Assembly: GCA_963789265.1 (NCBI GenBank) | Contig: CAWBKB010000006.1 | Location: forward strand, 288,001 to 352,000 | Origin: an uncultured delta proteobacterium | GTDB lineage: Bacteria; Desulfobacterota; Desulfomonilia; Desulfomonilales; Desulfomonilaceae | DNA length: 64,000 nucleotides | Direction: 5' to 3' | Shown here: positions 1-64,000 of the stretch, piece after piece | Layout: every line of letters begins with the position of its first letter | How positions within the stretch are numbered: the first letter of the stretch is position 1 | Notes under the pieces: model-generated | Databases searched by the model: none | What the model saw: the letters and a program-made list of their open reading frames with translations, nothing else | What the model was told of the DNA's origin: nothing | Program-made: the position numbers and the translations under genes

Positions 1-793
1 CTCTGTCGAGAATCCTTAGGAGCTTCACTTGGAGCGACGGATCCATACTTCCGATTTCATCGAGAAGCAGCGTTCCTCCGTCAGCCTCCTCGAAGAGACC
101 CGGTTTTTCGTCCGTTGCCCCGGTAAACGCCCCGCGCACATGCCCGAACAGCTCCGTCTCTAGAAGGGCACCCGGAATCGCGCCGCAGTTGATTGCCACA
201 AATGACTCGCGGCTTCGGGAAGAGCAGCGGTGGATTTCCCGTGCCATCATCTCTTTTCCCGTCCCGGACTCTCCGGTTATCAGGACCGAAGAATCTGAAC
301 GAGCGACCTGGCGAACCGTATCCAAAACAGCTTTCATGGCCGAACTCTTGACGACCAACTCTCGGCTTCCCTCTATGCGAAGCAGTCTACGCCTGAGGCT
401 AACCACCTCGCGTCGTAAGCGCTCTCTTTCGGAAGCTTTGCGGAGAGTTAAGACAACTTCGTCGGTCTTGAACGGCTTGGAAATGTAGTCGTACGCACCT
501 TTGCGCATGGCTTCAAGTGCAAGTTCGATGCTGCCGTATGCGCTCATGAGGATGACGATCGTGTCTATCCCTCGGCCCCTGAGATGCTCCAAGAGTTGAA
601 TGCCATCCATACCCGGCATTCGAACATCTGAAAGAATAAAGTCGAATTTCTCGCTTTGGGCAAGTTCCAAGGCCTGTCGGGCCGTGCCGGCACACTGGGG
701 CTCGAATCCGTCCCGTTCAAGAACCGAGCTGAGCATGTGTAGCATGTTCGGTTCATCGTCTACGATCAGAATCTTATAACGCTGTTCATCCAT
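1..793 (-). CDS. Sigma54-dependent (NtrC-family) response regulator, runs off the left window edge
   Basis: Manual translation from ATG at 793 (MDEQRYKILIVDDEP): receiver domain (ILSDVRMPGMDG), Walker [15 protein letters not shown] loop, LLLDEIG. Absent from the ORF track because the stop is outside the window. Confidence 0.93.
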   Translation of the reverse strand, partial: MDEQRYKILIVDDEPNMLHMLSSVLERDGFEPQCAGTARQALELAQSEKFDFILSDVRMPGMDGIQLLEHLRGRGIDTIVILMSAYGSIELALEAMRKGAYDYISKPFKTDEVVLTLRKASERERLRREVVSLRRRLLRIEGSRELVVKSSAMKAVLDTVRQVARSDSSVLITGESGTGKEMMAREIHRCSSRSRESFVAINCGAIPGALLETELFGHVRGAFTGATDEKPGLFEEADGGTLLLDEIGSMDPSLQVKLLRILDR

Positions 794-992
794 GGCGCGT
801 GATGGCATGCTCTAGACAGGCGTGGACATCCTCAACCGCCAGGTCGGGGTAGTAGTCCTTGACAATCCGATCAAATGCCAAACCCTCGTTCAGTAGCTCC
901 AGGACGTTTTGAACCGTGATACGCGGTCCAGCGATGCAGGGCTTGCCGAAGTGAATTCGAGGATTACTGGTAATTCGTTCTATCTTAATCAT
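786..992 (-). CDS. DUF433-family protein (antitoxin-like), possibly C-terminally truncated
   Basis: RITSNPRIHFGKPCIAGPRITVQNVLELL...IVKDYYPDL is the DUF433 pattern; AAGGAG RBS; stop overlaps the regulator start by 8 bp. Confidence 0.8.
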   Translation of the reverse strand: MIKIERITSNPRIHFGKPCIAGPRITVQNVLELLNEGLAFDRIVKDYYPDLAVEDVHACLEHAITRHG

Positions 993-1106
993 CCTAGCTC
1001 CTTCCCGGTTGCAACTTGGGTTCCGTTCTTATTATACATCAGTCCGCACCATACGCGTGCCGTCTCCACGCTAAGCGGAACGCCCCGATGATGCGCCACA
1101 TTCTCC

Positions 1107-1135
1107 TTGACATATTTAATCAATTACATTAATAT
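1107..1135 (+). promoter_or_regulatory. Putative sigma70 promoter upstream of the vWA-OmpA gene
   Basis: TTGACA-17 bp-TAATAT in an AT-rich intergenic stretch. Confidence 0.45.
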
Positions 1136-1207
1136 AAACCTGTATATATTGGACATCATGCAATTTATATATAATCAATGTGCATGAGTCCGCCAGGAGG
1201 ATGGTCT

Positions 1208-2506
1208 ATGAAAACAAGCATTGCTGCCTTAGCTCTGGCGGCTCTTCTCATCTTCCTACCGGGACACTCATTCTCGAAAGTCGTGTGCGAAAAAGACCAC
1301 GATTTTATCCCGAGATTTCACAATATGATCTTTCTCTTCGACGTATCCGACTCCATGATGTCAGGATACCCGAAAGCCTATGATTTTTCGCGGCTGTTTG
1401 TTGCCACAAGAGCGTTTATGATGTTCAACGCAGTGATGCCGCACGTGCCACACTGGCAGTATGACCTGAACACTGCGCTCATAACGTTTGGTGACTGTAA
1501 AACTCCCAGGCTTCTCGGCCCTCTCGGTCCGTGGACGAGGGTCAAGTATGCGGCGTACTACGCGTGCATGCGTAAGGAAGGTGGGGGCCCATGGCGAGCC
1601 GCGGCATTTCAGGACGCTTTGCAATTGGCGGGATCTCTTATCGGAACCGCAGCCGGCCGGACCGCCGTAGTGATTTTCACTGATGGGGGCACCATGGGCG
1701 AATGCCCTCAAAAGACTGCTATTTGCCTAAAAGATGCTTACGGCAAGAAAGTTCAGGTGTACGGAATTTTCTTCGGAAACAAGGAAGTCGGCTGGAGGAA
1801 CCTTTATGAGGTCTGCAAGCTGACCGGAGGATATTGCCGCCACTGGGAAGAAGTGCGTGCTAAATCCACAATGCAGGAATTTGCATGGGACATTCTTGTA
1901 AGAGAGATAATGTTCCCGTATCCCGAAGTTTTCTTCAAGGTGAAGAGCGCCGATCTGCTCCCTTCAGAAGCGCTCAAGCTCGAGAGCGTGGCCAATTTTC
2001 TCCATGCCATTCCGCAATATGTGCTCCAAATAGACGGACACACGACGTTCTTCGGCGACACCAGGAGTGATCACAAGCTCGGCATGGCCCGTGCCCTGAG
2101 CGTGAAGAATGCTCTGGTAAGGATGTACAACGTCAATCCCTCAAGAATAATGGTCCGTTCGTGGGGCAAAGAGTTGCCTCGCTACGACAATCAGAATCCG
2201 GACACTGCTGTTCGCAACCGTGAGGCCAACCTGTACTTGATGCTTCCGTTGAGGGATTTCCCCTACGATGAGAAATTTCTGCACACCTTCGGTGTGAGTG
2301 CCGTCGGAGACATCTACAACACGCAAGAGCGCTATAATCCCCAACAACGCGGGAACACCTTCGGACGCCATCCGGATGCCGAGTGGGCATGGCCGGCCAA
2401 ACCCGCGCCGGGTTCACCCATACCTGTACCTGTGGACAGGCGAAGTCAAAAGAGAGGCAGGCTTCCTGCTCAAGCCACCCCAGTCAGCGTGGGAGGACTC
2501 CATTAG
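1208..2506 (+). CDS. Exported vWA-domain + OmpA-like peptidoglycan-binding domain protein
   Basis: GGAGG RBS before MKTS; signal peptide; MIDAS motif DVSDSM and VIFTDG; OmpA C-terminal motifs IDGHT...LGMARA...SWGKELP...RNR. Confidence 0.8.
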   Translation: MKTSIAALALAALLIFLPGHSFSKVVCEKDHDFIPRFHNMIFLFDVSDSMMSGYPKAYDFSRLFVATRAFMMFNAVMPHVPHWQYDLNTALITFGDCKTPRLLGPLGPWTRVKYAAYYACMRKEGGGPWRAAAFQDALQLAGSLIGTAAGRTAVVIFTDGGTMGECPQKTAICLKDAYGKKVQVYGIFFGNKEVGWRNLYEVCKLTGGYCRHWEEVRAKSTMQEFAWDILVREIMFPYPEVFFKVKSADLLPSEALKLESVANFLHAIPQYVLQIDGHTTFFGDTRSDHKLGMARALSVKNALVRMYNVNPSRIMVRSWGKELPRYDNQNPDTAVRNREANLYLMLPLRDFPYDEKFLHTFGVSAVGDIYNTQERYNPQQRGNTFGRHPDAEWAWPAKPAPGSPIPVPVDRRSQKRGRLPAQATPVSVGGLH

Positions 2507-2543
2507 AAGGGGGCCCGGGGCACGCTGACTGTCCTACAGAGAC

Positions 2544-2611
2544 GGGCATCCTTCCAAATTCACAGTAGGGTGGGCATCCTGCCAAATTCACAGTGGGGTG
2601 GGCATCTTGCC
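2544..2611. repeat. Tandem 28-bp direct repeat (about 2.4 copies) built from REP-like sequence
   Basis: GGGCATCCTTCCAAATTCACAGTAGGGT / GGGCATCCTGCCAAATTCACAGTGGGGT / GGGCATCTTGCC. Confidence 0.75.
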
Positions 2612-2641
2612 CGCCATCCAATACGTAACACCGTGTTTCAG

Positions 2642-2746
2642 GTAGGGGCGGGTTTGAAACCCGCCCCTACATATCGTAATGCCCGTGTACGCCGGGACTG
2701 TAGGGGCGAATGGTATTCGCCCCGGGCGACCGCCGGTCGCCCCTAC
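2642..2746. repeat. GTAG-type REP palindromes (two)
   Basis: Perfect palindrome GTAGGGGCGGGTTT-G-AAACCCGCCCCTAC (2642-2670) and GTAGGGGCGAAT...GGTCGCCCCTAC (2700-2746) between convergent genes. Confidence 0.75.
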
Positions 2747-2881
2747 CATCCCGGATCGAGTTCCGGGACGACCAATGACAGTCTATCCCACGCGGGACTG
2801 CCCTAACAGATCCTTTCCAGGATTGTCACTTGTTTGACGGCGCATAGGTATTTGCGCCTAAACCCCGTACTAGATTCTCCC

Positions 2882-4528
2882 TCACAACTGCTCTCTAGCG
2901 GCATTCTTCGATTCAAGCCACGAAATGGCTGCGGCATGCAGTCTGCCGACGAGCCGCGAAGACCTCGCCAGATCATGGAAACGAACTAGCCATTTCGCCG
3001 GAATCCTCTTGAGCAGCCTGCTGCCGGAACCACTGATCAAGTTGCGGTATCGAATCCGCTCGAGATGTGCTTCCAGTTTTTTTTGGTTCTGCACATTCCT
3101 GTCCCGGATCCTCTCCCAGTTCAGCCCGTTCAGCTCGTCGTAAACAAACTGTTCTCTCTCAAATACGGATGTTCGAACGCTTCGCAAGTTAGTGAGGCCA
3201 TACCGCTCCGGGTATTGAAACATCAAGGACTGTGGCTCCAGGAGAAAACGCTGGGGCAAGAATGCCGCCATATCCGAATCAATGTAGCGCTCCACTAGCC
3301 GTTTGAAACTCTCAACATCCTCTTCCGATTCATGAGGAGCGTTGTAGATCAGGTGGATGTAATTTTTGATCCCAAAACCTATTGCTTGGTCGATCAAATC
3401 ATGCATTTTCTCTGCGTCAAACCGCTTTCCCAGTAACCGAACCGTGGGAGTATGAGCCGATTCGACCCCCCAGAAGAGGCTGAAGCATCCGGCGTCTTTT
3501 GCTTTCTTCAGCAACTCTTGGCTGAACCCGTTTACCTTTGCATAGGCATACCAACGAATGGCGGGAAGCTCGGCCGCAAGTCGATCGCAAACCTCGGCAC
3601 AGCGGGTGGGATTGCCGTTAATCGAAGCATCTGCAAACTGGAACGTAACCGTTCGGTATTTCCGGGCAAGTTGAGATACCTCTGAAACGATCTTGTCGGC
3701 TGACTTGCAATCAAACGCGTCAACCAGGCGTCCCGTACAGAAACTGCACTGCGAGGGGCACCCCTTGGACATTCGATATGGAAGAAAGAGAGTCTTCTCT
3801 CCGGTCAAGGGATGGTCGTAGCGATACGAGTCCAGAGAAAGGCCCTCAAAGTCGGGAACGCGCTCTTCTTCGGCCGGCAGTCTGGACTGCGGCCTCTGAA
3901 TAAGCTTTCCTTCCTCGAAATAGATAGCGCCGGGTATTTCCGCGCGGCAGACCTTCATTCTTCCGTGGTGCAGCCTGTGGAGCATGAGCAGGGGGACCTC
4001 TCCGCTCCCTTTAATCCAGTAGTCGGCCGCTCCGTAAGGAACAAAGGATTCCGCGGGCTTGATCGTGATAAAGGGTCCGCCGAAGACGATTACAGCCTCC
4101 CGGTTAAGTCGGCGGATATAATGTGCGATTAGAAGTGAGGCCCAGAACTGATGATAAGCGACTATGGAGAAGGCGTACATTCCCGCGTCGGGAATCAAGC
4201 GGCCCGCATACTTTTCGGTGAAGGCTCCGAGCCCTTCCTGCAAGGCGAATCCTTGAAGAGAATTGAAGAATTCGTCCTGGGAAAACGTCCTTTCAGGGTT
4301 GTGGTAGTCGATGTCATCATTATCGCCAAAGAGATATTCGATGAGAAAATCGCATTGGATCACCGGCACAGAGTGCTCTTTCAGAAAGGCGTAAACTACC
4401 GACATGCCGTAAGGCATAAATTTGGTCTTTAGGTATCGTTTACTTATAGCTGGAGGATGAACGAGAACCACTCGCGGATCGGCGGGATAGCGAAGCGTTA
4501 CTGATGCATCACTCGAACCTGATTTCAT
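2882..4528 (-). CDS. B12-binding-domain radical SAM protein
   Basis: CPSQCSFC (CxxxCxxC) motif; N-terminal B12-binding-like region (IVFGGP, GSGEVPL); GC-x-WGVES motif. Confidence 0.85.
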   Translation of the reverse strand: MKSGSSDASVTLRYPADPRVVLVHPPAISKRYLKTKFMPYGMSVVYAFLKEHSVPVIQCDFLIEYLFGDNDDIDYHNPERTFSQDEFFNSLQGFALQEGLGAFTEKYAGRLIPDAGMYAFSIVAYHQFWASLLIAHYIRRLNREAVIVFGGPFITIKPAESFVPYGAADYWIKGSGEVPLLMLHRLHHGRMKVCRAEIPGAIYFEEGKLIQRPQSRLPAEEERVPDFEGLSLDSYRYDHPLTGEKTLFLPYRMSKGCPSQCSFCTGRLVDAFDCKSADKIVSEVSQLARKYRTVTFQFADASINGNPTRCAEVCDRLAAELPAIRWYAYAKVNGFSQELLKKAKDAGCFSLFWGVESAHTPTVRLLGKRFDAEKMHDLIDQAIGFGIKNYIHLIYNAPHESEEDVESFKRLVERYIDSDMAAFLPQRFLLEPQSLMFQYPERYGLTNLRSVRTSVFEREQFVYDELNGLNWERIRDRNVQNQKKLEAHLERIRYRNLISGSGSRLLKRIPAKWLVRFHDLARSSRLVGRLHAAAISWLESKNAAREQL

Positions 4529-4614
4529 GTTCGCTCTTAGGACTGCGAGGAACGTCTACGAGTAGTTCTGAAAGAAAGGGTCCGCAATAGCGAAGTCTGA
4601 CAATTCTGCGTGGA

Positions 4615-5112
4615 TCAATGAGAATGAGGCTGCTTGTTCAGCTTATCCATTTTCGCAACCACGGCTGACAGCCTGGCCTCAATGTCGTTCAACTTGTTTT
4701 GCAAAGCGGCATTGCTAGCCGATTGACGCGGCCCTTGCGCCGAGCTTCCCGTGGGACGCAACGACTGCTTCAGGTCTCCCAATTCTTGGCGAATCCCCTG
4801 CAAGCTCCTGATCACTCCGCGCTCATTATCAAGCATGGCTTGAGAATAATTTTGAATGGCACGCTCCGCACCGGTCCCTTTTTTTTGGAGTTCCGCTATA
4901 AGGCCGTCGGTCTTATATTGCATCCTTTCCGTTGTAGCAGCCATTCGACTGGTGCTATTGGCCATTGAAGGCATAGCGGATGCCATGACCCCCATATAAT
5001 AAACCATCTGGTCCATATTCCCCTGAATCCTTTTCACATCAGGGAGGCCCGCGCAACTTACGGCGAATAAGAGGGTCGAGACGACCAGCAAATTTCTTAG
5101 AGTTCCAGTCAT
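4615..5112 (-). CDS. Hypothetical coiled-coil lipoprotein
   Basis: Hydrophobic N-terminus with lipobox-like AVSC; helical heptad-rich body. Confidence 0.65.
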   Translation of the reverse strand: MTGTLRNLLVVSTLLFAVSCAGLPDVKRIQGNMDQMVYYMGVMASAMPSMANSTSRMAATTERMQYKTDGLIAELQKKGTGAERAIQNYSQAMLDNERGVIRSLQGIRQELGDLKQSLRPTGSSAQGPRQSASNAALQNKLNDIEARLSAVVAKMDKLNKQPHSH

Positions 5113-5173
5113 GACGAAACCCCTGGGAGCCAGGTTCGGTTTGGATTCGCAGACCTTCCTGTGCGTCGATTAC

Positions 5174-5959
5174 TTAGTGTCTCCAGTTGAATGTCCCAAA
5201 TTTCGCAGGGTCCATTATTTCATCCGGCAGTTGAATTCCGAAAACTGCATTGTCCTGTCGCACCAGAATCTTCATCTTCTTGGAAGGGATAGTTATCTCT
5301 TCCTCTCTGGGAAACTGCGTGCCCTTATCGGTTTTGAAGAATTTCACGACGCGAAAAGTCCTTTGTATTTTTCCTTTCGGATCGCGCTGCTCCGACTTGA
5401 TTACCAGGAAATCGTTTTTGGATACCCAGACCAAGCGCTCTCCCTTTTCGTTGGGCATCGAGATTTTGATCACATAGCACTCGCGGCCGTCCACGGTCTC
5501 TTCGTTGAGAAGCGTCTCCCGGCCGGCGCCGTTGGGCACAAAGCCCTGGATGTCTTCCATGGTAAGGCCGGTAGCTCCTATGTTCACCGATGGGTCGTTA
5601 ACGGCCAAGGGGAGAGTCTTACCTGCTGCCGGCATGTACATGAAAGCCTTGGTTTCGTCCCCGGGCTCGATCTCGAAGAGAAAGCGCAAGCCTTTAGATT
5701 CTTTAGGCTCTATGAAATCAATGAAAAAGGTGCTTGTGTCCTTCTTTGTCTTTCCCATGAACCAAAGGACATGGTGAGAGACGGCTTTCATCTTTCTCAG
5801 GGTCTTCACGGAAACCACGGCACGAAAGGTGTCGTGGAAATTCTGCTTCGCGACCTGTTCGAGAATTTCGTGCGCGGTCATTGCCTGCAAATCAAGGGAG
5901 ATACAGAGCAGAACCAGTCCGATAATGACGGGTAAGTATCGATTAGTGCTAAAACGCAT
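5174..5959 (-). CDS. Outer-membrane lipoprotein-sorting (LolA-like) protein
   Basis: Signal peptide, TAHEILEQV, FIEPKESKGLRFL, YMPAAGK, ATGLTMEDI and EETVDGRECYVI resemble the LolA-like sorting family. Start at 5959 is approximate. Confidence 0.7.
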   Translation of the reverse strand: MRFSTNRYLPVIIGLVLLCISLDLQAMTAHEILEQVAKQNFHDTFRAVVSVKTLRKMKAVSHHVLWFMGKTKKDTSTFFIDFIEPKESKGLRFLFEIEPGDETKAFMYMPAAGKTLPLAVNDPSVNIGATGLTMEDIQGFVPNGAGRETLLNEETVDGRECYVIKISMPNEKGERLVWVSKNDFLVIKSEQRDPKGKIQRTFRVVKFFKTDKGTQFPREEEITIPSKKMKILVRQDNAVFGIQLPDEIMDPAKFGTFNWRH

Positions 5960-6271
5960 ACCTTGTGGTCCCAAGCGTGAGTTTGTTCGTGTCATGAGTT
6001 CTAGGCCGCTTGCTAAGCAAATTACTAATGTAAAAGGACGATTACCTTTCGTTTGAAAAACACAGTACTTGCAATGGCTTTAATACCATAAAAACACTGC
6101 ATTTGTCAATAGGTTGTGCCCACGGGAAAGGGGCAGCCTCCAGGGCAATCAACCTCATGCAAAGGGCCCGTGCCCATAACGAATGCCCCAAACTCTATCA
6201 CATCAAGCTTTATATTGACAACAGCTTATTTAGGGCGTGCGCGTGTATTAGGTACGTGGGGCAGGCTTTCC

Positions 6272-6488
6272 GAGACTGTCTCAAAATTCCGCACAAGGTT
6301 CGAATCGTGCCACGATGGCAGCCCGGCACTGAAGCACCAGTCTACTTTCTATCGCCCCAATGGGGCTCAAATGCAAGCGTCCCGTAGGGACTGGGGATAG
6401 TAGCCCGATCCCGCGGAACGCGGGATTGCCGGGGCGAAAGTCTATCGTGCCTCGCATTTTACTCATGCCCGGATTTTGAGACAGTTTC
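6272..6488. mobile_element. MITE with IS1182-type ends
   Basis: 15-bp TIRs GAGACTGTCTCAAAA / TTTTGAGACAGTTTC (14/15); 4-bp TSD TTCC (6268-6271, 6489-6492). The right end is the exact reverse complement of the left TIR of the IS at 53113. Confidence 0.8.
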
Positions 6489-6696
6489 TTCCAGCCCGCC
6501 TGTTGCTCAACTTGGCTGACGGCAGGCTTGAAGCGCCGGGTTGTCAACGTGCTACAATTCGAGGCACCAAAATAGTTTTGGAACAGTTTTGTAAGGCCCG
6601 TACTACATGAGCAAGCAGTCATGTATTTCATTTCTTTTGATGCTTTTTTTTCAAGCAGACATAGGCTAAAATACGCGATTGTACGGGAGATAATCC

Positions 6697-7056
6697 ATGA
6701 ATCTTATTATTCGACTAAGCATTGTCCCTATTTTTGCGACGGTTTTGACCGCTCCAGCCTACGCACAGTGGCCGCTGGGACAAAATCCGCCCACGCAGGA
6801 AGCCAGGTCCGCAGAAGCCGGTCTTCATATTACGACCACGGGTAGGTACCAAATCTTTGTCTCACCTCAGGCCAAAGGTCACACGTTTATGCTCGACACG
6901 GATTCGGGCAGAGTCTGGATCATGAAAAAGGACAGCACATCCGGTGATTTTTCCTTACATCGAGTTCCTGTGGAGCAGGTAGATGCCCAGCCTGCCGGCA
7001 AATCCGGGACAAAGCAGACCAAGAAGAGTGAGAAACAGTCCACCATTCCGAAATGA
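6697..7056 (+). CDS. Small exported hypothetical protein
   Basis: GGAG RBS, signal peptide ending AYA, GRYQI...TFMLDTDSGRVW motif. Confidence 0.7.
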   Translation: MNLIIRLSIVPIFATVLTAPAYAQWPLGQNPPTQEARSAEAGLHITTTGRYQIFVSPQAKGHTFMLDTDSGRVWIMKKDSTSGDFSLHRVPVEQVDAQPAGKSGTKQTKKSEKQSTIPK

Positions 7057-7249
7057 TTGATTGATGGTTAACTTATAATTGTTGATGGCTCATAAGCTCC
7101 CAACCTTTTCTTGATCTTTTCCAATAGACGATGTTACCAAAGGGATCTCGGCGGAGGCGCCTGAGAGATGTGACCAGCCGCCGGTGGGAGACGGGGTTGA
7201 GAGCGGCTGGGCTGACTGATCGGACAACAGAGGAGGAGCGAACGCTGAT

Positions 7250-8326
7250 ATGAAAACGCAGGGATACAGGGTCGCTGTTGTCGGCGCTACCGGCGCAGTG
7301 GGCAACATGATGATCGATCTTTTGGAGAAACGGTCTTTCCCGGTAAAAGAAATCTTGCTGCTGGCCTCGGGTCGTTCCGCCGGGAGAACTCTCAGATTCA
7401 GGGGGGAAGATCATCCTGTGCAGGAGCTTACTGAGTCTTCATTTGAAGGCGTGGACATCGGCCTGTTCTCACCCGGAGGGGCTGTCAGCGCAAAATTTGC
7501 ACCGGTGGCCGCAGCCGCGGGTTGCATAGTGATAGACAATACTGCCCACTTTCGAATGGATCCCGAAGTTCCCCTGGTAGTGCCGGAAGTGAATCCCGGC
7601 GCCATCGCGGGTTATAAGGCAAAGAACATTATTGCCAATCCCAACTGCTCCACCATACAGATGGTCGTTGCGCTCAAACCTCTGCACGATGCCGCAACCA
7701 TCAAGCGAATCGTCGTGTCCACGTATCAGTCTGTATCGGGTACCGGGAAAGATGCCATCGAGGAGATGCTCGATCAGTCGCGAGCGATCTCTTCCGCGGT
7801 CCTCTGGACGAAAGATCAGGGCCTGGATACTCTGAGAGAAGCTTTGAAGCCTTATAGGACGGTAGCCACTAATGTCTATCCCCACCGTATCGCATTCGAG
7901 TGTCTGCCCCATATCGACGTCTTCCTGGAAAACGGTTACTCCAGGGAGGAGATGAAAATGGTGTGGGAGACTCACAAGATACTGGATCCATCCATCCGCG
8001 TCACAGCCACGGCTGTCCGGGTACCGACATTCTTCGGTCATTCCGAATCAGTGAACATCGAGACTGAAAAAAAGATCACGCGAGAAGAGGCGCGCGAGCT
8101 TCTCGAGCATGCACCCGGCGTTCAGGTGGTTGACGATCCATCGTGCAATGAATATCCGCTAACTGCCCTCGCGGGCGGCGAAGATCTCACGCTGGTCGGC
8201 CGGATTCGTGAGGATGAAACCATACCCAACGGTTTGAATCTCTGGGTGGTTTCAGACAATATTGTCAAAGGGGCTGCACTTAATGCAATCCAGATTGCTG
8301 AGACACTTGTGGACCGCTACCTCTGA
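7250..8326 (+). CDS. asd: Aspartate-semialdehyde dehydrogenase
   Basis: VGATGAVG NADP-binding motif, IANPNCSTIQM catalytic Cys, GHSES, DNIVKGAALNA. Confidence 0.97.
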   Translation: MKTQGYRVAVVGATGAVGNMMIDLLEKRSFPVKEILLLASGRSAGRTLRFRGEDHPVQELTESSFEGVDIGLFSPGGAVSAKFAPVAAAAGCIVIDNTAHFRMDPEVPLVVPEVNPGAIAGYKAKNIIANPNCSTIQMVVALKPLHDAATIKRIVVSTYQSVSGTGKDAIEEMLDQSRAISSAVLWTKDQGLDTLREALKPYRTVATNVYPHRIAFECLPHIDVFLENGYSREEMKMVWETHKILDPSIRVTATAVRVPTFFGHSESVNIETEKKITREEARELLEHAPGVQVVDDPSCNEYPLTALAGGEDLTLVGRIREDETIPNGLNLWVVSDNIVKGAALNAIQIAETLVDRYL

Positions 8327-8425
8327 GGCTCAATAGTTGAGGACTGCCGTTCTCGAAGGAGAATTCACAATACGCGGCTCCGGCTGGGCAATTACCCCGT
8401 AAACAGAAAGGCGAAAGGAACACCT

Positions 8426-9610
8426 GTGAGCGTCAAACGAGAGGCTGTCATAGTCAGTGCCGTTCGTACTCCGATCGGCTCTTTCGGGGGGACCCTTAGT
8501 GGGTTCGGTGCAACAGAGCTGGGAGGGATGGTTGTCGCAGAGGCCGTTAAGAGAGCGGGACTGGACAAAGCCGATGTGGACGAAGTCATAATGGGGCAGG
8601 TACTTCCGTGCGGATACGGCCAGAACCCGGCTCGGCAGGCGTCTCTAAAGGCCGGCCTCCCGTATGAAACTCAGTGCTTCACAATAAATAAAGTCTGCGG
8701 ATCGGGGCTTAAGGCGGTCATGTTGGCCGCGCAGGCTATTCAGCTCGGGGACGCTGAAGTTGTCATAGCGGGGGGCATGGAGAGTATGACCAATGCCCCG
8801 TACTATCTTGAAAAGGCCCGCTTCGGATACCGGATGGGTGATGGAGGGCTGATTGACCACATGGTTCATGACGGCCTCTGGGACATAGTGAACGATTTCC
8901 ACATGGGCATCAGCAACGACCTGTGCAGCGAGAAATATAATGTCTCAAGAGAGGATCAGGATCGTTACGCCGCGCTGAGCTATTCACGAACTTTAGAATC
9001 GATGAAAGAAGGCCGATACAAAGAAGAAATCATGCCTGTTACCGTTCCTCAGCGAAAGGGCGATCCAAAAATCTTTGACACAGATGAGTGCCCGAGGGAG
9101 ACCGGCTATGAGGCATTAAGCCGAATGAAGCCGGCATTTCAGGCGGGAGGGTATGCCACGGCCGGGAATGCATCCGTAATTTCCGACGGGGCTTCCGCAC
9201 TTTGTGTCACGTCCTACGAAAAAGCCAAAGAAAGAGGATTAGAAGTATTAGTCAGGGTGGGCTCGCAGGGAAGTGCGGGGCTGGACATGAAGTATGTGCT
9301 CATGGCTCCGATCCTCTCAATCCCTAAAGTTGCATCCAAAGAGGGCGTAGACTACCGGAAGATAGACCTCATGGAAGTCAACGAAGCATTTTCGGGCTCG
9401 ACCGTCGGTGTCATCCGCGAGCTGGGCCTGGACGTCGATCAGTGCAACGTGAACGGCGGATCGGTAGCCCTGGGTCATCCCATAGGGGCAAGCGGAGCAA
9501 GGGTTCTCACAACTCTCATTTATGCTATGAAGCACCGGGGGGCCAGGTCAGGGATGGCCTCTCTATGTCTGGGAGGAGGGGAAGCGGTTTCTCTATATAT
9601 AGATAGGTGA
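8426..9610 (+). CDS. Acetyl-CoA C-acetyltransferase (thiolase)
   Basis: NKVCGSG, EVNEAF, GHPIGASG and SLCLGGG motifs. Confidence 0.95.
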   Translation: MSVKREAVIVSAVRTPIGSFGGTLSGFGATELGGMVVAEAVKRAGLDKADVDEVIMGQVLPCGYGQNPARQASLKAGLPYETQCFTINKVCGSGLKAVMLAAQAIQLGDAEVVIAGGMESMTNAPYYLEKARFGYRMGDGGLIDHMVHDGLWDIVNDFHMGISNDLCSEKYNVSREDQDRYAALSYSRTLESMKEGRYKEEIMPVTVPQRKGDPKIFDTDECPRETGYEALSRMKPAFQAGGYATAGNASVISDGASALCVTSYEKAKERGLEVLVRVGSQGSAGLDMKYVLMAPILSIPKVASKEGVDYRKIDLMEVNEAFSGSTVGVIRELGLDVDQCNVNGGSVALGHPIGASGARVLTTLIYAMKHRGARSGMASLCLGGGEAVSLYIDR

Positions 9611-9724
9611 TGGTATCGCATGGCAGTGGCGATTCTGTTGGCAGCGTTATGTTTGCTCCTCAACATTTGCTTCTATGTAGGCCCGCCATTCATTTGTTCA
9701 GGGCGAACGGTGTATTTCCATCGG

Positions 9725-9806
9725 TGTCATTGCGAGCGAAGCAATTGAAATGGAAGACTGGCCACAAGAGCTGGATTGCTTCGTCGCGTTGCTCCTCGCA
9801 ATGACA
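9725..9806. repeat. REP-like palindromic element
   Basis: Perfect 12-bp inverted ends TGTCATTGCGAG / CTCGCAATGACA with inner GAAGCAAT / ATTGCTTC. Confidence 0.7.
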
Positions 9807-9934
9807 GTTTCCGCGTAAATGAACAATTTCAGACCGGTGACTCGCGGTTGAAGCTCACGGCCTACTATGCTAATTTAGCTTACATATATTTCGATGATTG
9901 AATAGGCTGCTTGCCGTTGACAGATGGAGGAGTC

Positions 9935-10888
9935 GTGTTTATCAAACCCAATGAGCATTCGTTTCTGACCGGTACCGAGCCCTTTTTTAAGATGGTCCCG
10001 CTGGACGCGACAAAGGCCAGGGTCGACGAAGAGTTGCTCTTTGAGCCTCATCACGAGGGATTTATAGGCATACCTCATGGGGGGTTGCCCATGGGATTGT
10101 GCCTGGATGCCTGGCGTCGAACCAGGGAGCCTTCATATCCTGTGCAGGTCAATTTCAGGTTCGGCGGCTCCGGAATTAAAATAGGGGATAAGGCCGTATT
10201 TACGGTCGAGCAGAATCCTGAAGACGAAAAGTCATGCTTCTCGGCACAAATAACTAAGAATGGTGACAAAACCCCGTATCTGAGGGCCGAGATTCGATCG
10301 GCTGCACTCGCCGGAAATCCTGGCGGCATTCCAGCGCCGCCTACCGAGGAGTTTCGCGGCCTCCCGTACTATAAAAACTGCTTTGTATGCGGCCATCACA
10401 GAACCATAACCGGTTTGCAACGAAGATTTAGACTTCACGAATCAGACGGCACCACGGTGATAACCACTCCATGGGGCCTTGATGCGACCGATGCGGAAAG
10501 GGCAGAGAATTTTCTCATAAAGAACGAAGAGCTGCACCCGGCGGTTCTGATCTCGATTTTTGACGAGAATACGGCGTGGGGCGGGTTCATGATGACTAGA
10601 GCCGTGGGACTATCGGTCCGGGTCGAATTTACGATCTTAAGGCCCGTATCCAGGCACGAGAAGTTGCTCTTCGTGAGCGAGCCCACGGGCATACGAGGCA
10701 ATCCTCGTAACCCTCGTTTCTTTCTTGCGAAAGGCACAATACTTTCCATGACGGATCCGGGACGTCCCGAACCCGTGGCTTACGGACGCGGTGAGTGGTT
10801 GATCGCGGATCAATATACTCAGCAGATTAAGCGGAACCTACTACCCGAAGACGACTGGAGTTGGATTTTCCCGGACAATGGAGACTGA
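9935..10888 (+). CDS. Putative double hot-dog-fold (PaaI/thioesterase-like) protein
   Basis: HEGFIGIPHGG in the first half; CFVCG...GL and LHPAVLISIFDE in the second half. GTG start chosen after GGAGGAG. Confidence 0.65.
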   Translation: MFIKPNEHSFLTGTEPFFKMVPLDATKARVDEELLFEPHHEGFIGIPHGGLPMGLCLDAWRRTREPSYPVQVNFRFGGSGIKIGDKAVFTVEQNPEDEKSCFSAQITKNGDKTPYLRAEIRSAALAGNPGGIPAPPTEEFRGLPYYKNCFVCGHHRTITGLQRRFRLHESDGTTVITTPWGLDATDAERAENFLIKNEELHPAVLISIFDENTAWGGFMMTRAVGLSVRVEFTILRPVSRHEKLLFVSEPTGIRGNPRNPRFFLAKGTILSMTDPGRPEPVAYGRGEWLIADQYTQQIKRNLLPEDDWSWIFPDNGD

Positions 10889-10999
10889 GGAAAAGAATAC
10901 AGTCTTGTTGAGCACGGCGGTGCAGCCTTGCCGAGAGACTGTGCACCGGCTTCATGCCCGGTAATTTGGGCAGTGGAAAAGCACCTTAGAGGTGAAAGA

Positions 11000-11731
11000 G
11001 TGTTCGAACACGTGATTGAAGGCGTTCGGTGGATACCGGGCAAGGACAAATTCCTTCCCGATTCCCACATGTATGTAATCGGGAAGCCCGATTCAGATGA
11101 TTTTTCCCTGGTGGATTGCGGACTGATGCAGATGGGCGCGTATAAGCTCGAAGCCTTGAAGAGTTGCGAAATTCCATTGGATAAGGTGAAGCGCGTCATC
11201 ATGACCCACACCCATCTGGATCATATCGGGTGCCTGCCCGAAATATTGGAGGCCATTCCCGAACTGGAAGTATGGGTTCACAAGGACGAAGCCGATCATC
11301 TGGAGCGCGGTGACGACCGAATAGTCTTTGGCAATCAAATGTTCGAGTCCATGATCCGTTCCCAGTACACGATCTCCAAGGACTTTTTCAAGATAAATGT
11401 TCACAGAAAGCTGAAAGGCGGCGAGGCCCTCGATTTAGGTGGGCTCACGTTCAACGTGATCCATCTACCGGGGCATTCAGCGGGAAGCATCGGCCTTTTC
11501 AATGAGGACCACAAGCTCTTGATGTCCGGTGACACGATCTATGCTGACGGAGCCATAGGCCGCTACGATCTGGTTTCCGCGAATACCGCGGAACTGAAAC
11601 GTTCCCTGGAGTTAATCGCCGATTTGGACGTGGACGTACTGCTGCCTTGCCATAACAGGATTGTCAGGAGTGGAGCCGGGCCCATGGTCAAGAATACTGT
11701 TCGTCAATGGACCCCTCTGCTGGGAGCATAA
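11000..11731 (+). CDS. MBL-fold metallo-hydrolase
   Basis: THTHLDHIG (HxHxDH), PGHSAG, SGD and LPCH motifs; GTG start after GAGGTG. Confidence 0.9.
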   Translation: MFEHVIEGVRWIPGKDKFLPDSHMYVIGKPDSDDFSLVDCGLMQMGAYKLEALKSCEIPLDKVKRVIMTHTHLDHIGCLPEILEAIPELEVWVHKDEADHLERGDDRIVFGNQMFESMIRSQYTISKDFFKINVHRKLKGGEALDLGGLTFNVIHLPGHSAGSIGLFNEDHKLLMSGDTIYADGAIGRYDLVSANTAELKRSLELIADLDVDVLLPCHNRIVRSGAGPMVKNTVRQWTPLLGA

Positions 11732-11753
11732 TATACCTTATGAGGATTAAAGC

Positions 11754-13682
11754 ATGGGAAGGACAGTCGCGGAAAAAATTATCGAAGCCCATCTCGTAAA
11801 AGGAAAACTTGAGGCCGGTTCCGAAATAGCTATCAAAATTGACCACACTCTCACTCAAGACGCGACAGGGACCATGGCTTTCCTTGAATTTACGGCCATG
11901 GAGGTTCCCAGGGTTAAGACGGAAGTTTCAGTCAGCTACGTGGATCACAATCTTCTGCAATCCGATTTCAAGAATGCCGACGATCACCGTTTCCTGAGAA
12001 CTGCCGCTGCAAAGTATGGGGTGGTGTTCAGCAGACCCGGCAACGGAGTGTCCCATCAGGTGCATCTGGAGCGCTTCAGCGTGCCGGGTAAGACACTTTT
12101 GGGCGCGGACAGCCACACCACCACCAATGCCGGCAGTTCCATGCTGGCCATTGGGGCTGGGGGGTTGGACGTTGCCATGGCCATGGCCGGACATCCTTTT
12201 TACCTATCCATGCCCAAGATTGTCGGTGTGCGGCTCACCGGCTCCCTTCAACCGTGGGTGTCGGCAATGGATGTGATCCTTGAAATGTTGCGCAGGCTAA
12301 CGGTGAAGGGCGGCCTGGGCAAAATCTTCGAATACTTCGGGCCGGGCGTCGAGAACCTGTCCACAACCGACCGGGCCACCATAGGCAACATGGGCGCGGA
12401 GTTGGGCGCGACAACCAGCATGTTTCCTTCAGATAGGCGCACACGGGAATTCCTCGAAAGTCAGGGTCGCGGCCACGTCTGGACGGAGATCGTGGCGGAT
12501 CCGGATGCCAGGTACAGCGAAATTATCGAACTTGACCTTGACGGGCTCGAACCTTTGATCGCCTGTCCCAGTTCCCCGGGAAACGTGAAGAAGGTTTCAG
12601 AAGTGGAAGGCATCGAAGTGTCCCAGGTGATCATCGGTTCCTCGGTGAATTCATCTTTCCGAAACTTCATGGTAGTGGCCAAGGCGGTGGCGGGGCGGCA
12701 CTGCCACCCCGACTTGAGCTTTGATATCAATCCTGGCAGTAGTCAGGTCCTTCTGAACGTGGCAGAGGCAGGTGGGGTTGCCGACCTAATTTTGAGCGGA
12801 GCGCGTATTCACCAGTCCGGTTGCCTGGGCTGCATCGGTATGGGGCAGGCTCCCGCTACCGGAGCAGTCTCACTGAGAACTTTTCCGAGGAACTTCCCCG
12901 GCCGGAGCGGGACCTTTCCTGATGAGGTTTACCTCTGCTCGCCTCAGACGGCGGTTGCCGCGGCACTTCGGGGAAAAATCAGCGACCCGAGAGCCCTTGG
13001 AGACTATCCAAAGGTTTCCGAGCCGATCAAATACTCGCTTAATGATGAAAATCTCGTGCAACCCGCATCGGATCCCGCTGCGGTGGAAATCCTCATGGGG
13101 CCGAATATCAAGCCTTTCCCCAAGTTCGACAGACTGGAAGAGACCATCGAAGGCCCCATAGTCATCAAAGTGGGGAACAACATCAGCACGGATGAAATCA
13201 TGCCCGCGGGGAGCAAGGTCCTGCCCTTGCGGAGCAACGTAGAGGCCATCAGCGAATTTGTGTTCAACAACATTGATCCGGATTTTCCTCGCCGTGCCGG
13301 GGCCGCAAAGTTGGGTTTCGTGCTGGGGGGTGATAATTACGGTCAGGGCTCGTCAAGGGAGCACGCGGCCATCGCTCCGCGCTTCCTGGGCATCCGTGCC
13401 AAGCTGGCCAAGAGCTTTGCAAGGATTCACAAGGCCAACCTCATCAACTTCGGAATACTCCCGCTGACATTTGCCGAGCCGAACGACTACGAAACGCTTT
13501 CCGCGGACGATGTAATCCGCCTCGACGGAGTACGAACCGCTGTAGAGCAGGGGAAAGAGGAGTTGATTGCGGAAGTGGCGCAGTCCCAAAGAAAGATTAT
13601 TTTGAGGCTGAACGTGACTGAACGTGAGAGAAAGATTTTGGTTGCAGGCGGGCTGATAAACCTGGCCGGACGAGGTCGTTGA
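11754..13682 (+). CDS. Aconitate hydratase (short, about 640-aa type)
   Basis: TQDATG, DHN, GADSHT, CLGCIG, RTFPRNF and YGQGSSREHA motifs. Confidence 0.9.
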   Translation: MGRTVAEKIIEAHLVKGKLEAGSEIAIKIDHTLTQDATGTMAFLEFTAMEVPRVKTEVSVSYVDHNLLQSDFKNADDHRFLRTAAAKYGVVFSRPGNGVSHQVHLERFSVPGKTLLGADSHTTTNAGSSMLAIGAGGLDVAMAMAGHPFYLSMPKIVGVRLTGSLQPWVSAMDVILEMLRRLTVKGGLGKIFEYFGPGVENLSTTDRATIGNMGAELGATTSMFPSDRRTREFLESQGRGHVWTEIVADPDARYSEIIELDLDGLEPLIACPSSPGNVKKVSEVEGIEVSQVIIGSSVNSSFRNFMVVAKAVAGRHCHPDLSFDINPGSSQVLLNVAEAGGVADLILSGARIHQSGCLGCIGMGQAPATGAVSLRTFPRNFPGRSGTFPDEVYLCSPQTAVAAALRGKISDPRALGDYPKVSEPIKYSLNDENLVQPASDPAAVEILMGPNIKPFPKFDRLEETIEGPIVIKVGNNISTDEIMPAGSKVLPLRSNVEAISEFVFNNIDPDFPRRAGAAKLGFVLGGDNYGQGSSREHAAIAPRFLGIRAKLAKSFARIHKANLINFGILPLTFAEPNDYETLSADDVIRLDGVRTAVEQGKEELIAEVAQSQRKIILRLNVTERERKILVAGGLINLAGRGR

Positions 13683-13764
13683 AGAGCGACTAGTAGTGAC
13701 TCTTGCCTTCAAGGAAGTGACACTGTGTTTTTAGAGGACAATCTCGCCCTGGAGCGACCTCCGG

Positions 13765-13991
13765 TCGTCATCCCCGCGAACACGGGCATACATTGTAGGG
13801 GCACCTCTCGTGGGTGCCCCCAAAAGGGCTGGCACAAGCCCCATTTGACCTATACACACCCGCACAACTGAGGTCGCCACGTCGAGACGCGGGCCTCGGG
13901 ATTCTCGTGTGCGTGCGAATGACACCCAACCACAGATTGCGCAGATGACGTAGATAATGAATCTGGATTCCCGCGCACGTTGGAATGACGT
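13765..13991. repeat. Cluster of degenerate REP-like palindromes
   Basis: CGTCATCCCCGCGAA..., GTAGGGGCACCTCTCGTGGGTGCCCC and GGATTCCCGCGCACGTTGGAATGACG between convergent genes. Confidence 0.55.
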
Positions 13992-14113
13992 CGGGCTGAT
14001 GCCCCTTGCGTCGGAAAGATGCGTCCCAGCATCCCTCGAGGGCGAATGTCCCCCTTCTTCATGATGGATCAGCGTAAATGCGTACGAGGGGGAGGCCGGT
14101 CCGCGCCGTCCTT

Positions 14114-14617
14114 CTACGAGGGTTGACGGGTGGGACCTTTCTCCATTTTCTGCCTGACAAAAATCTCATCAGCGTCTTGTTTCTTGAGAGGGACGAGATT
14201 TTTTCCGTGGTGGAAGAGCAGATGCTTAGGATCGGTCTCCTTCACAATAATTCGTACCACCGGCCCTGAATCCCAGTACAACGTCAGAAGCGGCGGCGCA
14301 TACGAGAAGCCACCGGCCCCCGCAGCGATCCATTTCTGCGCTTCATCTCCCCGATAGGTCGAGCTGAAGGTCCCGTTATTGCTAAACTTCAGTTTCATGA
14401 GACGGCTGGTCGCGGGCACGTCCTGACCTTTAATGACGCGTGAAGTCAGAACCCATGTACCTGCCAGACGGGACGTGTCAGCCGTCTTTTCGGTGGATCC
14501 TGTTCGACTGCTGCAGGATACGAGGAGACAACTAAAGAGGAGTAGGCCCAGGATTGGCGTGTAACAGTGGAAGAAGCGCGGCCTAATGTTTTGCGCAAAA
14601 CGGTAGAGTGTCAACAT
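14114..14617 (-). CDS. Lipocalin-like lipoprotein
   Basis: Lipobox LVSC; LAGTW motif followed by a beta-rich LKFSNNGTF segment. Start approximate. Confidence 0.6.
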   Translation of the reverse strand: MLTLYRFAQNIRPRFFHCYTPILGLLLFSCLLVSCSSRTGSTEKTADTSRLAGTWVLTSRVIKGQDVPATSRLMKLKFSNNGTFSSTYRGDEAQKWIAAGAGGFSYAPPLLTLYWDSGPVVRIIVKETDPKHLLFHHGKNLVPLKKQDADEIFVRQKMEKGPTRQPS

Positions 14618-14631
14618 TTTACCCTGTAAAT

Positions 14632-14671
14632 GGACAAGGCGATAGTGCCCCGAAGGCTCATCGCCTTGTCC
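14632..14671 (-). terminator. Hairpin downstream of the Ser-rich peptide gene
   Basis: 12-bp perfect stem GGACAAGGCGAT / ATCGCCTTGTCC; U-tract is weak. Confidence 0.5.
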
Positions 14672-14717
14672 ATTCAACTCTGCGAACTGAACGCGCGGTC
14701 GCTAATCGACCAGAATA

Positions 14718-15128
14718 TTAGTACCAGCCGCTGGATGAGCTGCTCGCCGGCCAGTAACCACCGCTGCTGCTTGAAGAAGAAGCATAGTAGTTATAGCCGC
14801 CGCTGCTACTGCTGCTGGAACAGCCGTAGTAATTGTAACCACCGCTGCTACTGCTGCTGCTCGAAGCGGGCGCGCAGCAAGTCCGGACACAGCAACAACC
14901 GCTGCTGCTGGACGAGCACGCCGGCCAATAACCGCTGCTGGATGAACTTGCCGGATAGTAACCACTGCTGCTGGATGAACTTGCCGGATAGTAGCCGCTG
15001 CTGGATGAACAACAGCCATTGGCTCCACCCCACGAAGCATAGGGGGCCCAAGCATAGAAGCCTATAGCGTATGTTGCAAACAACATAACCATACCGACAA
15101 CTGCAAGCGCTACTGCAAATCTTTTCAT
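14718..15128 (-). CDS. Secreted poly-Ser/Gly-Tyr/Cys repeat peptide (136 aa)
   Basis: AGGAGG RBS, MKRFAVALAVVGMVMLFATYAIG signal peptide, eight S4-7-G runs encoded by mixed TCN/AGY codons. Confidence 0.8.
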   Translation of the reverse strand: MKRFAVALAVVGMVMLFATYAIGFYAWAPYASWGGANGCCSSSSGYYPASSSSSSGYYPASSSSSGYWPACSSSSSGCCCVRTCCAPASSSSSSSGGYNYYGCSSSSSSGGYNYYASSSSSSGGYWPASSSSSGWY

Positions 15129-15446
15129 CGAAACAAATACCTCCTCATGGAATAAAAGTCTCATTCTTCTGCTCTCGGCATCGAGAACAGTTTTTCCCTC
15201 TTGAAATAGTGAGACAAGCTATAACCTAATCGCTATCACGGACAGAAGCCTTTGTCAATCTTTATTTGTTTTGCCGACTCCTGTTGTCCCACTCATTCCG
15301 GACCGCAAGCCCGAAATGCCCCTTGACTCACCTCGGCTGTCTGTTAGGATTCCCTTAAATTCGATCCTTGTCAAGGAATTTTTCAAATGGCACAAAATTG
15401 CAGGCCCGCAAACACATCGGCGACAATAGGGCATTCCCCGGCTACC

Positions 15447-17497
15447 ATGCCTGAACTTTCCCGGACATGCTGGCTAAAAACTACTTTTGTAACAACGATA
15501 TGCGCGATTGTCATTATTATGTTTATGCTGAAAATATCCCTACTCTCTGTTATGGCAGGAGAAAACAATATAAATGACGAGAGTCCGGCGAGCCCGCAGG
15601 GAGGGCCTCAGAGAGTGACTGAACTACACACCGCCGGCTCGGAAGTCGACCGCCTTCTCGACAACTTCAAACCTGCAACCGCGCCGGCAGCGGAGCCTCG
15701 GGACGCGTCCCCGCGACGGAACCGGATCGTTATTTGAAAACAAGATACGCACAGTTGGAGAGTTGTTGGCGGCACGCGACATCGACAAGGCCAGAGAGAT
15801 CGTGAGGCAAACGATTTATGACTGTGAATCGGGGGAAGGAAACCCCCGCGACTGCTCCCAGTGGTTGGAATTTCTGCGAGGCCTCAACTCGATCCTTGCC
15901 AAGCCGGTCAAACAGAAGATGGTCAAGAATTCCTTGGGCATGGCCCTAGTCCGCATACCGGCAGGGGAATATATGATGGGTAGCCTCAAGCGGGAAATGG
16001 ATTGGCTGAGGTTGACCTTCAAGAAGACCTGGAGAGAGGGGCACAAGCAGTGGTTTCAGGACGAACTCCCCCTCCATCCTGTGCGAATCACTCGGCCCTT
16101 CTATATGGGCGCCACCGATGTCACAGTAGGACAGTTTCGGCAGTTCGTCAAAGACACGAACTACAAGACCGAGGCCGAAAAGGGCGATGGTGGAATGATA
16201 TACAGCACGAAGGAAGAGCGTTGGGTGGCTAGGAAGTCCATGAAATGGGACTCGGTGCCCTGGCCCATCGGGGACGATCAGCCGGTTGTCTTTGTTTCAT
16301 GGAATGACGCTCAGGCTTTTTGCCGCTGGTTGAGCCGTAAAGAAAACCGGACCTATCGTCTGCCTACCGAGGCGGAATGGGAGATGGCATGCCGAGGCGG
16401 TTCGGTTCTGGACGCGTTATCCTTGGGGGGATCGCCTACCCGGGGACCGAGACTCTAATTTCGGAGACGGCAACTCGAAATTGCCTGAAAGCATGACCAC
16501 CGTAAACGACGGTTACAAATACGTTTCACCGGTTCGAGCCTTTCCTCCAAATGGATACGGCCTTTACGACATGGCTGGAAATGTAATGCAATGGGTCCAG
16601 GACTGGTACGAGAGAAACTACTATGAAAATTCGCCGCTGGAAGACCCGAAGGGACCCGGCACGGGCACCGGCAGAGTTAACAAAGGAGGGAACTGGTATT
16701 CCAGCCCGGCCGATTGCAGGTGCGCATTCCGCGGCTTTTCCGGTCCGAGCATGAGCTTCTGGAATTTGGGCTTTCGAGTGGTGATGGAGGCGCCTAAACC
16801 GGAACAGGGAATTTTGGCGTCCAAAGCAAGACGTTCAGGGGAATCGAAGGTCAAAGAGTCTTCTGATAGCATGTTTCCTCCAAGTGATGAGGATGGGGTG
16901 CGTCTGTTTCGCCAAGCCATGTTCGCTGCTGAGCAACAACAGTGGGATCAGGCGACCGAGGATCTCGAAAAGGCGTTAAAAGTCTATGAGAAACGGGAAG
17001 ATCTCAAGTGGATAGCCAGAGTGAAAGCCACATTAGCCGGCATTTATGCTGAACGGAACAGAAAATATAAAAGCAAAGAACTCTATATCCAGGCCCTTGC
17101 GGAGTTCCGAAAAATGGGGGACTCCGCCAACTCCCGTATCATCCTTGCGCGTCTGGAGGATCTCGAAACATCACCTGGAGTGAAAGTGGTCCAGGTAAAA
17201 AAGGGGGGAATCGCCGCTAAAGCAGGGATTGTACCCGGAGACATCATAATTGAGTATGGTGGGGAAACCGGCTTTCGAGTCATAGGGTTCAAGAAACTCG
17301 TCGATGAGTACTCACGGTCTGGCCAGGTAACGCTGAGCGTCATGAATAATGGTGAGATTACCACCACGGTGGTCTCAGGCGGTCCTTTAGGAGTAGCCCT
17401 TGAAGATATCAAGCGGCCCCCGCGTCCGGCACGACCTGCCGAGGAGGCACGACCTCGTGGTAGGCGGAGACCCAGGCCGGCAAGAGCAAGACGCTGA
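15447..17497 (+). CDS. Membrane-anchored SUMF1/FGE-sulfatase-domain + TPR + PDZ protein (two apparent frameshifts, near 15720 and 16405)
   Basis: Three ORF-track pieces join. FGE motifs IPAGEYMMGS, PVVFVSWNDA, RLPTEAEWE, (RYPWG after the shift), NGYGLYDMAGNV, LGFR; TPR-like helices; PDZ GVKVVQVKKGGIAAKAGIVPGDII. Start approximate. Confidence 0.75.
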
Positions 17498-17560
17498 ACT
17501 CGCCTCGCTGCGGCAGCCATCGGCGGATTTTCAGGCTCTCTTTTCGCAGGGAGTTATACC

Positions 17561-17839
17561 AATTCGCGTTCAAAGTTAGAACGAAATCCCCTCTAACCCC
17601 CGTAGTCGTTAAAATAGAGTTGGCTGCTTGGTCTTGAGCACTTCAGACGACTGACAGGTCTTCAAAGTCCCCCTTTTGTAAAGGGGGATTTAAGGGGATT
17701 TTCAATTAGTTATCCCAAAATCCCCCCTGCCCCCCTTTAAGAAAGGGGGGAAAATCCTCGGCCCGCGGAGCTACTTTAACGCCTATGCCTCTAACTCCCC
17801 TTTAAGAAAGGAGGGAAGGGCGGATTTTGAATGCGAATT
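17561..17839. mobile_element. Nested MITE-like elements
   Basis: Inner element 17601-17787 with TIRs CGTAGTCGTTAAAATAG / CTACTTTAACGCCTATG (14/17) and 11-bp TSD CCTCTAAC(C/T)CC. Outer inverted ends AATTCGCGTTCAAA / TTTGAATGCGAATT (13/14). Confidence 0.65.
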
Positions 17840-17886
17840 CCCACAAAGCTTGCCCGAAGCAAAACCGGAATTCGAGATCTTCAATC

Positions 17887-19335
17887 TTATGAGCCTACGG
17901 CGCCTCGAATCTTTTGTATCAGTTGGCTGGTCGATATCCCGTCGATGTGTTTGACGAATTCCACCCTTCCTCCTCTTGCTTTCACGATAGCTTCGCCGAC
18001 CACCTCCTTGCCTCTCCAGTCTTCACCTTTAACCAGGATGTCGGGACGCAGCTCCTTGATGAGATTTTCGGGGGTATCTTCTTCGAAGACCACGACAAAG
18101 TCCACGAAGCTCAGGGCCGAAACCAGTTCCACTCGATCGGCTTGAGCAATGATGGGGCGGCCGGGTCCCTTGATGCGAGAGACCGATCGGTCGGAATTGA
18201 TGCCGACCACCATGATATCTCCCATAGCGGAAGCCTTGCGCAGGATTTCAAGATGTCCCGCGTGAAACAGGTCAAAGCATCCATTCGTGAAGACAATCTT
18301 GTGCCCCTGAATTCTGTGGTTGCCGAGTTCCGCGGCGATATCTAGCAAAGCAACCACCTTGGTGCTCGAAGGCTTCTGTCTGAGAGCGTCGATCATCTCC
18401 TCAAGACTCGCGGAAGCAGCCCCAAAACGGGCCACCACGATGGACGCGGCTAGGTTGGCCAGATTGATAGCCTCCTCAATGGACAGGCCGTTTGCCACTG
18501 CCAGCCCGAGCGCTGAAATCACAGTGTCACCTGCGCCGGTAACATCCACGATTTCCACCGGTTTCACGGGAAAATCCTGTGCCTTATGCCCGGTAACGAG
18601 CGTAATTCCGTCTCTTCCCCGCGTAATAATTAGGGCTTCCGCTTCCGTCTGGTCCAGAAGGATGCGGGCTGCCTCCACAAGCGTTTCCTTATTTCTGATT
18701 TCGATTCCTGAGGCCAGAGAGGCTTCCCGCAGATTGGGGGTAATATAAGTCGCCCCACGGTACTTCCTGAAATCCATCCCCTTGGGATCCACCAAACTGG
18801 GGATCCTGTTTGAGCGGGCTGACTCCAACAGAGCCTGGAGGAGGTTTGGGGTGAGAAAACCTTTGCCGTAATCGGAAATGATGGCTGCCTTGACCTGAGG
18901 CATGACCGATTTGACCTCCTCAAGAACCACCCGTTCTATTTCAGCGGGGATCTCGGCAATTCTTTCTTCGTCAATGCGCACAATCTGTTGGTTTCTGGCG
19001 ACCACGCGAGTCTTTATGGTAGTTGGGCGAGAAGGATCGTCTTTCAACCAGAAACTCTCTACAGCCATCTCTTCGCAATTCTTTTTGAACCAACTCCCGG
19101 GGTTGTCCTTACCCACCGTCGCGAACAGTGCCACAGTGCCCCCCATGGTAACTAGGTTCTTAACAACGTTCCCCGCGCCTCCCAGTCTGCGGAGTCGGTC
19201 ACGGGCCACCACTACAGGCACCGGTGATTCAGGGGATATGCGCTCGACTTCGCCGACGACGTATTCGTCAACCATCACATCGCCGGCTACCAGAATAGGT
19301 GCCGGTTTCAATGATCTAAGCAGGTTTTCGTTCAC
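17887..19335 (-). CDS. hldE: Bifunctional heptose-7-phosphate kinase / heptose-1-phosphate adenylyltransferase
   Basis: PfkB kinase domain (GGAGNV, SDYGKG, DVTGAGDT) plus adenylyltransferase domain (FTNGCFDLFHAGH, LVKGEDW). GTG start after GGAGG. Confidence 0.95.
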   Translation of the reverse strand: MNENLLRSLKPAPILVAGDVMVDEYVVGEVERISPESPVPVVVARDRLRRLGGAGNVVKNLVTMGGTVALFATVGKDNPGSWFKKNCEEMAVESFWLKDDPSRPTTIKTRVVARNQQIVRIDEERIAEIPAEIERVVLEEVKSVMPQVKAAIISDYGKGFLTPNLLQALLESARSNRIPSLVDPKGMDFRKYRGATYITPNLREASLASGIEIRNKETLVEAARILLDQTEAEALIITRGRDGITLVTGHKAQDFPVKPVEIVDVTGAGDTVISALGLAVANGLSIEEAINLANLAASIVVARFGAASASLEEMIDALRQKPSSTKVVALLDIAAELGNHRIQGHKIVFTNGCFDLFHAGHLEILRKASAMGDIMVVGINSDRSVSRIKGPGRPIIAQADRVELVSALSFVDFVVVFEEDTPENLIKELRPDILVKGEDWRGKEVVGEAIVKARGGRVEFVKHIDGISTSQLIQKIRGAVGS

Positions 19336-19920
19336 TTGAGATCCTCCGGAATTCAAATGGCCGCGCCGCGGTTTTATCCGCCTTTTGCGTTCTCCTTAGA
19401 AGCGGACGGAGAACGAAGAGAACCTCTTCTCAAAAGGCCCTATCACTTCATAGCCTGTGCTAAAGGGGTTTTGCAACAGCTCGATGAACTTTTCGGCCCG
19501 CGCATACTATAAATTACATGCACAAATATTGACAACATCAAGTTTATAATTGCTTTTTATGCACTTTCTTGTTAGACGAATGGCCGGGAAGGAACATAGT
19601 AGGTACAACAATGCACGACCTCTCGTTTAGATCTCATCTATCAGCTTCCAATCGTGCCGAACAAAGCCCGGGCCGGTCACTTGATCGAATCAATGTGCCG
19701 GCCCGGCTCCACTTACCTGCGAGCCTTTTAGAGTCTTGCTCGGGACTCAGGTACCAGCAGCCGTCTTTGCAATGGGCTACTCGAGGAATCATGTACCTTT
19801 TCAAAGCGCCCTCCTTTCCGTTTGAGGAAACATGTTGATTGATACACCTATCTGTACTTAGTCAACGTCCGCTCATCTTGTCAAGGTCGCGGCCATCCGC
19901 CGGAACGGAACGAAGAGAAC

Positions 19921-21420
19921 ATGAAAACTACAAGCCAGTCAGTACAAGGGATTTCGAGGCACGCTATCCGAGAACCGGGCAGCAAACCAGACCGGATTGC
20001 CTCGCCGAATACGGATTTTGCAGGCGCGGAGGCTCCCTCGGTGATCCACCGCGTAACTGAAACATTCAGGCGAGCGCGGCCCCTTATACAACCTTTCATC
20101 GGCTTCTTATTCTTAGGGGCTTTCGGAGCACTGGCTGTCGGCTTGGTCTCGCATTTTGCCGTAATCGTTCCCCTTGAAAACAACCTCTTGTCTGCGGAAG
20201 TCCGTAGCCTGGCTACAGAGCTTGACTCCACCGTCCGGATGAGAAGCGCGCTCATAAGAATCACTGTCGGAAACTCTGAACTGGATAGCTTTCTTCAATC
20301 AGGCGGTTTGGACAAGATGCTCTACGCGCTTCGGCAGCAATTTCCGGATTTCCTTAGCTTCGAAGCTACCAACGACCGGGGGCAGGTGCAGGCGATGGGC
20401 GGCGAATTGGCCTTGTCTCAGGCGGGCCTATTCTCAAAGGCCCCCTCCGGGAAGATCACCACGGTCGATTTGGGCGATCAGCTCAAGGGGGGAACCTTCC
20501 ATGATGACCCGCAAGGGAATTGTTATTACATTACCTGCAAGCATGTCGGTTCAGGGGGGGGCAAATGGTTTACCAGGACCAGGTTTACCCGAGAGTCTGT
20601 GGCTGCGATTCTGAAATCCACCCCAACCAGACGCGTAACGCTCGTCCCTATCTCGGGAGCCTCCAAGGATATCCCCGGAGGGCCACCATCTCTCACCATG
20701 CCTCAGTCGCGCGTTGTGAGGACCATCGGTAGTTGGTGGCGCGGCCCTACGGGCGCGGAAGCTCTGCTTACAATGCCGAGTTGGCTGCTGCGCATGGAGG
20801 ACCCGGCAACGCGCTCCTTTTTGTGGCGCGCACAGATCGCTGTGCCCTTGTGCCTTATCCTTTGCTCAGTAATCGCAACAATTATCTTGAAACGCGCTTC
20901 TCTCCTCGAGAATCAGGGGCGAGATGAAGCCGCGGACGCTGCGACGGGCGGCCGGTTCCCGCCCCGGTGTGGGACCGCCTCCACAGAGCCCGAATCGTGC
21001 CGGAAGTCAGCCGTCTTGCACGAAAGAAAGAGCGAAATCCCTGCCACGATGGGAGAGGATCACTCTACCTCGGATTCGGGAGCAGAACATGGAAGCCCCG
21101 CAGTCTGTAAGGAGTCATTGGAGTCGGAGTATCGAGCGGATGTGCCCGGCGTCACCAAGCTAGTGACGATACCGGTCAACAAGTCACCGGTCGAAATTAC
21201 AGACAAAGGCGGGCAGGAGTTATGCTCCGATTACTTGGAGGAAGATGAGAAAGTTCCGGACACGCTCGAAGTGTGCTGGTTCGAGCCGTGCGAACCCTGC
21301 GAAACCGACAATCCGCAGCGTGTGGAGATGCATGAGCGTACCGGTCTTCTCTACGAAGAGGAAGGCTCCGGCAGCAGGCGATCCCCCGCGAGCGGCCACA
21401 TCCTATCGATCTCCGGGTAA
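19921..21420 (+). CDS. Hypothetical two-TM membrane protein with a sensor-like extracytoplasmic domain and an acidic tail
   Basis: 499-aa ORF with two hydrophobic segments flanking about 220 aa; no recognisable catalytic domain. Confidence 0.55.
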   Translation: MKTTSQSVQGISRHAIREPGSKPDRIASPNTDFAGAEAPSVIHRVTETFRRARPLIQPFIGFLFLGAFGALAVGLVSHFAVIVPLENNLLSAEVRSLATELDSTVRMRSALIRITVGNSELDSFLQSGGLDKMLYALRQQFPDFLSFEATNDRGQVQAMGGELALSQAGLFSKAPSGKITTVDLGDQLKGGTFHDDPQGNCYYITCKHVGSGGGKWFTRTRFTRESVAAILKSTPTRRVTLVPISGASKDIPGGPPSLTMPQSRVVRTIGSWWRGPTGAEALLTMPSWLLRMEDPATRSFLWRAQIAVPLCLILCSVIATIILKRASLLENQGRDEAADAATGGRFPPRCGTASTEPESCRKSAVLHERKSEIPATMGEDHSTSDSGAEHGSPAVCKESLESEYRADVPGVTKLVTIPVNKSPVEITDKGGQELCSDYLEEDEKVPDTLEVCWFEPCEPCETDNPQRVEMHERTGLLYEEEGSGSRRSPASGHILSISG

Positions 21421-21757
21421 GCTCCCCACTTCAAGCCAATCTCCAACCCATGTAAAATAAACGGGTTTTGTTGTAGAATCATGTCCAACGAAGGGGCATA
21501 ACAGGACTCGGGTTGGGCCTGGAGGGACCACAGACAGGCCTGCCACAGGCCGCAGTAACGTCAAGCTTTCGCACCAATGAGCGACGCGGGAAAAGACCGA
21601 TACACTCGCTTCGCCGGAAAGAGTCTTCCGTATCTTTCCATCATTGACCAACGAGAGCCCCGCTACGTGCGGCCCGGAGTCAGTGTATAATTCAGGAGCC
21701 GGAGCCGGGTTGCGTGCCGGCGCTCAACAATGAACCACAAGCACAGGCCGGTTCACA

Positions 21758-23080
21758 ATGGATAAAGTCCTTACAATTGCAGGATCGGATTCGGGTGGCG
21801 GATCGGGCATACAGGCTGACCTGAAAACCATACTTTCTCTGGGTGGGTATGGCATGAGCGTGGTCACCGCGGTGACGGCGCAGAATACCTTGGGGATCCA
21901 GGGGATCGTCCCGATCTCTCCGGAATTTGTCGCGTTGCAGTTGGAATCCACCTTGGGCGACATCGGGGCAGATTGCGTCAAGACAGGCATGTTGGTTAAC
22001 GCGGAAACCGTGCACGTTGTCGCAGAAAAGATCGGGAAATACCAGATTGAAAAGGTAGTTGTGGATCCTGTTGTCGCTTCGGAGCGGGGTTTTGTTCTTC
22101 TGGATCAGGAGGGAAGGAAGGCGCTTGTCAAAGAGCTGTTTCCCGTGGCCTATCTCCTTACCCCCAATATACCTGAAGCCGAGATACTGACCGGCAAGAC
22201 GATCGGCAATGTATCCGACATGAAAAAGGCCGCCAAAAAACTGCTTAAGATGGGCCCCAAATTCGTTTTGGTCAAGGGGGGGCACTTGAAAGAAATGCCT
22301 GTGGACGTGCTGTACGACGGCAGCCAACACTACGAGTTCTCCACTCAGCGCGTCCGCACGCGTCACACTCACGGCACGGGCTGCACTCTTGCCTCAGCCA
22401 TAGCCACCCTCCTGGCACAGGGCACGCCTCTAATAGAGTGCATAGATCAGGCGAAACGCTATCTCTACAGGGCACTTCGGTTCTCACTGAGTCTTGGAAG
22501 CGGCATCGGGCCGACCAACCATTTCGCTTCCATCACTCGAGAAATTGCTCGGACCCATGTAATTGAAGAACTCGACAAGGCACTGGAACGACTTAAGCGA
22601 TTGAATGTCGGGCATCTGATCCCGGAAGTGCAGTCGAATCTGGCATACGCTATTCCTTTCGCTGAGTCTGTGGACGATGTGGCTTCCTTTCCCGGTCGCA
22701 TCATCAGGCTGGTAAACACCGTGGCTACCATGGCCTCGGCCAAGTTCGGAGCGTCCAGACAGATTCATCACCTTGTGTTGGCCGCGATGGAATACGATCC
22801 CCAGCGACGCGCTGCGATGAACATCGCTTATTCGGACGCGCTCGTGAACCGGATCCGCTCACTTGGTTACACCGTCGCTGAATTCGATCGAAGTCGAACT
22901 CCTCCGGACCTCGCTCAAGAAGAGGGAAGCACCCTCGCGTGGGGGGTCCAAGATGTGATGGAGGAACTTGGGAAGGTGCCGGATGCGATCTTCGACCGCG
23001 GTGTGGTAGGCAAGGTGCCCATGATAAGGATCTTCGGAAAAGATCCCGCGTCCATAGTAAACCTTATAGCCAGACTCTGA
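21758..23080 (+). CDS. thiD: HMP/HMP-P kinase fused to a ThiN-type thiamine-phosphate synthase domain
   Basis: IAGSDSGGGSGIQAD and HTHGTGC (ThiD); LIPEVQSNLAYA, FGASR, RAAMNI and PDAIFDRG (ThiN). Confidence 0.92.
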   Translation: MDKVLTIAGSDSGGGSGIQADLKTILSLGGYGMSVVTAVTAQNTLGIQGIVPISPEFVALQLESTLGDIGADCVKTGMLVNAETVHVVAEKIGKYQIEKVVVDPVVASERGFVLLDQEGRKALVKELFPVAYLLTPNIPEAEILTGKTIGNVSDMKKAAKKLLKMGPKFVLVKGGHLKEMPVDVLYDGSQHYEFSTQRVRTRHTHGTGCTLASAIATLLAQGTPLIECIDQAKRYLYRALRFSLSLGSGIGPTNHFASITREIARTHVIEELDKALERLKRLNVGHLIPEVQSNLAYAIPFAESVDDVASFPGRIIRLVNTVATMASAKFGASRQIHHLVLAAMEYDPQRRAAMNIAYSDALVNRIRSLGYTVAEFDRSRTPPDLAQEEGSTLAWGVQDVMEELGKVPDAIFDRGVVGKVPMIRIFGKDPASIVNLIARL

Positions 23081-23441
23081 CGACGACCGACGCTCGAGCC
23101 CGAGTACGATCCCATTTGTCGTGGCAGCCAATTATGTAGCTCCTTCAAATAATGGCCTGGAAAAGGCATCCCCTTTGACAATTTGCCTCAGACGCTTAAT
23201 ATGGGCTTGGAAGTAAAAAGATTGCGATGCTGTTGCTCGGGTCACAATATTCAAATCTCTTTTGACATCTTTGCGAGGTCCGATGGCTCTTATTTCCGGC
23301 CCATTTCGCAAAACGAGTAACCGTTGAGCGAGAAAGCGATTTATTGTCCCCCTCGGGGAATGGGAGAAAAACCCTCGCCTTCAGGCGAAGACTTCAGTGC
23401 GTACCCATTGTACATGTGTGGCACAAGATACAAAGATGGCA

Positions 23442-23712
23442 GTAGGATGCTGGTGAGCGCAGCGAACCGCATCGCTCGCGGTTTTTTCTCGATTGATGCG
23501 GTTCCCCCGCGCAGGACGCGGGCTCACCGGCATCCTACGCCGACATCAACTCCGGTCCTCTGGCGGCAGTGACAGCCGGATTCATCCGGGGGAGCGAAAA
23601 TGCCGCCGAAGCTACCGCCTTCAGGCGGTGGAGCCTTCACTTAGCATCAGACTTGACCGGCAGGGACGCCGGCCCTACTATGATCCTGGTAGGACCGGCC
23701 TCCGCGCCGGTT
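23442..23712. repeat. REP doublets flanking an IS200/IS605-like end hairpin
   Basis: GTAGGATGCTGGTGAGC...GCTCACCGGCATCCTAC (23442-23538); GAAGCTACCGCCTTCAGGCGGTGGAGCCTTCAC (23608-23640); GACCGGCAGGGACGCCGGCCCTAC...GTAGGACCGGCCTCCGCGCCGGT (23656-23711). Confidence 0.55.
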
Positions 23713-23768
23713 ACGAAGTTCTTCGTGAATAGTTACCTAAGACACATTCATCCTCCGAAGGATCAACC

Positions 23769-24755
23769 ATGGCAGATTCGCTAGTAGATCCGCACAGACG
23801 CGTTGTCGATTATTTGAGGGTTTCCATCACCGATCTGTGCAATTTGAGATGCCTCTATTGCAGACCGCCGGAGGGAGTCTCGCTGATTTCGCATGACGAG
23901 ATCCTCAGATACGAGGAAATCCTGACGATCATTCGCCTGTTCAGAGACATGGGGGTTCGAAAGCTTAGAATAACCGGCGGTGAACCGCTCGTCAGGCGCG
24001 GAGTTCTCGACTTCATTTCCATGCTCACAAGAATGGATGGAATCGAAGATGTAGGGCTCACCACAAACGGGGTGTTGCTGGCTTCGATGGTCCGGGGCCT
24101 TCGGGACGCCGGTTTGACTCGTATAAATATAAGTTTGGATTCGATGCGTCGTGAAACCTTCAATGAAATCACCGGTAGCGACCATTTTTGGGCGGTGCTG
24201 GACGGCATCAACGCCGCTCTGAGCGAGGGCCTTGATCCGGTGAAAATCAACGTGGTGCTTCTTGAGGGAATCAACGAGGAGGACGTTCCTGCCTTTGCGC
24301 GGCTGACTCTTGACCACGGCGTTGATGTTAGATTTATTGAACGTATGCCTTTTGGGGCTAGTCCTACCCGCCGCGGTCCGGATTCTTTCAGCGCGCGTAA
24401 GGCCCTGGAAATTATAAGTCGGGAGGTAGGGGAGCCTCATCCTGTGGATCGTGATCTCCTTGGAGGCCCGGCGACAATGTTTGGTCTTCCTGGAGCCAAA
24501 GGGCGCATCGGGGTCATAGATCCGGTCACGGGCCACTTTTGCGGCACGTGTAACCGTATGAGATTGACCGCCAGAGGTACCTTGCGACCCTGTCTGCTGG
24601 GCCCCGCGGAGATAGACATCAAAACTGCGCTGAGACGCGGCGCTTCTCTCAAAGAACTCTCTGAGATAGTCCGAAGTGCAGTTTCTGCCAAACCTGTGGG
24701 CCACACTCGGAGTTGCGCGGCAATGGCGGATGGTATGAATCTTATCGGCGGATAG
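23769..24755 (+). CDS. moaA: GTP 3',8-cyclase (molybdenum cofactor biosynthesis)
   Basis: CNLRCLYC, TGGEP, C-terminal FCGTCNRMRL...PCL and terminal IGG. Confidence 0.96.
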   Translation: MADSLVDPHRRVVDYLRVSITDLCNLRCLYCRPPEGVSLISHDEILRYEEILTIIRLFRDMGVRKLRITGGEPLVRRGVLDFISMLTRMDGIEDVGLTTNGVLLASMVRGLRDAGLTRINISLDSMRRETFNEITGSDHFWAVLDGINAALSEGLDPVKINVVLLEGINEEDVPAFARLTLDHGVDVRFIERMPFGASPTRRGPDSFSARKALEIISREVGEPHPVDRDLLGGPATMFGLPGAKGRIGVIDPVTGHFCGTCNRMRLTARGTLRPCLLGPAEIDIKTALRRGASLKELSEIVRSAVSAKPVGHTRSCAAMADGMNLIGG

Positions 24756-24783
24756 AAAGGGCTTGTTCCGGGAGGCCGCGCCT

Positions 24784-24953
24784 CATAGGCGCTAACTTAA
24801 GTATGGGATTTGAGTTCGCAAGAGCCCCCTCACCCTGCCCTCTCCCGCCAGGGGAGAGGGTTTTCAGAATCCCCTCTCTCGATGGGAGGGGGCAAGGGGA
24901 GGGTGATAAGATACTGAAATCACGAATCCGATTTCATTAAGTTAGCGCCTATG
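24784..24953. mobile_element. 170-bp MITE with CAT-ended TIRs (IS4-like)
   Basis: Perfect 17-bp TIR CATAGGCGCTAACTTAA / TTAAGTTAGCGCCTATG; perfect 11-bp TSD AGGCCGCGCCT (24773-24783, 24954-24964). Confidence 0.88.
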
Positions 24954-25045
24954 AGGCCGCGCCTTGGGTTATACGTCCGCAACGTTGAAGGTTTGCTGTT
25001 GCAACGTCCTATTTAAGAAATTCCTGAACAAGCAGATGCAACGAC

Positions 25046-26005
25046 ATGGCCGAACCCGCGCTTACTCCCCTCTCTTTCATAGTCGTAAACAGGAATACCG
25101 CCGATCTTCTCGCCAAGTGCCTTGACAATATATTGCAATCAGATCTTCACTATGAACCCGAGATAGTCGTAGTGGACAACGGCTCAAGTGACGATTCTGT
25201 AGCGCGTGTAAAACAGAACTACCCGGGGGTAATTGTCATGGAAGCCGGCTGTAACCTCGGGTTTGCCGCGGCCAACAATAAAGCAATGCGGCAGGCCAAG
25301 GGCGAGTTTGTCTTACTTGTGAATACCGATGCTCTTCTGGACAAGGATTGCGCACAGTCTCTTTTGGACCTTATGGCGGCTGATTCCCACGTGGGAATGG
25401 TGGGCCCTCAACTGCTGAACGGGGACGGGAGCCTCCAGACTTCCTATGAGGCCGCGCCGACTTTGGCCACCGAAACGCTTAACCGAAGCCTTCTCAAGCG
25501 GCTGTTCCCCCGGAAGTTTCCAGGAAAGGGGCTCAAGTGGTCACAACCGCAACAGGTTGAGACGCTAATCGGAGCTGTGATGATGATCAGGCGTCTGGCG
25601 CTGGAGCAAGTGGGAGGATTTGACGAGGACTATTTCTTCTTCTTGGAAGAGACCGATCTGGCTGTCCGGATGCGGAAAGCCGGTTGGAAGGTCGTCCACA
25701 ATCCGTTCGCAAGGGCTTTGCACTTGCAGGGAGCAACGGCAAAGACGTATCAGGCGTCTGCCCGCATAGAGTTTTACCGTTCCCGGTACCTTTTCTTTCG
25801 CAAACACTACGGTATTCGGGCTTCGAACTTCCTGAAGGGAGTAGTCATAGCAAACCTGACGCTGAACGTGGCTGGTTTGGGACTGGCTTCCCTGATAACT
25901 TCCGGCAGCTTGGAGAAGGTCGCAGAGAAATACCGCGTTAGAGCACAATTGTGGAAATGGCACTTGCGGGGATGTCCCGATGGGCCGGGGCTGCCGCGTA
26001 AATAG
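25046..26005 (+). CDS. Glycosyltransferase family 2 (WbbL/rhamnosyltransferase-like)
   Basis: VVDNGSSD, NLGFAAANN, LVNTD and GGFDEDYFFFLEETDL motifs. Confidence 0.92.
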   Translation: MAEPALTPLSFIVVNRNTADLLAKCLDNILQSDLHYEPEIVVVDNGSSDDSVARVKQNYPGVIVMEAGCNLGFAAANNKAMRQAKGEFVLLVNTDALLDKDCAQSLLDLMAADSHVGMVGPQLLNGDGSLQTSYEAAPTLATETLNRSLLKRLFPRKFPGKGLKWSQPQQVETLIGAVMMIRRLALEQVGGFDEDYFFFLEETDLAVRMRKAGWKVVHNPFARALHLQGATAKTYQASARIEFYRSRYLFFRKHYGIRASNFLKGVVIANLTLNVAGLGLASLITSGSLEKVAEKYRVRAQLWKWHLRGCPDGPGLPRK

Positions 26006-26125
26006 GGTCAGCCGCAAGCGAGTATTATCTGCGATTCCATGTGCTTGCGCCTAAGTCCAATTAATAATTCGGGTCAGGCATTCTCCGACCCACGACAATG
26101 AAGGGGATTCAAGGACCACAGTATT

Positions 26126-26184
26126 GGTGGGACAGGCATCTTGCCTGTCATTTTGTGATCGACAGGCAAGATGCCTGTCCCACC
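26126..26184. repeat. REP doublet
   Basis: GGTGGGACAGGCATCTTGCCTGTC / GACAGGCAAGATGCCTGTCCCACC perfect inverted pair between convergent genes. Confidence 0.8.
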
Positions 26185-26205
26185 GAATTTTGGCAAATAG
26201 GGTCT

Positions 26206-26568
26206 TCATCCAAAGATGGTTTCGACTTGGTAAGGATGAGTTCCCTTTATGATTTCAATCCCGCATTTTGCCTCCATTTTGGTCATAATGGATTCACAAT
26301 GCTCGCAATTGACAAGACAAGGGGACAGGTGAATCTTTGTTGGATCTGCTTCGAGAGGCGAATTCCAAAGCTTCATGAGGGCCAGCCTGGGAAGCAATTG
26401 ATCGCCGGGGCAGCCTCCACAGCTTACGATGCCCATCAACTCCACCTTTTGTTCCGCGTATCTCGAGAACTCCCCGTCACGTCTGCTAAAAGCAACGAGA
26501 CAGCGAGAACATCCGACGCAGACCTTATTCATTCCTTTCTCACAGCCGACTATCAGCAATCTTTCCAT
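26206..26568 (-). CDS. CGGC-domain protein (putative metal/Fe-S binding)
   Basis: IVGC...CVGCSRC...SCGGCPG...IHLSPC...CEHC...GTH. Start at MERLL after GAGG; an alternative start at 26637 would overlap the upstream stop. Confidence 0.85.
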   Translation of the reverse strand: MERLLIVGCEKGMNKVCVGCSRCLVAFSRRDGEFSRYAEQKVELMGIVSCGGCPGDQLLPRLALMKLWNSPLEADPTKIHLSPCLVNCEHCESIMTKMEAKCGIEIIKGTHPYQVETIFG

Positions 26569-26633
26569 TTCTTTGACCTCACAACGCCCCATGGGATAAT
26601 TTTCGGTGCACCATTTATCATCACGCGTCAGAT

Positions 26634-27344
26634 TCATTGACCCCTCCCTTGAGGGAGCCGTATGAGATAACGAACGGGAACAATCTTTTCCCTCTTATCG
26701 GTGGTCTCGATCAGAGCTATGCCACTAATGAAGGCTTTCCCTTCCTGTCGCTGAACCTTGACGGACAATTGAAAATTCGTCTTGCCGCCTGAAGGCACTA
26801 TAAGTTCTTTCGGAATCAACTGTAGTTCATCCGCGTTATTCGACTTGGCTCCTTTTACAGTAACTGGTTCTGTTCCGCTATTGGTGGCTGTCAGCGTAAA
26901 CACCGCATCCTTTCCCCATTCAGCCAAAGAGCGGCCCAGAGTGCGTGGCTCTATACTAATGTTCCTGACCACGTTGAAGTTGAGCTTTATAGTGGTCAGG
27001 GGACGCTCCGGGTCATTCGAATGAACCACAATGCTTTTGGAATGCAAGCCTGAGTACATCCCCTTCGTGTTAATTTGAACAAAGATTTTGCTCGAGGCCC
27101 CCGGAGCTATGTCTTTGCTTCCCCTCACTCCCTTCGCACAGCCGCAGGACGAGTCGATTCTTCCGAGAACCAGTACGGCATCGCCGGTATTGGTCAGTTT
27201 CAGCTCGACAGATGGCGACTCGCCATGCATGACTTCTCCGAAGTCGTGCTCCACAGCATCGAAACTTATCCGGGGCCCCGCCGCCGACATACCGCTTGGC
27301 AGCAAGCACCACAACGCTCCTAAAATTACTAAGGCTTTTGTCAT
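26634..27344 (-). CDS. DUF1573-domain exported protein (tandem Ig-like domains)
   Basis: Signal peptide; HDFG...NTGDAVL...SSCGC...IAPG...SNDP pattern. Confidence 0.85.
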   Translation of the reverse strand: MTKALVILGALWCLLPSGMSAAGPRISFDAVEHDFGEVMHGESPSVELKLTNTGDAVLVLGRIDSSCGCAKGVRGSKDIAPGASSKIFVQINTKGMYSGLHSKSIVVHSNDPERPLTTIKLNFNVVRNISIEPRTLGRSLAEWGKDAVFTLTATNSGTEPVTVKGAKSNNADELQLIPKELIVPSGGKTNFQLSVKVQRQEGKAFISGIALIETTDKREKIVPVRYLIRLPQGRGQ

Positions 27345-27429
27345 GAATAACCCCTCCTCTTTACGCACGATAGTCTCTTTGGACTAAGGCCTCGCCCGTG
27401 GCCGCGGCAAAGGGACGACTTGTTTTCCT

Positions 27430-27447
27430 TTCGATAGGTTGATCGAA
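27430..27447. promoter_or_regulatory. Inverted repeat in the divergent LysR/DUF1573 promoter region
   Basis: TTCGAT-N6-ATCGAA; operator function is inferred only. Confidence 0.3.
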
Positions 27448-27578
27448 CTGAATCGTGCGATCCCCTAAACTTTTTGACTTGCCCTCCACGGATAAGCCAA
27501 GGTATAAATCAATCGTAAAAACCGCGTCAAACGACTTTTTTCGACCATTCCAATCGTTTATTTCGAAGGAAGATCTAT

Positions 27579-28484
27579 ATGGAACTACGCCAACTGAAAA
27601 CTTTTCGAACCGTAGCCACACTCCTAAGCTTCAATCGCGCCGCTGAGGTCTTAAACTATGCACAGTCCACTATATCTGCACAAATAAAGGCTCTGGAAGA
27701 GGATCTGGGAGTGATGCTCTTTGATAGAATGGGGAAACGAATTGTTCTCACCGAGGCCGGCGAACTATTAGTCCAATACGCTCAAAAGATGCTTGATATC
27801 GAGGCGGAAACCATGGCCGATGTTAAAGGCAGAAATCAACCCCAGGGATCTTTGACGATCAGGGTGCCTCAAAGCATCGCCAATAATTACTTGCCCAAAG
27901 TCGTGAGCGAGTTTCGAAACCATTTTCCGAGGGTCAGCCTTAATTTCCACACCTGCGCGTTTCACAGCTTAGAGCACGAACTTCATACCGGGGTCACTGA
28001 TCTTGCGTTTCTATTGGCCGAGTCCATTCAATCGGGGAATTTGGTCGCGGAGCCGCTGCGATTTGAGCGTCTGCTCATGGTGTCTGATCCCGACAATCCC
28101 TTGGCCAGAAAGGCGAAGGTTTCGCTCACTAATTTGGCCGACCAGTCGCTCTTTCTCGCTGGCTCTGATTGCGGCTACCGAATGATATTCGAGCAGATGC
28201 TGACGGAAGCAAACGTGAAGCCGCAGACTCTGCTCGAATTCAATACCGTGGAAATGCTCAAGGCCTGCCTTAAAACGAGTCAGGGAGTTACACTGATGCC
28301 AGAGGTAACCGTTAGGGCCGAGATTGATCGGGGGGAGCTGTCGATCTTACAGTGGGAGGACGAATTTATGGAAACAGCCGTTCTGATGATATGGCATAAG
28401 GCGAAATGGCTTTCGCCCACGTTGCAGGCATTCCTCAATATTTCGAGAAACCATAATTGGCGCCCAACAAAGCGGTACGATTGA
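27579..28484 (+). CDS. LysR-family transcriptional regulator
   Basis: MELRQLKTF...SFNRAAEVLNYAQSTISAQIKALEEDLGVMLFDR HTH. Confidence 0.96.
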   Translation: MELRQLKTFRTVATLLSFNRAAEVLNYAQSTISAQIKALEEDLGVMLFDRMGKRIVLTEAGELLVQYAQKMLDIEAETMADVKGRNQPQGSLTIRVPQSIANNYLPKVVSEFRNHFPRVSLNFHTCAFHSLEHELHTGVTDLAFLLAESIQSGNLVAEPLRFERLLMVSDPDNPLARKAKVSLTNLADQSLFLAGSDCGYRMIFEQMLTEANVKPQTLLEFNTVEMLKACLKTSQGVTLMPEVTVRAEIDRGELSILQWEDEFMETAVLMIWHKAKWLSPTLQAFLNISRNHNWRPTKRYD

Positions 28485-28572
28485 TGGTACTTAAAACCGG
28501 ATGCGCTGATCGCTTGATCGATCACAGATGCCCTCTGCGTGGCTTTGGGGCTCGAAACTAGGCCGGTCAATT

Positions 28573-29728
28573 CTATTTCTTCTTTGGAAACTCCAGATCA
28601 GTGCCGACAAGATAGGCACCCGTAAAATCCGCTCCTCTGAGGATCGTACCAAACATGTTGGCTTTTTCTAAATTCGCGCCCGCAAAGTTGGCATTGGTCA
28701 AATTTGCTTCGGAAAGATCTGCGCTGGCTAAGAAAGTCCAGGCGCAGTTAGCCATTGTCATATTCGAATCCGAGAGATCCGCGGCGAAAAGATTTGCTTT
28801 GGAAAAGATCGCACCATGCGAGTCGGCCGAGGCCAGGATGGTCCCGGCTAGTTTTGCTCCTGTAAAATCGGTCCCGAACCAGAACCGCCCTCGCCAAATT
28901 TGCCCCGGAGAGCTGAGCACCAGAAAGATTGCCCCGGCGGAGGTTTACTCCGGCCAGTTCGGCATTGCTCAGGTCAATGCCCCACGACACCGCGGACTCG
29001 ACCAGCGCACCGAGAGTGGCCGCAGGCGCGCTGTACATGATCTGATTGGAAAATCGGCTTCGGATTTCCAACTGACTATAATGAGGCGGCAATCTTTCTG
29101 CAAGTTCAGTGCTACTTATCAGGCCGTCCGCGACCATGGCCCTCAGCAAGTTCTGAAGTTCTCCTATAGTGATTGCATATTTCTTCGTCAGTGCTTCGCG
29201 GTCTAACCCAGCCCTGATAAAGGATAAAACCTCATTCGGGTCTACTCTGGGCGTGGCAAAATAAGCTCCTGAGCTCGAGCAGCTCCCTTCCTCCAGCGAG
29301 ACCGAAGTATGACCGGCAAGTTCCCTCTGATAAAGCTGCGCCTCACTCGTCAGACCCGCGGCCGCCAGTTTCCTGAACAGACTTTGCAATCCTTTGGCAG
29401 AAAGGTTGTATTTCTTCATCAACGCTGCATCGTCCATCCCGGACTTCAAGCAGTTCAGGACTTCAGCAGCGTCTATTCTAGGCTTAGCCCCTCCGGGAAA
29501 AGGCGGCCTGGAGCGTTCAACGTCGACTATCACGGACCCATGGGACAGCGACAGCCGTGCATTGAGTTCCGACGGCCTCAGTATGCCCGCGGCCACCAGT
29601 TGGTCAAACACGCTTTGAAGACCTTTGACGGACACGTTGAATTCTTGCATCAGTGCCACATCGTCCATACCTGATCTAATGCACTTTACCGCGTCGATTG
29701 CTTTGATTGTAATTACCCGGTTCGTCAT
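28573..29728 (-). CDS. Protein with three ~48-aa helical repeats and C-terminal pentapeptide repeats (apparent +1 frameshift near 28880)
   Basis: Repeats IRSGMDD..LM..., LKSGMDD..LMKKY, IRAGLD...LTKKY. A(D/N)Lxx pentapeptides continue across the frame change (RAVL|FGTDFTGAKL). Confidence 0.75.
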
Positions 29729-29995
29729 TTTTCCCCTCGCCAAGTACATATACAACTCATCACACAGGGTGTTTACCGCCAAAGCTTAGTGGGTGCCCGC
29801 AAGAGGACAGATACAAGGTCCGCCCCTACAGAATTTAGTAAATCGAGTACTTATCACCAGCCACGGCAGGCCGGGTCCCTCCATGACATGCATTCATGTC
29901 CGCTTCCAGGGCAGGGCGCAGCATGGTGCGCCCACGCCAAAACGAAAGAAAGCACGAAAGTTGATGCAGTTCACTATGGCACGTGCTGCCTGGCA

Positions 29996-31501
29996 TCATC
30001 TGCACTCGGTAATCTTTGTGGGCACTTGCGAGCGCTCGACACTAAAGTCCTCTTTGATGAGAGCCTCTCTAATCCCAGCGTATCTCACGAGCGCGGCCAG
30101 AGCAGTTATCGCTCTTTCGGGGCTGGGGAGCACCGGAACGCCCTTGTCTTGAAGTTCCCGAACAAACGGCTCCTCCCGGGTGCAAAACGAGGCTCCGACC
30201 AGCGGTTTTCCGTACCGACCGGAGAATCCGGCAATGACTGCACACTGGCTACTGATGAAATCTCCGGCCATGTCCACTGCCTTCCCGGCTCCCGCTCCCA
30301 TGGCTTGGAGAGCTCTAGCCACGCGCTGGATCGGTATCAACAAATACATGAACAAATTGTCTATATTCGGGTCCTGCAAAAGAATTCGCGGCATCGCTTC
30401 CATGTAGTCGTCGGGATTACGATTGAACGTAAGATCAACAGGATTGCCTATGCTGGCGGTGTGCGGGACCAATGCGGCCAGCCCCTCGCGTGTCTCAGAA
30501 GAGAGAATGGGCAACGTCAGACCGTTTCGTTCCGCTGCATCCGCAGCCGCGGCGCCGGGCCCTCCGGAGTGAGTGAGCACGGCCAGCCCATTACCTTTTG
30601 GCACCGGTTGAGTACCCAGCACGCAGCACATGTCAAAGAGCTCCTCAACCGATCTGGCACGAATGATGCCGCATTGCCTGAAAATTCCATCATAAAGAGG
30701 ATCCGGTCCTGCGAGAGCCCCGGTGTGTGAAAGGGCGGCTCGTTTTCCTGATTCCGAGCCTCCAATATAGTACGCGACGATAGGCTTTCTCTTTGACACT
30801 TCTTGTGCGATTCGAACGAATTCCCGGCCGCGCCTGACTCCTTCTATGTACAGCGCGATGACCTTCGTGTTGGGGCATTGTCCGAGGTATTCCAGGCAGT
30901 CCGTAATGTCTATCATCGCCTCGTTTCCGACGCTGATTCCCTGGCTGAAGCCTAGACCGAACTTCTCCAGATGAATGAAGACTTGAGTGATGAAACTCCC
31001 ACTTTGGGAGGCCATGCCTATGAATCCGGGCGCGGCTTCGTAAGGGAAGAAGGTAGTATTCAGTTTCGCGTATGGGTTGACTACTCCGATGCAGTTAGGG
31101 CCTATGAAGTGAATACCGTACTTGCGGGCAATATCCACTATGCGGTTCTGAAGCTCTTGCCCGTCCGAGCCCTTTTCTCCGAAGCCCGCGGAAACTATGA
31201 TGGCTCTCTTCACCCCATATTTACCGCATTGCTCCAAAATGTCCGGCACCACTTTTGTTGGAAGGACCAGAACCGCGAGATCCACGGGCCCGGGTACATC
31301 TTTCAGGTGGGGATATGCTCTGAGGCCCAGAACTTCCGTTTCTCGGGGGTGCATCGGGTACACCGGTCCTTCAAATCCCAGGGCAAGCATTTGAGATAAC
31401 TGGACGGTTCCCATCCCCATTGGATTACTGGAAGCCCCCCAAAAAGCCACGCTAGCCGGATGCATAATTCGGTAAAGCGGGCTCTGTTCAATATTGTCCA
31501 T
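29996..31501 (-). CDS. NDP-forming acyl-CoA synthetase alpha-like subunit (CoA-binding protein)
   Basis: GAS, IGPNCIG, SQSGS, catalytic SHTGALAG, SGGPG and NPVDL motifs; no ATP-grasp domain. Confidence 0.88.
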   Translation of the reverse strand: MDNIEQSPLYRIMHPASVAFWGASSNPMGMGTVQLSQMLALGFEGPVYPMHPRETEVLGLRAYPHLKDVPGPVDLAVLVLPTKVVPDILEQCGKYGVKRAIIVSAGFGEKGSDGQELQNRIVDIARKYGIHFIGPNCIGVVNPYAKLNTTFFPYEAAPGFIGMASQSGSFITQVFIHLEKFGLGFSQGISVGNEAMIDITDCLEYLGQCPNTKVIALYIEGVRRGREFVRIAQEVSKRKPIVAYYIGGSESGKRAALSHTGALAGPDPLYDGIFRQCGIIRARSVEELFDMCCVLGTQPVPKGNGLAVLTHSGGPGAAAADAAERNGLTLPILSSETREGLAALVPHTASIGNPVDLTFNRNPDDYMEAMPRILLQDPNIDNLFMYLLIPIQRVARALQAMGAGAGKAVDMAGDFISSQCAVIAGFSGRYGKPLVGASFCTREEPFVRELQDKGVPVLPSPERAITALAALVRYAGIREALIKEDFSVERSQVPTKITECR

Positions 31502-31559
31502 ATATCAAACCTCCAGCGGACACGCTTTCTGCCTTGTTCTCCAGCCGGCTGCCACATTC

Positions 31560-31835
31560 CTATTGCCTCGTCCGGACGCTTTGCTGCTCTTCACCGGGAC
31601 CGTAGCTCGGCAAGAACAAAGTGAGAAGGAACAAGACCAGCCACCAGACCGCGTATCCCGCCATGACCGCAAACATGGCTACCGGCGCGAGAGCGATCGA
31701 TACGAAGACAAGCAGTTCGTTGTCCGGATAAAATCCGCCGAAAATAAGTAACATTATTGCCGCAACAAACGCTATGACCGTCATGGCCGCGCCCGCGGCA
31801 AGGGCTATGATCTGCCGGGCGTTCATGTTCGCCAT
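31560..31835 (-). CDS. Small hydrophobic membrane protein
   Basis: Two to three hydrophobic segments; start approximate. Confidence 0.5.
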   Translation of the reverse strand: MANMNARQIIALAAGAAMTVIAFVAAIMLLIFGGFYPDNELLVFVSIALAPVAMFAVMAGYAVWWLVLFLLTLFLPSYGPGEEQQSVRTRQ

Positions 31836-32031
31836 GTTATCATTGATCGAACGAGAAAGGTAACGTCTGGGGAATTTGTGCGCACTCTTTTTTCGTGGGA
31901 GAGACTGCAATAATTGTTTATGCCGGTGAATCGTTTCCTTCCGAGACGCATCCCAGGTACCAGGATTTGTGATCTTTGAACCCGGAAAAATGAGAATGTG
32001 TAAGCATTCTTCTAAATTGCGGGAGAAAGAA

Positions 32032-32805
32032 ATGTTGACTCTGTTTTTTTTGACATTGGCCGCGTTGATCCCGGCCGTAGCTTTTGCAGAAATCCGGAGC
32101 GCAACAATTGACTATAAGAGCCAGGGCACCCTACTGGAAGGGTATGTTGCTTTGAACAAGGGTTTCGAAGGAAAGCGGCCAGGTGTTTTGGTAGTCCCCG
32201 ACTGGATGGGAGTCAGTGAGCATTACAAAAAAATTGCTGACAAACTGGCGGACTTGGGTTTTGTGGCATTTGTCGTAGACGTGTACGGAAAGGGCGTGCG
32301 ACCCAAGAATGCCGATGAAGCCGCTGAAGAAGCCAACAAATATAAGTCGGATCGCGAGCTCATGAGGCAACGGATCCGGGCCGCGCTCGAAGAATTGAAG
32401 AAAGACCCGAACGTCGATCCGGGCCGGATCGCGGCTATGGGCTATTGTTTCGGAGGCACGGTTGCGCTGGAGCTGGCACGCAGCGGAGCCCCGATTCGTG
32501 GGGTTGTCACCTTCCACGGCGGACTGGACACTCCTGACCCGGAGGATGCAAAGAAGATCAAAGGCAAAGTGTTGATTCTGCATGGCGCGGACGACCCGCT
32601 CGTGCCTCCGAAACAAGTGGCGGCTTTCGAGGATGAGATGCGAAAGGGCGGAGTAGATTATCAGATAGTGATCTATGGCGATGCTGTCCATTCCTTCACC
32701 ATCCCTTCCGCCGGCACAGACAAATCAAAGGGAATTGCCTACAATGAGAAAGCCGACAAGCGATCTTGGGAGGCTATGAAGATCTTTTTCAAGGAGATTT
32801 TTTAA
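32032..32805 (+). CDS. Dienelactone hydrolase family protein, exported
   Basis: GYCFGG nucleophile, HGADDP and VHSF motifs; N-terminal signal peptide. Confidence 0.92.
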   Translation: MLTLFFLTLAALIPAVAFAEIRSATIDYKSQGTLLEGYVALNKGFEGKRPGVLVVPDWMGVSEHYKKIADKLADLGFVAFVVDVYGKGVRPKNADEAAEEANKYKSDRELMRQRIRAALEELKKDPNVDPGRIAAMGYCFGGTVALELARSGAPIRGVVTFHGGLDTPDPEDAKKIKGKVLILHGADDPLVPPKQVAAFEDEMRKGGVDYQIVIYGDAVHSFTIPSAGTDKSKGIAYNEKADKRSWEAMKIFFKEIF

Positions 32806-32838
32806 AGCCTTAGCCTTTTGAGGCTAGAGAGGCGGACG

Positions 32839-33495
32839 ATGAAAACATCACTCGTACTTGTGCTGCTCGCGGTTTTGTGCGTCGCAGCGTTCACGGCTGC
32901 GGCTTCGCAAACTCAGAAACAGGAAGCGCCCGGAGTTCACTGGCTGACTGACCTTGGGGCCGGACTGAAGCAAGCCAAATCAGAGAACAAGCCGGTACTG
33001 GTCGACTTCTTTAATCCCAACTGACTGGGTTGCCAAAAAATGGATGCGGTTACGTATTCAAACAAAACGGTTGCTGAATTTATCAACACAAATATGATCC
33101 CGGTACGCGTCCCGCACAATCAAAAACCGTTGGCGGAAAATTTCAAGGTCAAGTGGACCCCCACCGTGATAACGCTGGACCGGGACGGCACGGAACGACA
33201 GCGTACAATCGGATTCCTTCCTCCCTCGGCACTGATTCCCTCTCTGATGTTGGGGATTGGAAAGACCCGCTTGGATAGAGGAGAATTCGCTCAAGCGATC
33301 CCCGAGTTTAAACAGGTTGTTGCGAAATATCCTACGAGTGACTTCGCACCGGAGGCAGTGTTCTATTTGGGTGTCGCGCAGTTCAAGAGCACACACGATC
33401 CGAAGTTTCTGAGGAAGGCGTATGATACACTAGCGGCACAATACCCAAAAAGTGAGTGGGCGACAAAAGCTTCACCTTACAGTTCGATCAAATGA
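32839..33495 (+). CDS. Exported thioredoxin-fold selenoprotein (UxxC) with C-terminal TPR
   Basis: The two ORF-track pieces are in frame across TGA 33022-33024: KPVLVDFFNPN-U-LGCQKMDAVTY; WTPT cis-Pro motif; downstream SECIS-like hairpin. Confidence 0.85.
33041..33060 (+). promoter_or_regulatory. Putative bacterial SECIS element
   Basis: Stem UGGAUGCG / CGUAUUCA (8 bp including 2 GU pairs), loop GUUA starting 24 nt after the UGA. Confidence 0.65.
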
Positions 33496-33555
33496 TCTAC
33501 GGCAGTCAGGGCGCTTTTCAGAGGTAGTCCGCAGCCACAAGCTGGGCAGTACCTC

Positions 33556-33766
33556 TTATGCATAATCATACACGGGAGTCTCGATCACTCTGTCGGGCTG
33601 TTTCCTACTCTTGATAATAGCCTGGATGTGGTCCACCGTTTCAGGCGAGAAGGTACTGCTCACCCGTTTCCTTGCACACGCGTGCAGGAACGTTTCCCAC
33701 TATGTAGACTTTGCCACCATGTTCCAGTGTGTAAGTAACTTTGGTATCCACCATTGTTTCTTTCAT
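33556..33766 (-). CDS. YgiT-type zinc-finger-like antitoxin (apparent +1 frameshift near 33652)
   Basis: Manual translation MKETMVDTKVTYTLEHGGKVYIVGNVPARVCKETGEQY|FSPETVDHIQAII...IETPVYDYA; directly follows DUF4258. Confidence 0.7.
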
Positions 33767-33784
33767 TCTGGATATCCCTTCATC

Positions 33785-34096
33785 TCACTTTCTGATCCGA
33801 AAATCGATCCACAGATTGGGATCAGGGTCGTACAGGGTGATGATCTTGTCAACAGGCCTGCTCGGATAGCTGCACTGAATGTGCAATGGCCTGCCAGCTT
33901 TCGTGTAGCCAAGGATTAGACAACTGGGGCCATACTTATCCTTAGGATAGTCTTCAATTATTTCATTTTCCCCACTAATTGCCTCCTCCACCTCCGTTGC
34001 GCTTATGTCCCGAATGATGCTTTGATCGACAGAATGTTTGGAAAATTCATAGCTGCGCCTCATAAGCTTTACGCGGATTTGTTGTATCAGTGCCAT
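33785..34096 (-). CDS. DUF4258-domain protein (putative toxin)
   Basis: FSKHSVDQ...EIIEDYPKDKYGPSCLILG...RPLHI...IITLYDPDPNLWIDFRIR. Confidence 0.85.
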   Translation of the reverse strand: MALIQQIRVKLMRRSYEFSKHSVDQSIIRDISATEVEEAISGENEIIEDYPKDKYGPSCLILGYTKAGRPLHIQCSYPSRPVDKIITLYDPDPNLWIDFRIRK

Positions 34097-34128
34097 GACA
34101 AGATATTATCAACTCCGGCGGGTTGTTA

Positions 34129-34245
34129 TCATTGGTCCGAAGCTTGACAGCCCTCCTTAACCATCCATGACGGCAGGCCGCTGCCGGTCGCATCGGCGTA
34201 CAGGGTCTCCGGGGCCACATCGACTTCATTTGACCATGTCAAGGT
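34129..34245 (-). pseudogene. C-terminal remnant of a DUF2442-like protein
   Basis: TLTWSNEVDVAPETLYADATGSGLPSWM... without a start codon. Confidence 0.55.
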
Positions 34246-34321
34246 GCACCGCCTGATGCCCGAGATCTCGAAGGAATGTCACAGTCTTGGGTGAAATACC
34301 CATGTCGGCCAAGAATGTCAT
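34226..34321 (-). pseudogene. N-terminal remnant of a DUF5615 PIN-like toxin (31 aa)
   Basis: MTFLADMGISPKTVTFLRDLGHQAVHL..., ATG overlapping the DUF433 stop; ends prematurely. Confidence 0.7.
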
Positions 34322-34554
34322 CACGAGGCCAGATCAACAGGATGCACACTTTCTTCGGCCAGCCATGCCGCAAATTGAAGTGCCTGGCGAATGTCCTCGG
34401 ACTCCAAATAAGGATAGTCCTCGATGATCTCAGCCGCGCTCATCCCATTGGCAACCAAATTGACGACAAGGGATACGGTGACACGCATGCCGCGAATGCA
34501 TGCCTTGCCGCCCATTACGCGCTGGTCAAATGTGATGCGTTCGAATTCCAACAT
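34321..34554 (-). CDS. DUF433-family antitoxin
   Basis: RITFDQRVMGGKACIRGMRVTV...GMSAAEIIEDYPYLESEDIRQAL; GGAGG RBS. Confidence 0.9.
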   Translation of the reverse strand: MLEFERITFDQRVMGGKACIRGMRVTVSLVVNLVANGMSAAEIIEDYPYLESEDIRQALQFAAWLAEESVHPVDLAS

Positions 34555-34977
34555 TAGAAGCCTCCAGCATTCCACGGATGCAATTTCAAACATAATAACA
34601 CACTCATGGGATAGGGCGGAACCAGAATTGCGAGAATTACCGCCAGGCGATCATGTTGCCCCGCTTAAGAACTCTTGATGTGGCGACTGAAACGCCCAAG
34701 CAATTCGCGTTTCTCGCGGATTGCGCGTGGCTGGGGATTGTTTGATCCTCGCAATTACAGTCTCTGTCCGCGAGAATCAATGATTATTCGAGGACCCACT
34801 CTTCTACCGACCAGCAAAATGATGTAATATTCATATAATAATGCTAGAGCCTCAGCATTCATGAATGATGCGCTCGATAATATGTTTTAACTATGTGATC
34901 GGCCGAGGATCCCTCGGCTGTCGTCGTTTTTCGGCTACAAAAATCCATGCACCTCAAGGAGCCTGACCGCTCATAAG

Positions 34978-37487
34978 ATGAATAACCATGCGTCTATAAA
35001 GCCTTCTCGCTCTGCAACAGAATTGGAAAGATTGCTGCTAAGCGTACAAAAGCCAGTGCGATATCTCGGTCACGAAGTGAACGCGGTACGAAAGGACCCG
35101 GGAAAGGTGAAGCTGCGGATTGGCCTCGCATTTCCTGATGTTTACGAAGTGGGAATGTCTCACCTCGGTTTGAAGATTCTGTACTCCATCGTGAATGCGG
35201 TCCCGGATTTGTATGCGGAGCGCGTTTTTGCTCCGTGGCCCGACATGGAAGCGCTGATGCGGAGGGAGCAGATCCCTCTGACAACACTGGAAACCGGAAC
35301 CCCCGTGGCGGAGTTGGATCTCCTGGGCTTTTCCCTTCAGTACGAACTCTGTGCCACAACAGTTCTCCAGATGCTTGATCTTTCCGGTATTCCTTTACAT
35401 TCCGCGGATCGGCGGCGCTACGATCCGTTCGTGGTTGGAGGTGGACCAGGGGCATTCAATCCTCTTCCGCTGGCTCCTTTTTTCGACGCATTTGCCATCG
35501 GCGACGGCGAGGAAGTTATTCTGGAACTCGCCACAACCCTGACCAAGTGGAAAGAGGAAGGAGGCTCGCGTGAAGATCTTCTTCGCGAATGGAAGAAGAT
35601 CCCCGGCGTGTTCGTTCCTTCCCTGTACTCGCCCGGTGATACTGTCTGTCGGCGCATCACATCCGAGCTTGACGAGACGAATTTCCCGTCACAGCTTGTG
35701 GTCCCTTTCTGTGAGACCGTCCACGACCGAATCGGTATTGAGATCGCTCGCGGTTGCACGCGAGGCTGCCGTTTTTGCCAGGCCGGAATGCTTTATCGGC
35801 CGGTACGGGAGAGGCAAGCCGAAACTATACTGAATGTTGCTCGGAATAATATCGCTTGTTCCGGCTGGGATGAAGTCAGCCTGTTGTCTCTGTCCGCCGG
35901 GGACTATTCCTCCATCGGTGGCCTGATCAAGCAAATGAGCGATGATTTCGGGCCGGACAAGGTGGCTCTGTCCCTTCCGTCACTGCGAACGGATACCTTT
36001 GATAGAGAAATTGGGGAGCATATCCGCAAGGTCCGCAAAACAGGCTTCACATTGGCACCGGAGGCCGGAACCGACAGACTTCGCCGGATAATTAACAAGG
36101 GAAATAACGAAGAAGACTTGGAGCGCGCCGTCACCACAGCATTTGAGCTGGGCTGGCAGTCGATAAAGCTCTACTTCATGGTCGGCCTTCCCCACGAGTC
36201 GGATGAAGATCTGGACGGGATTATAGGCTTGATTCGGAAAGCCTCGAAGTGGGCGCGCGGGGGAAGATCACCGCGTCAGTCTCCACCTTTGTTCCGAAGC
36301 CGCACACTCCGTTCCAGTGGGCAGGCCAGATTTCTATCGAGGAAACCATCCGCCGTCAGCAGTACATTCGCCGATACTTTCAGAAGGGCAGAGCCAAGGT
36401 GAAATTCCACACACCTCTGATTTCCTTTCTGGAAGGGATTATAGCCAGAGGAGACGAATGTCTGTGTACGGCGATTGAAAGTGCATTTAACAAGGGAGCC
36501 AGACTTGACGGCTGGAATGAGCACTTCAAGTTCGGCCTCTGGATGGAAGCTTTCGAGGAAGCGGGAATTGATGCAGAAAGATACCTCAATCCTAGAGAGG
36601 TCGGCGGCAAGCTCCCCTGGGATTTCATCGAGACGGGAATCAATCCTCAATACCTGGAAGAGGAGTGGCAAAACGCCTTGGCCGAGCAACTCACTCCGGA
36701 CTGTCGGCGCGGAGATTGCACTGGGTGCGGCGTATGCGATTTCGATAAGATCCGACACAGGTTGGCTGAGCCTTTGCGGCCCAATATCTCTGCCGAATTG
36801 CCGTCAAATGCTGCCGCCATGGAAGCCGTTGTACGCCGACTCAGGCTCCGCTACGCAAAAGCGGGCCGCATGAGGCTTCTCGGCCACCACGACCTTGTCA
36901 GACTCTTCCACCGGACTTTTCGCAGGACCGGGATGAGGCTGGATTATTCCCGGGGGTTTCACCCGCACCCAAAGCTGAGGTTTTCACCTCCCCTCGCGGT
37001 CGGTTTGGAAAGTACGGCGGAATACCTGGATTTCGACCTGGTCAATAGCAGCTTAGACGCAACGGACATCCTGGAGGCTCTCAAACAGGCCCTGCCGAAA
37101 GGCATAGATCCCTTATCTCTCGACGAAATATCGTTGAATGATCCACCGGTTTCTGCTAAAATCCAACAGGTTACATACGAAATTACGTTCTTGAATTCAG
37201 TATCACCCGAGGAAATATTGCGCCGTCTTGAAGAGTTCAAGGCTTCGCCCGTCTTCGAGGTCGTTACCGAACATAAAGGCAAATCAAGGAAGCGCAATTT
37301 GAAAGAATGGGTATATGATCTAGCGCTTGCCGACGGCAAATTAAGAATAACACTTCGCAGCGGAGTTTCCGGGTCGGTGCATCCCGTAGCAGCGGTTGCA
37401 GCAGTGCTGGGCCTGAGTAGAGAGACCGTCAGGAATCAAGATATAGTCAAGATGTCCGTCGCGTTGGGCATGTCTTCAGGATTGTGA
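34978..37487 (+). CDS. TIGR03960-type B12-binding radical SAM protein fused to a TIGR03936/DUF2344 domain (apparent frameshift in the G-run near 36260)
   Basis: FPDVYEVGMSHLG, CTRGCRFC and APEAGT; second frame continues FVPKPHTPFQW, CTGCGVC and GFHPHPKLRFSPPL. Confidence 0.88.
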
Positions 37488-39031
37488 TGAGAGTCTCCAC
37501 TATAGCCAGTGAGATCGTGATCAACATCACTGAGCGGGAAACCCGCTTGGCGCTCATTGAAAACGGTCAGGTCGCGGAAATCCATCTGGAGCGCAAAGGC
37601 GAGCGGGGGATTGTCGGGAACATTTACAAAGGGCGTGTGATAAAGGTCCTTCCCGGCATGCAGGCCGCTTTTGTGGACATCGGCTTGCCGCGCGCCGCTT
37701 TCCTCTATGTGGGAGACGTCCATCTCCACATCCAGGACCTTAATTTTATGGTGAACGAAGAAGAGGACGAGGAGTCGGGGGAAGAGGCTGATGCTATCCA
37801 GGAGGGTATTCCCGAGCATCTGCCACCCATTACCCCCATTGAAGACCTCTTGCAAGAGGGAGAGGACATACTTGTCCAGATTTCCAAGGAACCGCTGGGA
37901 AGCAAAGGGGCCCGCATAACATCTCATGTATCCATACCCGGGCGACATCTCGTGTTCATGCCCACAGTGGATCACGTGGGGATCTCGCGAAGGATAGAGG
38001 ACGAGGCTGAACGCCAGAGGCTCAGGGATATCATCGCGCGTATCAAACCCCCTTCCTGCGGAATCATCGTGCGAACCGTCAGCGAGCATGAGAACCTGGA
38101 AAAGTTGGAAGTGGACCTGACCTTCCTTCAAGGAACCTGGCGGCGCATCCTGGAAAAGGAGAAGAAGGTCCCGGCCCCCTCGTTGATATACGAGGATCTT
38201 GACCTCTGCCTGCGGGGAGTGCGTGACCTATTTACGGAAGACGTGTCTCGCCTTGTCGTGGATTCCGAGGAGCACTACCACCGCATCCTCGACTTTATGG
38301 AAACGTTCATGCCCTCGTTGAAGCCATGCGTTGAACTTTACGACGGGGACGAGCCCATTTTTGATTTCTTCGGTATCGAGATGGAGCTCAACAAGGCACT
38401 TGGAAGAAAGGTTTGGCTAAAGTCGGGAGGATATATCAATATTGACTTCACAGAGGCCCTGGTGGCGATTGACGTAAATACAGGCCGCTACGTGGGCAAG
38501 CGAAACCTTCAGGAAACTATACTCAAGACCAACCTTGAAGCTGTCAAAGAGATAGCTTATCAGCTTCGCCTCAGAAACATCGGTGGAATTATCATTGTTG
38601 ATTTTATCGACATGGACAGGTCGGTGGATCGAGAAAAGGTGTCTAATGCTTTGCAGGAGGCATTGAGAAGAGACAAGCAAAAAACCAATATACTGAAAAT
38701 TTCCGAATTGGGCCTTGTCCAGATGACTCGAAAGCGAACACGAGAAAGCCTTACCAGGACCTTATGTGAACCATGCCCCTACTGTGAAGGCAAGGGGTTC
38801 ATCAAATCCCAAACAACTGTGTGCTACGAGATCCTACGTGCTATTTCCAGAGGGATAACAGATGAGTATTCGTCCTGCATCCGTGTCACTGCACATCCGG
38901 AAGTAGTGAAGCTGCTATTTGAGCAGGAAAGCGACCAACTGGAATCGATACAAGGACAGTACAATACGAAGATCCAGCTAAATCCGGATCCCAACCTATA
39001 CCAGGAACAATACGAAATTGTGAACTGCTGA
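37484..39031 (+). CDS. rng: Ribonuclease G/E family
   Basis: S1 domain GNIYKGRV, DVNTG, LRNIGGIIIVDFIDM and CPYCEGKG motifs. Confidence 0.93.
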   Translation: MMRVSTIASEIVINITERETRLALIENGQVAEIHLERKGERGIVGNIYKGRVIKVLPGMQAAFVDIGLPRAAFLYVGDVHLHIQDLNFMVNEEEDEESGEEADAIQEGIPEHLPPITPIEDLLQEGEDILVQISKEPLGSKGARITSHVSIPGRHLVFMPTVDHVGISRRIEDEAERQRLRDIIARIKPPSCGIIVRTVSEHENLEKLEVDLTFLQGTWRRILEKEKKVPAPSLIYEDLDLCLRGVRDLFTEDVSRLVVDSEEHYHRILDFMETFMPSLKPCVELYDGDEPIFDFFGIEMELNKALGRKVWLKSGGYINIDFTEALVAIDVNTGRYVGKRNLQETILKTNLEAVKEIAYQLRLRNIGGIIIVDFIDMDRSVDREKVSNALQEALRRDKQKTNILKISELGLVQMTRKRTRESLTRTLCEPCPYCEGKGFIKSQTTVCYEILRAISRGITDEYSSCIRVTAHPEVVKLLFEQESDQLESIQGQYNTKIQLNPDPNLYQEQYEIVNC

Positions 39032-39133
39032 TTTATCCCTTCCTGCCTAGCCTCCTGCGATAACATCGCCAAATAACAGACCAGTTTGCCTAACATTCCT
39101 CATCTGAGCGCACGTCCGCATGCGACGGGAAGA

Positions 39134-40294
39134 TCAATGCGCGACACGCGAAAGTTCTAGGCAGCGACCGATAATCATCCGTTGCACTTCTGAAGTTCCT
39201 TCCACGATCTGCAGGATTTTGGCACTCTTGAAATACCTGGACACGGGATATTCCTCCATAAAGCCATAGCCCCCATGGATTTGGAGCGCGTCGCTCGCCA
39301 CCCGTTCAGCCATTTCAGATGCAAACAGCTTTGCCGCTGCAGCTTCAAAAGTGTGATCTCTCCCCATCTCTTTCAACCAGGCAGACTTGAGATACATATT
39401 GCGGGCCAGTTCTATAGCTACCGCCATGTCAGCCAACTTGAACTGAATTGCCTGGAAATCGAAAATCGGCCGTCCGAACTGCATCCGTTGTTTTGCGTAG
39501 AGCAGTGCATTGTCGAGGCATGCCTGGGCAAGGCCCACAGCCATGGCAGCGAGGGAGATTCTTCCAGTTTCGAGTACCGCGAGGTGCTGTGCAAATCCGC
39601 GCTCAGGATCTCCCAACAGGTTATCTGCGGGAATGCGGCAGTCCTCCAAAATGACCTCATGGGTGGCGCAAGCATGCCATGACATCTTTCTATAGCGCTT
39701 GCCCAGCTTGAATCCGGGAGCGTCTTTCGGCACGATAAAGGTGGAAATGATGTTTCCTTTGTCGTTCTTGCCCGTCTTAGCGGCCACGAGGACCACCGAA
39801 GCGTGATCGAGACCTATATTGGTGATGAACTGTTTCGTTCCGTTCAGTATCCATTCGCCATTTGATGGCACAGCCGTAGTTCTGACCGAAGCGGCATCCG
39901 ATCCCACGTCAGGTTCGGTAAGGCCGAAGGCGCCGATTTTTTCTCCACGAGCGATCGGAACGAGCCATTTCTGCTTTTGCGCTTCTGTACCAAACACCAG
40001 GAGTTCCTGACCGACAATACTCATGGTGACGTCCAGCAGCGCACCCAGTGTGATATCGCCTCTGGAGATCTCTTCGATGCAAATGTGAGCACCTACCCAG
40101 TCTCCTCCGCTTCCCCCATACTCTTCCGGAAAGGGTATTCCCATCATGCCCAAATCGGCCATTTGTTGCATGATGTCGTAAGGGTATTCTCCAGTCGCTT
40201 CCATATGCTCGGATCGAGGGGCGATTACTTCCTCTGCAAAGTCCCGCGCCGTATCCCTCATCATTCGCTGCTCGTCCGTAAGATCAAAGTTCAC
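39134..40294 (-). CDS. Acyl-CoA dehydrogenase
   Basis: FGLTEPDVGSDA, NGTKQFIT, RMQFGRPI, LQIHGGYG and IVEGTSEVQR; GTG start after GGAG. Confidence 0.95.
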   Translation of the reverse strand: MNFDLTDEQRMMRDTARDFAEEVIAPRSEHMEATGEYPYDIMQQMADLGMMGIPFPEEYGGSGGDWVGAHICIEEISRGDITLGALLDVTMSIVGQELLVFGTEAQKQKWLVPIARGEKIGAFGLTEPDVGSDAASVRTTAVPSNGEWILNGTKQFITNIGLDHASVVLVAAKTGKNDKGNIISTFIVPKDAPGFKLGKRYRKMSWHACATHEVILEDCRIPADNLLGDPERGFAQHLAVLETGRISLAAMAVGLAQACLDNALLYAKQRMQFGRPIFDFQAIQFKLADMAVAIELARNMYLKSAWLKEMGRDHTFEAAAAKLFASEMAERVASDALQIHGGYGFMEEYPVSRYFKSAKILQIVEGTSEVQRMIIGRCLELSRVAH

Positions 40295-40546
40295 ATTTAC
40301 TCCGTCGTAAAACCGGTGACCTGCAAAGCAGAACCGCTCGCGAGGGTATGTTTGGCCTGTAGAGCGGGGATTACCGCGCGGCCTTAGCTCAAGCCACCGA
40401 GGAGAGACCGCCGCTCCCATCCGCAGCTTGCAAGTATCACCAAGAGATGGAACCACCAGATGCCAAAACCTCTTTTGCTACACAATCCGGACCACATCCA
40501 GAGTGGAAGACATCTCATGGCATCGAACCCGAGGTCGCTAAAGGCG

Positions 40547-41386
40547 CTATTTCTTGTCCTCGTACCAGGCCTGGACCTTGGGTAGGTGTTTAGCTGCTAC
40601 TTGTTGGACGTTAGCCAGGGTTTGGTTCACGTAATCTACCTCCTCTTTCGAGAGGGGTTCCCATTTGATATATTCCATGTTGTTCCACCAATCGTCCTTG
40701 GACTTGATGCAAGGTTTGGTGCTGCCGGGAAAGGCTTGCCACATCGTGGGAGAAGTCCTGAGAAGGGAAGCACGCTGCTCTTGCAGCAGGAAATGATCTC
40801 TATTCTGCTTTCGACTGAAGTAGATGAAATCTCCGGGAGGTCCTATGAGGACCGCCACTCTCGCAGTGCAGTCCGGCATAAAACCTACCCCTGCGCATGC
40901 TGCCCCTATAGTCCCCATGGGACGGGCGTCCATCCGGTACTGGTTCGCCGCCGCGCATGCGTAGTCGCAGGCAGCGGCCCAATCCATGAGCTTCCACGCG
41001 CACGATGGACCGCCCCAAAGTAATCCCATGCCTCCATGCTCTTTGGACCACTTGTTAAATTCTGCGCATGAATCGAAACCACAAGCGCCACAATCCCAGC
41101 CCAGCTCCGACCGGTCCATTTTGGCCCCGATGAGGACGCAACCTAGCGGCGAACCATTCTCTCGGAAGTGCTTCATGGTTCGGTGATCGAAAGCCATGAC
41201 CGGTGATATGGGGGCTAAGGCCCCGGCAAACTCGATAATAGGATCCTGATCCTCATCAGTCAGGATTTCTACCTTGATCTCCAATGTTCCGGTCAACTGC
41301 GGTGCTCTGTAAGCCGCTGCGGCTGCGAGCCTGGTCACTTCCGACACTGCTTCTCGGGCTGCCACCTTACCGTCTATTCTAGCCAT
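40547..41386 (-). CDS. DUF2148-family ferredoxin-domain / nitroreductase-like protein (paralog B)
   Basis: AAYRAP, DCGACGFDSC...GPSC and MDARPMGTIG motifs; 8-bp overlap with the upstream paralog. Confidence 0.75.
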   Translation of the reverse strand: MARIDGKVAAREAVSEVTRLAAAAAYRAPQLTGTLEIKVEILTDEDQDPIIEFAGALAPISPVMAFDHRTMKHFRENGSPLGCVLIGAKMDRSELGWDCGACGFDSCAEFNKWSKEHGGMGLLWGGPSCAWKLMDWAAACDYACAAANQYRMDARPMGTIGAACAGVGFMPDCTARVAVLIGPPGDFIYFSRKQNRDHFLLQEQRASLLRTSPTMWQAFPGSTKPCIKSKDDWWNNMEYIKWEPLSKEEVDYVNQTLANVQQVAAKHLPKVQAWYEDKK

Positions 41387-42173
41387 CGAGATCCTCCTGT
41401 TTCTTCGGGGTTTGAATGCGATAGTCGAAGTTGATCCCTGACGCGGTTTGGCGATTACAAACGAAGTTTTTCCTCGTATTGTCGATCATTTTCTCCATGT
41501 TGATGAGGTGGTAATCAACGTTCACGTCCTGGTACGGGCTCTTGGAGAGAGTCGCCATCGGAAGTCCCACTATAATGGCCGAATCCGAACAGTAACCCAG
41601 CTTCTGTCCCGCCAGTCCCACGCTCATGAACGGTCTGGCATCAACGAGCAGTGTCTGGGCCATCCATATCGCTGATGCCCACGCGTAGCCCAGATCATCG
41701 ACCCGCGCGCCGCATAGCGGCCCCTTTATCGGAGTGGAGCTCCTCTTGTCCGTAATGTCGACCAGGCCTTCTTTTGACTCCCTTCGCGTGTAGAGGAATG
41801 AGCATCCCGCCGGACCGCCGCACAAACCGCAGTTAGCATCGAGAGGCGTCTCGTGTGCACGATAGTTCCCAAGAAACAGAATGACGTCCGACTCCCTCAC
41901 CATGACTGCTTCGTTGAGAAATCGCCTTTTCCACCGGTCGTTGGTGTGCGCCAACTCTTCCATTTTTCTTGCGACCTTTTCCAACTCCTCTTGCCCGTAA
42001 ACGACATGGGCCTGCACCTGCGGAACACCACCAGCCACCGGAGCAGTCAATGCTGCGTTCATGCATAATCGTGCGGCTATGATTGTTGCTTCTCTCCGTC
42101 TAAGGTCCTGCGGAGAATAGCGCGGCCAATCACCCACATGCTCCTCGCCTCTTAATTGGTCAAATCGCTCCAT
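41379..42173 (-). CDS. DUF2148-family ferredoxin-domain / nitroreductase-like protein (paralog A)
   Basis: AALTAPVAGG, NCGLCGGPAGC...GPLC, DLGYA, VDARPFMSVG and KSPYQD; AGGAGG RBS. Confidence 0.8.
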   Translation of the reverse strand: MERFDQLRGEEHVGDWPRYSPQDLRRREATIIAARLCMNAALTAPVAGGVPQVQAHVVYGQEELEKVARKMEELAHTNDRWKRRFLNEAVMVRESDVILFLGNYRAHETPLDANCGLCGGPAGCSFLYTRRESKEGLVDITDKRSSTPIKGPLCGARVDDLGYAWASAIWMAQTLLVDARPFMSVGLAGQKLGYCSDSAIIVGLPMATLSKSPYQDVNVDYHLINMEKMIDNTRKNFVCNRQTASGINFDYRIQTPKKQEDLDG

Positions 42174-42229
42174 AAAAGACCTCCTGAGTTGGGCTGTTAT
42201 AGTGCCGTTAACACTTGTGCGGTCGCCTT

Positions 42230-43411
42230 TCACCTGGTTAGAATGTGGACGCACATTGCCGCGACGTCACCTCCGATTAGGCCGCCGCCGTTGTGTACCA
42301 AACCGACCCGTGCGCCTTCAACCTGGCGCTTACCGGCTCGTCCTCGCAACTGCGTCACGATTTCGTAAACCATCGCCAACCCTGTGGCTCCAACCGGGTG
42401 CCCCTTCGATTCAAGCCCTCCACTTGGGTTTATTGGAATGCTTCCTCCTATTTCGGTCCGTCCTTGATCTATGAATCTCCAAGCTTCGCCCTTCCGGCAG
42501 AAGCCGATTTCTTCGAAATAGAGCAATTCCGCTGGCGAGAATGCGCTGTGAATTTCTGCGAGGTCCACATCTTCCGGGCCGATGCCCGCGAGTTCAAAGG
42601 CTTGTCGAGCTGCCATTTGGGTTGCGCTCGGCTTCTCAACGTCGATGCGCATGTCCTGATAGCCTCCCGAAGCCATGCCTATTGCGGCTATCCGGACCGG
42701 GTCTGAACGATACCTTTTCGCAATCTCTTCAGCGCACAGGATTGCGGCGGCGGCTCCGTCACCGATAGGGGAACACATATACAGGGTAATGGGATCGGCT
42801 ATCATCTTCGAGTTCAGCACATCCTCTACGGTCAACATGTGCTGAATCTGGGCATGGGGATTGAGGCAGCCGTTCTTATGATTCTTGACCGAAACCTTTG
42901 CGAAGTGTTCTCTCGTGCAGCCTGTTTCATACATGTATCTCTTGGCGTCCATGGCGTACAGACCGGGAAAGAACACCCCCATGTTACCCTCGATTTCCAC
43001 GTCGGTGCATGTTGCGAGCGCGCGAGTGGTTTTGGCGGTGTCTCCGACGTAAAGTTTCTCGAAGCCGACGGCCAGTGCCACGTCGCAAAAGCCCGAAGCT
43101 ATCGCCAGCCACGCTTCCCTCAACGCTGTTGAGGCCGAAGCGCAAGCATTGGGAGTATTGATGATGGCTTTGCCGGCGAGCCCCGCTTCCCGCATCACTA
43201 CCTGGCCTCGTACGTCTTCCTGACCTGAGAGGAGGCCATCTACAGCATTGCCGCAGTAGATGGCCTCAATGTCTTCGGGCCGTACGCCCGCGTCCTTGAT
43301 GGCTCCCCAGGTTGCCTCACAGGCAAGATCCTTAGTCTTCCTGCCTGCATGCTTCCCAAATTTGGTCATACTGACGCCGACAATTGAAACCTGCCTGGCC
43401 AATGCACCCAT
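42230..43411 (-). CDS. SCP2/SCPx-type thiolase family protein
   Basis: NACASAS, CSPIGDGAAA, AEIHSAF, NPSGGLESKGHPVGATG and HNGGG motifs. Confidence 0.9.
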   Translation of the reverse strand: MGALARQVSIVGVSMTKFGKHAGRKTKDLACEATWGAIKDAGVRPEDIEAIYCGNAVDGLLSGQEDVRGQVVMREAGLAGKAIINTPNACASASTALREAWLAIASGFCDVALAVGFEKLYVGDTAKTTRALATCTDVEIEGNMGVFFPGLYAMDAKRYMYETGCTREHFAKVSVKNHKNGCLNPHAQIQHMLTVEDVLNSKMIADPITLYMCSPIGDGAAAAILCAEEIAKRYRSDPVRIAAIGMASGGYQDMRIDVEKPSATQMAARQAFELAGIGPEDVDLAEIHSAFSPAELLYFEEIGFCRKGEAWRFIDQGRTEIGGSIPINPSGGLESKGHPVGATGLAMVYEIVTQLRGRAGKRQVEGARVGLVHNGGGLIGGDVAAMCVHILTR

Positions 43412-43421
43412 CTAAAACCTC

Positions 43422-43859
43422 TCAGTGTGGCTCTCCGTCTTCTCTTCGGGGCCTGAAAGCATACCCTATCAGTTCGCTCCCATCTTCCGCCCTATGGAGA
43501 GCTTGGAAGACGATTTCCATTTCCATGCCGATGTGGAGAGATTCCTCGCGCGGCTCGCATCCTGTGATTACCGAAAAGATTCTCACCTTTTCCGGTAAAT
43601 CGATCTTGCCCGTCACATAAGGTGCCTCAAATCCCGTCGGAGCCACCTGGTTGACGGAGTACGCATAGAGGGTGCCTCTCTTGCTCAAAGCGATTTCTCT
43701 TGCCGAGTCCTGCGCCAAGCAGTGGGGGCACACCAGCCGTTTGGGAAACACTATCGCATGACATTCGGAGCATTTCCCGCCTAGCAAGAATCCGCGCTCC
43801 AAGGAATCGTCCGGTAAAGCAAAGAGCCCGTCGGCAACTTTCTTGAATGTGTGAGTCAT
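43422..43859 (-). CDS. DUF35 family (Zn-ribbon + OB-fold) thiolase partner
   Basis: CSEC...FPKRLVCPHC, GTLYAYS, PYVTG and IGMEME motifs. Confidence 0.9.
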   Translation of the reverse strand: MTHTFKKVADGLFALPDDSLERGFLLGGKCSECHAIVFPKRLVCPHCLAQDSAREIALSKRGTLYAYSVNQVAPTGFEAPYVTGKIDLPEKVRIFSVITGCEPREESLHIGMEMEIVFQALHRAEDGSELIGYAFRPRREDGEPH

Positions 43860-43961
43860 CTCGACCACCTTTGAGTCCTGGCTGCAAAGGATTAATTCAC
43901 CTTGTGGCATTCATGACGGAGCTGGACCGGAAGTGAATCCTGCAGGCTCAGGCCGTCTCCC

Positions 43962-45329
43962 TCAGAGTTTGTACAGTTCCTCTATGAATTTTGTCTTCTT
44001 ACTCGACCGCTCAAGGGTGTTTGGCGCCACCCAGGTAATTGCGGGCTGGATCTTCAGATACAGATGCATGTCCTCGAGGATTTCTACTTCGAGCCTAGCA
44101 AGATCTTCGCGGGCAGTGCCCTCACCATATTCCACCTTTAGCTTTAAGGGCGGAACCACCCGCGGGGGCGGCTCCTCAAGAAGGATCTTGAAGGCTCCTG
44201 TAACGCGTGGGACGAACGACTGAATGACCCCCTGAATGCCCGCGGGATAGACGGGCACACCCTTTACTTTGAGCATGTCGTCTGCACGGCCGACGACCTT
44301 GTACCGTAATCCGCTGAGGCCGCAAGGACACGGCTCGGTGAAGACCTGGTGAATATCGTTCAGAGTATAGCGGAGACTCCAGAAGAAGTGGCCGTGTTGG
44401 GGCTCAAGCGGGGTGAAGACCGCCAATCCTGTAGCCCCGTTCTCCAGAGGGATCGGTTGCTTCGTTTCGGGGTCTATTAGTTCATAGTAGCAGTAGTCAT
44501 CGGCCACCCAGTGCATGCCCTGGTACACGGGATGGTCGCACGATATTCCGTACCCGGCCCCTATATCGACCGCTTTGGCCCCGTACTCCGTCTCCAGTCG
44601 TTGTCTTACCTCGGGTATTCCAGCGCCCGGTTCGGCGCCGCATATGAGAACGCGGAATCCAAGGGAGCTGATTGGTTCTCTGAGGACCTCCTGGCTTCGT
44701 TCGATGAGGTGGAGAGCAAGCGAGGGGGTCCCGGTAAATATGGTAGGTTTGAACGCTTTGAAAAGGTGCAGCAGCCGCTCCGTTCCCGCCTCCGCGCCCA
44801 TGGGGATGATTTTTAGTCCGGGAATGCCGCGATACCAGAACATCTGGGGTGTGCCGGCCGCATGCATACTGAGCCCAAAGCAAATTGCCAGCCTGTCTCC
44901 CGGGCGAATACCCGCTCTCCAACCCATACGGCCAAAGATGTCCGCAACTCGGTCAAGGCCGCTCTTGAAAAGGGGATAAGGCGTCGGAATGCCCGTCGTT
45001 CCGGAGGTGGACGTCAGAAGGAAAAGATCGTTCCATCGCTCCGGGCCGAACAGGTCTTCATAAACCTTAGGTAAATCAAGGCCGCCTTCATCCATTGCTT
45101 CGCGGTAATCGGTTTGGCTGATGGGCGGGATAGCCCGTGCAAAATCTTCAAATGAGCGTATGTCTTCAGGTCGAACGCCGGCCCGCGCCATGCGCCTCCT
45201 TTCGAAAGGGACCTTGTCGTAGAAGAAACTGATCGCCTGAGTGAGGCTCTTCCACTGCATTTCACGCATCTGGGGAGTGTTCAGCAACAGTTCCATTTCT
45301 GGATTGAAATATGCTGAGCCTTTTTCCAT
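43962..45329 (-). CDS. Phenylacetate-CoA-ligase-like (PaaK family) CoA ligase
   Basis: STSGTTGIP, GAEPG, GRADDMLKVKGVPVYP. Start at MEKG after GGAGGA, downstream of the sigma54 promoter. Confidence 0.9.
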   Translation of the reverse strand: MEKGSAYFNPEMELLLNTPQMREMQWKSLTQAISFFYDKVPFERRRMARAGVRPEDIRSFEDFARAIPPISQTDYREAMDEGGLDLPKVYEDLFGPERWNDLFLLTSTSGTTGIPTPYPLFKSGLDRVADIFGRMGWRAGIRPGDRLAICFGLSMHAAGTPQMFWYRGIPGLKIIPMGAEAGTERLLHLFKAFKPTIFTGTPSLALHLIERSQEVLREPISSLGFRVLICGAEPGAGIPEVRQRLETEYGAKAVDIGAGYGISCDHPVYQGMHWVADDYCYYELIDPETKQPIPLENGATGLAVFTPLEPQHGHFFWSLRYTLNDIHQVFTEPCPCGLSGLRYKVVGRADDMLKVKGVPVYPAGIQGVIQSFVPRVTGAFKILLEEPPPRVVPPLKLKVEYGEGTAREDLARLEVEILEDMHLYLKIQPAITWVAPNTLERSSKKTKFIEELYKL

Positions 45330-45402
45330 GCTTTCCTCCAGGAGCCCTAGAACCCTGCCGTCAATACCAGAAGGGAATGTTCGGTCGACTCCACGCTGGA
45401 AA

Positions 45403-45418
45403 TGCAATGCGTGTGCCA
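45403..45418 (-). promoter_or_regulatory. Sigma54 (-24/-12) promoter
   Basis: TGGCACACGCATTGCA, exact GG-N10-GC spacing, about 75 bp upstream of the ligase start and adjacent to an NtrC-type activator gene. Confidence 0.85.
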
Positions 45419-45832
45419 TAGACGTACCGGTCATGTCATAAAGCGTAGTCCGGGCTACAACGTGCCTTCATAGAATTGACCAATCAGGCCACCATTGCCG
45501 ATTTTATGTCGATCAAGTAAATTGGCGGTGACCGCCGGTAAGGTCACGGTTTACCCCGGCCGAGAGCTTAGTCGCAATTTGAAGGGGGATGGATTTGAGT
45601 TCCAGACAGATGGTTAAATGCAGGTGCTCGATCAGGCCGGCATGGCCTTCTCCCTCTTCCGGACCTCCTCGCGAGCGGAGGCCGACGATGGAGGGCAAGG
45701 CCAGGTAGGTAAAGTGGTCGGATGGGCGCTCATCGGAAAGTGAGGACTAGTGGGAACTAATCTGTATTTCGTGTTCCAACATCAAATGCTGTTTCTTGGA
45801 GCGCCCGATTCGTGGATCGAAGGGATGGTCAA

Positions 45833-45868
45833 TTTGCAAGATTGCGAGAGGTTTTGCAGAGTTGCGAA
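45833..45868. promoter_or_regulatory. Putative tandem enhancer (UAS) sites
   Basis: TTTGCAAGATTGCGAG and TTTGCAGAGTTGCGAA, near-palindromes offset by 20 bp. Confidence 0.45.
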
Positions 45869-45890
45869 ATTCCTGGAATGTCAATGCTTT

Positions 45891-47282
45891 TCATCCTTTG
45901 AAAGATATTCCCAAGGCATTGAGTTTCCTATAGATCGTTGACACATGAACGCCGCTCCGTTCCGCGGCCTGAGACAAGTCTCCACTGGTTTCCTCCAGCA
46001 ATCTGGAAAAATACCGCTCCTCGAAAAGCTTCTTGGCAAGTTCGTAGGTCGTATGAAAGAGATCTTCCTCTTTGCTCTCCCCCTTGTCCTGGGTATACTT
46101 CGATAGATCGCGTGCAGTGACTACGTCTTCAGCATGCAGAGCCACAATCCTTTCGACGAGATTCTTAAGTTCGCGGACATTGCCCGGCCAGCTCCGTCTG
46201 AGAAGACAAGACTCGGCTTCATCAGTGAGCACTTTCTTGTCCACCCCCATTCTCTTGCAAGTTTTGTCAAAGAAATGCCTTGCGAGAATGGGAATATCTT
46301 CCTTTCTTTCCCTGAGAGGAGGGAGAGTGACTTTTATAACGTTGATTCTATAATAAAGGTCTCTTCTGAATCGTCCCTCAAGGACTTCTTGTCCCAGATC
46401 CTTGTTCGTGGCGAAGATTAGCCGCACGTCGGTGGCGATTCGTTTCGTGCTGCCCACCCGGTATATTTCCCCGTCCTCCACTGCCCTTAGGATCTTAGTT
46501 TGAACACTCATAGGGGCGTCACCGATTTCGTCAAGAAACAGCGTGCCTCCTTGGGCTTCCTCGAAAAAGCCGCGGGTTACTCGCGAAGCCCCTGTGAATG
46601 CTCCCTTCTCGTAGCCAAACAACGCGCTTTCCAGGAGCGACTCAGGCAGAGCAGCACAGTTGATGGGAATGAACGCTTTTGCACTCCTGTCGCTCAGCGC
46701 ATGAGTGGCCTCGGCAACCAGCTCCTTACCCGTTCCGCTTTCACCTTCTATGAGGATATGACTGCCCACGACGGCGACTTTCCTGATTATCTCGAGCACG
46801 TGCTGCATGGCCGTGGAAGTGCCTATAATATTTTGGACGACCCTGCGGGAGTGGAGCTGTGTCTTGAGCAACCGGTTTTCGTCGACTAGACGACGGTGTT
46901 CCAGGGCATTCTTGATAGAGATTTTGATCTTGTGAACGTCGTCAAACGGTTTTGTAAAGAAATCAAAGGCTCCCGTTTTCATAGCGCTTACAGCATCGTC
47001 AATTGATCCGTAAGCCGTGATCATGATGACCGGTGTGAGATAATTTTGGGACCGGATAATTTTCAGCAATTCAAGTCCGTTTCCGTCAGGAAGGCGGACA
47101 TCCAGGATGATCAGGTCAGGCGGTCCTTCCGAGTTCAGGTAGTCTGTGAAGGCTCGCGAGGTGTCAACCGAGACGTAGCCGTACCCTTCGCCTTGGAGGA
47201 CTGTCTCAAAATAACGCCTCGTAAAAGGCTCGTCGTCTACAACAAGCACTCTAGGAGAAGGTGCCTGGTCAACAGTGCTCAT
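45891..47282 (-). CDS. Sigma54-dependent response regulator (REC-AAA+-HTH)
   Basis: [33 protein letters not shown] and a C-terminal Fis-like HTH. Confidence 0.96.
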
Positions 47283-48761
47283 TTGTCTTGCCTCTCATGC
47301 CAGCTTGGCAAGGTGATGAGAAAGGTGGTGCCGGCACTTTCCGACGAAACGACAGAGATCTCTCCTGAATGGCTCTTAATAACCCGGTAAGCGAAGCTGA
47401 GCCCTAAGCCCGCCCCCGAGCCTTTTTTGGTCGAGAAGAAGGGGTCAAAAATCCTTTCCCGGTTCTCACTTGGAATACCGATACCCGTGTCAGACACAGA
47501 AATCCTGATTTTTTGTCGGATTGTGTCGACACCAGCCTCGACAGTCAAGGTCCCACCTTCGGGCATTGCCTGCACAGCGTTGACAAGTACGTTTCTGAAG
47601 GCTTCCCGGAGTTGCAGAGAGTCCCCTCTAAGTGCGGGAAGAGAGTCATCCAATGCTTTGATTAATCTCACCCGGCTGAACCGGTCTCTCTGCTCATTGA
47701 GAGCAACTTCCAGCGCGCTTTCGAGGATCTCGCGCAGGTCTACTGTGTGAAACGTGCTTCTCGGTTCCCGCAGGCTCTTAATCATGGTCGCAAGCATCGT
47801 ATGGCACTTGCGGGCAGCCTCGTGGATCGTGTCCACAAGAGCTCTGTTTGGATCCTGTGGATTCATCCTTTCCAACAGGAGATAAGAGAAGTTAGCCACG
47901 CCTACCAGCGGGTTGTTCAACTGGTGTGCTATTCCGGCCATCAGCTCGGAGTAGATAGCGAGCTTCTCAGACAAGGCGAGTTTTTCTTCCATGGCCCTTT
48001 CCCACGTCATGTCAGTCAAAAGGAACAATTTCGCCTGCACCTGGTCGTTTTTTCCCAGGATGTCTCTCACGTACATCCGCGCGGGGAAAGGCTCACCGTT
48101 TTCGCGTTCGCAAGTCACTTCTACCGGTTCTCCACTGAGAGCGATGGATAACCACAGGTCCAGTTTCGGAGGCTCTTTGAGGGTAAACGACACATGTCGG
48201 CCCACAAAATACTCCCGACCATATAGAAATGCCTCCTCGGCGGTCTTGTTAGCCGATTGTATGATGCCACTCTGGTCGGTGGTGATGACGACATTGGGCG
48301 AGGAATCAATCAAATTTGTCAGAAAGTTGTTGGACTCGGCCAATTGGCGGGAGAGTTCCTGGATGTCTCTCTTGTCTTGCTGCATTTCGCTGGAGACGTC
48401 GTGCATGAGCACGAAACCAGCTTTCCCGGAGAGTGCTGCACCCCGAGAAAGTGCTGATACCTTCTCGTCATAGTACCTGAGGATACACTTCATGTACGGT
48501 CGATTGAAACGGTTTCTCGTTTTGTAGCAGTTGCCAATAGTCACCCATGATGCCCTGCTCGAAAAGCCTGTCCCACTTCTCGTGGAAATAGCTTCCAAGG
48601 ACCATTTCCCGCCTGATTCTGGAAATTTCCTCTTGCCACCGATTCATCATGAGGATTCTTCCCTCTGAGTCAGTAACTATGATACCCGTTGGGATGTTTT
48701 CGATAATGTTTTCGAGGAAAGCGATCCGTGCTCGAAGATCGTCTATAGTTCTCTTGCTCAT
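47279..48761 (-). CDS. Cytoplasmic double-PAS sensor histidine kinase (apparent +1 frameshift near 48476)
   Basis: PAS1 in ORF 48468-48776 joins the PAS2/HisKA (IAHQLNNPL)/HATPase (NAVQA, DTGIG, PFFSTK, GLGL) frame through YPQ|YYDEK; 4-bp overlap with the regulator. Confidence 0.85.
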
Positions 48762-49320
48762 GAAAGGATCCCTCACTCGTAGGCATCACGGCAAATCGAT
48801 GGCGAACTAAACACAAACAGCTCAACCCGGTCCTGACAGGTGCAACATGTAGGCCAGTCGATCGCCATGCTGGTTTCTCATAGCCGGAGAGAGATCTGCC
48901 TATCGTCGTACAAGGGAATCGACCCGCAGATGCAAACCATGTTTCCGGGACCATACTACAGGCATTAGAGTGCGGGCAAGGTTACGAAGATCGCTCTCGA
49001 ACAGTTTGTGGGCCTGAGCGCTTTCGATCACGTGCAATCAACATGAGCCTGCCCGGCTTTGAAGTTCAATTAACGGTCATACCTCAGAGGAGGCCTCCAG
49101 TAGACCGCGATAGCGGCTTGTGGGCCTGGAATTGGCGCCTTGGGTAAAGGGAATCGGGGCTAAACGATAAAGGCAACCGGGGTATTGCAGGGACCTTGGA
49201 GGCAATGACTGCTGGATTCGTCAGAATCATACTGTTATGCTTGTGCTGGACGGTTAATGGTCCTTACGGCTGCCAGATTAATTTCGCCTAAGAATCCGAT
49301 TCGATGAGTGAGACGTCACG

Positions 49321-50028
49321 TTGAGACGACGAAATAAGAAACCGACCAACTGGTGGACGGGGCGCGTGCGATCTGCGGACGTGGGAGCAAGACTCCGACT
49401 AGTGCCTTATTGGGAAAGAGGGGTCACCAAATCCGACCGGATTGAGCTAATTATTGATCCTGGCCCGTCCTTTGGTGCAGGCGATCACCCCACCACCGTC
49501 ATGGCTCTCGAACTACTGGAAGTTGCGATAAGCGCAGTAAAAGATCGGGGAAACTCAGCTACCATGCTGGATGTGGGCACAGGCACCGGGGTTCTTGCCA
49601 TTGCTGGCATAGCGCTCGGTGCACGCCTGGCCATCGGGCTCGACGTCGATCCCGCGGCCGTGTTTGTTGCGCGGCGCAACGTCGCTCTGAATAGCGCTTC
49701 TAATCTGATGCCCGAAGGGGCCGACTCTTCCATCCACATGTTCGTGGGTGAATCTGAGGCCGTCAAGGGCCGTTTCGACATTGTTATCGCGAACCTGGCG
49801 GCTCCGACACTCCTGAACGTCCTCGACAGCATTGCAGCCGCGGCCCACCCATTTGTGATTTTATCCGGTATTGCAGACGCGATGGCAGAGGAGGTTGTCC
49901 GAAGCTACAGTGCAGCAGGCTGCAGACCTACAATCTTCAGACAACGTGACGGGTGGAATGCGGTGCTGTTCAAGAAGAGCGGTTTCACGGAGCCCGTGGC
50001 GGAAATAAGTGCTCCAGGACCGGACTGA
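49321..50028 (+). CDS. PrmA-like SAM-dependent methyltransferase (short form)
   Basis: IDPGPSFGAGDHPTT, LDVGTGTGVLAI, IANL and ILSGI motifs; N-terminal domain appears absent; start uncertain. Confidence 0.8.
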   Translation: MRRRNKKPTNWWTGRVRSADVGARLRLVPYWERGVTKSDRIELIIDPGPSFGAGDHPTTVMALELLEVAISAVKDRGNSATMLDVGTGTGVLAIAGIALGARLAIGLDVDPAAVFVARRNVALNSASNLMPEGADSSIHMFVGESEAVKGRFDIVIANLAAPTLLNVLDSIAAAAHPFVILSGIADAMAEEVVRSYSAAGCRPTIFRQRDGWNAVLFKKSGFTEPVAEISAPGPD

Positions 50029-50056
50029 ATCAAGGGGCTCTTCAAAATACAAATCG

Positions 50057-50089
50057 AGAAGGGAGGGAACATGTGGCCCCTCCTTCCTC
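50057..50089. terminator. Hairpin between the convergent methyltransferase gene and dsrD
   Basis: GAGAAGGGAGGG...CCCTCCTTCCTC imperfect inverted repeat. Confidence 0.4.
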
Positions 50090-50136
50090 GATTCAGTGAC
50101 CGAAAACGCTATACTAAGGCAGGGAAATGGAGATCG

Positions 50137-50373
50137 TCAGTCTTCTTCAGTATGCTGCTTGCCCATGCCTTTGAGTCCAATGAGAGTCGTGCTTCCGCTG
50201 GACCAATATTCCAGAGTGCCTTCCTGGACCATCTTGTTGACTATGTTCTTCACTTCCCGTGGCTTCATGTCAGTCACAATCGCGTAGAAGTCCTTCAGAT
50301 AGAACTTCGACTTGGCTTTGGATTTCCCTTGCAGGGTTTCCAATATCAGTTTCTTGGCTTCATCTTCGGTCAT
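50137..50373 (-). CDS. dsrD: Dissimilatory sulfite reductase D
   Basis: KSKFYLKDF...LEYWSSGST motif; directly downstream of dsrB. Confidence 0.95.
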   Translation of the reverse strand: MTEDEAKKLILETLQGKSKAKSKFYLKDFYAIVTDMKPREVKNIVNKMVQEGTLEYWSSGSTTLIGLKGMGKQHTEED

Positions 50374-50394
50374 GGAAAAACTCCTCTTGACCAG

Positions 50395-51513
50395 TTAGTA
50401 CTTGAACTGAGTCGACTGCCGCCACGTGGTATAAGCGAATCTGTAGTCGTCGATCAGGTGATGGGTGAAGGGTATATTGGTCTTCCCGAAAAATCTCTCC
50501 CAGCCAATCCGTTCCGCCCAATCTCCCAGACGCTCATACTTGCGCGCATCCTTGGCGTACACGTCGACTATGTTCTTTACCGCTTGAACCGTAGTCGGCC
50601 AACGAGGGGGCTCGTTGGGGATGAATGGAATGACGACCTTGGAGAACTTCGGTTTGCTTTTCCTGTTGGAGAGCTTGCCACCGACAAGAATTGCTATTCC
50701 ACTTCCAAGCTCGTCTGCAAGGGGCATTGCCGCGCACATGGTATAGCAGTTTCCACAGAACATGCAACGGTCCGCATTGACTTCAAGGGACTTGAGGCCG
50801 GTTTCGGTCTTTGCGGGCTTGATGGCCGCAGTGGGACAGGCGGCTATTGCAAGCGGAAGCTCGCACAGTTTATCGATCCACTGATGGTCTACCATAGGGG
50901 GCTTGCGGTGAATTCCCAGGATGGCTATGTCCGAGCAATGGACCGCTCCACACATGTTCAAGCAGCACGCCAACGAAACCCTGACAGGGGCAGGAAGTCG
51001 CATCTGGCCGAACTCGTCATAGAGGCCATCCATGACTGCTTTGACCACGCCGGAAGCATCAATCGCGGGCGTGTGGCAGTGAGCCCATCCCTGAGTATGA
51101 ACGATGTTGGTAATACCCGCGCCGGTTCCGCCAATCGGGAACTTGTTTGAACCCGCGGCGAATTTCCTGCTCTTGAGGTCATCCAAAAGGGGCTTGACCT
51201 TGCTTTTGTTGTCCACCATGAACTCGATGTTATTCCTGGTAGTGAACCTCAGATAGCCGTCGCAGTGTTTGTCTGCGATTTCGCAGATCTCACGGAGATG
51301 CTCGATGCTCATGAGTCGGCACCCGCCCACGCGAACGGTATAGACTTCATCGCCACTCTCGGCCACGTGAACGAGCACGCCTGGCTCCAGGATTTCATGG
51401 TAGAGCCACTTGCCGAAATTTTTCTTGATTACGGGCGACAGGAAGTCCCTGAAATATCTCGGTCCTATATCAGTAATTCTATCCTTTTGCGGATCTGCAG
51501 GATCGTAAGGCAT
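50395..51513 (-). CDS. dsrB: Dissimilatory sulfite reductase beta subunit
   Basis: [31 protein letters not shown] and [11 protein letters not shown]. Confidence 0.98.
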
Positions 51514-51528
51514 ATTTTCAACCTCCTG

Positions 51529-52819
51529 TTATCTCTGGTGTTTCTTGCGGTAGTCTTCGATGTCACGCGTCCAGCCGCCTTCAACCTCTTCTTCTTTCCA
51601 GAAGATGTACGGGTTGGATCTCGGCTCGTCGACCATTCTCGGGTCAGGGTCGAGCTCTACTACGCGCAAGAACTCTTGCATACTCTTACGCTGGATAAGC
51701 TCACCGAGCCGTTCGCGGTTCTTACCTTCTTCCATCCACCAGTCCCACACCTTTTCGATTAGATCTTTGAGCTCACTGAAGGGAGGTTCCATCTTCATGA
51801 ATGGGACGGTCAAAGTGGACATCTGAGCGCCTTCCAAAATCGGGGCTTTGGCGCCAAAGAGGATTGACGCACCAGTGTCCTGCCCGATTCTCAGGGCTCG
51901 CGGCATAGTGTTCAGGCAGTGCATGCAGCGAGTGCACTCTTTGTTATTGATTTCGAGCTTGCTGCCATCCCAGCTCATGCAGTCGGTTCGGGCAAAGATC
52001 GATCACTTCTTTCTGAATGTCAAACTTGCCCCAGTCTCGTCCTGAGTGGGCACCGGCGTTGGGTTTGAGCTCCCCGCCAACGTAAGCTTTAGCGGCCGCC
52101 TGGTCAATACGGATGTCATCCCGCCAGGTTCCGATGACTGACATGTCAGACCGAGCTATCGATGCCACGCATCCATTGGGGCAACCATCAAACTTGAACT
52201 TGAACTTGTAAGGGAATGCGGGGCGGTGCAGTTCGTCCTGGTACTCGTTGGTCATCGTGTGACAGCATTCCTGAGTGTCGAAGCAGGCGAACTGGCACCT
52301 GGACATTCCCAGGCAGCATTCAGGAGTTCTCAGGTTCGATCCTGAACCACCAAGGTCCTGATTCAAATCGTGAGTTAGATCGTAGAAGAGAGGTTCAAGA
52401 TTATCCGTCTTGGTCCCCAGGAAGACGATGTCTCCAGTGGAGCCGTGCATGTTGGTTAGGCCGCTGCCGTGTCGTTCCCAGAGATCGCACAGCCCGCGCA
52501 GAAATTCTGTGGTGTAATACTTACTCGACGGCTGGTTTACACGAACTGTGTGAAAATGGGCGACACCGGGGAAATTTTGAGGCTGGTCGCAGTATCTGCC
52601 GATAATACCTCCGCCGTACCCGAACACGCCGACTATTCCACCATGCTTCCAGTGGGTAACTTTGTCCTCGTACGAAAGTTCCATGACACCAAGGAGGTCA
52701 TCCGGCGCCTCCTTCAACGCATGTTTGCCTTTCTCCACCTGCTGCTTGATGTCCGAGACGAAACTTGGCCATGGGCCCTTTTCCAGTTCATCAAGCATGG
52801 GGGTGTTGTGTTTTCCCAT
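51529..52819 (-). CDS. dsrA: Dissimilatory sulfite reductase alpha subunit (apparent +1 frameshift at 51987-51988)
   Basis: [18 protein letters not shown], siroheme motifs CLGMSRC / DGCPNGC. Removing one base restores [12 protein letters not shown]...CTRCMHC. Confidence 0.96.
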
Positions 52820-53021
52820 TAAAGGTTCCTCCTCTCTAAGCTTGGGTTTTTTTCATCGCAACTTTATCCGGCCTTCTCGACCACCGGCCCTTCCGAGGCA
52901 ACAGGTCGTCCCGCGGGAAAGTTCCTACCCTCATCAACTTTCCTCGGGAATCACAACTCCAATTTTCTAATGGGTTAAGTGAACGTGAGTGGTTCAAGTC
53001 ACCCAAATGCAGATCCCAGAA

Positions 53022-53051
53022 ACTTTAATGGAAAAGGCTCGGGCAAGTCAA
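53022..53051 (-). promoter_or_regulatory. Candidate sigma70 promoter of dsrABD
   Basis: TTGACT-18 bp-TAAAGT about 200 bp upstream of dsrA. Confidence 0.35.
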
Positions 53052-53112
53052 GAAAAAACTTCGACATTTAAGATAAGTAAAGGATTTTCATGGAACGAAG
53101 CCCGACGCTTTC

Positions 53113-54789
53113 GAAACTGTCTCAAAAGTCGATTTTGGGCTCGCGATTCTCAACCGATTCTACTAATGAGATGTGAAAAGAGAATCGGAGAGGGAAAGGA
53201 TTATGCCGCAAATCAGAGCCGACTACAAGCAGGTGTTTCTGCTTCCGCCCGCTATAGATGACTGGATAGGGCCTGATCATCCAGCGCGCTTCATAGGAGA
53301 CTTTGTGGATTCCTTGGATTTGGAGGTGCTGGGTTTTCGAGTTCCGAATGGCGAAACGGGCCGTCCTCCCTATAGTACCGATCTTTTGTTGAAGGCATGG
53401 CTCTACGGCTATTTCAGCAGAATCAGGTCATCGCGGCAAGCTTGAGAAGGCATGCATGGAGAACATGGGATTGATTTGGCTGACGGGTATGAATGCAGCG
53501 GATCATAATACCCTGTGGCGATTCTGGAGGGACAACAAGAAGGTTTTCAAGGGAATATTCAAACAATCGGTTCAAGTGGCAGTCAAAGCCGAGTTGATAG
53601 GTATGGCGGTTCATGCATTGGATGGAACCAAGATCCCTGTCGGATCATCTCGGGAGAAGTTCAAGAACCAAGATCAGTTGGAGCGGATGCTTGAGAATTT
53701 GGACAAGTGCGTTGCCGACGTCATGACGGAGACAGAGAGGTGCGAGCAAGAGGAGGGTGGCGAATGGCGTCTTCCCGAAGCCCTGCAGGACGAGTTGAAA
53801 CGCAAGGAGCGGATACAGAAGGCCTTGCAGGAATTGGATAAGACTGACAAGAAGGTCGTCCATCCCTGCGAGCCGGATGCCCGGTACATGAAGAACCGGC
53901 GGTCTACTGAGCCCTCTTACAATGCTCAAGCGGTGGCAGACCAACAAAGCGGCATGATTGTGGCTGAGGAAGTGGTCGACGAAGGCAATGACAATGGGCA
54001 GCTTGTTCCCATGCTGGATCGAGTTCAGGAAAATTTGGGCGCAACCGCAGAGGAAACCGTGGCGGACGCAGGATACTTCGCATCGGCTCAAATCGCGTTG
54101 GCCGAAGAGAAGGAGTACGAGGTCTTGGTCGCCAAGTCGTCGGGAGAGTCCGCTGCGGAAAAAGGCGCTCAATGGGACCCTTATCACGCTTCCCAGTTCG
54201 TCTACGACCAAGAGCGAGACGTCTGTATTTGTCCGCAAGGCGCATCGCTGAACTTTCTTCAGAAGAAAGTCACAGGAAAAAACGGAAACGAGATCCGGCG
54301 GTATCGATGCCGGGACTACTTGACGTGTCCTGAACGGTGGAAGTGCAGCAAGAGCAAGAATGGCCGTCTCATAGACATTAACATCTATCGTGACGCAGTT
54401 GAGCGCCACCGCAAGAAACGGGAGGTCCCGGAAAGCAAGACGCTACTCCGAGCCCGCAAGGTGATCATTGAGCCGGTCTTTGCATGGATAAAGAGCCACT
54501 TGGACTTTAGACGGTGGACCGTGTCCGGATTATCCAATGCGAGGGCTCAATGGTCTTTGATGTGCGCCACCTTGAATCTCAAGAAGCTCTACAGCCATTG
54601 GCTGACGGGGCGTCTGGTGCTAACCGCGGCCTAAGACATCAGGACGGAGAGTGACTCATGGCTGCCTGAGGCATACTCATAGCCGGCCCCGGCTCGTCGG
54701 AGACAAGGGAGGCCAAGGTGCGAGATTAACCGCACCCTACCACCCCGAGAGTCGTCATCGTGCCACTACAACCGTTTTGAGACACTCTC
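53113..54789 (+). mobile_element. IS1182-family insertion sequence
   Basis: TIRs GAAACTGTCTCAAAA / TTTTGAGACACTCTC; 4-bp TSD TTTC (53109-53112, 54790-54793); encodes a DDE transposase. Confidence 0.92.
53203..54634 (+). CDS. IS1182-family transposase (apparent +1 frameshift near 53432)
   Basis: DHPARFI...GRPPY...LYGY..IRSSR|KLEKAC, DHNTLWRF, LDGTKI, YNAQ, VADAGY and IEPVFAWIK. Confidence 0.9.
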
Positions 54790-55001
54790 TTTCATGTCCC
54801 CTCCAGGATCTCCCAATCAAGGCTTTTCGTCTACTCCTTCTCTTTAATTGGGCGTCTAGGGATGCCGGCTCTTCCGTTTGGATTTTTGACATACTTCAAG
54901 GATTACTACAACTTTTTCCTTTGAAAGTTTATGATGTACGAACCTGACAAAAGGGCAGGGCATCTGCAAGGCTCTAAATATTCATTGAAAAGGCTCACGG
55001 C

Positions 55002-56181
55002 TTGACGAAAAATAATCTCGTTTGCAAAGAGCGGTTCCTCTACTCGTCTCCTCGCGGATCTGTGCTGTTCGACGAGAAGCAACTGGAGTCGTTTCTTCCG
55101 TTGGGGCGACCTGACGGCGGCAAAGAAGATATCTCGCAGATCACATATCGCGCGTATCTCGAAGCCGTTCGGCAGTGCATTCACGATAACCGGGACAAAT
55201 TCATTGAAGTTCTCGCCTGCCAAGGCTTGAAGGACTTAACGAAGATTCAATCTATTGATTTCATATCTGAAAAGCATGGGGCTGACTATCATCCGGCAAT
55301 GATCAAAGTTCAGACCGCGGCGTCTTCATATTCCTTCGCTGTCAATGTGGCGCTGACGGAGCGAGGAAAACGCCGTATAGCGCAAGATTTTGATCTGCTG
55401 ACTCTGTTCGGCGAGCGATTTCCCGCCAAATACATTCCGAAAGCCCATTTTCTAGGGAAGGTGAACGTTAGGGTAAATGAGAAAGATGCGGTTATGCCTA
55501 TGTTTATGGGCGAATGGCTCGAGGGATACCACGAGTTTCACCTTTGCGTTGACCCTGAAACTAGCGCTATGAAGACAATCCTGTGGGACTTGACCAGGGG
55601 CTATAGGGTTCTTTCCGGCGAAGCAGCGGCTGAGATTTACAGACAGGCTGCCTTAATCCTGACCTACTATTATGACGTGACGACGTTTGCTGAAGTGTTT
55701 CCGTGGCACCACGCGGCAGGAGATTTTGTTGCCAGGCTCTCCGATCGAACCGTGGATGTCAGGTTGATCACTTTGAGGCAGTACGCGGCCTCGTATCGCA
55801 TTTCCCAGCCAATCTCTCGACAACCGCTTGGATGCGCTTTTGGTTTTTCTTGCAAACCTGACCGTAAGAATGCGGTTGGACAGGTTGGATGGGGTAGGGG
55901 AGGTTGCATGGGCTGAAGATCGTGCGGTAGAAACAACGATCCGCGGATTTCTCGCGGGCATGAAGGCAAAGGTCGCGGCTGGAATGTGTGACAATCTTCT
56001 GTCCATACAATTCTTGGAGGCAGTGAAACGGATACAGTTACCGGAATTAGCGGAAATTTTTCAAACAGTCGCTGAATCCTACGACAAGGACGCACCGGAT
56101 TTGCCTGTTATTATGGAACACCTGGTTGACCACGTTCTTCAGGTTTACCGGCACTTCCAAGAGCTTCCGTCATCCTTTTGA
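55002..56181 (+). CDS. Hypothetical ~390-aa protein upstream of the dsrN pair (apparent +1 frameshift near 55787)
   Basis: Two ORFs join through RQYA|PRIAF...RMRLDRLDGVGE; motif-like segments EKHGADYHP, GEWLEGYHEFH and WHHAAGDFV. Confidence 0.7.
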
Positions 56182-56367
56182 TCAGGATAAGCCACGGCTA
56201 CTGCAGCTCTATTCAAATGGTCTCGGTCGATACTATCTGCACGCCCGTCTTTTACGCTCTTTTCTTTGTTGAACGAATTCAGTATGATTGGGTCGAAATA
56301 CGGCAGTTGATCATTCACGCAATAGCCCTCACGATTACAAATCGAGTCCCGGAGTACCGGTCACCAG

Positions 56368-57818
56368 ATGAGCGATGTCAAACGATCAAACATACCTAGA
56401 GTAATTCTCGCGGCCCTCAAAGGAGGAGCAGGCAAGACTTTTCTTACGGTCGGCCTTGTCGCAGCGCTTCGCAAACAGGGCCACAATCTCAGCGTTTTCA
56501 AGAAAGGGCCGGATTACATAGACGCTGGTTGGCTTGGATTAGCAGCAGGAGAACCTTGTTACAACCTCGATGCTTACCTCTTTGACAAAGAAGTTGTCCG
56601 CGGCTCTTTTAGCAAAAGATCTTCCGGAAAAGACGTCGCCGTTGTGGAAGGGAATCGCGGCCTTTTCGACGGAGTGGACCCGGCCGGCAGTTACAGCACA
56701 GCGGAATTGGCAAAGATTCTCAAGGCCCCGGTTGTGCTTATTGTGGACGGCACTAAGGTTACCAGGACCGCAGCCGCTGAAGTGCTCGGGTGCCGCTTAA
56801 TGGACCCTGCCCTGGAGCTGAAGGCGGTCATCCTGAACCGGGTAGCGGGCGCTCGACACGAAACAATCCTGCGGGAAGCCATTGAAGGAGCGACATCCAT
56901 TCCCGTCATCGGTTCGGTGGGCAAACTCCCCCGAACTAATTTTCCCCAAAGGCATTTCGGACTGCTTCCATTACAGGAACACCCTCAGGCTGTTGAATGC
57001 GTTGAACAAGCGGGCGCGGTGGTCCGACAATCCGTCGATCTGGACAGACTCCTTGAAATAGCTGCGTCCGCAGAGGACTTTCAGTTCAGGGCGCCGTCCA
57101 AAATATCGGAACATCGGCAGGGCCCCCATTCGGCCCGCCTGCGTATTGGGATTGTGAGGGACTCTGCATTTCAATTCTATTACCCGGAAAATCTCGAGGC
57201 TCTTGACAGGCGAGGAGTCAAGCTCGTGGAGATAAGCGCACTGTTGCCCGTGGAATTGCCCGATCTGGATGGATTATACATAGGAGGAGGGTTTCCGGAA
57301 ACGCATGCAGAAGTTCTTGCCGGCAATTCTTTCTTTAAGAAGTCCCTTCTTAACGCGGTAGACAATGGTCTGCCGGTGTACGGAGAGTGTGGCGGCCTAA
57401 TATATCTTTCCCGCAGTCTTCGGATCGACGAAAGTGTCTATCCTATGGCCGGGGTTTTTCCGATAGATACGGTAATGCAAAGAAAGCCGCAGGGTCTTGG
57501 GTACATTCATGTAAAGGTGACAGGTTCCAATCCATTTTATCCGATAGGAACTGAGCTAACCGGCCACGAATTTCATTATTCCAGTGTCAGCTCCTTGGAT
57601 GAGGCGGACGGTTCATTTGCATTTCGGGTATTGCGCGGCTGCGGAATGGACGGCTTCCGAGATGGGATCTGCACTCGAAATGCATTCGGTACGTACACGT
57701 ACACCTGCATGCTCTCGGTGAGCCGCTATGGGCCGAAGCCTTCGTGGCCAAAGCCTCTGAGTTTCGTGCGTCCCGTGTTTCCCGAACGGACAGAGATCTT
57801 ACTTGCTCGGCCCTCTGA
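56368..57818 (+). CDS. dsrN: Cobyrinate a,c-diamide synthase-like amidotransferase (DsrN/CbiA), copy 1 (apparent frameshift near 57700)
   Basis: KGGAGKT, FKKGPDYID, EGNRG, GGGFPE, ECGG and GHEFHYS; the shifted frame gives HLHALGEPLW, matching copy 2. Confidence 0.8.
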
Positions 57819-57902
57819 ACTCTTCCACCTTCCGTCCTTTCCCCCACATAATTTTCTAAGTTGGTACTTCAAATCCATCTCATTCATGATATGCAGTTGT
57901 TC

Positions 57903-59374
57903 ATGATTCACAAAACAAACGTACCGAGAATCGTGATCGCGGCGCTCAAGGGAGGCGCGGGCAAGACTTTCATTACCGTAGGACTCGTCGCGGCGCTTCG
58001 CAAGCGGGGGCTGTCACCGGCTGTTTTCAAAAAGGGGCCGGACTACATAGATTCCGGATGGCTGGGATCGGCAGCCGGCAGTGATTGCTACAACCTTGAT
58101 CCTTACTTGTTTAGTCTTGAGACGGTTCGCGGGTCTTTTGTCAGACGGGCTCTCGGCAACGATGTCGCCGTTATTGAAGGGAATCGCGGCATTTTTGACG
58201 GCGTTGACGCGGAGGGGAGTTATAGCACAGCCGAACTGGCCAAGGCGCTGAATGCACCAGTGATATTGATTATTGACGCCACCAAAGTCACACGGACCGC
58301 AGCGGCACTGGTTCTAGGGTGCAAGGCTCTGGATCCGCACGTGGATTTTCAGGGGGTTATCCTAAACCGAGTAGCGGGAGTGAGGCACGAGACAATCCTG
58401 AGACGAGCAATTGAAGACACTGCGGGGATTCCGGTCATGGGTTCGATCAGCAAACTCCCCTTGGAGAGCTTTCCGCAGAGGCATCTCGGACTTCTCCCTC
58501 TGCACGAGCACCCAAGAGCCGCGGATTTCATTGAGGAAGCCGCAACCGTGGTGGAGCAATCGGTGGGCCTCGATCAGGTCCTTGCAATTGCCTCTTCGGC
58601 CCGCGATTCTTATGTGGAAGCGCGCCGGGAGCGCCTTGAAACGGCACGCACCATGGATTCGTCCTGTGTTCGCATAGGAGTGCTGAGAGACTCGGCTTTC
58701 CAGTTCTATTACCCGGAGAATCTGGAGGCTTTCAGCATAAATGGCGCTCAACTGGTTGAAATAAGCGCATTGACTCATGAAAGGTTGCCCGATCTGGACG
58801 GGCTGTACATAGGCGGAGGATTTCCGGAAACGCACGCCGAACGCTTGGCGAAAAACGATAGTTTCAAGAAGTCTGTGCTATTTGCCGTTCAGAGAGGGCT
58901 TCCAGTTTACGCGGAGTGCGGGGGACTGATGTATCTCTCGAGAAGTCTGCGTATTGATCAAAGTGTCTATCCCATGGTCGGTGTTTTCCCTGTGGATACC
59001 GTGCTGGAACGAAAACCTCAGGGTCATGGCTACATCCATGTAGAGGTATCGGGTCCAAATCCGTTTTACCCATTAGGGACGGTGCTGAGGGGCCATGAGT
59101 TCCATTATTCCTACGTAACTGGAGCGGATCATCCTGCCGGCATGTACGCATTTCGGGTTCTAGGGGCCACGGAATGGATGGATCTCGGGACGGAATATGC
59201 ATGTTCAATGCCCTGGGCACGTACGTGCATGTACACGCACTGGGTGAGCCTCTTTGGATAGAAGGGATATTAAAGAAGGCCCGAGAATTCCGCAGAATGG
59301 CCCGGCTCGGGGACCACGACGAATACCAATCGGATCGGACGCCAGGGCGCCTACTTGGGTCAAAATCAGGCTGA
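57903..59374 (+). CDS. dsrN: Cobyrinate a,c-diamide synthase-like amidotransferase (DsrN/CbiA), copy 2 (apparent frameshift near 59165)
   Basis: Same motifs as copy 1; the C-terminus is in ORF 59174-59374 (GTYVHVHALGEPLW). Confidence 0.8.
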
Positions 59375-59406
59375 AGCTTCACCTGACACGACTGCGAGCC
59401 TTTTTC

Positions 59407-61392
59407 ATGGAATACACCAAGCAAATAGAAGAGATCCTTGGGCCCGGCGGGGTTCTCGAGAGTGCCATCCAGGGGTACGAACACCGCGAGCAACAGATCC
59501 GGATGGCCCAAAAAGTCTTCGAAGCAATATCAGCCACTGATCGACTGATCATCGAAGCCCCCACCGGCACAGGGAAAACCTTAGCCTACGTAGTTGCCGC
59601 AGCGCTTTCCAGGAAGCGGATCGTGATTTCCACCGGGACCAAGAATCTCCAGGAACAGCTCTTTTTCAAGGACATCCCGTTCGTTAGGGACAAGATCTTT
59701 CCCCGTTTGAAAACCGCCCTGCTCAAGGGCCGAGGCAATTTTGTATGTCATGCCAGACTACGCCGATTTCTGCGACAACCGTATCTTCAGGGTCTCAGGG
59801 ACTCGGATTCTTTGGAGGAGATTCTCAAGTGGTACAGGCGAACGCGAGAAAACGGACAAGGAGATCGCTCGGAATTGGAAAATCTCCAGGACGATGATCC
59901 AATCTGGCCCGAGATCTGCTCCACCACCGAGACGTGCATCGGGAAGGCCTGCCCGGACAGAGATAATTGCTTTGTCCTGAAAATGAAGTCCAGAGCTTAC
60001 GACGCGGATCTGATGGTGGTCAATCATCATTTGCTCGTGTCGGATCTTGCAGTCAAGGAATCCGGTTTCGGGGAGGTTATACCTCGTTACGACGCGTTAA
60101 TCGTAGACGAGGCTCATGGTTTGGAAGACGCAGCAACGCAGCATTTCGGTTTTCATACGAGCCAATTCAGAATCAGCAGACTGGTCCGCGATGCTCGTTT
60201 GGAATTGGGTCAGGCGAAAATCGAAACACAGAAGTTTCAGGTCGTCTTGTCGGCACTGGAGGATCACGGTAGACGCTTATTCGGGTCTTTTCCCGAAATA
60301 CCATCGTCACGGGGCGCCATGCTGACAGTGAATCCGGAAGTGGCCGAAATCCGTGACGCGCTCAGTCGAAATCTTGAAGCCTTGGCTTCCATGCTGTCAA
60401 ATGTTCCCAAAGCTCCGGACGAACTACGTTCTGTAGCACAGAGGGCGCGTGACATTAGTTCCGAGCTTCAGATCATCTTGGCTTCGGAACGGGGCGTGGA
60501 GTACGCTTGCTGGGCTGAACGACGTGATAGGAATCTGATTCTTCATGCTTCGCCGATTGAAGTGGGAGGACTGCTCAACTCACGGCTCTACGAGCGTGTT
60601 CCTGCTATTGTGTTCACCTCCGCAACACTGTCTGCCGGTGGGAATTTTGAATATTTCAAATCCCGATTGGGCCTGGACACCGATCCAGTCCCTTCGGAAG
60701 TGATACTTGATTCTCCGTTCGACTACGCTCGCCAGACCATGCTTTACATTCCGAGGTCCATCCCCGAGCCGAATGCTCCCGGGTTTACCGACGCTCTCAT
60801 TCCGGTGTTGGAAGAGATTCTCGTGCAAACGAAAGGAAGGGCCTTTGTGCTCTTCACTTCTCACAAGAACATGGAAGCCGTCCACGGGCAAATGCGGAAC
60901 CGGATCCCCTTTCCGCTGCTCATTCAGGGATCAAAGCCGAAGAGCCGCTTGCTGGAAGAATTTCGGCGGCGAAAAGGCTCGGTGCTTTTCGCGACATCGT
61001 CGTTCTGGGAGGGCGTAGACGTGCAAGGTGAGGCCCTTTCATGCGTTATTGTAGATCGGCTTCCTTTTGCACCGCCGAATGATCCTGTAGTTTCCGCGAG
61101 AATAGAAAAATTGAAGAAACAGGGGCGTGAGGCATTCTATTCGTTTCAAGTGCCTATGGCCGTTATTGCTCTCAAACAAGGGTTGGGTAGGCTTATCCGC
61201 ACGCGCTCTGACAGGGGAATACTTTGCGTCCTCGACCTGCGGATTCTTACCAAGCCTTACGGAAAGATGTTTCGAAGAAGCCTGTACCAAAGCCCGTTGC
61301 ACAGAGACCCTCAGGATATTGAGGCTTTTTTCGCGAGCGATAAGGATTGCCGAGCGCGATTGCCGGAGAACAGCATGGTCGAAGCCGGCTGA
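59407..61392 (+). CDS. dinG: DinG/YoaA-family Fe-S ATP-dependent DNA helicase
   Basis: EAPTGTGKT, KGRGNFVC, Cys cluster, VDEAH, FWEGVD and QGLGRLIR. Confidence 0.9.
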   Translation: MEYTKQIEEILGPGGVLESAIQGYEHREQQIRMAQKVFEAISATDRLIIEAPTGTGKTLAYVVAAALSRKRIVISTGTKNLQEQLFFKDIPFVRDKIFPRLKTALLKGRGNFVCHARLRRFLRQPYLQGLRDSDSLEEILKWYRRTRENGQGDRSELENLQDDDPIWPEICSTTETCIGKACPDRDNCFVLKMKSRAYDADLMVVNHHLLVSDLAVKESGFGEVIPRYDALIVDEAHGLEDAATQHFGFHTSQFRISRLVRDARLELGQAKIETQKFQVVLSALEDHGRRLFGSFPEIPSSRGAMLTVNPEVAEIRDALSRNLEALASMLSNVPKAPDELRSVAQRARDISSELQIILASERGVEYACWAERRDRNLILHASPIEVGGLLNSRLYERVPAIVFTSATLSAGGNFEYFKSRLGLDTDPVPSEVILDSPFDYARQTMLYIPRSIPEPNAPGFTDALIPVLEEILVQTKGRAFVLFTSHKNMEAVHGQMRNRIPFPLLIQGSKPKSRLLEEFRRRKGSVLFATSSFWEGVDVQGEALSCVIVDRLPFAPPNDPVVSARIEKLKKQGREAFYSFQVPMAVIALKQGLGRLIRTRSDRGILCVLDLRILTKPYGKMFRRSLYQSPLHRDPQDIEAFFASDKDCRARLPENSMVEAG

Positions 61393-61575
61393 TACTAATT
61401 CAAGCTTCGAAGAATCATTCTTTTGCCTGGAAGATTCATTTTGTCCCGGAGTAAGAGCCGGTTCGAAGCAGTCAGTAGGGCGGCCCGCGGCGGCCATCCC
61501 GAGCTTCGAGGGATCGGGCATGGTCCGACCTAGTAAAATACATCCGTGTAAGACCGAAAGAGGTCGTGAGCCTCC

Positions 61576-62808
61576 ATGCAGCTAAAGGCAATATTAAAAT
61601 TCCTGCGTGATCGTCTTGGCCGCCTCCCACTTTCTTTTCCTTCTGCAAGAAGTGTCCGGACGGCAACCCCAAAGGAATCCACCGCTCCGTATTTCATCGA
61701 GGTTTCCGACAGGGCATTCGACGAATTGAACGTGAGTCTGCACGGAAAGATATCCGTGGAAAATGCAGATCGTATTCGGAGGAGACTGGTGGAGACGGTC
61801 AGCGGCCAACCGTTGAAGAACGTTGTCCTAGATCTCGGGGAAGTAGAATATTTCGATAGCTCGGCAGCCGCTGTACTCATAGAAGTGCACCGATTATGCG
61901 CGGACCGGCAGAACTCTCTTAAATTGATTAATGTGCCTCCTCGGATAAGCAGCTTCCTAAATCTTGTGGACTTCGAGCATTTCAAGAGCGCGGGCATTCT
62001 CCAGCCTCGACCTGAACCGCCGGTGCTGGTTCAGATCGGTGAGGGGACTCTGGTCCTGCGTCGGAACGTGCGAGACATTATTACCTTCATCGGCGCGTCG
62101 GTAGCGGCCCTCGCGAATGATCTGGCTCATCCCATGAACTTGAAGTGGGATCGGCTTTGGCAACTCGTAGATAGGAGCGGCGCTGACGCGGTACCCATAG
62201 TGACGATCCTCAGTTTCTTGATGGGGGCAATTCTTGCATTTCAAGGGGCCATCCAACTTAGGAAGTTTGGCGCGAACATCTTCGTCGCGGACCTAGTGAG
62301 CCTTTCAATTTGTTTGGAGATGGGACCATTGCTGACCGCTCTGATCGTCGCCGGCCGGTCGGGCGCGGCTTTTGCCGCGCAGATAGGGACAATGCAGGTG
62401 ACCGAAGAGGTGGATGCGCTGCGAGTCATGGCCATTGACCCCATCCGGTACCTGGTCTCTCCCAGAATATTGGCTGTAGCTTTGGCCCTTCCGTGCCTCA
62501 CCATTTTTGCGGACGTGATAGGCATGGCGGGCGGTTGTCTGGTTGCGGTCTTCTCCCTGGACCTCACCCCCGTCGGGTATTTCAATCAGATTCATAAGGT
62601 GCTCGAATTGAGCGATGTCATAAAGGGCCTTGTCAAAAGCTTTGCCTTTGGAATTGAGATAGCCACAATAGGATGCCTGAGAGGGTTTCAGGTGAGGGGT
62701 GGAGCCGAGAGTGTAGGGAATGCCACTACATCCGCAATTGTGACTTCCATCTTTATTCTGACCATCACAGATGCCGTTTTCGCGGTGCTCTATTACTATC
62801 TTCCTTAA
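61576..62808 (+). CDS. mlaE: MlaE-family ABC permease with N-terminal STAS domain
   Basis: STAS LDLGEVEYFDSS; EMGPLLTALIVAGRSG and EEVDALRVMAIDP. Confidence 0.9.
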   Translation: MQLKAILKFLRDRLGRLPLSFPSARSVRTATPKESTAPYFIEVSDRAFDELNVSLHGKISVENADRIRRRLVETVSGQPLKNVVLDLGEVEYFDSSAAAVLIEVHRLCADRQNSLKLINVPPRISSFLNLVDFEHFKSAGILQPRPEPPVLVQIGEGTLVLRRNVRDIITFIGASVAALANDLAHPMNLKWDRLWQLVDRSGADAVPIVTILSFLMGAILAFQGAIQLRKFGANIFVADLVSLSICLEMGPLLTALIVAGRSGAAFAAQIGTMQVTEEVDALRVMAIDPIRYLVSPRILAVALALPCLTIFADVIGMAGGCLVAVFSLDLTPVGYFNQIHKVLELSDVIKGLVKSFAFGIEIATIGCLRGFQVRGGAESVGNATTSAIVTSIFILTITDAVFAVLYYYLP

Positions 62809-62921
62809 GTCAGAAAAATGTGAATATATGGGGGAAGGCTTGTTGAGGCCGTGCAACATATCGCCGCGGCCATACCAAAAATTCACACTTTACCGAACAT
62901 TCCGCTGATTCCGAGGAGTCC

Positions 62922-63698
62922 TTGGATAGCTCGACAAACGACAGCACTGCAACCCGTACTATCATATCCGTTAAGAACCTTAGAGTGGGATATGGAGACG
63001 AAATCATATTGCAAGATGTCTCCTTTGACGTTGGGGAGGGGGAGGTGTTTGCGATTCTGGGTCGGTCGGGTTGCGGAAAGACCACGCTGTTCAAGGCCAT
63101 CATAGGGCTTCTTCCCCCCGCCGGGGGCGAAGTTATCATTGATGGCGAACGAGTGCTGCCGGTCGCAGAAGAGGGTGCGGGGCGCGTGCTTCGGAAGATT
63201 GGGGTGCTTTTTCAATCGGGTGCTTTGTTTAGTTCTATGAGCCTGGCTGAAAATGTCGCATTTCCCCTACGTCAATACACCACCTTGCCGGAAAGAACCA
63301 TCGAGCAACTAGTGACACTGAAGCTCTCGCAACTCGGACTGGCAGGGTGGGAGAAGTCGCTCCCTTTGGAACTGAGCGGCGGTATGCAGAAAAGGGCGGC
63401 ACTAGCAAGAGCGATGGCTTTAGATCCCAAAATCCTTTTCTTTGACGAACCATCTGCGGGGCTGGACCCGGTCACAAGTGTCGAACTCGATCGTACGATC
63501 CTGGAAATCAACCGTGCTCTGGGAACCACTATGGTAATAGTCACGCACGAGTTATCGAGCATCTTTACGATTGCCAACCGAGTCATAATGCTCGACGCTC
63601 AGGAGAAGAGCATCATCGCACAGGGGAAACCCGACGAACTGAAAGAAATGGCCGACGATCATCGAGTCAGAGAGTTCTTCAGCCGTTCGCGGACATGA
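62922..63698 (+). CDS. mlaF: MlaF-family ABC ATPase
   Basis: GRSGCGKT, LFQSGALF, LSGGMQKR and DEPSAGLDP. Confidence 0.92.
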   Translation: MDSSTNDSTATRTIISVKNLRVGYGDEIILQDVSFDVGEGEVFAILGRSGCGKTTLFKAIIGLLPPAGGEVIIDGERVLPVAEEGAGRVLRKIGVLFQSGALFSSMSLAENVAFPLRQYTTLPERTIEQLVTLKLSQLGLAGWEKSLPLELSGGMQKRAALARAMALDPKILFFDEPSAGLDPVTSVELDRTILEINRALGTTMVIVTHELSSIFTIANRVIMLDAQEKSIIAQGKPDELKEMADDHRVREFFSRSRT

Positions 63699-63821
63699 GG
63701 TCGCGCGCTGACTTGCTGTTCGTTGCTGCCGGGACCTGGAGATACAAAGAAAGAGATCCCGCACCACTGGAAAGATTGATTCCCGGCAGAGCAGGCAGGT
63801 CCTGAAATCAAGGAGAAGAAC

Positions 63822-64000
63822 ATGTCCACCCAGGCAGATAAATTCAAAATCGGGCTGTTCGTGGTGTCGAGCTTGTTTGTGGCGGTGGTCTTGGTTATAT
63901 GGCTAGGAGCCTCCCACTTTTTCGAATCCACCCAGGAAGCAGTGGCTTACTTCACGGAGAGTGTCCAGGGACTGGAGGTCGGCAGTTCCGTCAAATTCAG
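63822..64000 (+). CDS. mlaD: MlaD/MCE-domain protein, runs off the right window edge
   Basis: AAGGAG RBS; MSTQADKFKIGLFVV...YFTESVQGLEVGSSVKF. Confidence 0.88.
   Translation, partial: MSTQADKFKIGLFVVSSLFVAVVLVIWLGASHFFESTQEAVAYFTESVQGLEVGSSVKF

Follow-up and report, generated by a model that had tools for sequence, protein, structure and literature searches.

Why would a family of sulfate-reducing bacteria keep a gene whose product, beyond an export signal, consists largely of serine runs set between aromatic residues, and is such a reading frame a gene at all? The locus lies in a window of 64,000 nucleotides (the whole stretch of DNA analysed) from a member of the Desulfomonilaceae. The coding call and the coordinates given in the original prediction correspond exactly to a reading frame on the minus strand, at 14718-15128, that is open across this family. 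Its parts are as follows.

14718..15128, minus strand: coding sequence of a 136-residue precursor (ATG at 15128-15126, stop codon at 14720-14718, 136 codons), the orthologous frames being open
15060..15128, minus strand: putative signal peptide, residues 1-23, with MKR, a hydrophobic core and small residues at -3 and -1 of the predicted cleavage site
14721..15059, minus strand: predicted mature chain of 113 residues, with a FYAWAPY..WG head, eight Ser4-7-Gly units and a Ser5-Gly-Trp-Tyr C-terminus

We conclude that the gene almost certainly encodes a real exported protein. The composition of the mature chain is highly unusual. If the precursor is cut after residue 23, the remaining 113 residues (45 Ser, 15 Tyr, 15 Gly, 11 Ala, 9 Cys, 6 Pro and 5 Trp) carry a single charge, Arg82, in agreement with the length and the lone charged residue originally proposed. 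There are eight serine runs of four to seven residues, with G or GG after each, and the linkers between them are of the form Tyr/Trp/Cys-Pro-Ala. The cysteines are distributed along the chain as CC, C, CCC, CC and C, the clusters already described being accompanied by single residues. Both classes of serine codon (29 AGY and 16 TCN in the mature chain) occur within most of the runs. Tandem Repeats Finder detected just one short array in the gene (30 bp, 3.5 copies, 81% match), implying that the repetition exists mainly at the level of the protein.

Within its own genome the gene stands alone. Among 14,274 Met-to-stop reading frames of at least 70 residues in the 6.06-Mb sequence, it is the only one that is both serine-rich and very poor in charge, with 31% Ser and 4% charged residues when counted from a longer upstream ATG; the other 14 of the top 15 frames have 11-22% charged residues and resemble shadow frames. 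No paralogue was found in this genome, the sole other match having an E-value of 0.235. Two further frames overlap the gene, one of 145 residues on the plus strand (14630-15067) and one of 117 residues on the minus strand (14702-15055). Both were rejected as genes and are regarded as shadows of the repeat, since the pattern of codons, and the conservation of both termini, suit the 14718-15128 frame alone.

Evidence that the protein itself is under selection comes from its relatives. In 41 distinct coding sequences Ala26, Ala28, Pro29 and Gly34 are invariant, each being encoded by four different codons, and the C-terminal serine block keeps an AGY-AGY-TCN-TCN-AGY pattern with synonymous changes within each class. 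Such synonymous variation at invariant residues implies purifying selection on the 14718-15128 frame, and bears out the protein-level selection that had been proposed from the mixture of AGY and TCN codons within the runs. The prediction had also been staked on the existence of frame-conserved homologues in relatives, and these are abundant. Primary orthologues, in frame, occur in 33 of 36 Desulfomonilaceae genomes and in none of 24 genomes of the sister family. In a six-frame search of these 60 relatives, in-frame matches at E <= 1.1e-4 were obtained in 34 of the 36 genomes of the same family, and the sister family gave chance-level matches only (E >= 0.0045, short, and many with stops). Four of 54 fetched copies, all from MAGs, are frameshifted (L004/L036, L041 and L045), which may reflect either sequencing error or decay.

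Searches on a larger scale return the same narrow group. From 185,579 species genomes 39 loci were recovered, with titles that name Desulfomonilaceae, Desulfomonile, 'Syntrophaceae' or delta-proteobacterial MAGs. A large protein collection yielded 22 relatives at E <= 0.001, for which the sole name given is 'hypothetical protein', and a profile search, run against 1.84 billion representatives, gave no more than 21 clusters at the same threshold, nearly all of those inspected having the N-terminal W-A-P-[YF] motif in common. At the level of sequence, these data establish a genuine gene specific to the Desulfomonilaceae, the Desulfomonile-type sulfate reducers. Neither Pfam-A nor NCBIfam contains a family that matches at E <= 10, and as judged by the profiles of these two libraries the Ser-aromatic repeat protein is outside every described family. 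The best score in the ESM Atlas was 0.80, under the level of 0.9 that would count as a lead, and a search of the literature available to us found no published account of a Ser-aromatic repeat family.

By inspection, the n-region, the hydrophobic core and the -3/-1 residues are those of a Sec-exported protein, as had been proposed. A basic MKR is followed by some 15-20 hydrophobic residues; position 21 is Ala, Gly or Ser, and position 23 is Gly or Ala, each in 40 of the 41 distinct coding sequences; and in divergent copies A-x-A-type motifs lie directly ahead of an [FY]-x-[AG]-W-A-P-[YF] motif. Signal peptidase I probably cuts after residue 23, which would leave the FYAWAPY..WG sequence as the head of the mature protein. 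In an AlphaFold2 model built from a 40-sequence alignment, residues 2-26 form a helix (pLDDT ~95), the only part of the protein that is modelled confidently; given this single helix, the N-terminus may instead act as an uncleaved signal anchor. In the same model residues 33-136 have pLDDT values below 50, at ~30-40, and no secondary structure. The mature chain is probably structureless, although low pLDDT alone falls short of proving disorder.

The gene is flanked by a set of putative expression signals.

15140..15146, minus strand: Shine-Dalgarno sequence GAGGAGG, 11 nt before the ATG, with an AGGAGGT core invariant in 25 aligned upstream regions
15169..15190, minus strand: stem-loop in the 5'UTR, predicted by RNAalifold from 25 loci, with 7 consensus pairs
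15229..15258, minus strand: promoter-like box (TTGACA, 17 nt, TG-n-TAGCGAT), ~100 nt upstream of the ATG
14629..14675, minus strand: 3' hairpin with an 18-bp stem, between the peptide gene and the lipoprotein gene

The strong ribosome-binding site and the gene's own downstream hairpin, both part of the original prediction, recur across the family. The former reads GAGGAGGT in most copies, the AGGAGGT within it being invariant. As for the latter, the 126-nt stretch that contains it folds with z = -4.2 relative to shuffled sequences, and a comparable strong hairpin lies 40-60 nt past the stop codon in all 12 orthologous loci that were folded, followed in several by U tracts. In the 5'UTR stem, compensatory changes are seen, in one sequence or more, at three of the seven pairs; this stem-loop is also flagged on the plus strand. 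The TTGACA / TG-n-TAGCGAT box, which would serve as the promoter, is conserved in an alignment of 41 upstream regions, with an A-rich tract ahead of it. Taken together, we infer that these signals resemble those of very highly expressed envelope genes. Two Rfam matches within 13500-16000, to a viral sisRNA and an archaeal snoRNA, are sub-threshold and were taken as chance, their scores being far under the gathering scores.

What has been conserved in so repetitive a chain? Residues 1-34 are the best-conserved section of the family. Beyond them the units obey a simple grammar, [aromatic or Cys]-Pro-Ala-Ser5-Gly-[Tyr/Trp], and serine makes up ~40% of the chain. In 40 distinct proteins, 186 of 307 serine runs are preceded by x-P-A, 79 of the 307 by W-P-A and many by C-[VAMT]-P-A, and most are followed by Gly and then Tyr or Trp. 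The first two and the last two units are conserved in position and the central units vary: many members have Y-x-Y-C-C-x-P-A there, and others have Gly/Tyr/Trp-rich sequence or Y-Y-Y-P-Q-A. Three members (L046, L048 and L049) are Gly/Tyr/Trp-rich in place of Cys-rich. The number of cysteines, odd or even, ranges from 0 to 9 and is zero in 8 of the 40 distinct proteins, so thiol chemistry cannot be general in the family. In 23 of the 40 the mature part has no charged residue whatever. The primary orthologues that were compared terminate in Ser5-Gly-Trp-Phe/Tyr, with an extra Arg at the end of two (L013 and L014).

The peptide gene is accompanied by two neighbours, a three-gene module that the original prediction missed, as it did the family-wide distribution.

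14114..14617, minus strand: lipoprotein gene, directly downstream of the peptide gene, with a lipobox L-V-S-C (Cys35) and a predicted lipocalin-like beta-barrel
15387..17497, plus strand: gene for a periplasmic FGE-fold/TPR/PDZ protein, upstream and divergent, with Pfam matches PF03781, TPR_12 and PDZ

For the lipoprotein, most orthologues have the lipobox cysteine, and the mature part is modelled by AlphaFold2 (pLDDT 82.5) as a small beta-barrel of nine strands. Its best Foldseek matches are the Bacteroides lipocalin-like proteins 4iab, 4gzv and 4i95 (E 3e-4 to 7e-4, TM 0.52-0.60), a moderate match by which the model would be classed as a lipocalin-like lipoprotein. The second neighbour is best seen in an intact orthologue (L035) of 710 residues, which begins with a signal or anchor and continues with an FGE-sulfatase fold (PF03781, E 6e-58), TPR and PDZ domains and an Arg-rich tail. 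The closest solved relatives of its FGE domain are true formylglycine-generating enzymes (6muj and 2q17, E ~2e-42). It differs from them in its additional TPR, PDZ and Arg-rich parts and at the catalytic site, where alignment to 6muj, 2q17 and 1y1e reveals a 3-residue gap and the absence of both catalytic cysteines of the C-H-x-S-Y-C motif. Canonical FGE activity was rejected for this gene because both cysteines are missing. The PDZ domain resembles those of HtrA proteins, and a G-G-x-L-G loop at its end is invariant; one row with stop codons (L020) was left out of the FGE/TPR/PDZ alignment. The other neighbours are housekeeping genes, encoding aconitase, an MBL-fold protein, thiolase, aspartate-semialdehyde dehydrogenase, HldE, ThiD/ThiN and MoaA.

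Do these three genes belong together? Among primary loci in public MAGs, the lipoprotein gene adjoins the peptide gene in 36 of 36, and the N-terminal half of the FGE gene does so in 35, the exception being a contig end. These counts include the 10 loci that do not have the aconitase/MBL flank. Adjacency alone is weak evidence, because a large share of the gene order here is simply inherited. The lipoprotein gene is single-copy and present in 33 of the 36 family genomes, and in all 33 it lies on the same contig as the peptide gene, ~0.2-0.7 kb away. The same 33 genomes have a full-length FGE/TPR/PDZ orthologue, whole in 31 and in pieces in two (G004 and G035). As for the remaining three genomes, G017 (73% complete) and G029 (97% complete) contain none of the module genes, and in G007 (91% complete) all three module genes are likewise missing, the one copy of the peptide there being paralogue-type and in another context. 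When 301 genomes from across the phylum were searched, only those of Desulfomonilaceae matched the FGE-C/TPR/PDZ profile over its full length, and elsewhere the FGE part alone matched. This pattern is suggestive of a co-distributed set of peptide, lipocalin-like lipoprotein and FGE-fold/TPR/PDZ protein; the joint absence was seen in just three genomes, of which two are incomplete, and with kin that are not independent it may represent one to three events.

Some relatives have extra, more divergent copies of the Ser-aromatic gene, and these are found among quite different neighbours.

L042: MarR and ArsP_1 upstream, OEP and HlyD_D23 downstream
L062 (in G007): catalase upstream, OEP and HlyD_D23 downstream
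L050 (the same locus as L060): ECF sigma factor, zf-HC2 anti-sigma factor and a PF13801 'heavy-metal resistance' protein
L053: PF13801, ArsR and two ArsP_1 genes
L056: ArsR and ArsP_1
L058: ankyrin-repeat proteins and Yip1
L061: ArsR/MarR-like regulator and ATP synthase genes

Genes for metal(loid) resistance, efflux or envelope stress lie next door in five of these seven distinct contexts and are lacking in two; L057 and L059, which look like L056 and L058, respectively, are outside the count. The presence of paralogues beside ArsR/ArsP, PF13801, ECF-sigma and OEP/HlyD genes suggests that the family serves to protect the envelope under metal(loid) or related stress.

What, then, might the protein do? 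Our preferred reading, to which we assign a probability of only about 40%, is that of a disordered matrix or coat protein of the cell envelope, abundant and linked to envelope or metal stress. After export and cleavage of the signal, the disordered chain would remain in the envelope and form there, in large amounts, a cohesive matrix or coat, in which the stickers would be Tyr and Trp and the flexible, hydrogen-bonding spacers the serine runs; serine runs that follow W/Y-P-A could plausibly be O-glycosylated. The lipocalin lipoprotein and the PDZ protein would anchor or organise the chain, with the conserved head and the aromatic C-terminus as docking sites. HtrA-type PDZ domains bind ligands of just this type, with an aromatic residue at the C-terminus. 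A predicted complex of the TPR-PDZ part (A3 residues 130-318) with the last 42 residues of the peptide scored 0.07 against a mark of 0.32, in a prediction run with no controls, a score that speaks neither for binding nor against it. The protection afforded by the family would, from the contexts of its paralogues, be against metal(loid) or related stress.

The chemistry of such a matrix has parallels elsewhere. Silk sericin, the FG-nucleoporin domains, plant extensins and Gly/Tyr-rich wall proteins all combine low-charge, Ser- or Gly-rich spacers with aromatic stickers, and form cohesive gels or cross-linked matrices. The resemblance of the Ser-aromatic protein to sericin, FG-nucleoporins and extensins is an analogy of composition only, with Y-x-Y motifs as in extensins; these proteins are eukaryotic and unrelated to it in sequence. 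Among the functions suggested at the outset, a sticker-and-spacer matrix and a glycosylated protein are both still compatible with what was found, namely the low pLDDT (under 50) of residues 33-136, the chain's lack of charge, and units of x-P-A and a serine run that resemble a PglL sequon. The amyloid and the multicore precursor that were suggested with them have fared worse, as described below.

Could the sugars rather than the chain be what matters? Alternatively, the protein could be mainly a carrier of glycans, its x-Trp/Tyr-Pro-Ala-Ser units being sequons for a periplasmic O-glycosyltransferase of the PglL or GT-C type and its function, mucin-like, lying in the sugars. We consider this unlikely. 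In the available excerpt on PglL specificity (PMC4850263), the optimised motif WPAAASAP opens with W-P-A, has its acceptor serine a few residues past the proline in a stretch of small residues, and is discussed with the report that proline upstream of the site favours glycosylation. The 79 serine runs after W-P-A, and the 186 after x-P-A, among the 307 in the family accord with such a motif. The shared prefix is, however, only three letters long, and the features of a PglL substrate, an acceptor serine in an Ala/Pro/Ser-rich stretch with a proline upstream, are present here as a likeness of motif alone. Exported, serine-rich and structureless regions are also known from streptococci, where, according to an excerpt of that study (PMC12041528), such extracytoplasmic Ser/Thr-rich disordered regions are O-glycosylated. 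These differ in being tails of larger, folded, membrane-associated Gram-positive proteins, whereas here the whole of the mature protein is repeat, with a strict aromatic/Pro-Ala punctuation and conserved termini. The genome does have three matches to Wzy_C (PF04932), two of them above the cut-off, but these are ambiguous, since Wzy_C also marks ordinary O-antigen ligases and matches 9 of 14 control genomes. Moreover, the conserved module contains no glycosyltransferase gene, and none was found adjacent to the peptide gene, which would argue against a glycosylated matrix also.

A doubtful alternative is that the protein coats or caps inorganic particles in the periplasm, such as elemental sulfur, metal sulfides or metalloid precipitates, as the sulfur-globule envelope proteins of purple sulfur bacteria do. 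In the excerpt of PMC10386293 available, sulfur globule proteins are described as Sec-exported, repetitive and structural, with regularly spaced prolines, and are likened to keratins and plant cell-wall proteins; SgpA, SgpB, SgpC and SgpD of Allochromatium vinosum, which act in the periplasm, are like the present protein in being small and repetitive, with a Sec-type signal and spaced prolines. On the strength of this description, they would be the closest functional analogue that we can name. Some members of the Ser-aromatic family, the three noted above, are Gly/Tyr/Trp-rich and not Cys-rich, and paralogues lie beside ArsR/ArsP_1, PF13801 and CusB/HlyD-type efflux genes, both of which points favour such a role. 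Against it, Pfam and NCBIfam give no relation to these or any other named families, the Ser-aromatic proteins are set apart by ~40% Ser, near absence of charge and other gene neighbours, and the neighbours of the primary copy are not metal genes. The hosts are sulfate reducers and are not known to store sulfur, and it also counts against a particle coat that we know of no particles in these Desulfomonilaceae organisms.

In its fullest form this idea remains a long shot. A charge-free sticker-and-spacer protein would condense in the periplasm or at the surface and cap sulfur, metal sulfide or metalloid precipitates, as a functional counterpart of the sulfur globule proteins. The dedicated lipocalin lipoprotein would organise the primary copy together with an FGE-fold/TPR/PDZ scaffold that grips the aromatic C-terminus, and metal stress, through regulators of the ArsR, MarR and ECF types, would induce the extra copies. 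If true, this capping function would represent a new class of bacterial envelope material.

The FGE-fold neighbour invites the further thought that the peptide is its substrate, with cysteine in C-x-P-A-S being converted to formylglycine for cross-linking while the PDZ domain holds the C-terminus. The motif of sulfatases, for comparison, is C-x-P-x-R. The divergent FGE gene beside the peptide gene in 35 of 36 primary loci, the closeness of its domain to true FGEs and the C-[VAMT]-P-A ahead of many serine runs all fit, but the loss of both catalytic cysteines relative to the solved enzymes, together with the 8 of 40 distinct family members that have no cysteine to modify, makes this improbable. 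The copper-dependent FGE needs O2, moreover, and the hosts are strict anaerobes.

We likewise give little credence to a functional amyloid or fibre subunit. The protein is repetitive, aromatic-rich and uncharged, with a Sec-type signal and strong expression signals, as such a subunit might be, but the AlphaFold2 model (pLDDT ~30-40) contains no strands, Pfam and NCBIfam give no matches to amyloid families such as curli, Fap or chaplins, and there are no adjacent secretion or nucleator genes. A multicore RiPP precursor, lanthipeptide- or ranthipeptide-like, is scarcely credible in spite of the abundant Ser and Cys and the repeating units, for a Sec-type signal takes the place of a leader, the modifiable core residues are not conserved (Cys being absent in those same 8 of 40 members), and, just as first noted, no maturase is adjacent: the neighbours are the lipoprotein gene, the FGE/TPR/PDZ gene and housekeeping genes, LanB/C/M, radical-SAM and protease genes are missing from the conserved module, and the nearest radical-SAM reading frame (2882-4528) is 10 kb off, beyond housekeeping genes.

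Exported bacterial proteins that are wholly disordered have barely been studied, and the Ser-aromatic family is an extreme example that is nevertheless conserved, with invariant termini, throughout a family whose sulfate reducers and dehalogenators are widespread in the environment. Its family-specific partner genes, and the stress loci in which its paralogues occur, lead to testable hypotheses not only on envelope materials, where our preferred matrix or coat protein would belong, but also on periplasmic condensates, O-glycosylation and mineral capping. Since Desulfomonile tiedjei can be cultivated and a complete genome from the family (G033) carries the module, these questions are open to experiment.

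Finally, the FGE/TPR/PDZ gene in the window itself is spread over three frames (15387-15737, ~15625-16458 and 16481-17497). Compared with the copy from the same genus (L036), one base is missing near 15712 and another near 15722, and a single base has been gained near 16404; the gene may be a pseudogene or the product of an assembly error. If the damage is real, the peptide gene being intact, the peptide would not strictly need its FGE/TPR/PDZ neighbour.

Additional copies of the peptide family (homologues of the 136-aa Ser/aromatic repeat protein) occur in relatives at five paralogue loci, L042, L050/L060 (a single locus), L053, L056 and L062, each copy adjoining at least one type of regulator, metal-resistance or efflux gene. 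Depending on the locus, the neighbours are ArsR/MarR regulators, ArsP_1 permeases, PF13801 heavy-metal-resistance proteins, an ECF sigma/anti-sigma pair, or OEP and HlyD_D23 efflux genes. Upstream of the L062 copy, in genome G007, lie a catalase and a secreted, Ser/Gly-rich ORF of 165 aa. Ankyrin-repeat proteins are found near two distinct paralogue contexts (L050, 3298-3867; L058, 3663-5457), the former carrying a signal.

Within the window, the peptide gene and its divergent FGE-fold/TPR/PDZ neighbour are separated by a region with conserved inverted elements, CCTTGAC ... GTCAAGG (15300-15360, both strands), and with a promoter-like site:

15323-15350, plus strand: TTGACT-16-TAGGAT, oriented toward the FGE-fold gene

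Because of its repeats, the peptide gene is overlapped by long shadow ORFs in other frames, and gene callers could choose the wrong ORF at this locus:

14630-15067, plus strand: shadow ORF, 145 aa
14702-15055, minus strand: shadow ORF, 117 aa

The peptide gene is frameshifted in the MAG copies L004/L036, L041 and L045, likely a consequence of low-complexity DNA in long-read assemblies. For G001, the second half of the gene is legible in a different frame.

The FGE-fold/TPR/PDZ gene (15387-17497, plus strand) reads in three frames in the source genome; relative to the same-genus locus L036, it lacks a single base close to each of 15712 and 15722 and carries an additional base near 16404. This could reflect a pseudogene or an assembly error.

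On the far side of the lipoprotein gene, the ∼400 bp separating it from aconitase (13700-14110) contain no convincing ORF, and the Rfam matches there, all sub-threshold, are regarded as chance. The opposite flank carries:

17887-19356, minus strand: bifunctional HldE-like gene (PfkB plus cytidylyltransferase; ADP-heptose synthesis)

Any tie between this neighbour and glycosylation is pure speculation. In most loci, several of them with a rearranged aconitase-side flank, the HldE-like gene remains adjacent to the FGE-fold gene.

Follow-up and report, generated by a model that had tools for sequence, protein, structure and literature searches.

Several described systems resemble parts of the locus analyzed here. 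In the bbs operon of anaerobic toluene degradation, which is CoA-dependent and includes an acyl-CoA dehydrogenase, an SCP2-type thiolase with its Cys and His residues adjoins a DUF35 zinc-ribbon/OB-fold subunit (BbsAB, 7pxp). A thiolase-DUF35 pairing is also found in the archaeal acetoacetyl-CoA thiolase/HMG-CoA synthase/DUF35 complex (6esq, 6et9), and the operon under control of the AtoS/AtoC sigma-54 two-component system serves the CoA-dependent catabolism of a short acid. We analyzed a 64,000-nucleotide stretch of DNA, hereafter the window, whose host is a sulfate-reducer-type soil bacterium. ORF calling and searches of Pfam and NCBIfam confirmed the gene set that an initial annotation had listed at 39134..48761, namely a sensor kinase, an activator, a ligase, a DUF35 protein, a thiolase, two DUF2148 paralogues and an acyl-CoA dehydrogenase, all on the minus strand (the strand of all features below unless stated). 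Compared with bbs, the locus has a ligase in place of the BbsEF CoA-transferase, and it has neither the BbsH hydratase nor the BbsCD dehydrogenase but the DUF2148 pair instead. We consider the chances about even that the locus is a catabolic operon for some carboxylic acid, under sigma-54 and two-component control, in which the DUF2148 pair is an iron-sulfur redox heterodimer acting on the CoA ester. The route had been called undescribed, and in agreement with this our literature search found no description of an acyl-CoA module with paired DUF2148 proteins; none of the publications found names the family.

We examined the regulatory genes of the cluster. The N-terminal part of the sensor kinase (48468..48761) starts at an ATG at 48761 and contains a first PAS domain (PAS fold, E 3e-8, in a 102-aa ORF at 48468-48776) before a premature stop in the present assembly. 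The remainder of the histidine kinase (47279..48598) carries a second PAS domain (PAS_9), HisKA and HATPase_c in Pfam. In a 98%-identical relative, L006, the N-terminal part is in the same frame as the remainder, and the alignment to L006 shows a single gap: the window has one base more in a G run at about 48474-48477 (48474..48477), which splits the gene. Contigs of the public runs X3 and X4 omit one base at 48474, and this site is not covered in X1, a near-identical run. Thus, both domains of the PAS-PAS kinase of the initial annotation were found, but not in one open frame, and the PAS-PAS reading crosses a frameshift. Because similar breaks are seen in other genes of this assembly, the frameshift may be an assembly error; if the break in the kinase gene is real, regulation may be defective here. 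The kinase is followed, with a stop overlap of 4 bases, by an NtrC-type sigma-54 activator (45891..47282) with REC, AAA+ (Sigma54_activat, E 8e-68) and HTH_8 domains in Pfam and GAFTGA in its translation. The domain architecture of the two proteins is that of AtoS/AtoC and NtrB/NtrC. Among NCBIfam models, AtoS/AtoC rank first or second for the two (AtoS is the best for the kinase), but the scores, 212.9 bits against a cut-off of 646 for the kinase and 400 against 714 for the activator, are far below the equivalog cut-offs, and the two proteins are therefore not AtoS/AtoC orthologues.

A motif search located the consensus -24/-12 promoter, TGGCAC-N5-TTGCA (TGGCACACGCATTGCA; 45403..45418); the ligase ATG follows about 75 bases downstream. 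TGGCAC-N5-TTGCW has this single match in the window, compared with 0.02 expected from shuffles. The promoter is retained in L006 and L011, comparable sites lie ahead of the operon in many related loci, and rpoN is present in the same genome. Just past the activator stop, TTTGCA-N3-TTGCGA occurs twice in direct orientation, at a distance of 20 bases (45833..45867, no strand assigned), and these repeats may be activator binding sites; at the equivalent position, L009 and L010 have palindromes of TTCGC-N6-GCGAA.

Next, we compared the CoA enzymes with characterized ones. The PaaK-family acyl-CoA ligase (43962..45329, 455 aa; Pfam AMP-binding and AMP-binding_C_2) starts at ATG 45329 behind GGAGGA, within a 490-aa ORF that includes the promoter. 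It scores 146.9 bits with TIGR02155 (cut-off 646), and its best PDB match is 2-hydroxyisobutyryl-CoA synthetase (6hdw, 150 bits, E 7e-43), ahead of PaaK with 123 bits. The DUF35 protein (43422..43910; zf-ChsH2 and OB_ChsH2_C in Pfam), predicted to be the thiolase partner, consists of a Cys4 zinc ribbon, with CxxC...CxxC visible in the translation, and an OB fold. It matches the BbsA model with 80.4 bits (E 1e-22), far below the cut-off of 250, and the SCP2-type thiolase (42230..43411; Pfam, NCBIfam) likewise falls far short of its Bbs equivalog cut-off (283 against 750 bits). Alignment to 6esq, 7pxp and 6hsj bore out the description of this thiolase: Cys90, His288 and His338 are retained, including the GHP histidine, and HSAF stands where these proteins have HDCF, HDAF (BbsB) and HDCF, respectively. 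Among solved thiolases, the archaeal acetoacetyl-CoA thiolase 6esq is the top match (263 bits, E 5e-77) and BbsB gives 252 bits (E 1e-73). The archaeal complex differs from our locus in that the HMG-CoA synthase gene is absent here and the context, with ligase and dehydrogenase, is catabolic. The acyl-CoA dehydrogenase (39134..40294, 386 aa) starts at GTG 40294, 252 bases after the second DUF2148 gene, has all three ACAD domains in Pfam, and is of the short-chain, butyryl-CoA-dehydrogenase-like kind, with 7szv and 5ol2 as best PDB matches and 412 bits to the AcrC model (cut-off 640). By these similarities, ligase, thiolase and dehydrogenase are no further from short-chain enzymes than from aromatic-acid ones, and the substrate class first put forward, an aromatic or heterocyclic acid, is not supported; only some related loci hint at aromatic or hydrophobic substrates.

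We then turned to the DUF2148 pair. DUF2148-A (41379..42173, 264 aa) and its paralogue DUF2148-B (40547..41386, 279 aa) match PF09918 with 54.8 and 40.1 bits, respectively (cut-off 25 bits), and are paralogous with an hhalign probability of 98.9%. The start of A is Met28 of its ORF (42173), and its homologues have 259-267 aa. In homologue alignments, each subunit has four invariant or near-invariant cysteines, arranged in A as an inserted C-x2-C-x5-C...C motif and invariant in B at positions 99, 102, 107 and 129; A is the more conserved subunit. Canonical short DUF2148 proteins (about 175-220 aa), to which most of the 338 profile matches belong, share both Pfam domain and cysteine motif with A and B. 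The latter differ from them as long forms that are always paired (54 adjacent tandem pairs were called) and form a tight clade tied to acyl-CoA genes. Sequence comparison alone gave weak matches, of A to PF00881 Nitroreductase (E 0.007, below the Pfam cut-off) and of B to a PF04060 FeS domain, which we take to be the RnfB/corrinoid-protein type of cluster, and a sequence search of solved structures with the profile of A had no match. The predicted structures (pLDDT 66.8, moderate, for A and 86 for B) point to a nitroreductase fold in both: the top matches listed by Foldseek were all nitroreductase-type, as were 48 of the 50 listed for B, with Z up to 9.4, by a second, independent structure search.

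The fold is shared (Z 7.6-9.1) with AlbAB (8uc3), CLA-ER (4qlx), iodotyrosine deiodinase and BluB, at 10-18% sequence identity. AlbAB, a cyclodipeptide oxidase, combines two distinct chains of the nitroreductase type and introduces double bonds between C-alpha and C-beta, and CLA-ER is an enone reductase that reduces a fatty-acid enone; to our knowledge, none of the four contains iron-sulfur clusters or has CoA esters as substrates. A link to redox cofactors comes from fusion proteins. In seven clusters of about 745-aa proteins, a rare form, an A-like domain with 50-57% identity is joined to Fer4_20 and Pyr_redox_2, a GltD/NfnB-like NAD(P)H-FAD-[4Fe-4S] module; these proteins show a redox link, not a substrate. 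A review (PMC8097209) describes GltD-like modules as passing NAD(P)H electrons via [4Fe-4S] clusters of low potential on to a further catalytic domain. Taken together, the nitroreductase folds, the four-cysteine motifs and the fusions make the redox role proposed for the pair in the initial annotation plausible. In our reading, A and B make up a heterodimeric iron-sulfur oxidoreductase that acts on a CoA ester, and the fold suggests that this enzyme probably binds flavin. The proposed logic, from NAD(P)H or ferredoxin through [4Fe-4S] and flavin to the conjugated C=C bond in a CoA ester, would be like that of FadH, BaiCD and OYE-type aryl-CoA reductases, and on paper the fused proteins contain the same cofactors. 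The likeness is one of predicted working logic: those enzymes are TIM barrels, compared with a nitroreductase dimer here, and there is no sequence similarity.

To see how general the module is, we surveyed related loci in which a DUF2148 gene had been called, 81 in all, using crude ORF calling on genomes that are related and hence non-independent. A CoA ligase was near the DUF2148 genes in 65 of them and an SCP2-type thiolase in 57; of the 45 loci with at least four ORFs on each side, 41 had a ligase, 37 a thiolase and 32 an acyl-CoA dehydrogenase. The association of DUF2148 with ligase and thiolase genes thus holds elsewhere. Nine of 16 close loci retain the order ligase-DUF35-thiolase-A-B. 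Among the nine are those of two Bacillota MAGs, where the core is 69-85% identical (DUF35, 55-58%) and a TetR gene replaces kinase and activator, showing that the core moves as a unit. FadH/BaiCD-like genes adjoin the pair in 6/81 loci.

The cluster had been described as self-contained, which is not supported. It has no ETF and no transporter gene, and no gene for ECH, MaoC or 3-hydroxyacyl-CoA dehydrogenase, as was correctly noted for the hydratase and the dehydrogenase; the nearest matches to these three are 88-102 kb away, and elsewhere the genome has 27 ECH, 16 3HCDH, 12 MaoC and 8 ETF matches. The earlier interpretation as a whole is partly supported.

In another reading, the pair would replace enoyl-CoA hydratase, or hydratase and hydroxyacyl-CoA dehydrogenase together, in the beta-oxidation of a bulky substrate, converting the enoyl-CoA to the thiolase substrate. 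ECH is rare beside the pair (7/81 loci, and 7/45 with full flanks), and SDR or epimerase-type dehydrogenases are commoner (27/81). The common module with an AMP-binding ligase, consisting of ligase, dehydrogenase, SDR and thiolase, is missing the hydratase only, and five of the eight other DUF35 loci of this genome have ECH or MaoC within 5 kb, compared with none within 88 kb here. The rarity of hydratases near the pair fits this reading and the redox reading equally well. However, the four cluster ligands are all cysteines in A and in B, and no free iron remains for aconitase-type Lewis-acid chemistry. Furthermore, the fusions speak for a net transfer of electrons, for which a hydratase has no use, the ECH and MaoC proteins encoded elsewhere could serve, and we know of no nitroreductase-fold enzyme that hydrates. 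We regard a hydratase replacement as fairly unlikely.

We also asked whether the pair might not face the substrate at all but be a carrier that accepts electrons from the acyl-CoA dehydrogenase and delivers them to ferredoxin or NAD(P), either in place of ETF or as a partner in confurcation. Clusters held by cysteines only are of the electron-transfer type, an acyl-CoA dehydrogenase is near the pair in 54/81 loci, the ETF nearest to our cluster is about 48 kb off, and the NfnB/GltD-like fusion partner is, according to PMC8097209, the bifurcating module of Nfn. Four observations make this carrier role unlikely. EtfA/EtfB and a CCG iron-sulfur oxidoreductase share an operon with the pair and the dehydrogenase in 12 of the 81 loci, so that the pair is not a simple ETF replacement. 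In the Bacillota loci, the dehydrogenase lies outside the conserved core, with none adjoining. DUF2148-A is 74-85% identical across phyla, tighter than B or the ligase. Finally, the subfamily of A changes with the class of ligase, which is what one would expect if the enzyme faces the substrate: in the 21 loci with A at 70% identity or more, the ligase is PaaK-type in 15 and AMP-binding type in 1, whereas below 70% (60 loci) it is AMP-binding type in 44, PaaK-type in 4 and both in 1.

We hold it quite improbable that the operon runs in the reductive or synthetic direction, with the thiolase condensing acyl-CoA units and the pair and dehydrogenase reducing the product, in reverse beta-oxidation or with an unsaturated acid as electron acceptor. 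The closest solved thiolase, 6esq, condenses together with DUF35, Bcd-like dehydrogenases, CarC included, operate reductively in anaerobes, and 6fah is among the dehydrogenase matches; GltD-like modules usually supply NAD(P)H electrons to a reductase (PMC8097209). Nonetheless, an ATP-spending ligase, an inducible sigma-54 two-component switch and the TRAP carboxylate transporter directly behind the pair in L010 are typical of catabolism, and the cluster has no ketoreductase or dehydratase for chain building. That the pair is a chance neighbour unrelated to the CoA enzymes, such as a general nitro- or quinone-type reductase, with which it shares its fold, is hardly credible given the adjacency to ligase and thiolase in most of the 81 loci, across several phyla and varied gene orders, a second module on another contig of the same genome with the same partners (ligase, A, B, acyl-CoA dehydrogenase, thiolase and sigma-54 activator), and an operon-like spacing of 51, 10 and 56 bases from ligase through DUF35 and thiolase to A, with A and B overlapping by 8 bases.

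Returning to the pair as a redox heterodimer, we propose the following model. The PAS kinase would sense the acid or a derivative and phosphorylate the NtrC-type activator, which would open the -24/-12 promoter, and the PaaK-family ligase would convert the acid to its CoA thioester. DUF2148-A and B would pair up as the two halves of a nitroreductase-fold dimer, each carrying one electron-transfer [4Fe-4S] cluster, with flavin probably at the subunit interface, and this heterodimer would act on the thioester in a redox step. That step would most likely reduce a conjugated carbon-carbon system, or else run in reverse as a desaturation, with low-potential electrons, making the pair functionally comparable to iron-sulfur flavoenzymes of the FadH, enoate-reductase or aryl-CoA-reductase type. 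The Bcd-like dehydrogenase, with ETF, hydratase and hydroxyacyl-CoA dehydrogenase from elsewhere in the genome, would then yield the 3-oxoacyl-CoA, to be cleaved by the DUF35-bound SCP2-type thiolase. In this operon, two predicted iron-sulfur proteins with a flavin-reductase-like build occupy the place of the usual water-adding and oxidizing enzymes, and the pair recurs across many anaerobes.

We found that the region from 39134 to 48776 holds eight co-oriented genes on the minus strand, as judged from ORFs, Pfam and NCBIfam, in agreement with the initial annotation, which had placed the whole set on one strand. Upstream are a sensor kinase (47279-48598; PAS_9, HisKA and HATPase_c, with an extra PAS domain in a separate ORF at 48468-48776) and an NtrC-type activator (45891-47282; REC, a sigma-54 AAA+ domain with GAFTGA, and HTH_8). 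These are followed by a PaaK-family ligase (43962-45329; AMP-binding and AMP-binding_C_2), a DUF35 protein (43422-43910; zinc ribbon and OB fold), an SCP2-type thiolase (42230-43411; Thiolase_N and Thiolase_C_1), the paralogues DUF2148-A (41379-42173) and DUF2148-B (40547-41386), and an acyl-CoA dehydrogenase (39134-40294; three ACAD domains). From the ligase to DUF2148-B the genes are separated by 51, 10 and 56 bases and then overlap by 8 bases, and the dehydrogenase starts 252 bases past DUF2148-B. The flanking genes are unrelated to the operon and mostly on the opposite strand; they comprise PrmA, sulfite-reductase-like genes and a set made up of RNase G, DUF2344 and a radical SAM protein with an N-terminal Radical_SAM_N2 domain. 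This set (34978-39031, plus strand) is convergent with the dehydrogenase gene, and the kinase-side flank has two NIR_SIR (sulfite/nitrite-reductase-like) genes and a DDE transposase (50395-52819, minus strand, and 53456-54634).

The predicted -24/-12 promoter of the initial annotation was confirmed as TGGCACACGCATTGCA at 45403-45418, the sole match to TGGCAC-N5-TTGCW in the window, where 0.02 would be expected by chance, and it is conserved in the two closest relatives compared. Because the longest ligase ORF contains this promoter, we placed the ligase start at the ATG at 45329, which is preceded by GGAGGA. The rpoN gene was found in the organism's own genome, so that all parts of a sigma-54 two-component system are present: an activator with REC, a GAFTGA-bearing AAA+ domain and HTH, the -24/-12 promoter, and rpoN. 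The regulators resemble AtoSC most closely, far under the NCBIfam equivalog cut-offs (212.9 and 399.9 bits against 646 and 714). A direct repeat of TTTGCA-N3-TTGCGA, its two copies 20 bases apart (45833-45867), was seen just past the activator stop and some 420 bases ahead of the promoter; the copies are possible activator binding sites, judging from the sequence. Palindromes were seen at the matching position in two related loci (L009 and L010). Scans for terminators and sigma-70 promoters gave counts not above those of shuffled sequence.

The PAS-PAS kinase described initially has its domains, but it is not a single open frame, the gene being split by an extra base. This base falls within a run of Gs (about 48474-48477) and is extra relative to a 98%-identical Desulfomonilaceae MAG (L006); it is also missing from the contigs of two public runs, which represent a relative of about 94% identity. 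A near-identical run had zero cover at 48474-48477. In a second module of the same nine-contig assembly, both DUF2148-B and the dehydrogenase are spread over two to three frames, and several hydratase matches elsewhere in the genome are also split, suggesting that the assembly carries frequent indel errors. Since other genes of the assembly are broken alike, the kinase break may be an assembly error.

We then considered whether these genes belong together. A scan with DUF2148-A gave 16 loci, of which nine keep the order ligase, DUF35, thiolase, A, B, and in four of the 16 the kinase and activator also lie upstream. Bacillota MAGs account for two of the nine; in them the ligase, thiolase, A and B are 69-85% identical to those of the window and DUF35 55-58%, a TetR gene stands in place of the two-component system, and B is not followed by a dehydrogenase. 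We conclude that the five-gene core is passed between phyla with its regulators swapped. For a wider scan, which used the family alignment as query, the best 80 of 110 relatives were taken, the ORFs of these loci, of the window and of the second own-genome locus were clustered, and the clusters were named by Pfam; 81 loci were counted, one having been dropped as no DUF2148 gene was called there. The neighbourhood counts come from related, non-independent genomes with crude ORF calling and describe a pattern rather than test it: near the pair, a CoA ligase was found at 65 of the 81 loci (41 of the 45 with at least four ORFs on each side), an SCP2-type thiolase at 57 (37 of 45), an acyl-CoA dehydrogenase at 54 (32 of 45), a sigma-54 activator at 35 (25 of 45), an SDR or epimerase-type dehydrogenase at 27 (18 of 45), EtfA at 12 (9 of 45) and an ECH hydratase at 7 (7 of 45). 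The first reading named a lack of co-occurrence with ligase/thiolase genes elsewhere as grounds for its refutation; the association does hold elsewhere. Four lines of evidence indicate that the gene set is a unit.

The loci show two architectures. The first is that of the window, with a PaaK-type ligase and DUF35. In the second, commoner one, the ligase is of the AMP-binding type and is preceded by a sigma-54 activator and an SCP2-like protein; behind it come A, B, dehydrogenase and thiolase genes, and often ETF and SDR genes as well. The second module of the own genome, on another contig (C3, about 900-906 kb; L005:3932-13871), is of the latter type, with a divergent 926-aa sigma-54 activator, a 131-aa SCP2-like protein, an AMP-binding ligase, A, B, an acyl-CoA dehydrogenase and a thiolase; it also holds a 149-aa ORF without family. 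By identity to the A of the window, the A sequences form two groups, none lying between 65% and 74%. At the 21 loci with A of at least 70% identity, the ligase is PaaK-type at 15, AMP-binding at one, both at none and neither at five; at the 60 loci below 70%, the corresponding numbers are 4, 44, 1 and 11. Organisms that carry the module come from soil, sediment and groundwater and are sulfate reducers, syntrophs or Firmicutes. The sister module has cultured carriers, Desulfatibacillum alkenivorans, Desulfocicer vacuolatum and Desulfotruncus species, which makes the question directly testable.

Next, we compared the enzymes with characterized families. The ligase passes the cut-offs of PF00501 (31.5 bits) and PF14535 (35.2 bits), which places it in the PaaK-like adenylate-forming subfamily; it scores 146.9 bits against the PaaK equivalog TIGR02155 (cut-off 646), and its top solved relative is 2-hydroxyisobutyryl-CoA synthetase, not PaaK. 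In the thiolase, the nucleophilic cysteine (Cys90) and the GHP histidine are conserved relative to 6esq, 7pxp and 6hsj, whose motifs HDCF, HDAF and HDCF, respectively, correspond to HSAF here; the retained cysteine and the HSAF motif are as first reported. Cys90, His288 and His338 are conserved in all 63 aligned thiolases from related loci. The motif aspartate is replaced by Ser, Asn or Gly (HSAF in 4, HNAF in 3 and HGAF in 3 of the 63) solely among loci with a PaaK-type ligase (L022-L035), the remaining aligned thiolases retaining HD. The operon shares with BbsAB a Cys/His thiolase and an adjoining DUF35 subunit with a Cys4 zinc ribbon (CxxC...CxxC), but the scores of 283.5 and 80.4 bits are below the BbsB and BbsA equivalog cut-offs (750 and 250), the thiolase is equally near archaeal acetoacetyl-CoA thiolase and BbsB, and the CoA-transferase, ECH hydratase and SDR dehydrogenase pair of the bbs operon have no counterpart in the window cluster. 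The dehydrogenase scores 412.4 bits against the AcrC equivalog (cut-off 640), and its best solved matches are Bcd-type.

These results did not sustain two further claims of the initial annotation. The system is not self-contained: the 6.1-Mb genome encodes ETF (8 matches), ECH (27), MaoC (12) and hydroxyacyl-CoA dehydrogenase (16) elsewhere, the nearest ETF being about 48 kb from the cluster, and the cluster is not a complete beta-oxidation operon, the nearest ECH, MaoC and 3-hydroxyacyl-CoA dehydrogenase lying 88-102 kb away. Nor do the ligase, the thiolase, the Bcd-like dehydrogenase or the AtoSC-like regulators single out aromatic acids, so the proposed aromatic or heterocyclic substrate was not borne out. 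The sequences give a hint of hydrophobic or aromatic substrates in some related loci. FadH/BaiCD-like reductases occur at six loci, and the TRAP transporter after B in L010 fits a carboxylate substrate.

Further hints of this kind come from individual neighbourhoods. One locus (L031:14126-16540) is the sole one with a glycyl-radical enzyme, of the PFL2/glycerol-dehydratase subfamily and under all equivalog cut-offs; the pair and a PaaK-type ligase share its gene row with a TetR gene, an amidohydrolase and two FadH/BaiCD-like reductases. In L036 (2398-5791), and also in L032, the PaaK-type ligase is directly followed by genes for a Ycf48-like protein and an MMPL/HAE3 transporter, two families that are also paired in the 'Nanopod' cluster of a benzene degrader (PMC13101534). 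In L098 (6953-15918) and L099 (5360-11564), the pair is flanked by a 369-aa family-less protein and two GlcD-like flavoproteins, after which come the PaaK-type ligase, DUF35 and thiolase; this GlcD-like type of flavoprotein resembles candidate benzene-activating proteins #24 and #26 of the same paper (PMC13101534).

We turned to the DUF2148 pair. A (264 aa) and B (279 aa) pass the PF09918 gathering cut-off of 25 bits, with 54.8 and 40.1 bits, and are paralogous (hhalign probability 98.9% over 177 columns). The structural models were of moderate quality for A (pLDDT 66.8) and good for B (pLDDT 86). In Foldseek searches with A and B, every listed row was an FMN nitroreductase or a relative, with weak E values of 1e-3 to 0.2, and in a Foldseek-independent search with the B model (Z up to 9.4) 48 of 50 rows belonged to the nitroreductase superfamily, counting FbiB-C, AlbAB, BmdC, CLA-ER, RubE7, BluB and IYD, which we take to have this fold. 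Against the Pfam Nitroreductase family PF00881, A reached 17.1 bits (E 0.007; cut-off 23.5) and B gave no match. The profile of A had no match among PDB sequences at E up to 10, and a search of the ESM Atlas returned DUF2148 clusters and nothing else. Inserted in the fold are cysteine motifs, C116-x2-C119-x5-C125...C155 in A and C99-x2-C102-x4-C107-x21-C129 in B, which are invariant or nearly so; B also weakly matches PF04060. That all four ligands are cysteine suggests an electron-transfer cluster rather than a Lewis-acid one. Nitroreductases are generally known as obligate dimers that hold their flavin between the subunits, and since the paralogues are always adjacent, A and B are best read as a heterodimer. 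A appears to be the more constrained subunit, being 74-85% identical where B is 55-80%. Of 1.84 billion cluster representatives, the profile of A found 338, most of them short forms of 175-220 aa, and just 20 at E of 1e-30 or below.

A further clue came from seven metagenomic clusters of about 745 aa (P0121-P0127), in which an A-like domain (50-57% identity) is followed by Fer4_20 and Pyr_redox_2, a GltD/NfnB-like module. In a 2021 review of iron-sulfur flavoenzymes, such a module is described as passing reducing equivalents from NAD(P)H, by way of low-potential [4Fe-4S] clusters, to another protein or domain, as in glutamate synthase, dihydropyrimidine dehydrogenase and Nfn (PMC8097209). The fusion suggests that the A domain is tied to an electron chain ending at a catalytic site. 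A scan of genome contigs with P0121 gave no match, and a metagenome scan with P0122 gave one GltD-like fragment and nothing else. Against 401 genomes of the phylum, P0121 found GltD-like proteins only, and among the matches listed none begins before query residue 225. No longer forms of B were found, in a search that is weak evidence.

Our preferred reading is that the pair faces the substrate, as an oxidoreductase that works on the CoA ester. Its proposed action resembles that of Fe-S flavoenzymes of the FadH, BaiCD and aryl-CoA reductase type, from which it differs in fold. Carbon-carbon redox chemistry has nitroreductase-fold precedents in CLA-ER and the two-chain AlbAB oxidase, and both were among the fold matches of the B model. 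Another idea is that the pair replaces a hydratase, in keeping with the scarcity of hydratases beside it and with the finding that ECH or MaoC lies within 5 kb in five of the eight other DUF35 loci of the genome and none within 88 kb here; however, the all-cysteine clusters and the fusion to an NAD(P)H module point to net electron transfer. That the pair is a mere substitute for ETF is argued against by the 12 loci in which ETF and a CCG iron-sulfur oxidoreductase share operons with the pair and the dehydrogenase, by the Bacillota cores without an adjoining dehydrogenase, and by the tracking of ligase class by A. A corrinoid instead of flavin, which the nitroreductase-like fold of reductive dehalogenases and CblC and the occurrence of PF04060 in corrinoid Fe-S protein bring to mind, is speculative and was set aside, as no corrinoid-type structure was among the fold matches. 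The evidence against the ETF and hydratase readings is what leads us to favor the substrate-facing oxidoreductase.

Literature searches found no paper using the names DUF2148, COG4739, PF09918 or IPR019224, and combined-term searches on the module gave nothing relevant among the matches listed. The 'Magic' cluster of the benzene-degrading ORM2 was rejected as the same module: proteins #29-30 of that cluster are a hypothetical protein and a MaoC-family dehydratase, with DUF2148 unmentioned in the text covered (PMC13101534). The terms nitroreductase, DUF35 and ferredoxin-like are absent from PMC13416013. The word nitroreductase is also absent from the 2021 review (PMC8097209), suggesting that the pair, if it binds flavin, would be a new structural class of iron-sulfur flavoenzymes.

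To our knowledge, no enzyme has been assigned to some of the steps by which anaerobes degrade bulky, branched or aromatic acids. Here an uncharacterised two-subunit iron-sulfur protein sits at the center of a CoA-dependent operon that moves as a unit across phyla and is predicted to be switched on by its own dedicated sensor. We propose, tentatively and as a rather doubtful possibility, that the long forms of DUF2148, as a pair, make up a new class of nitroreductase-fold Fe-S flavoenzymes, with which strict anaerobes use low-potential electrons for an undescribed redox step on CoA thioesters. The step might reduce or dearomatise an aryl- or dienoyl-CoA, or it might be a desaturation through which the thiolase could do without the classical hydratase/dehydrogenase pair. 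If this is true, the module would represent a variant of beta-oxidation that is widespread, horizontally mobile and directed at recalcitrant acids.
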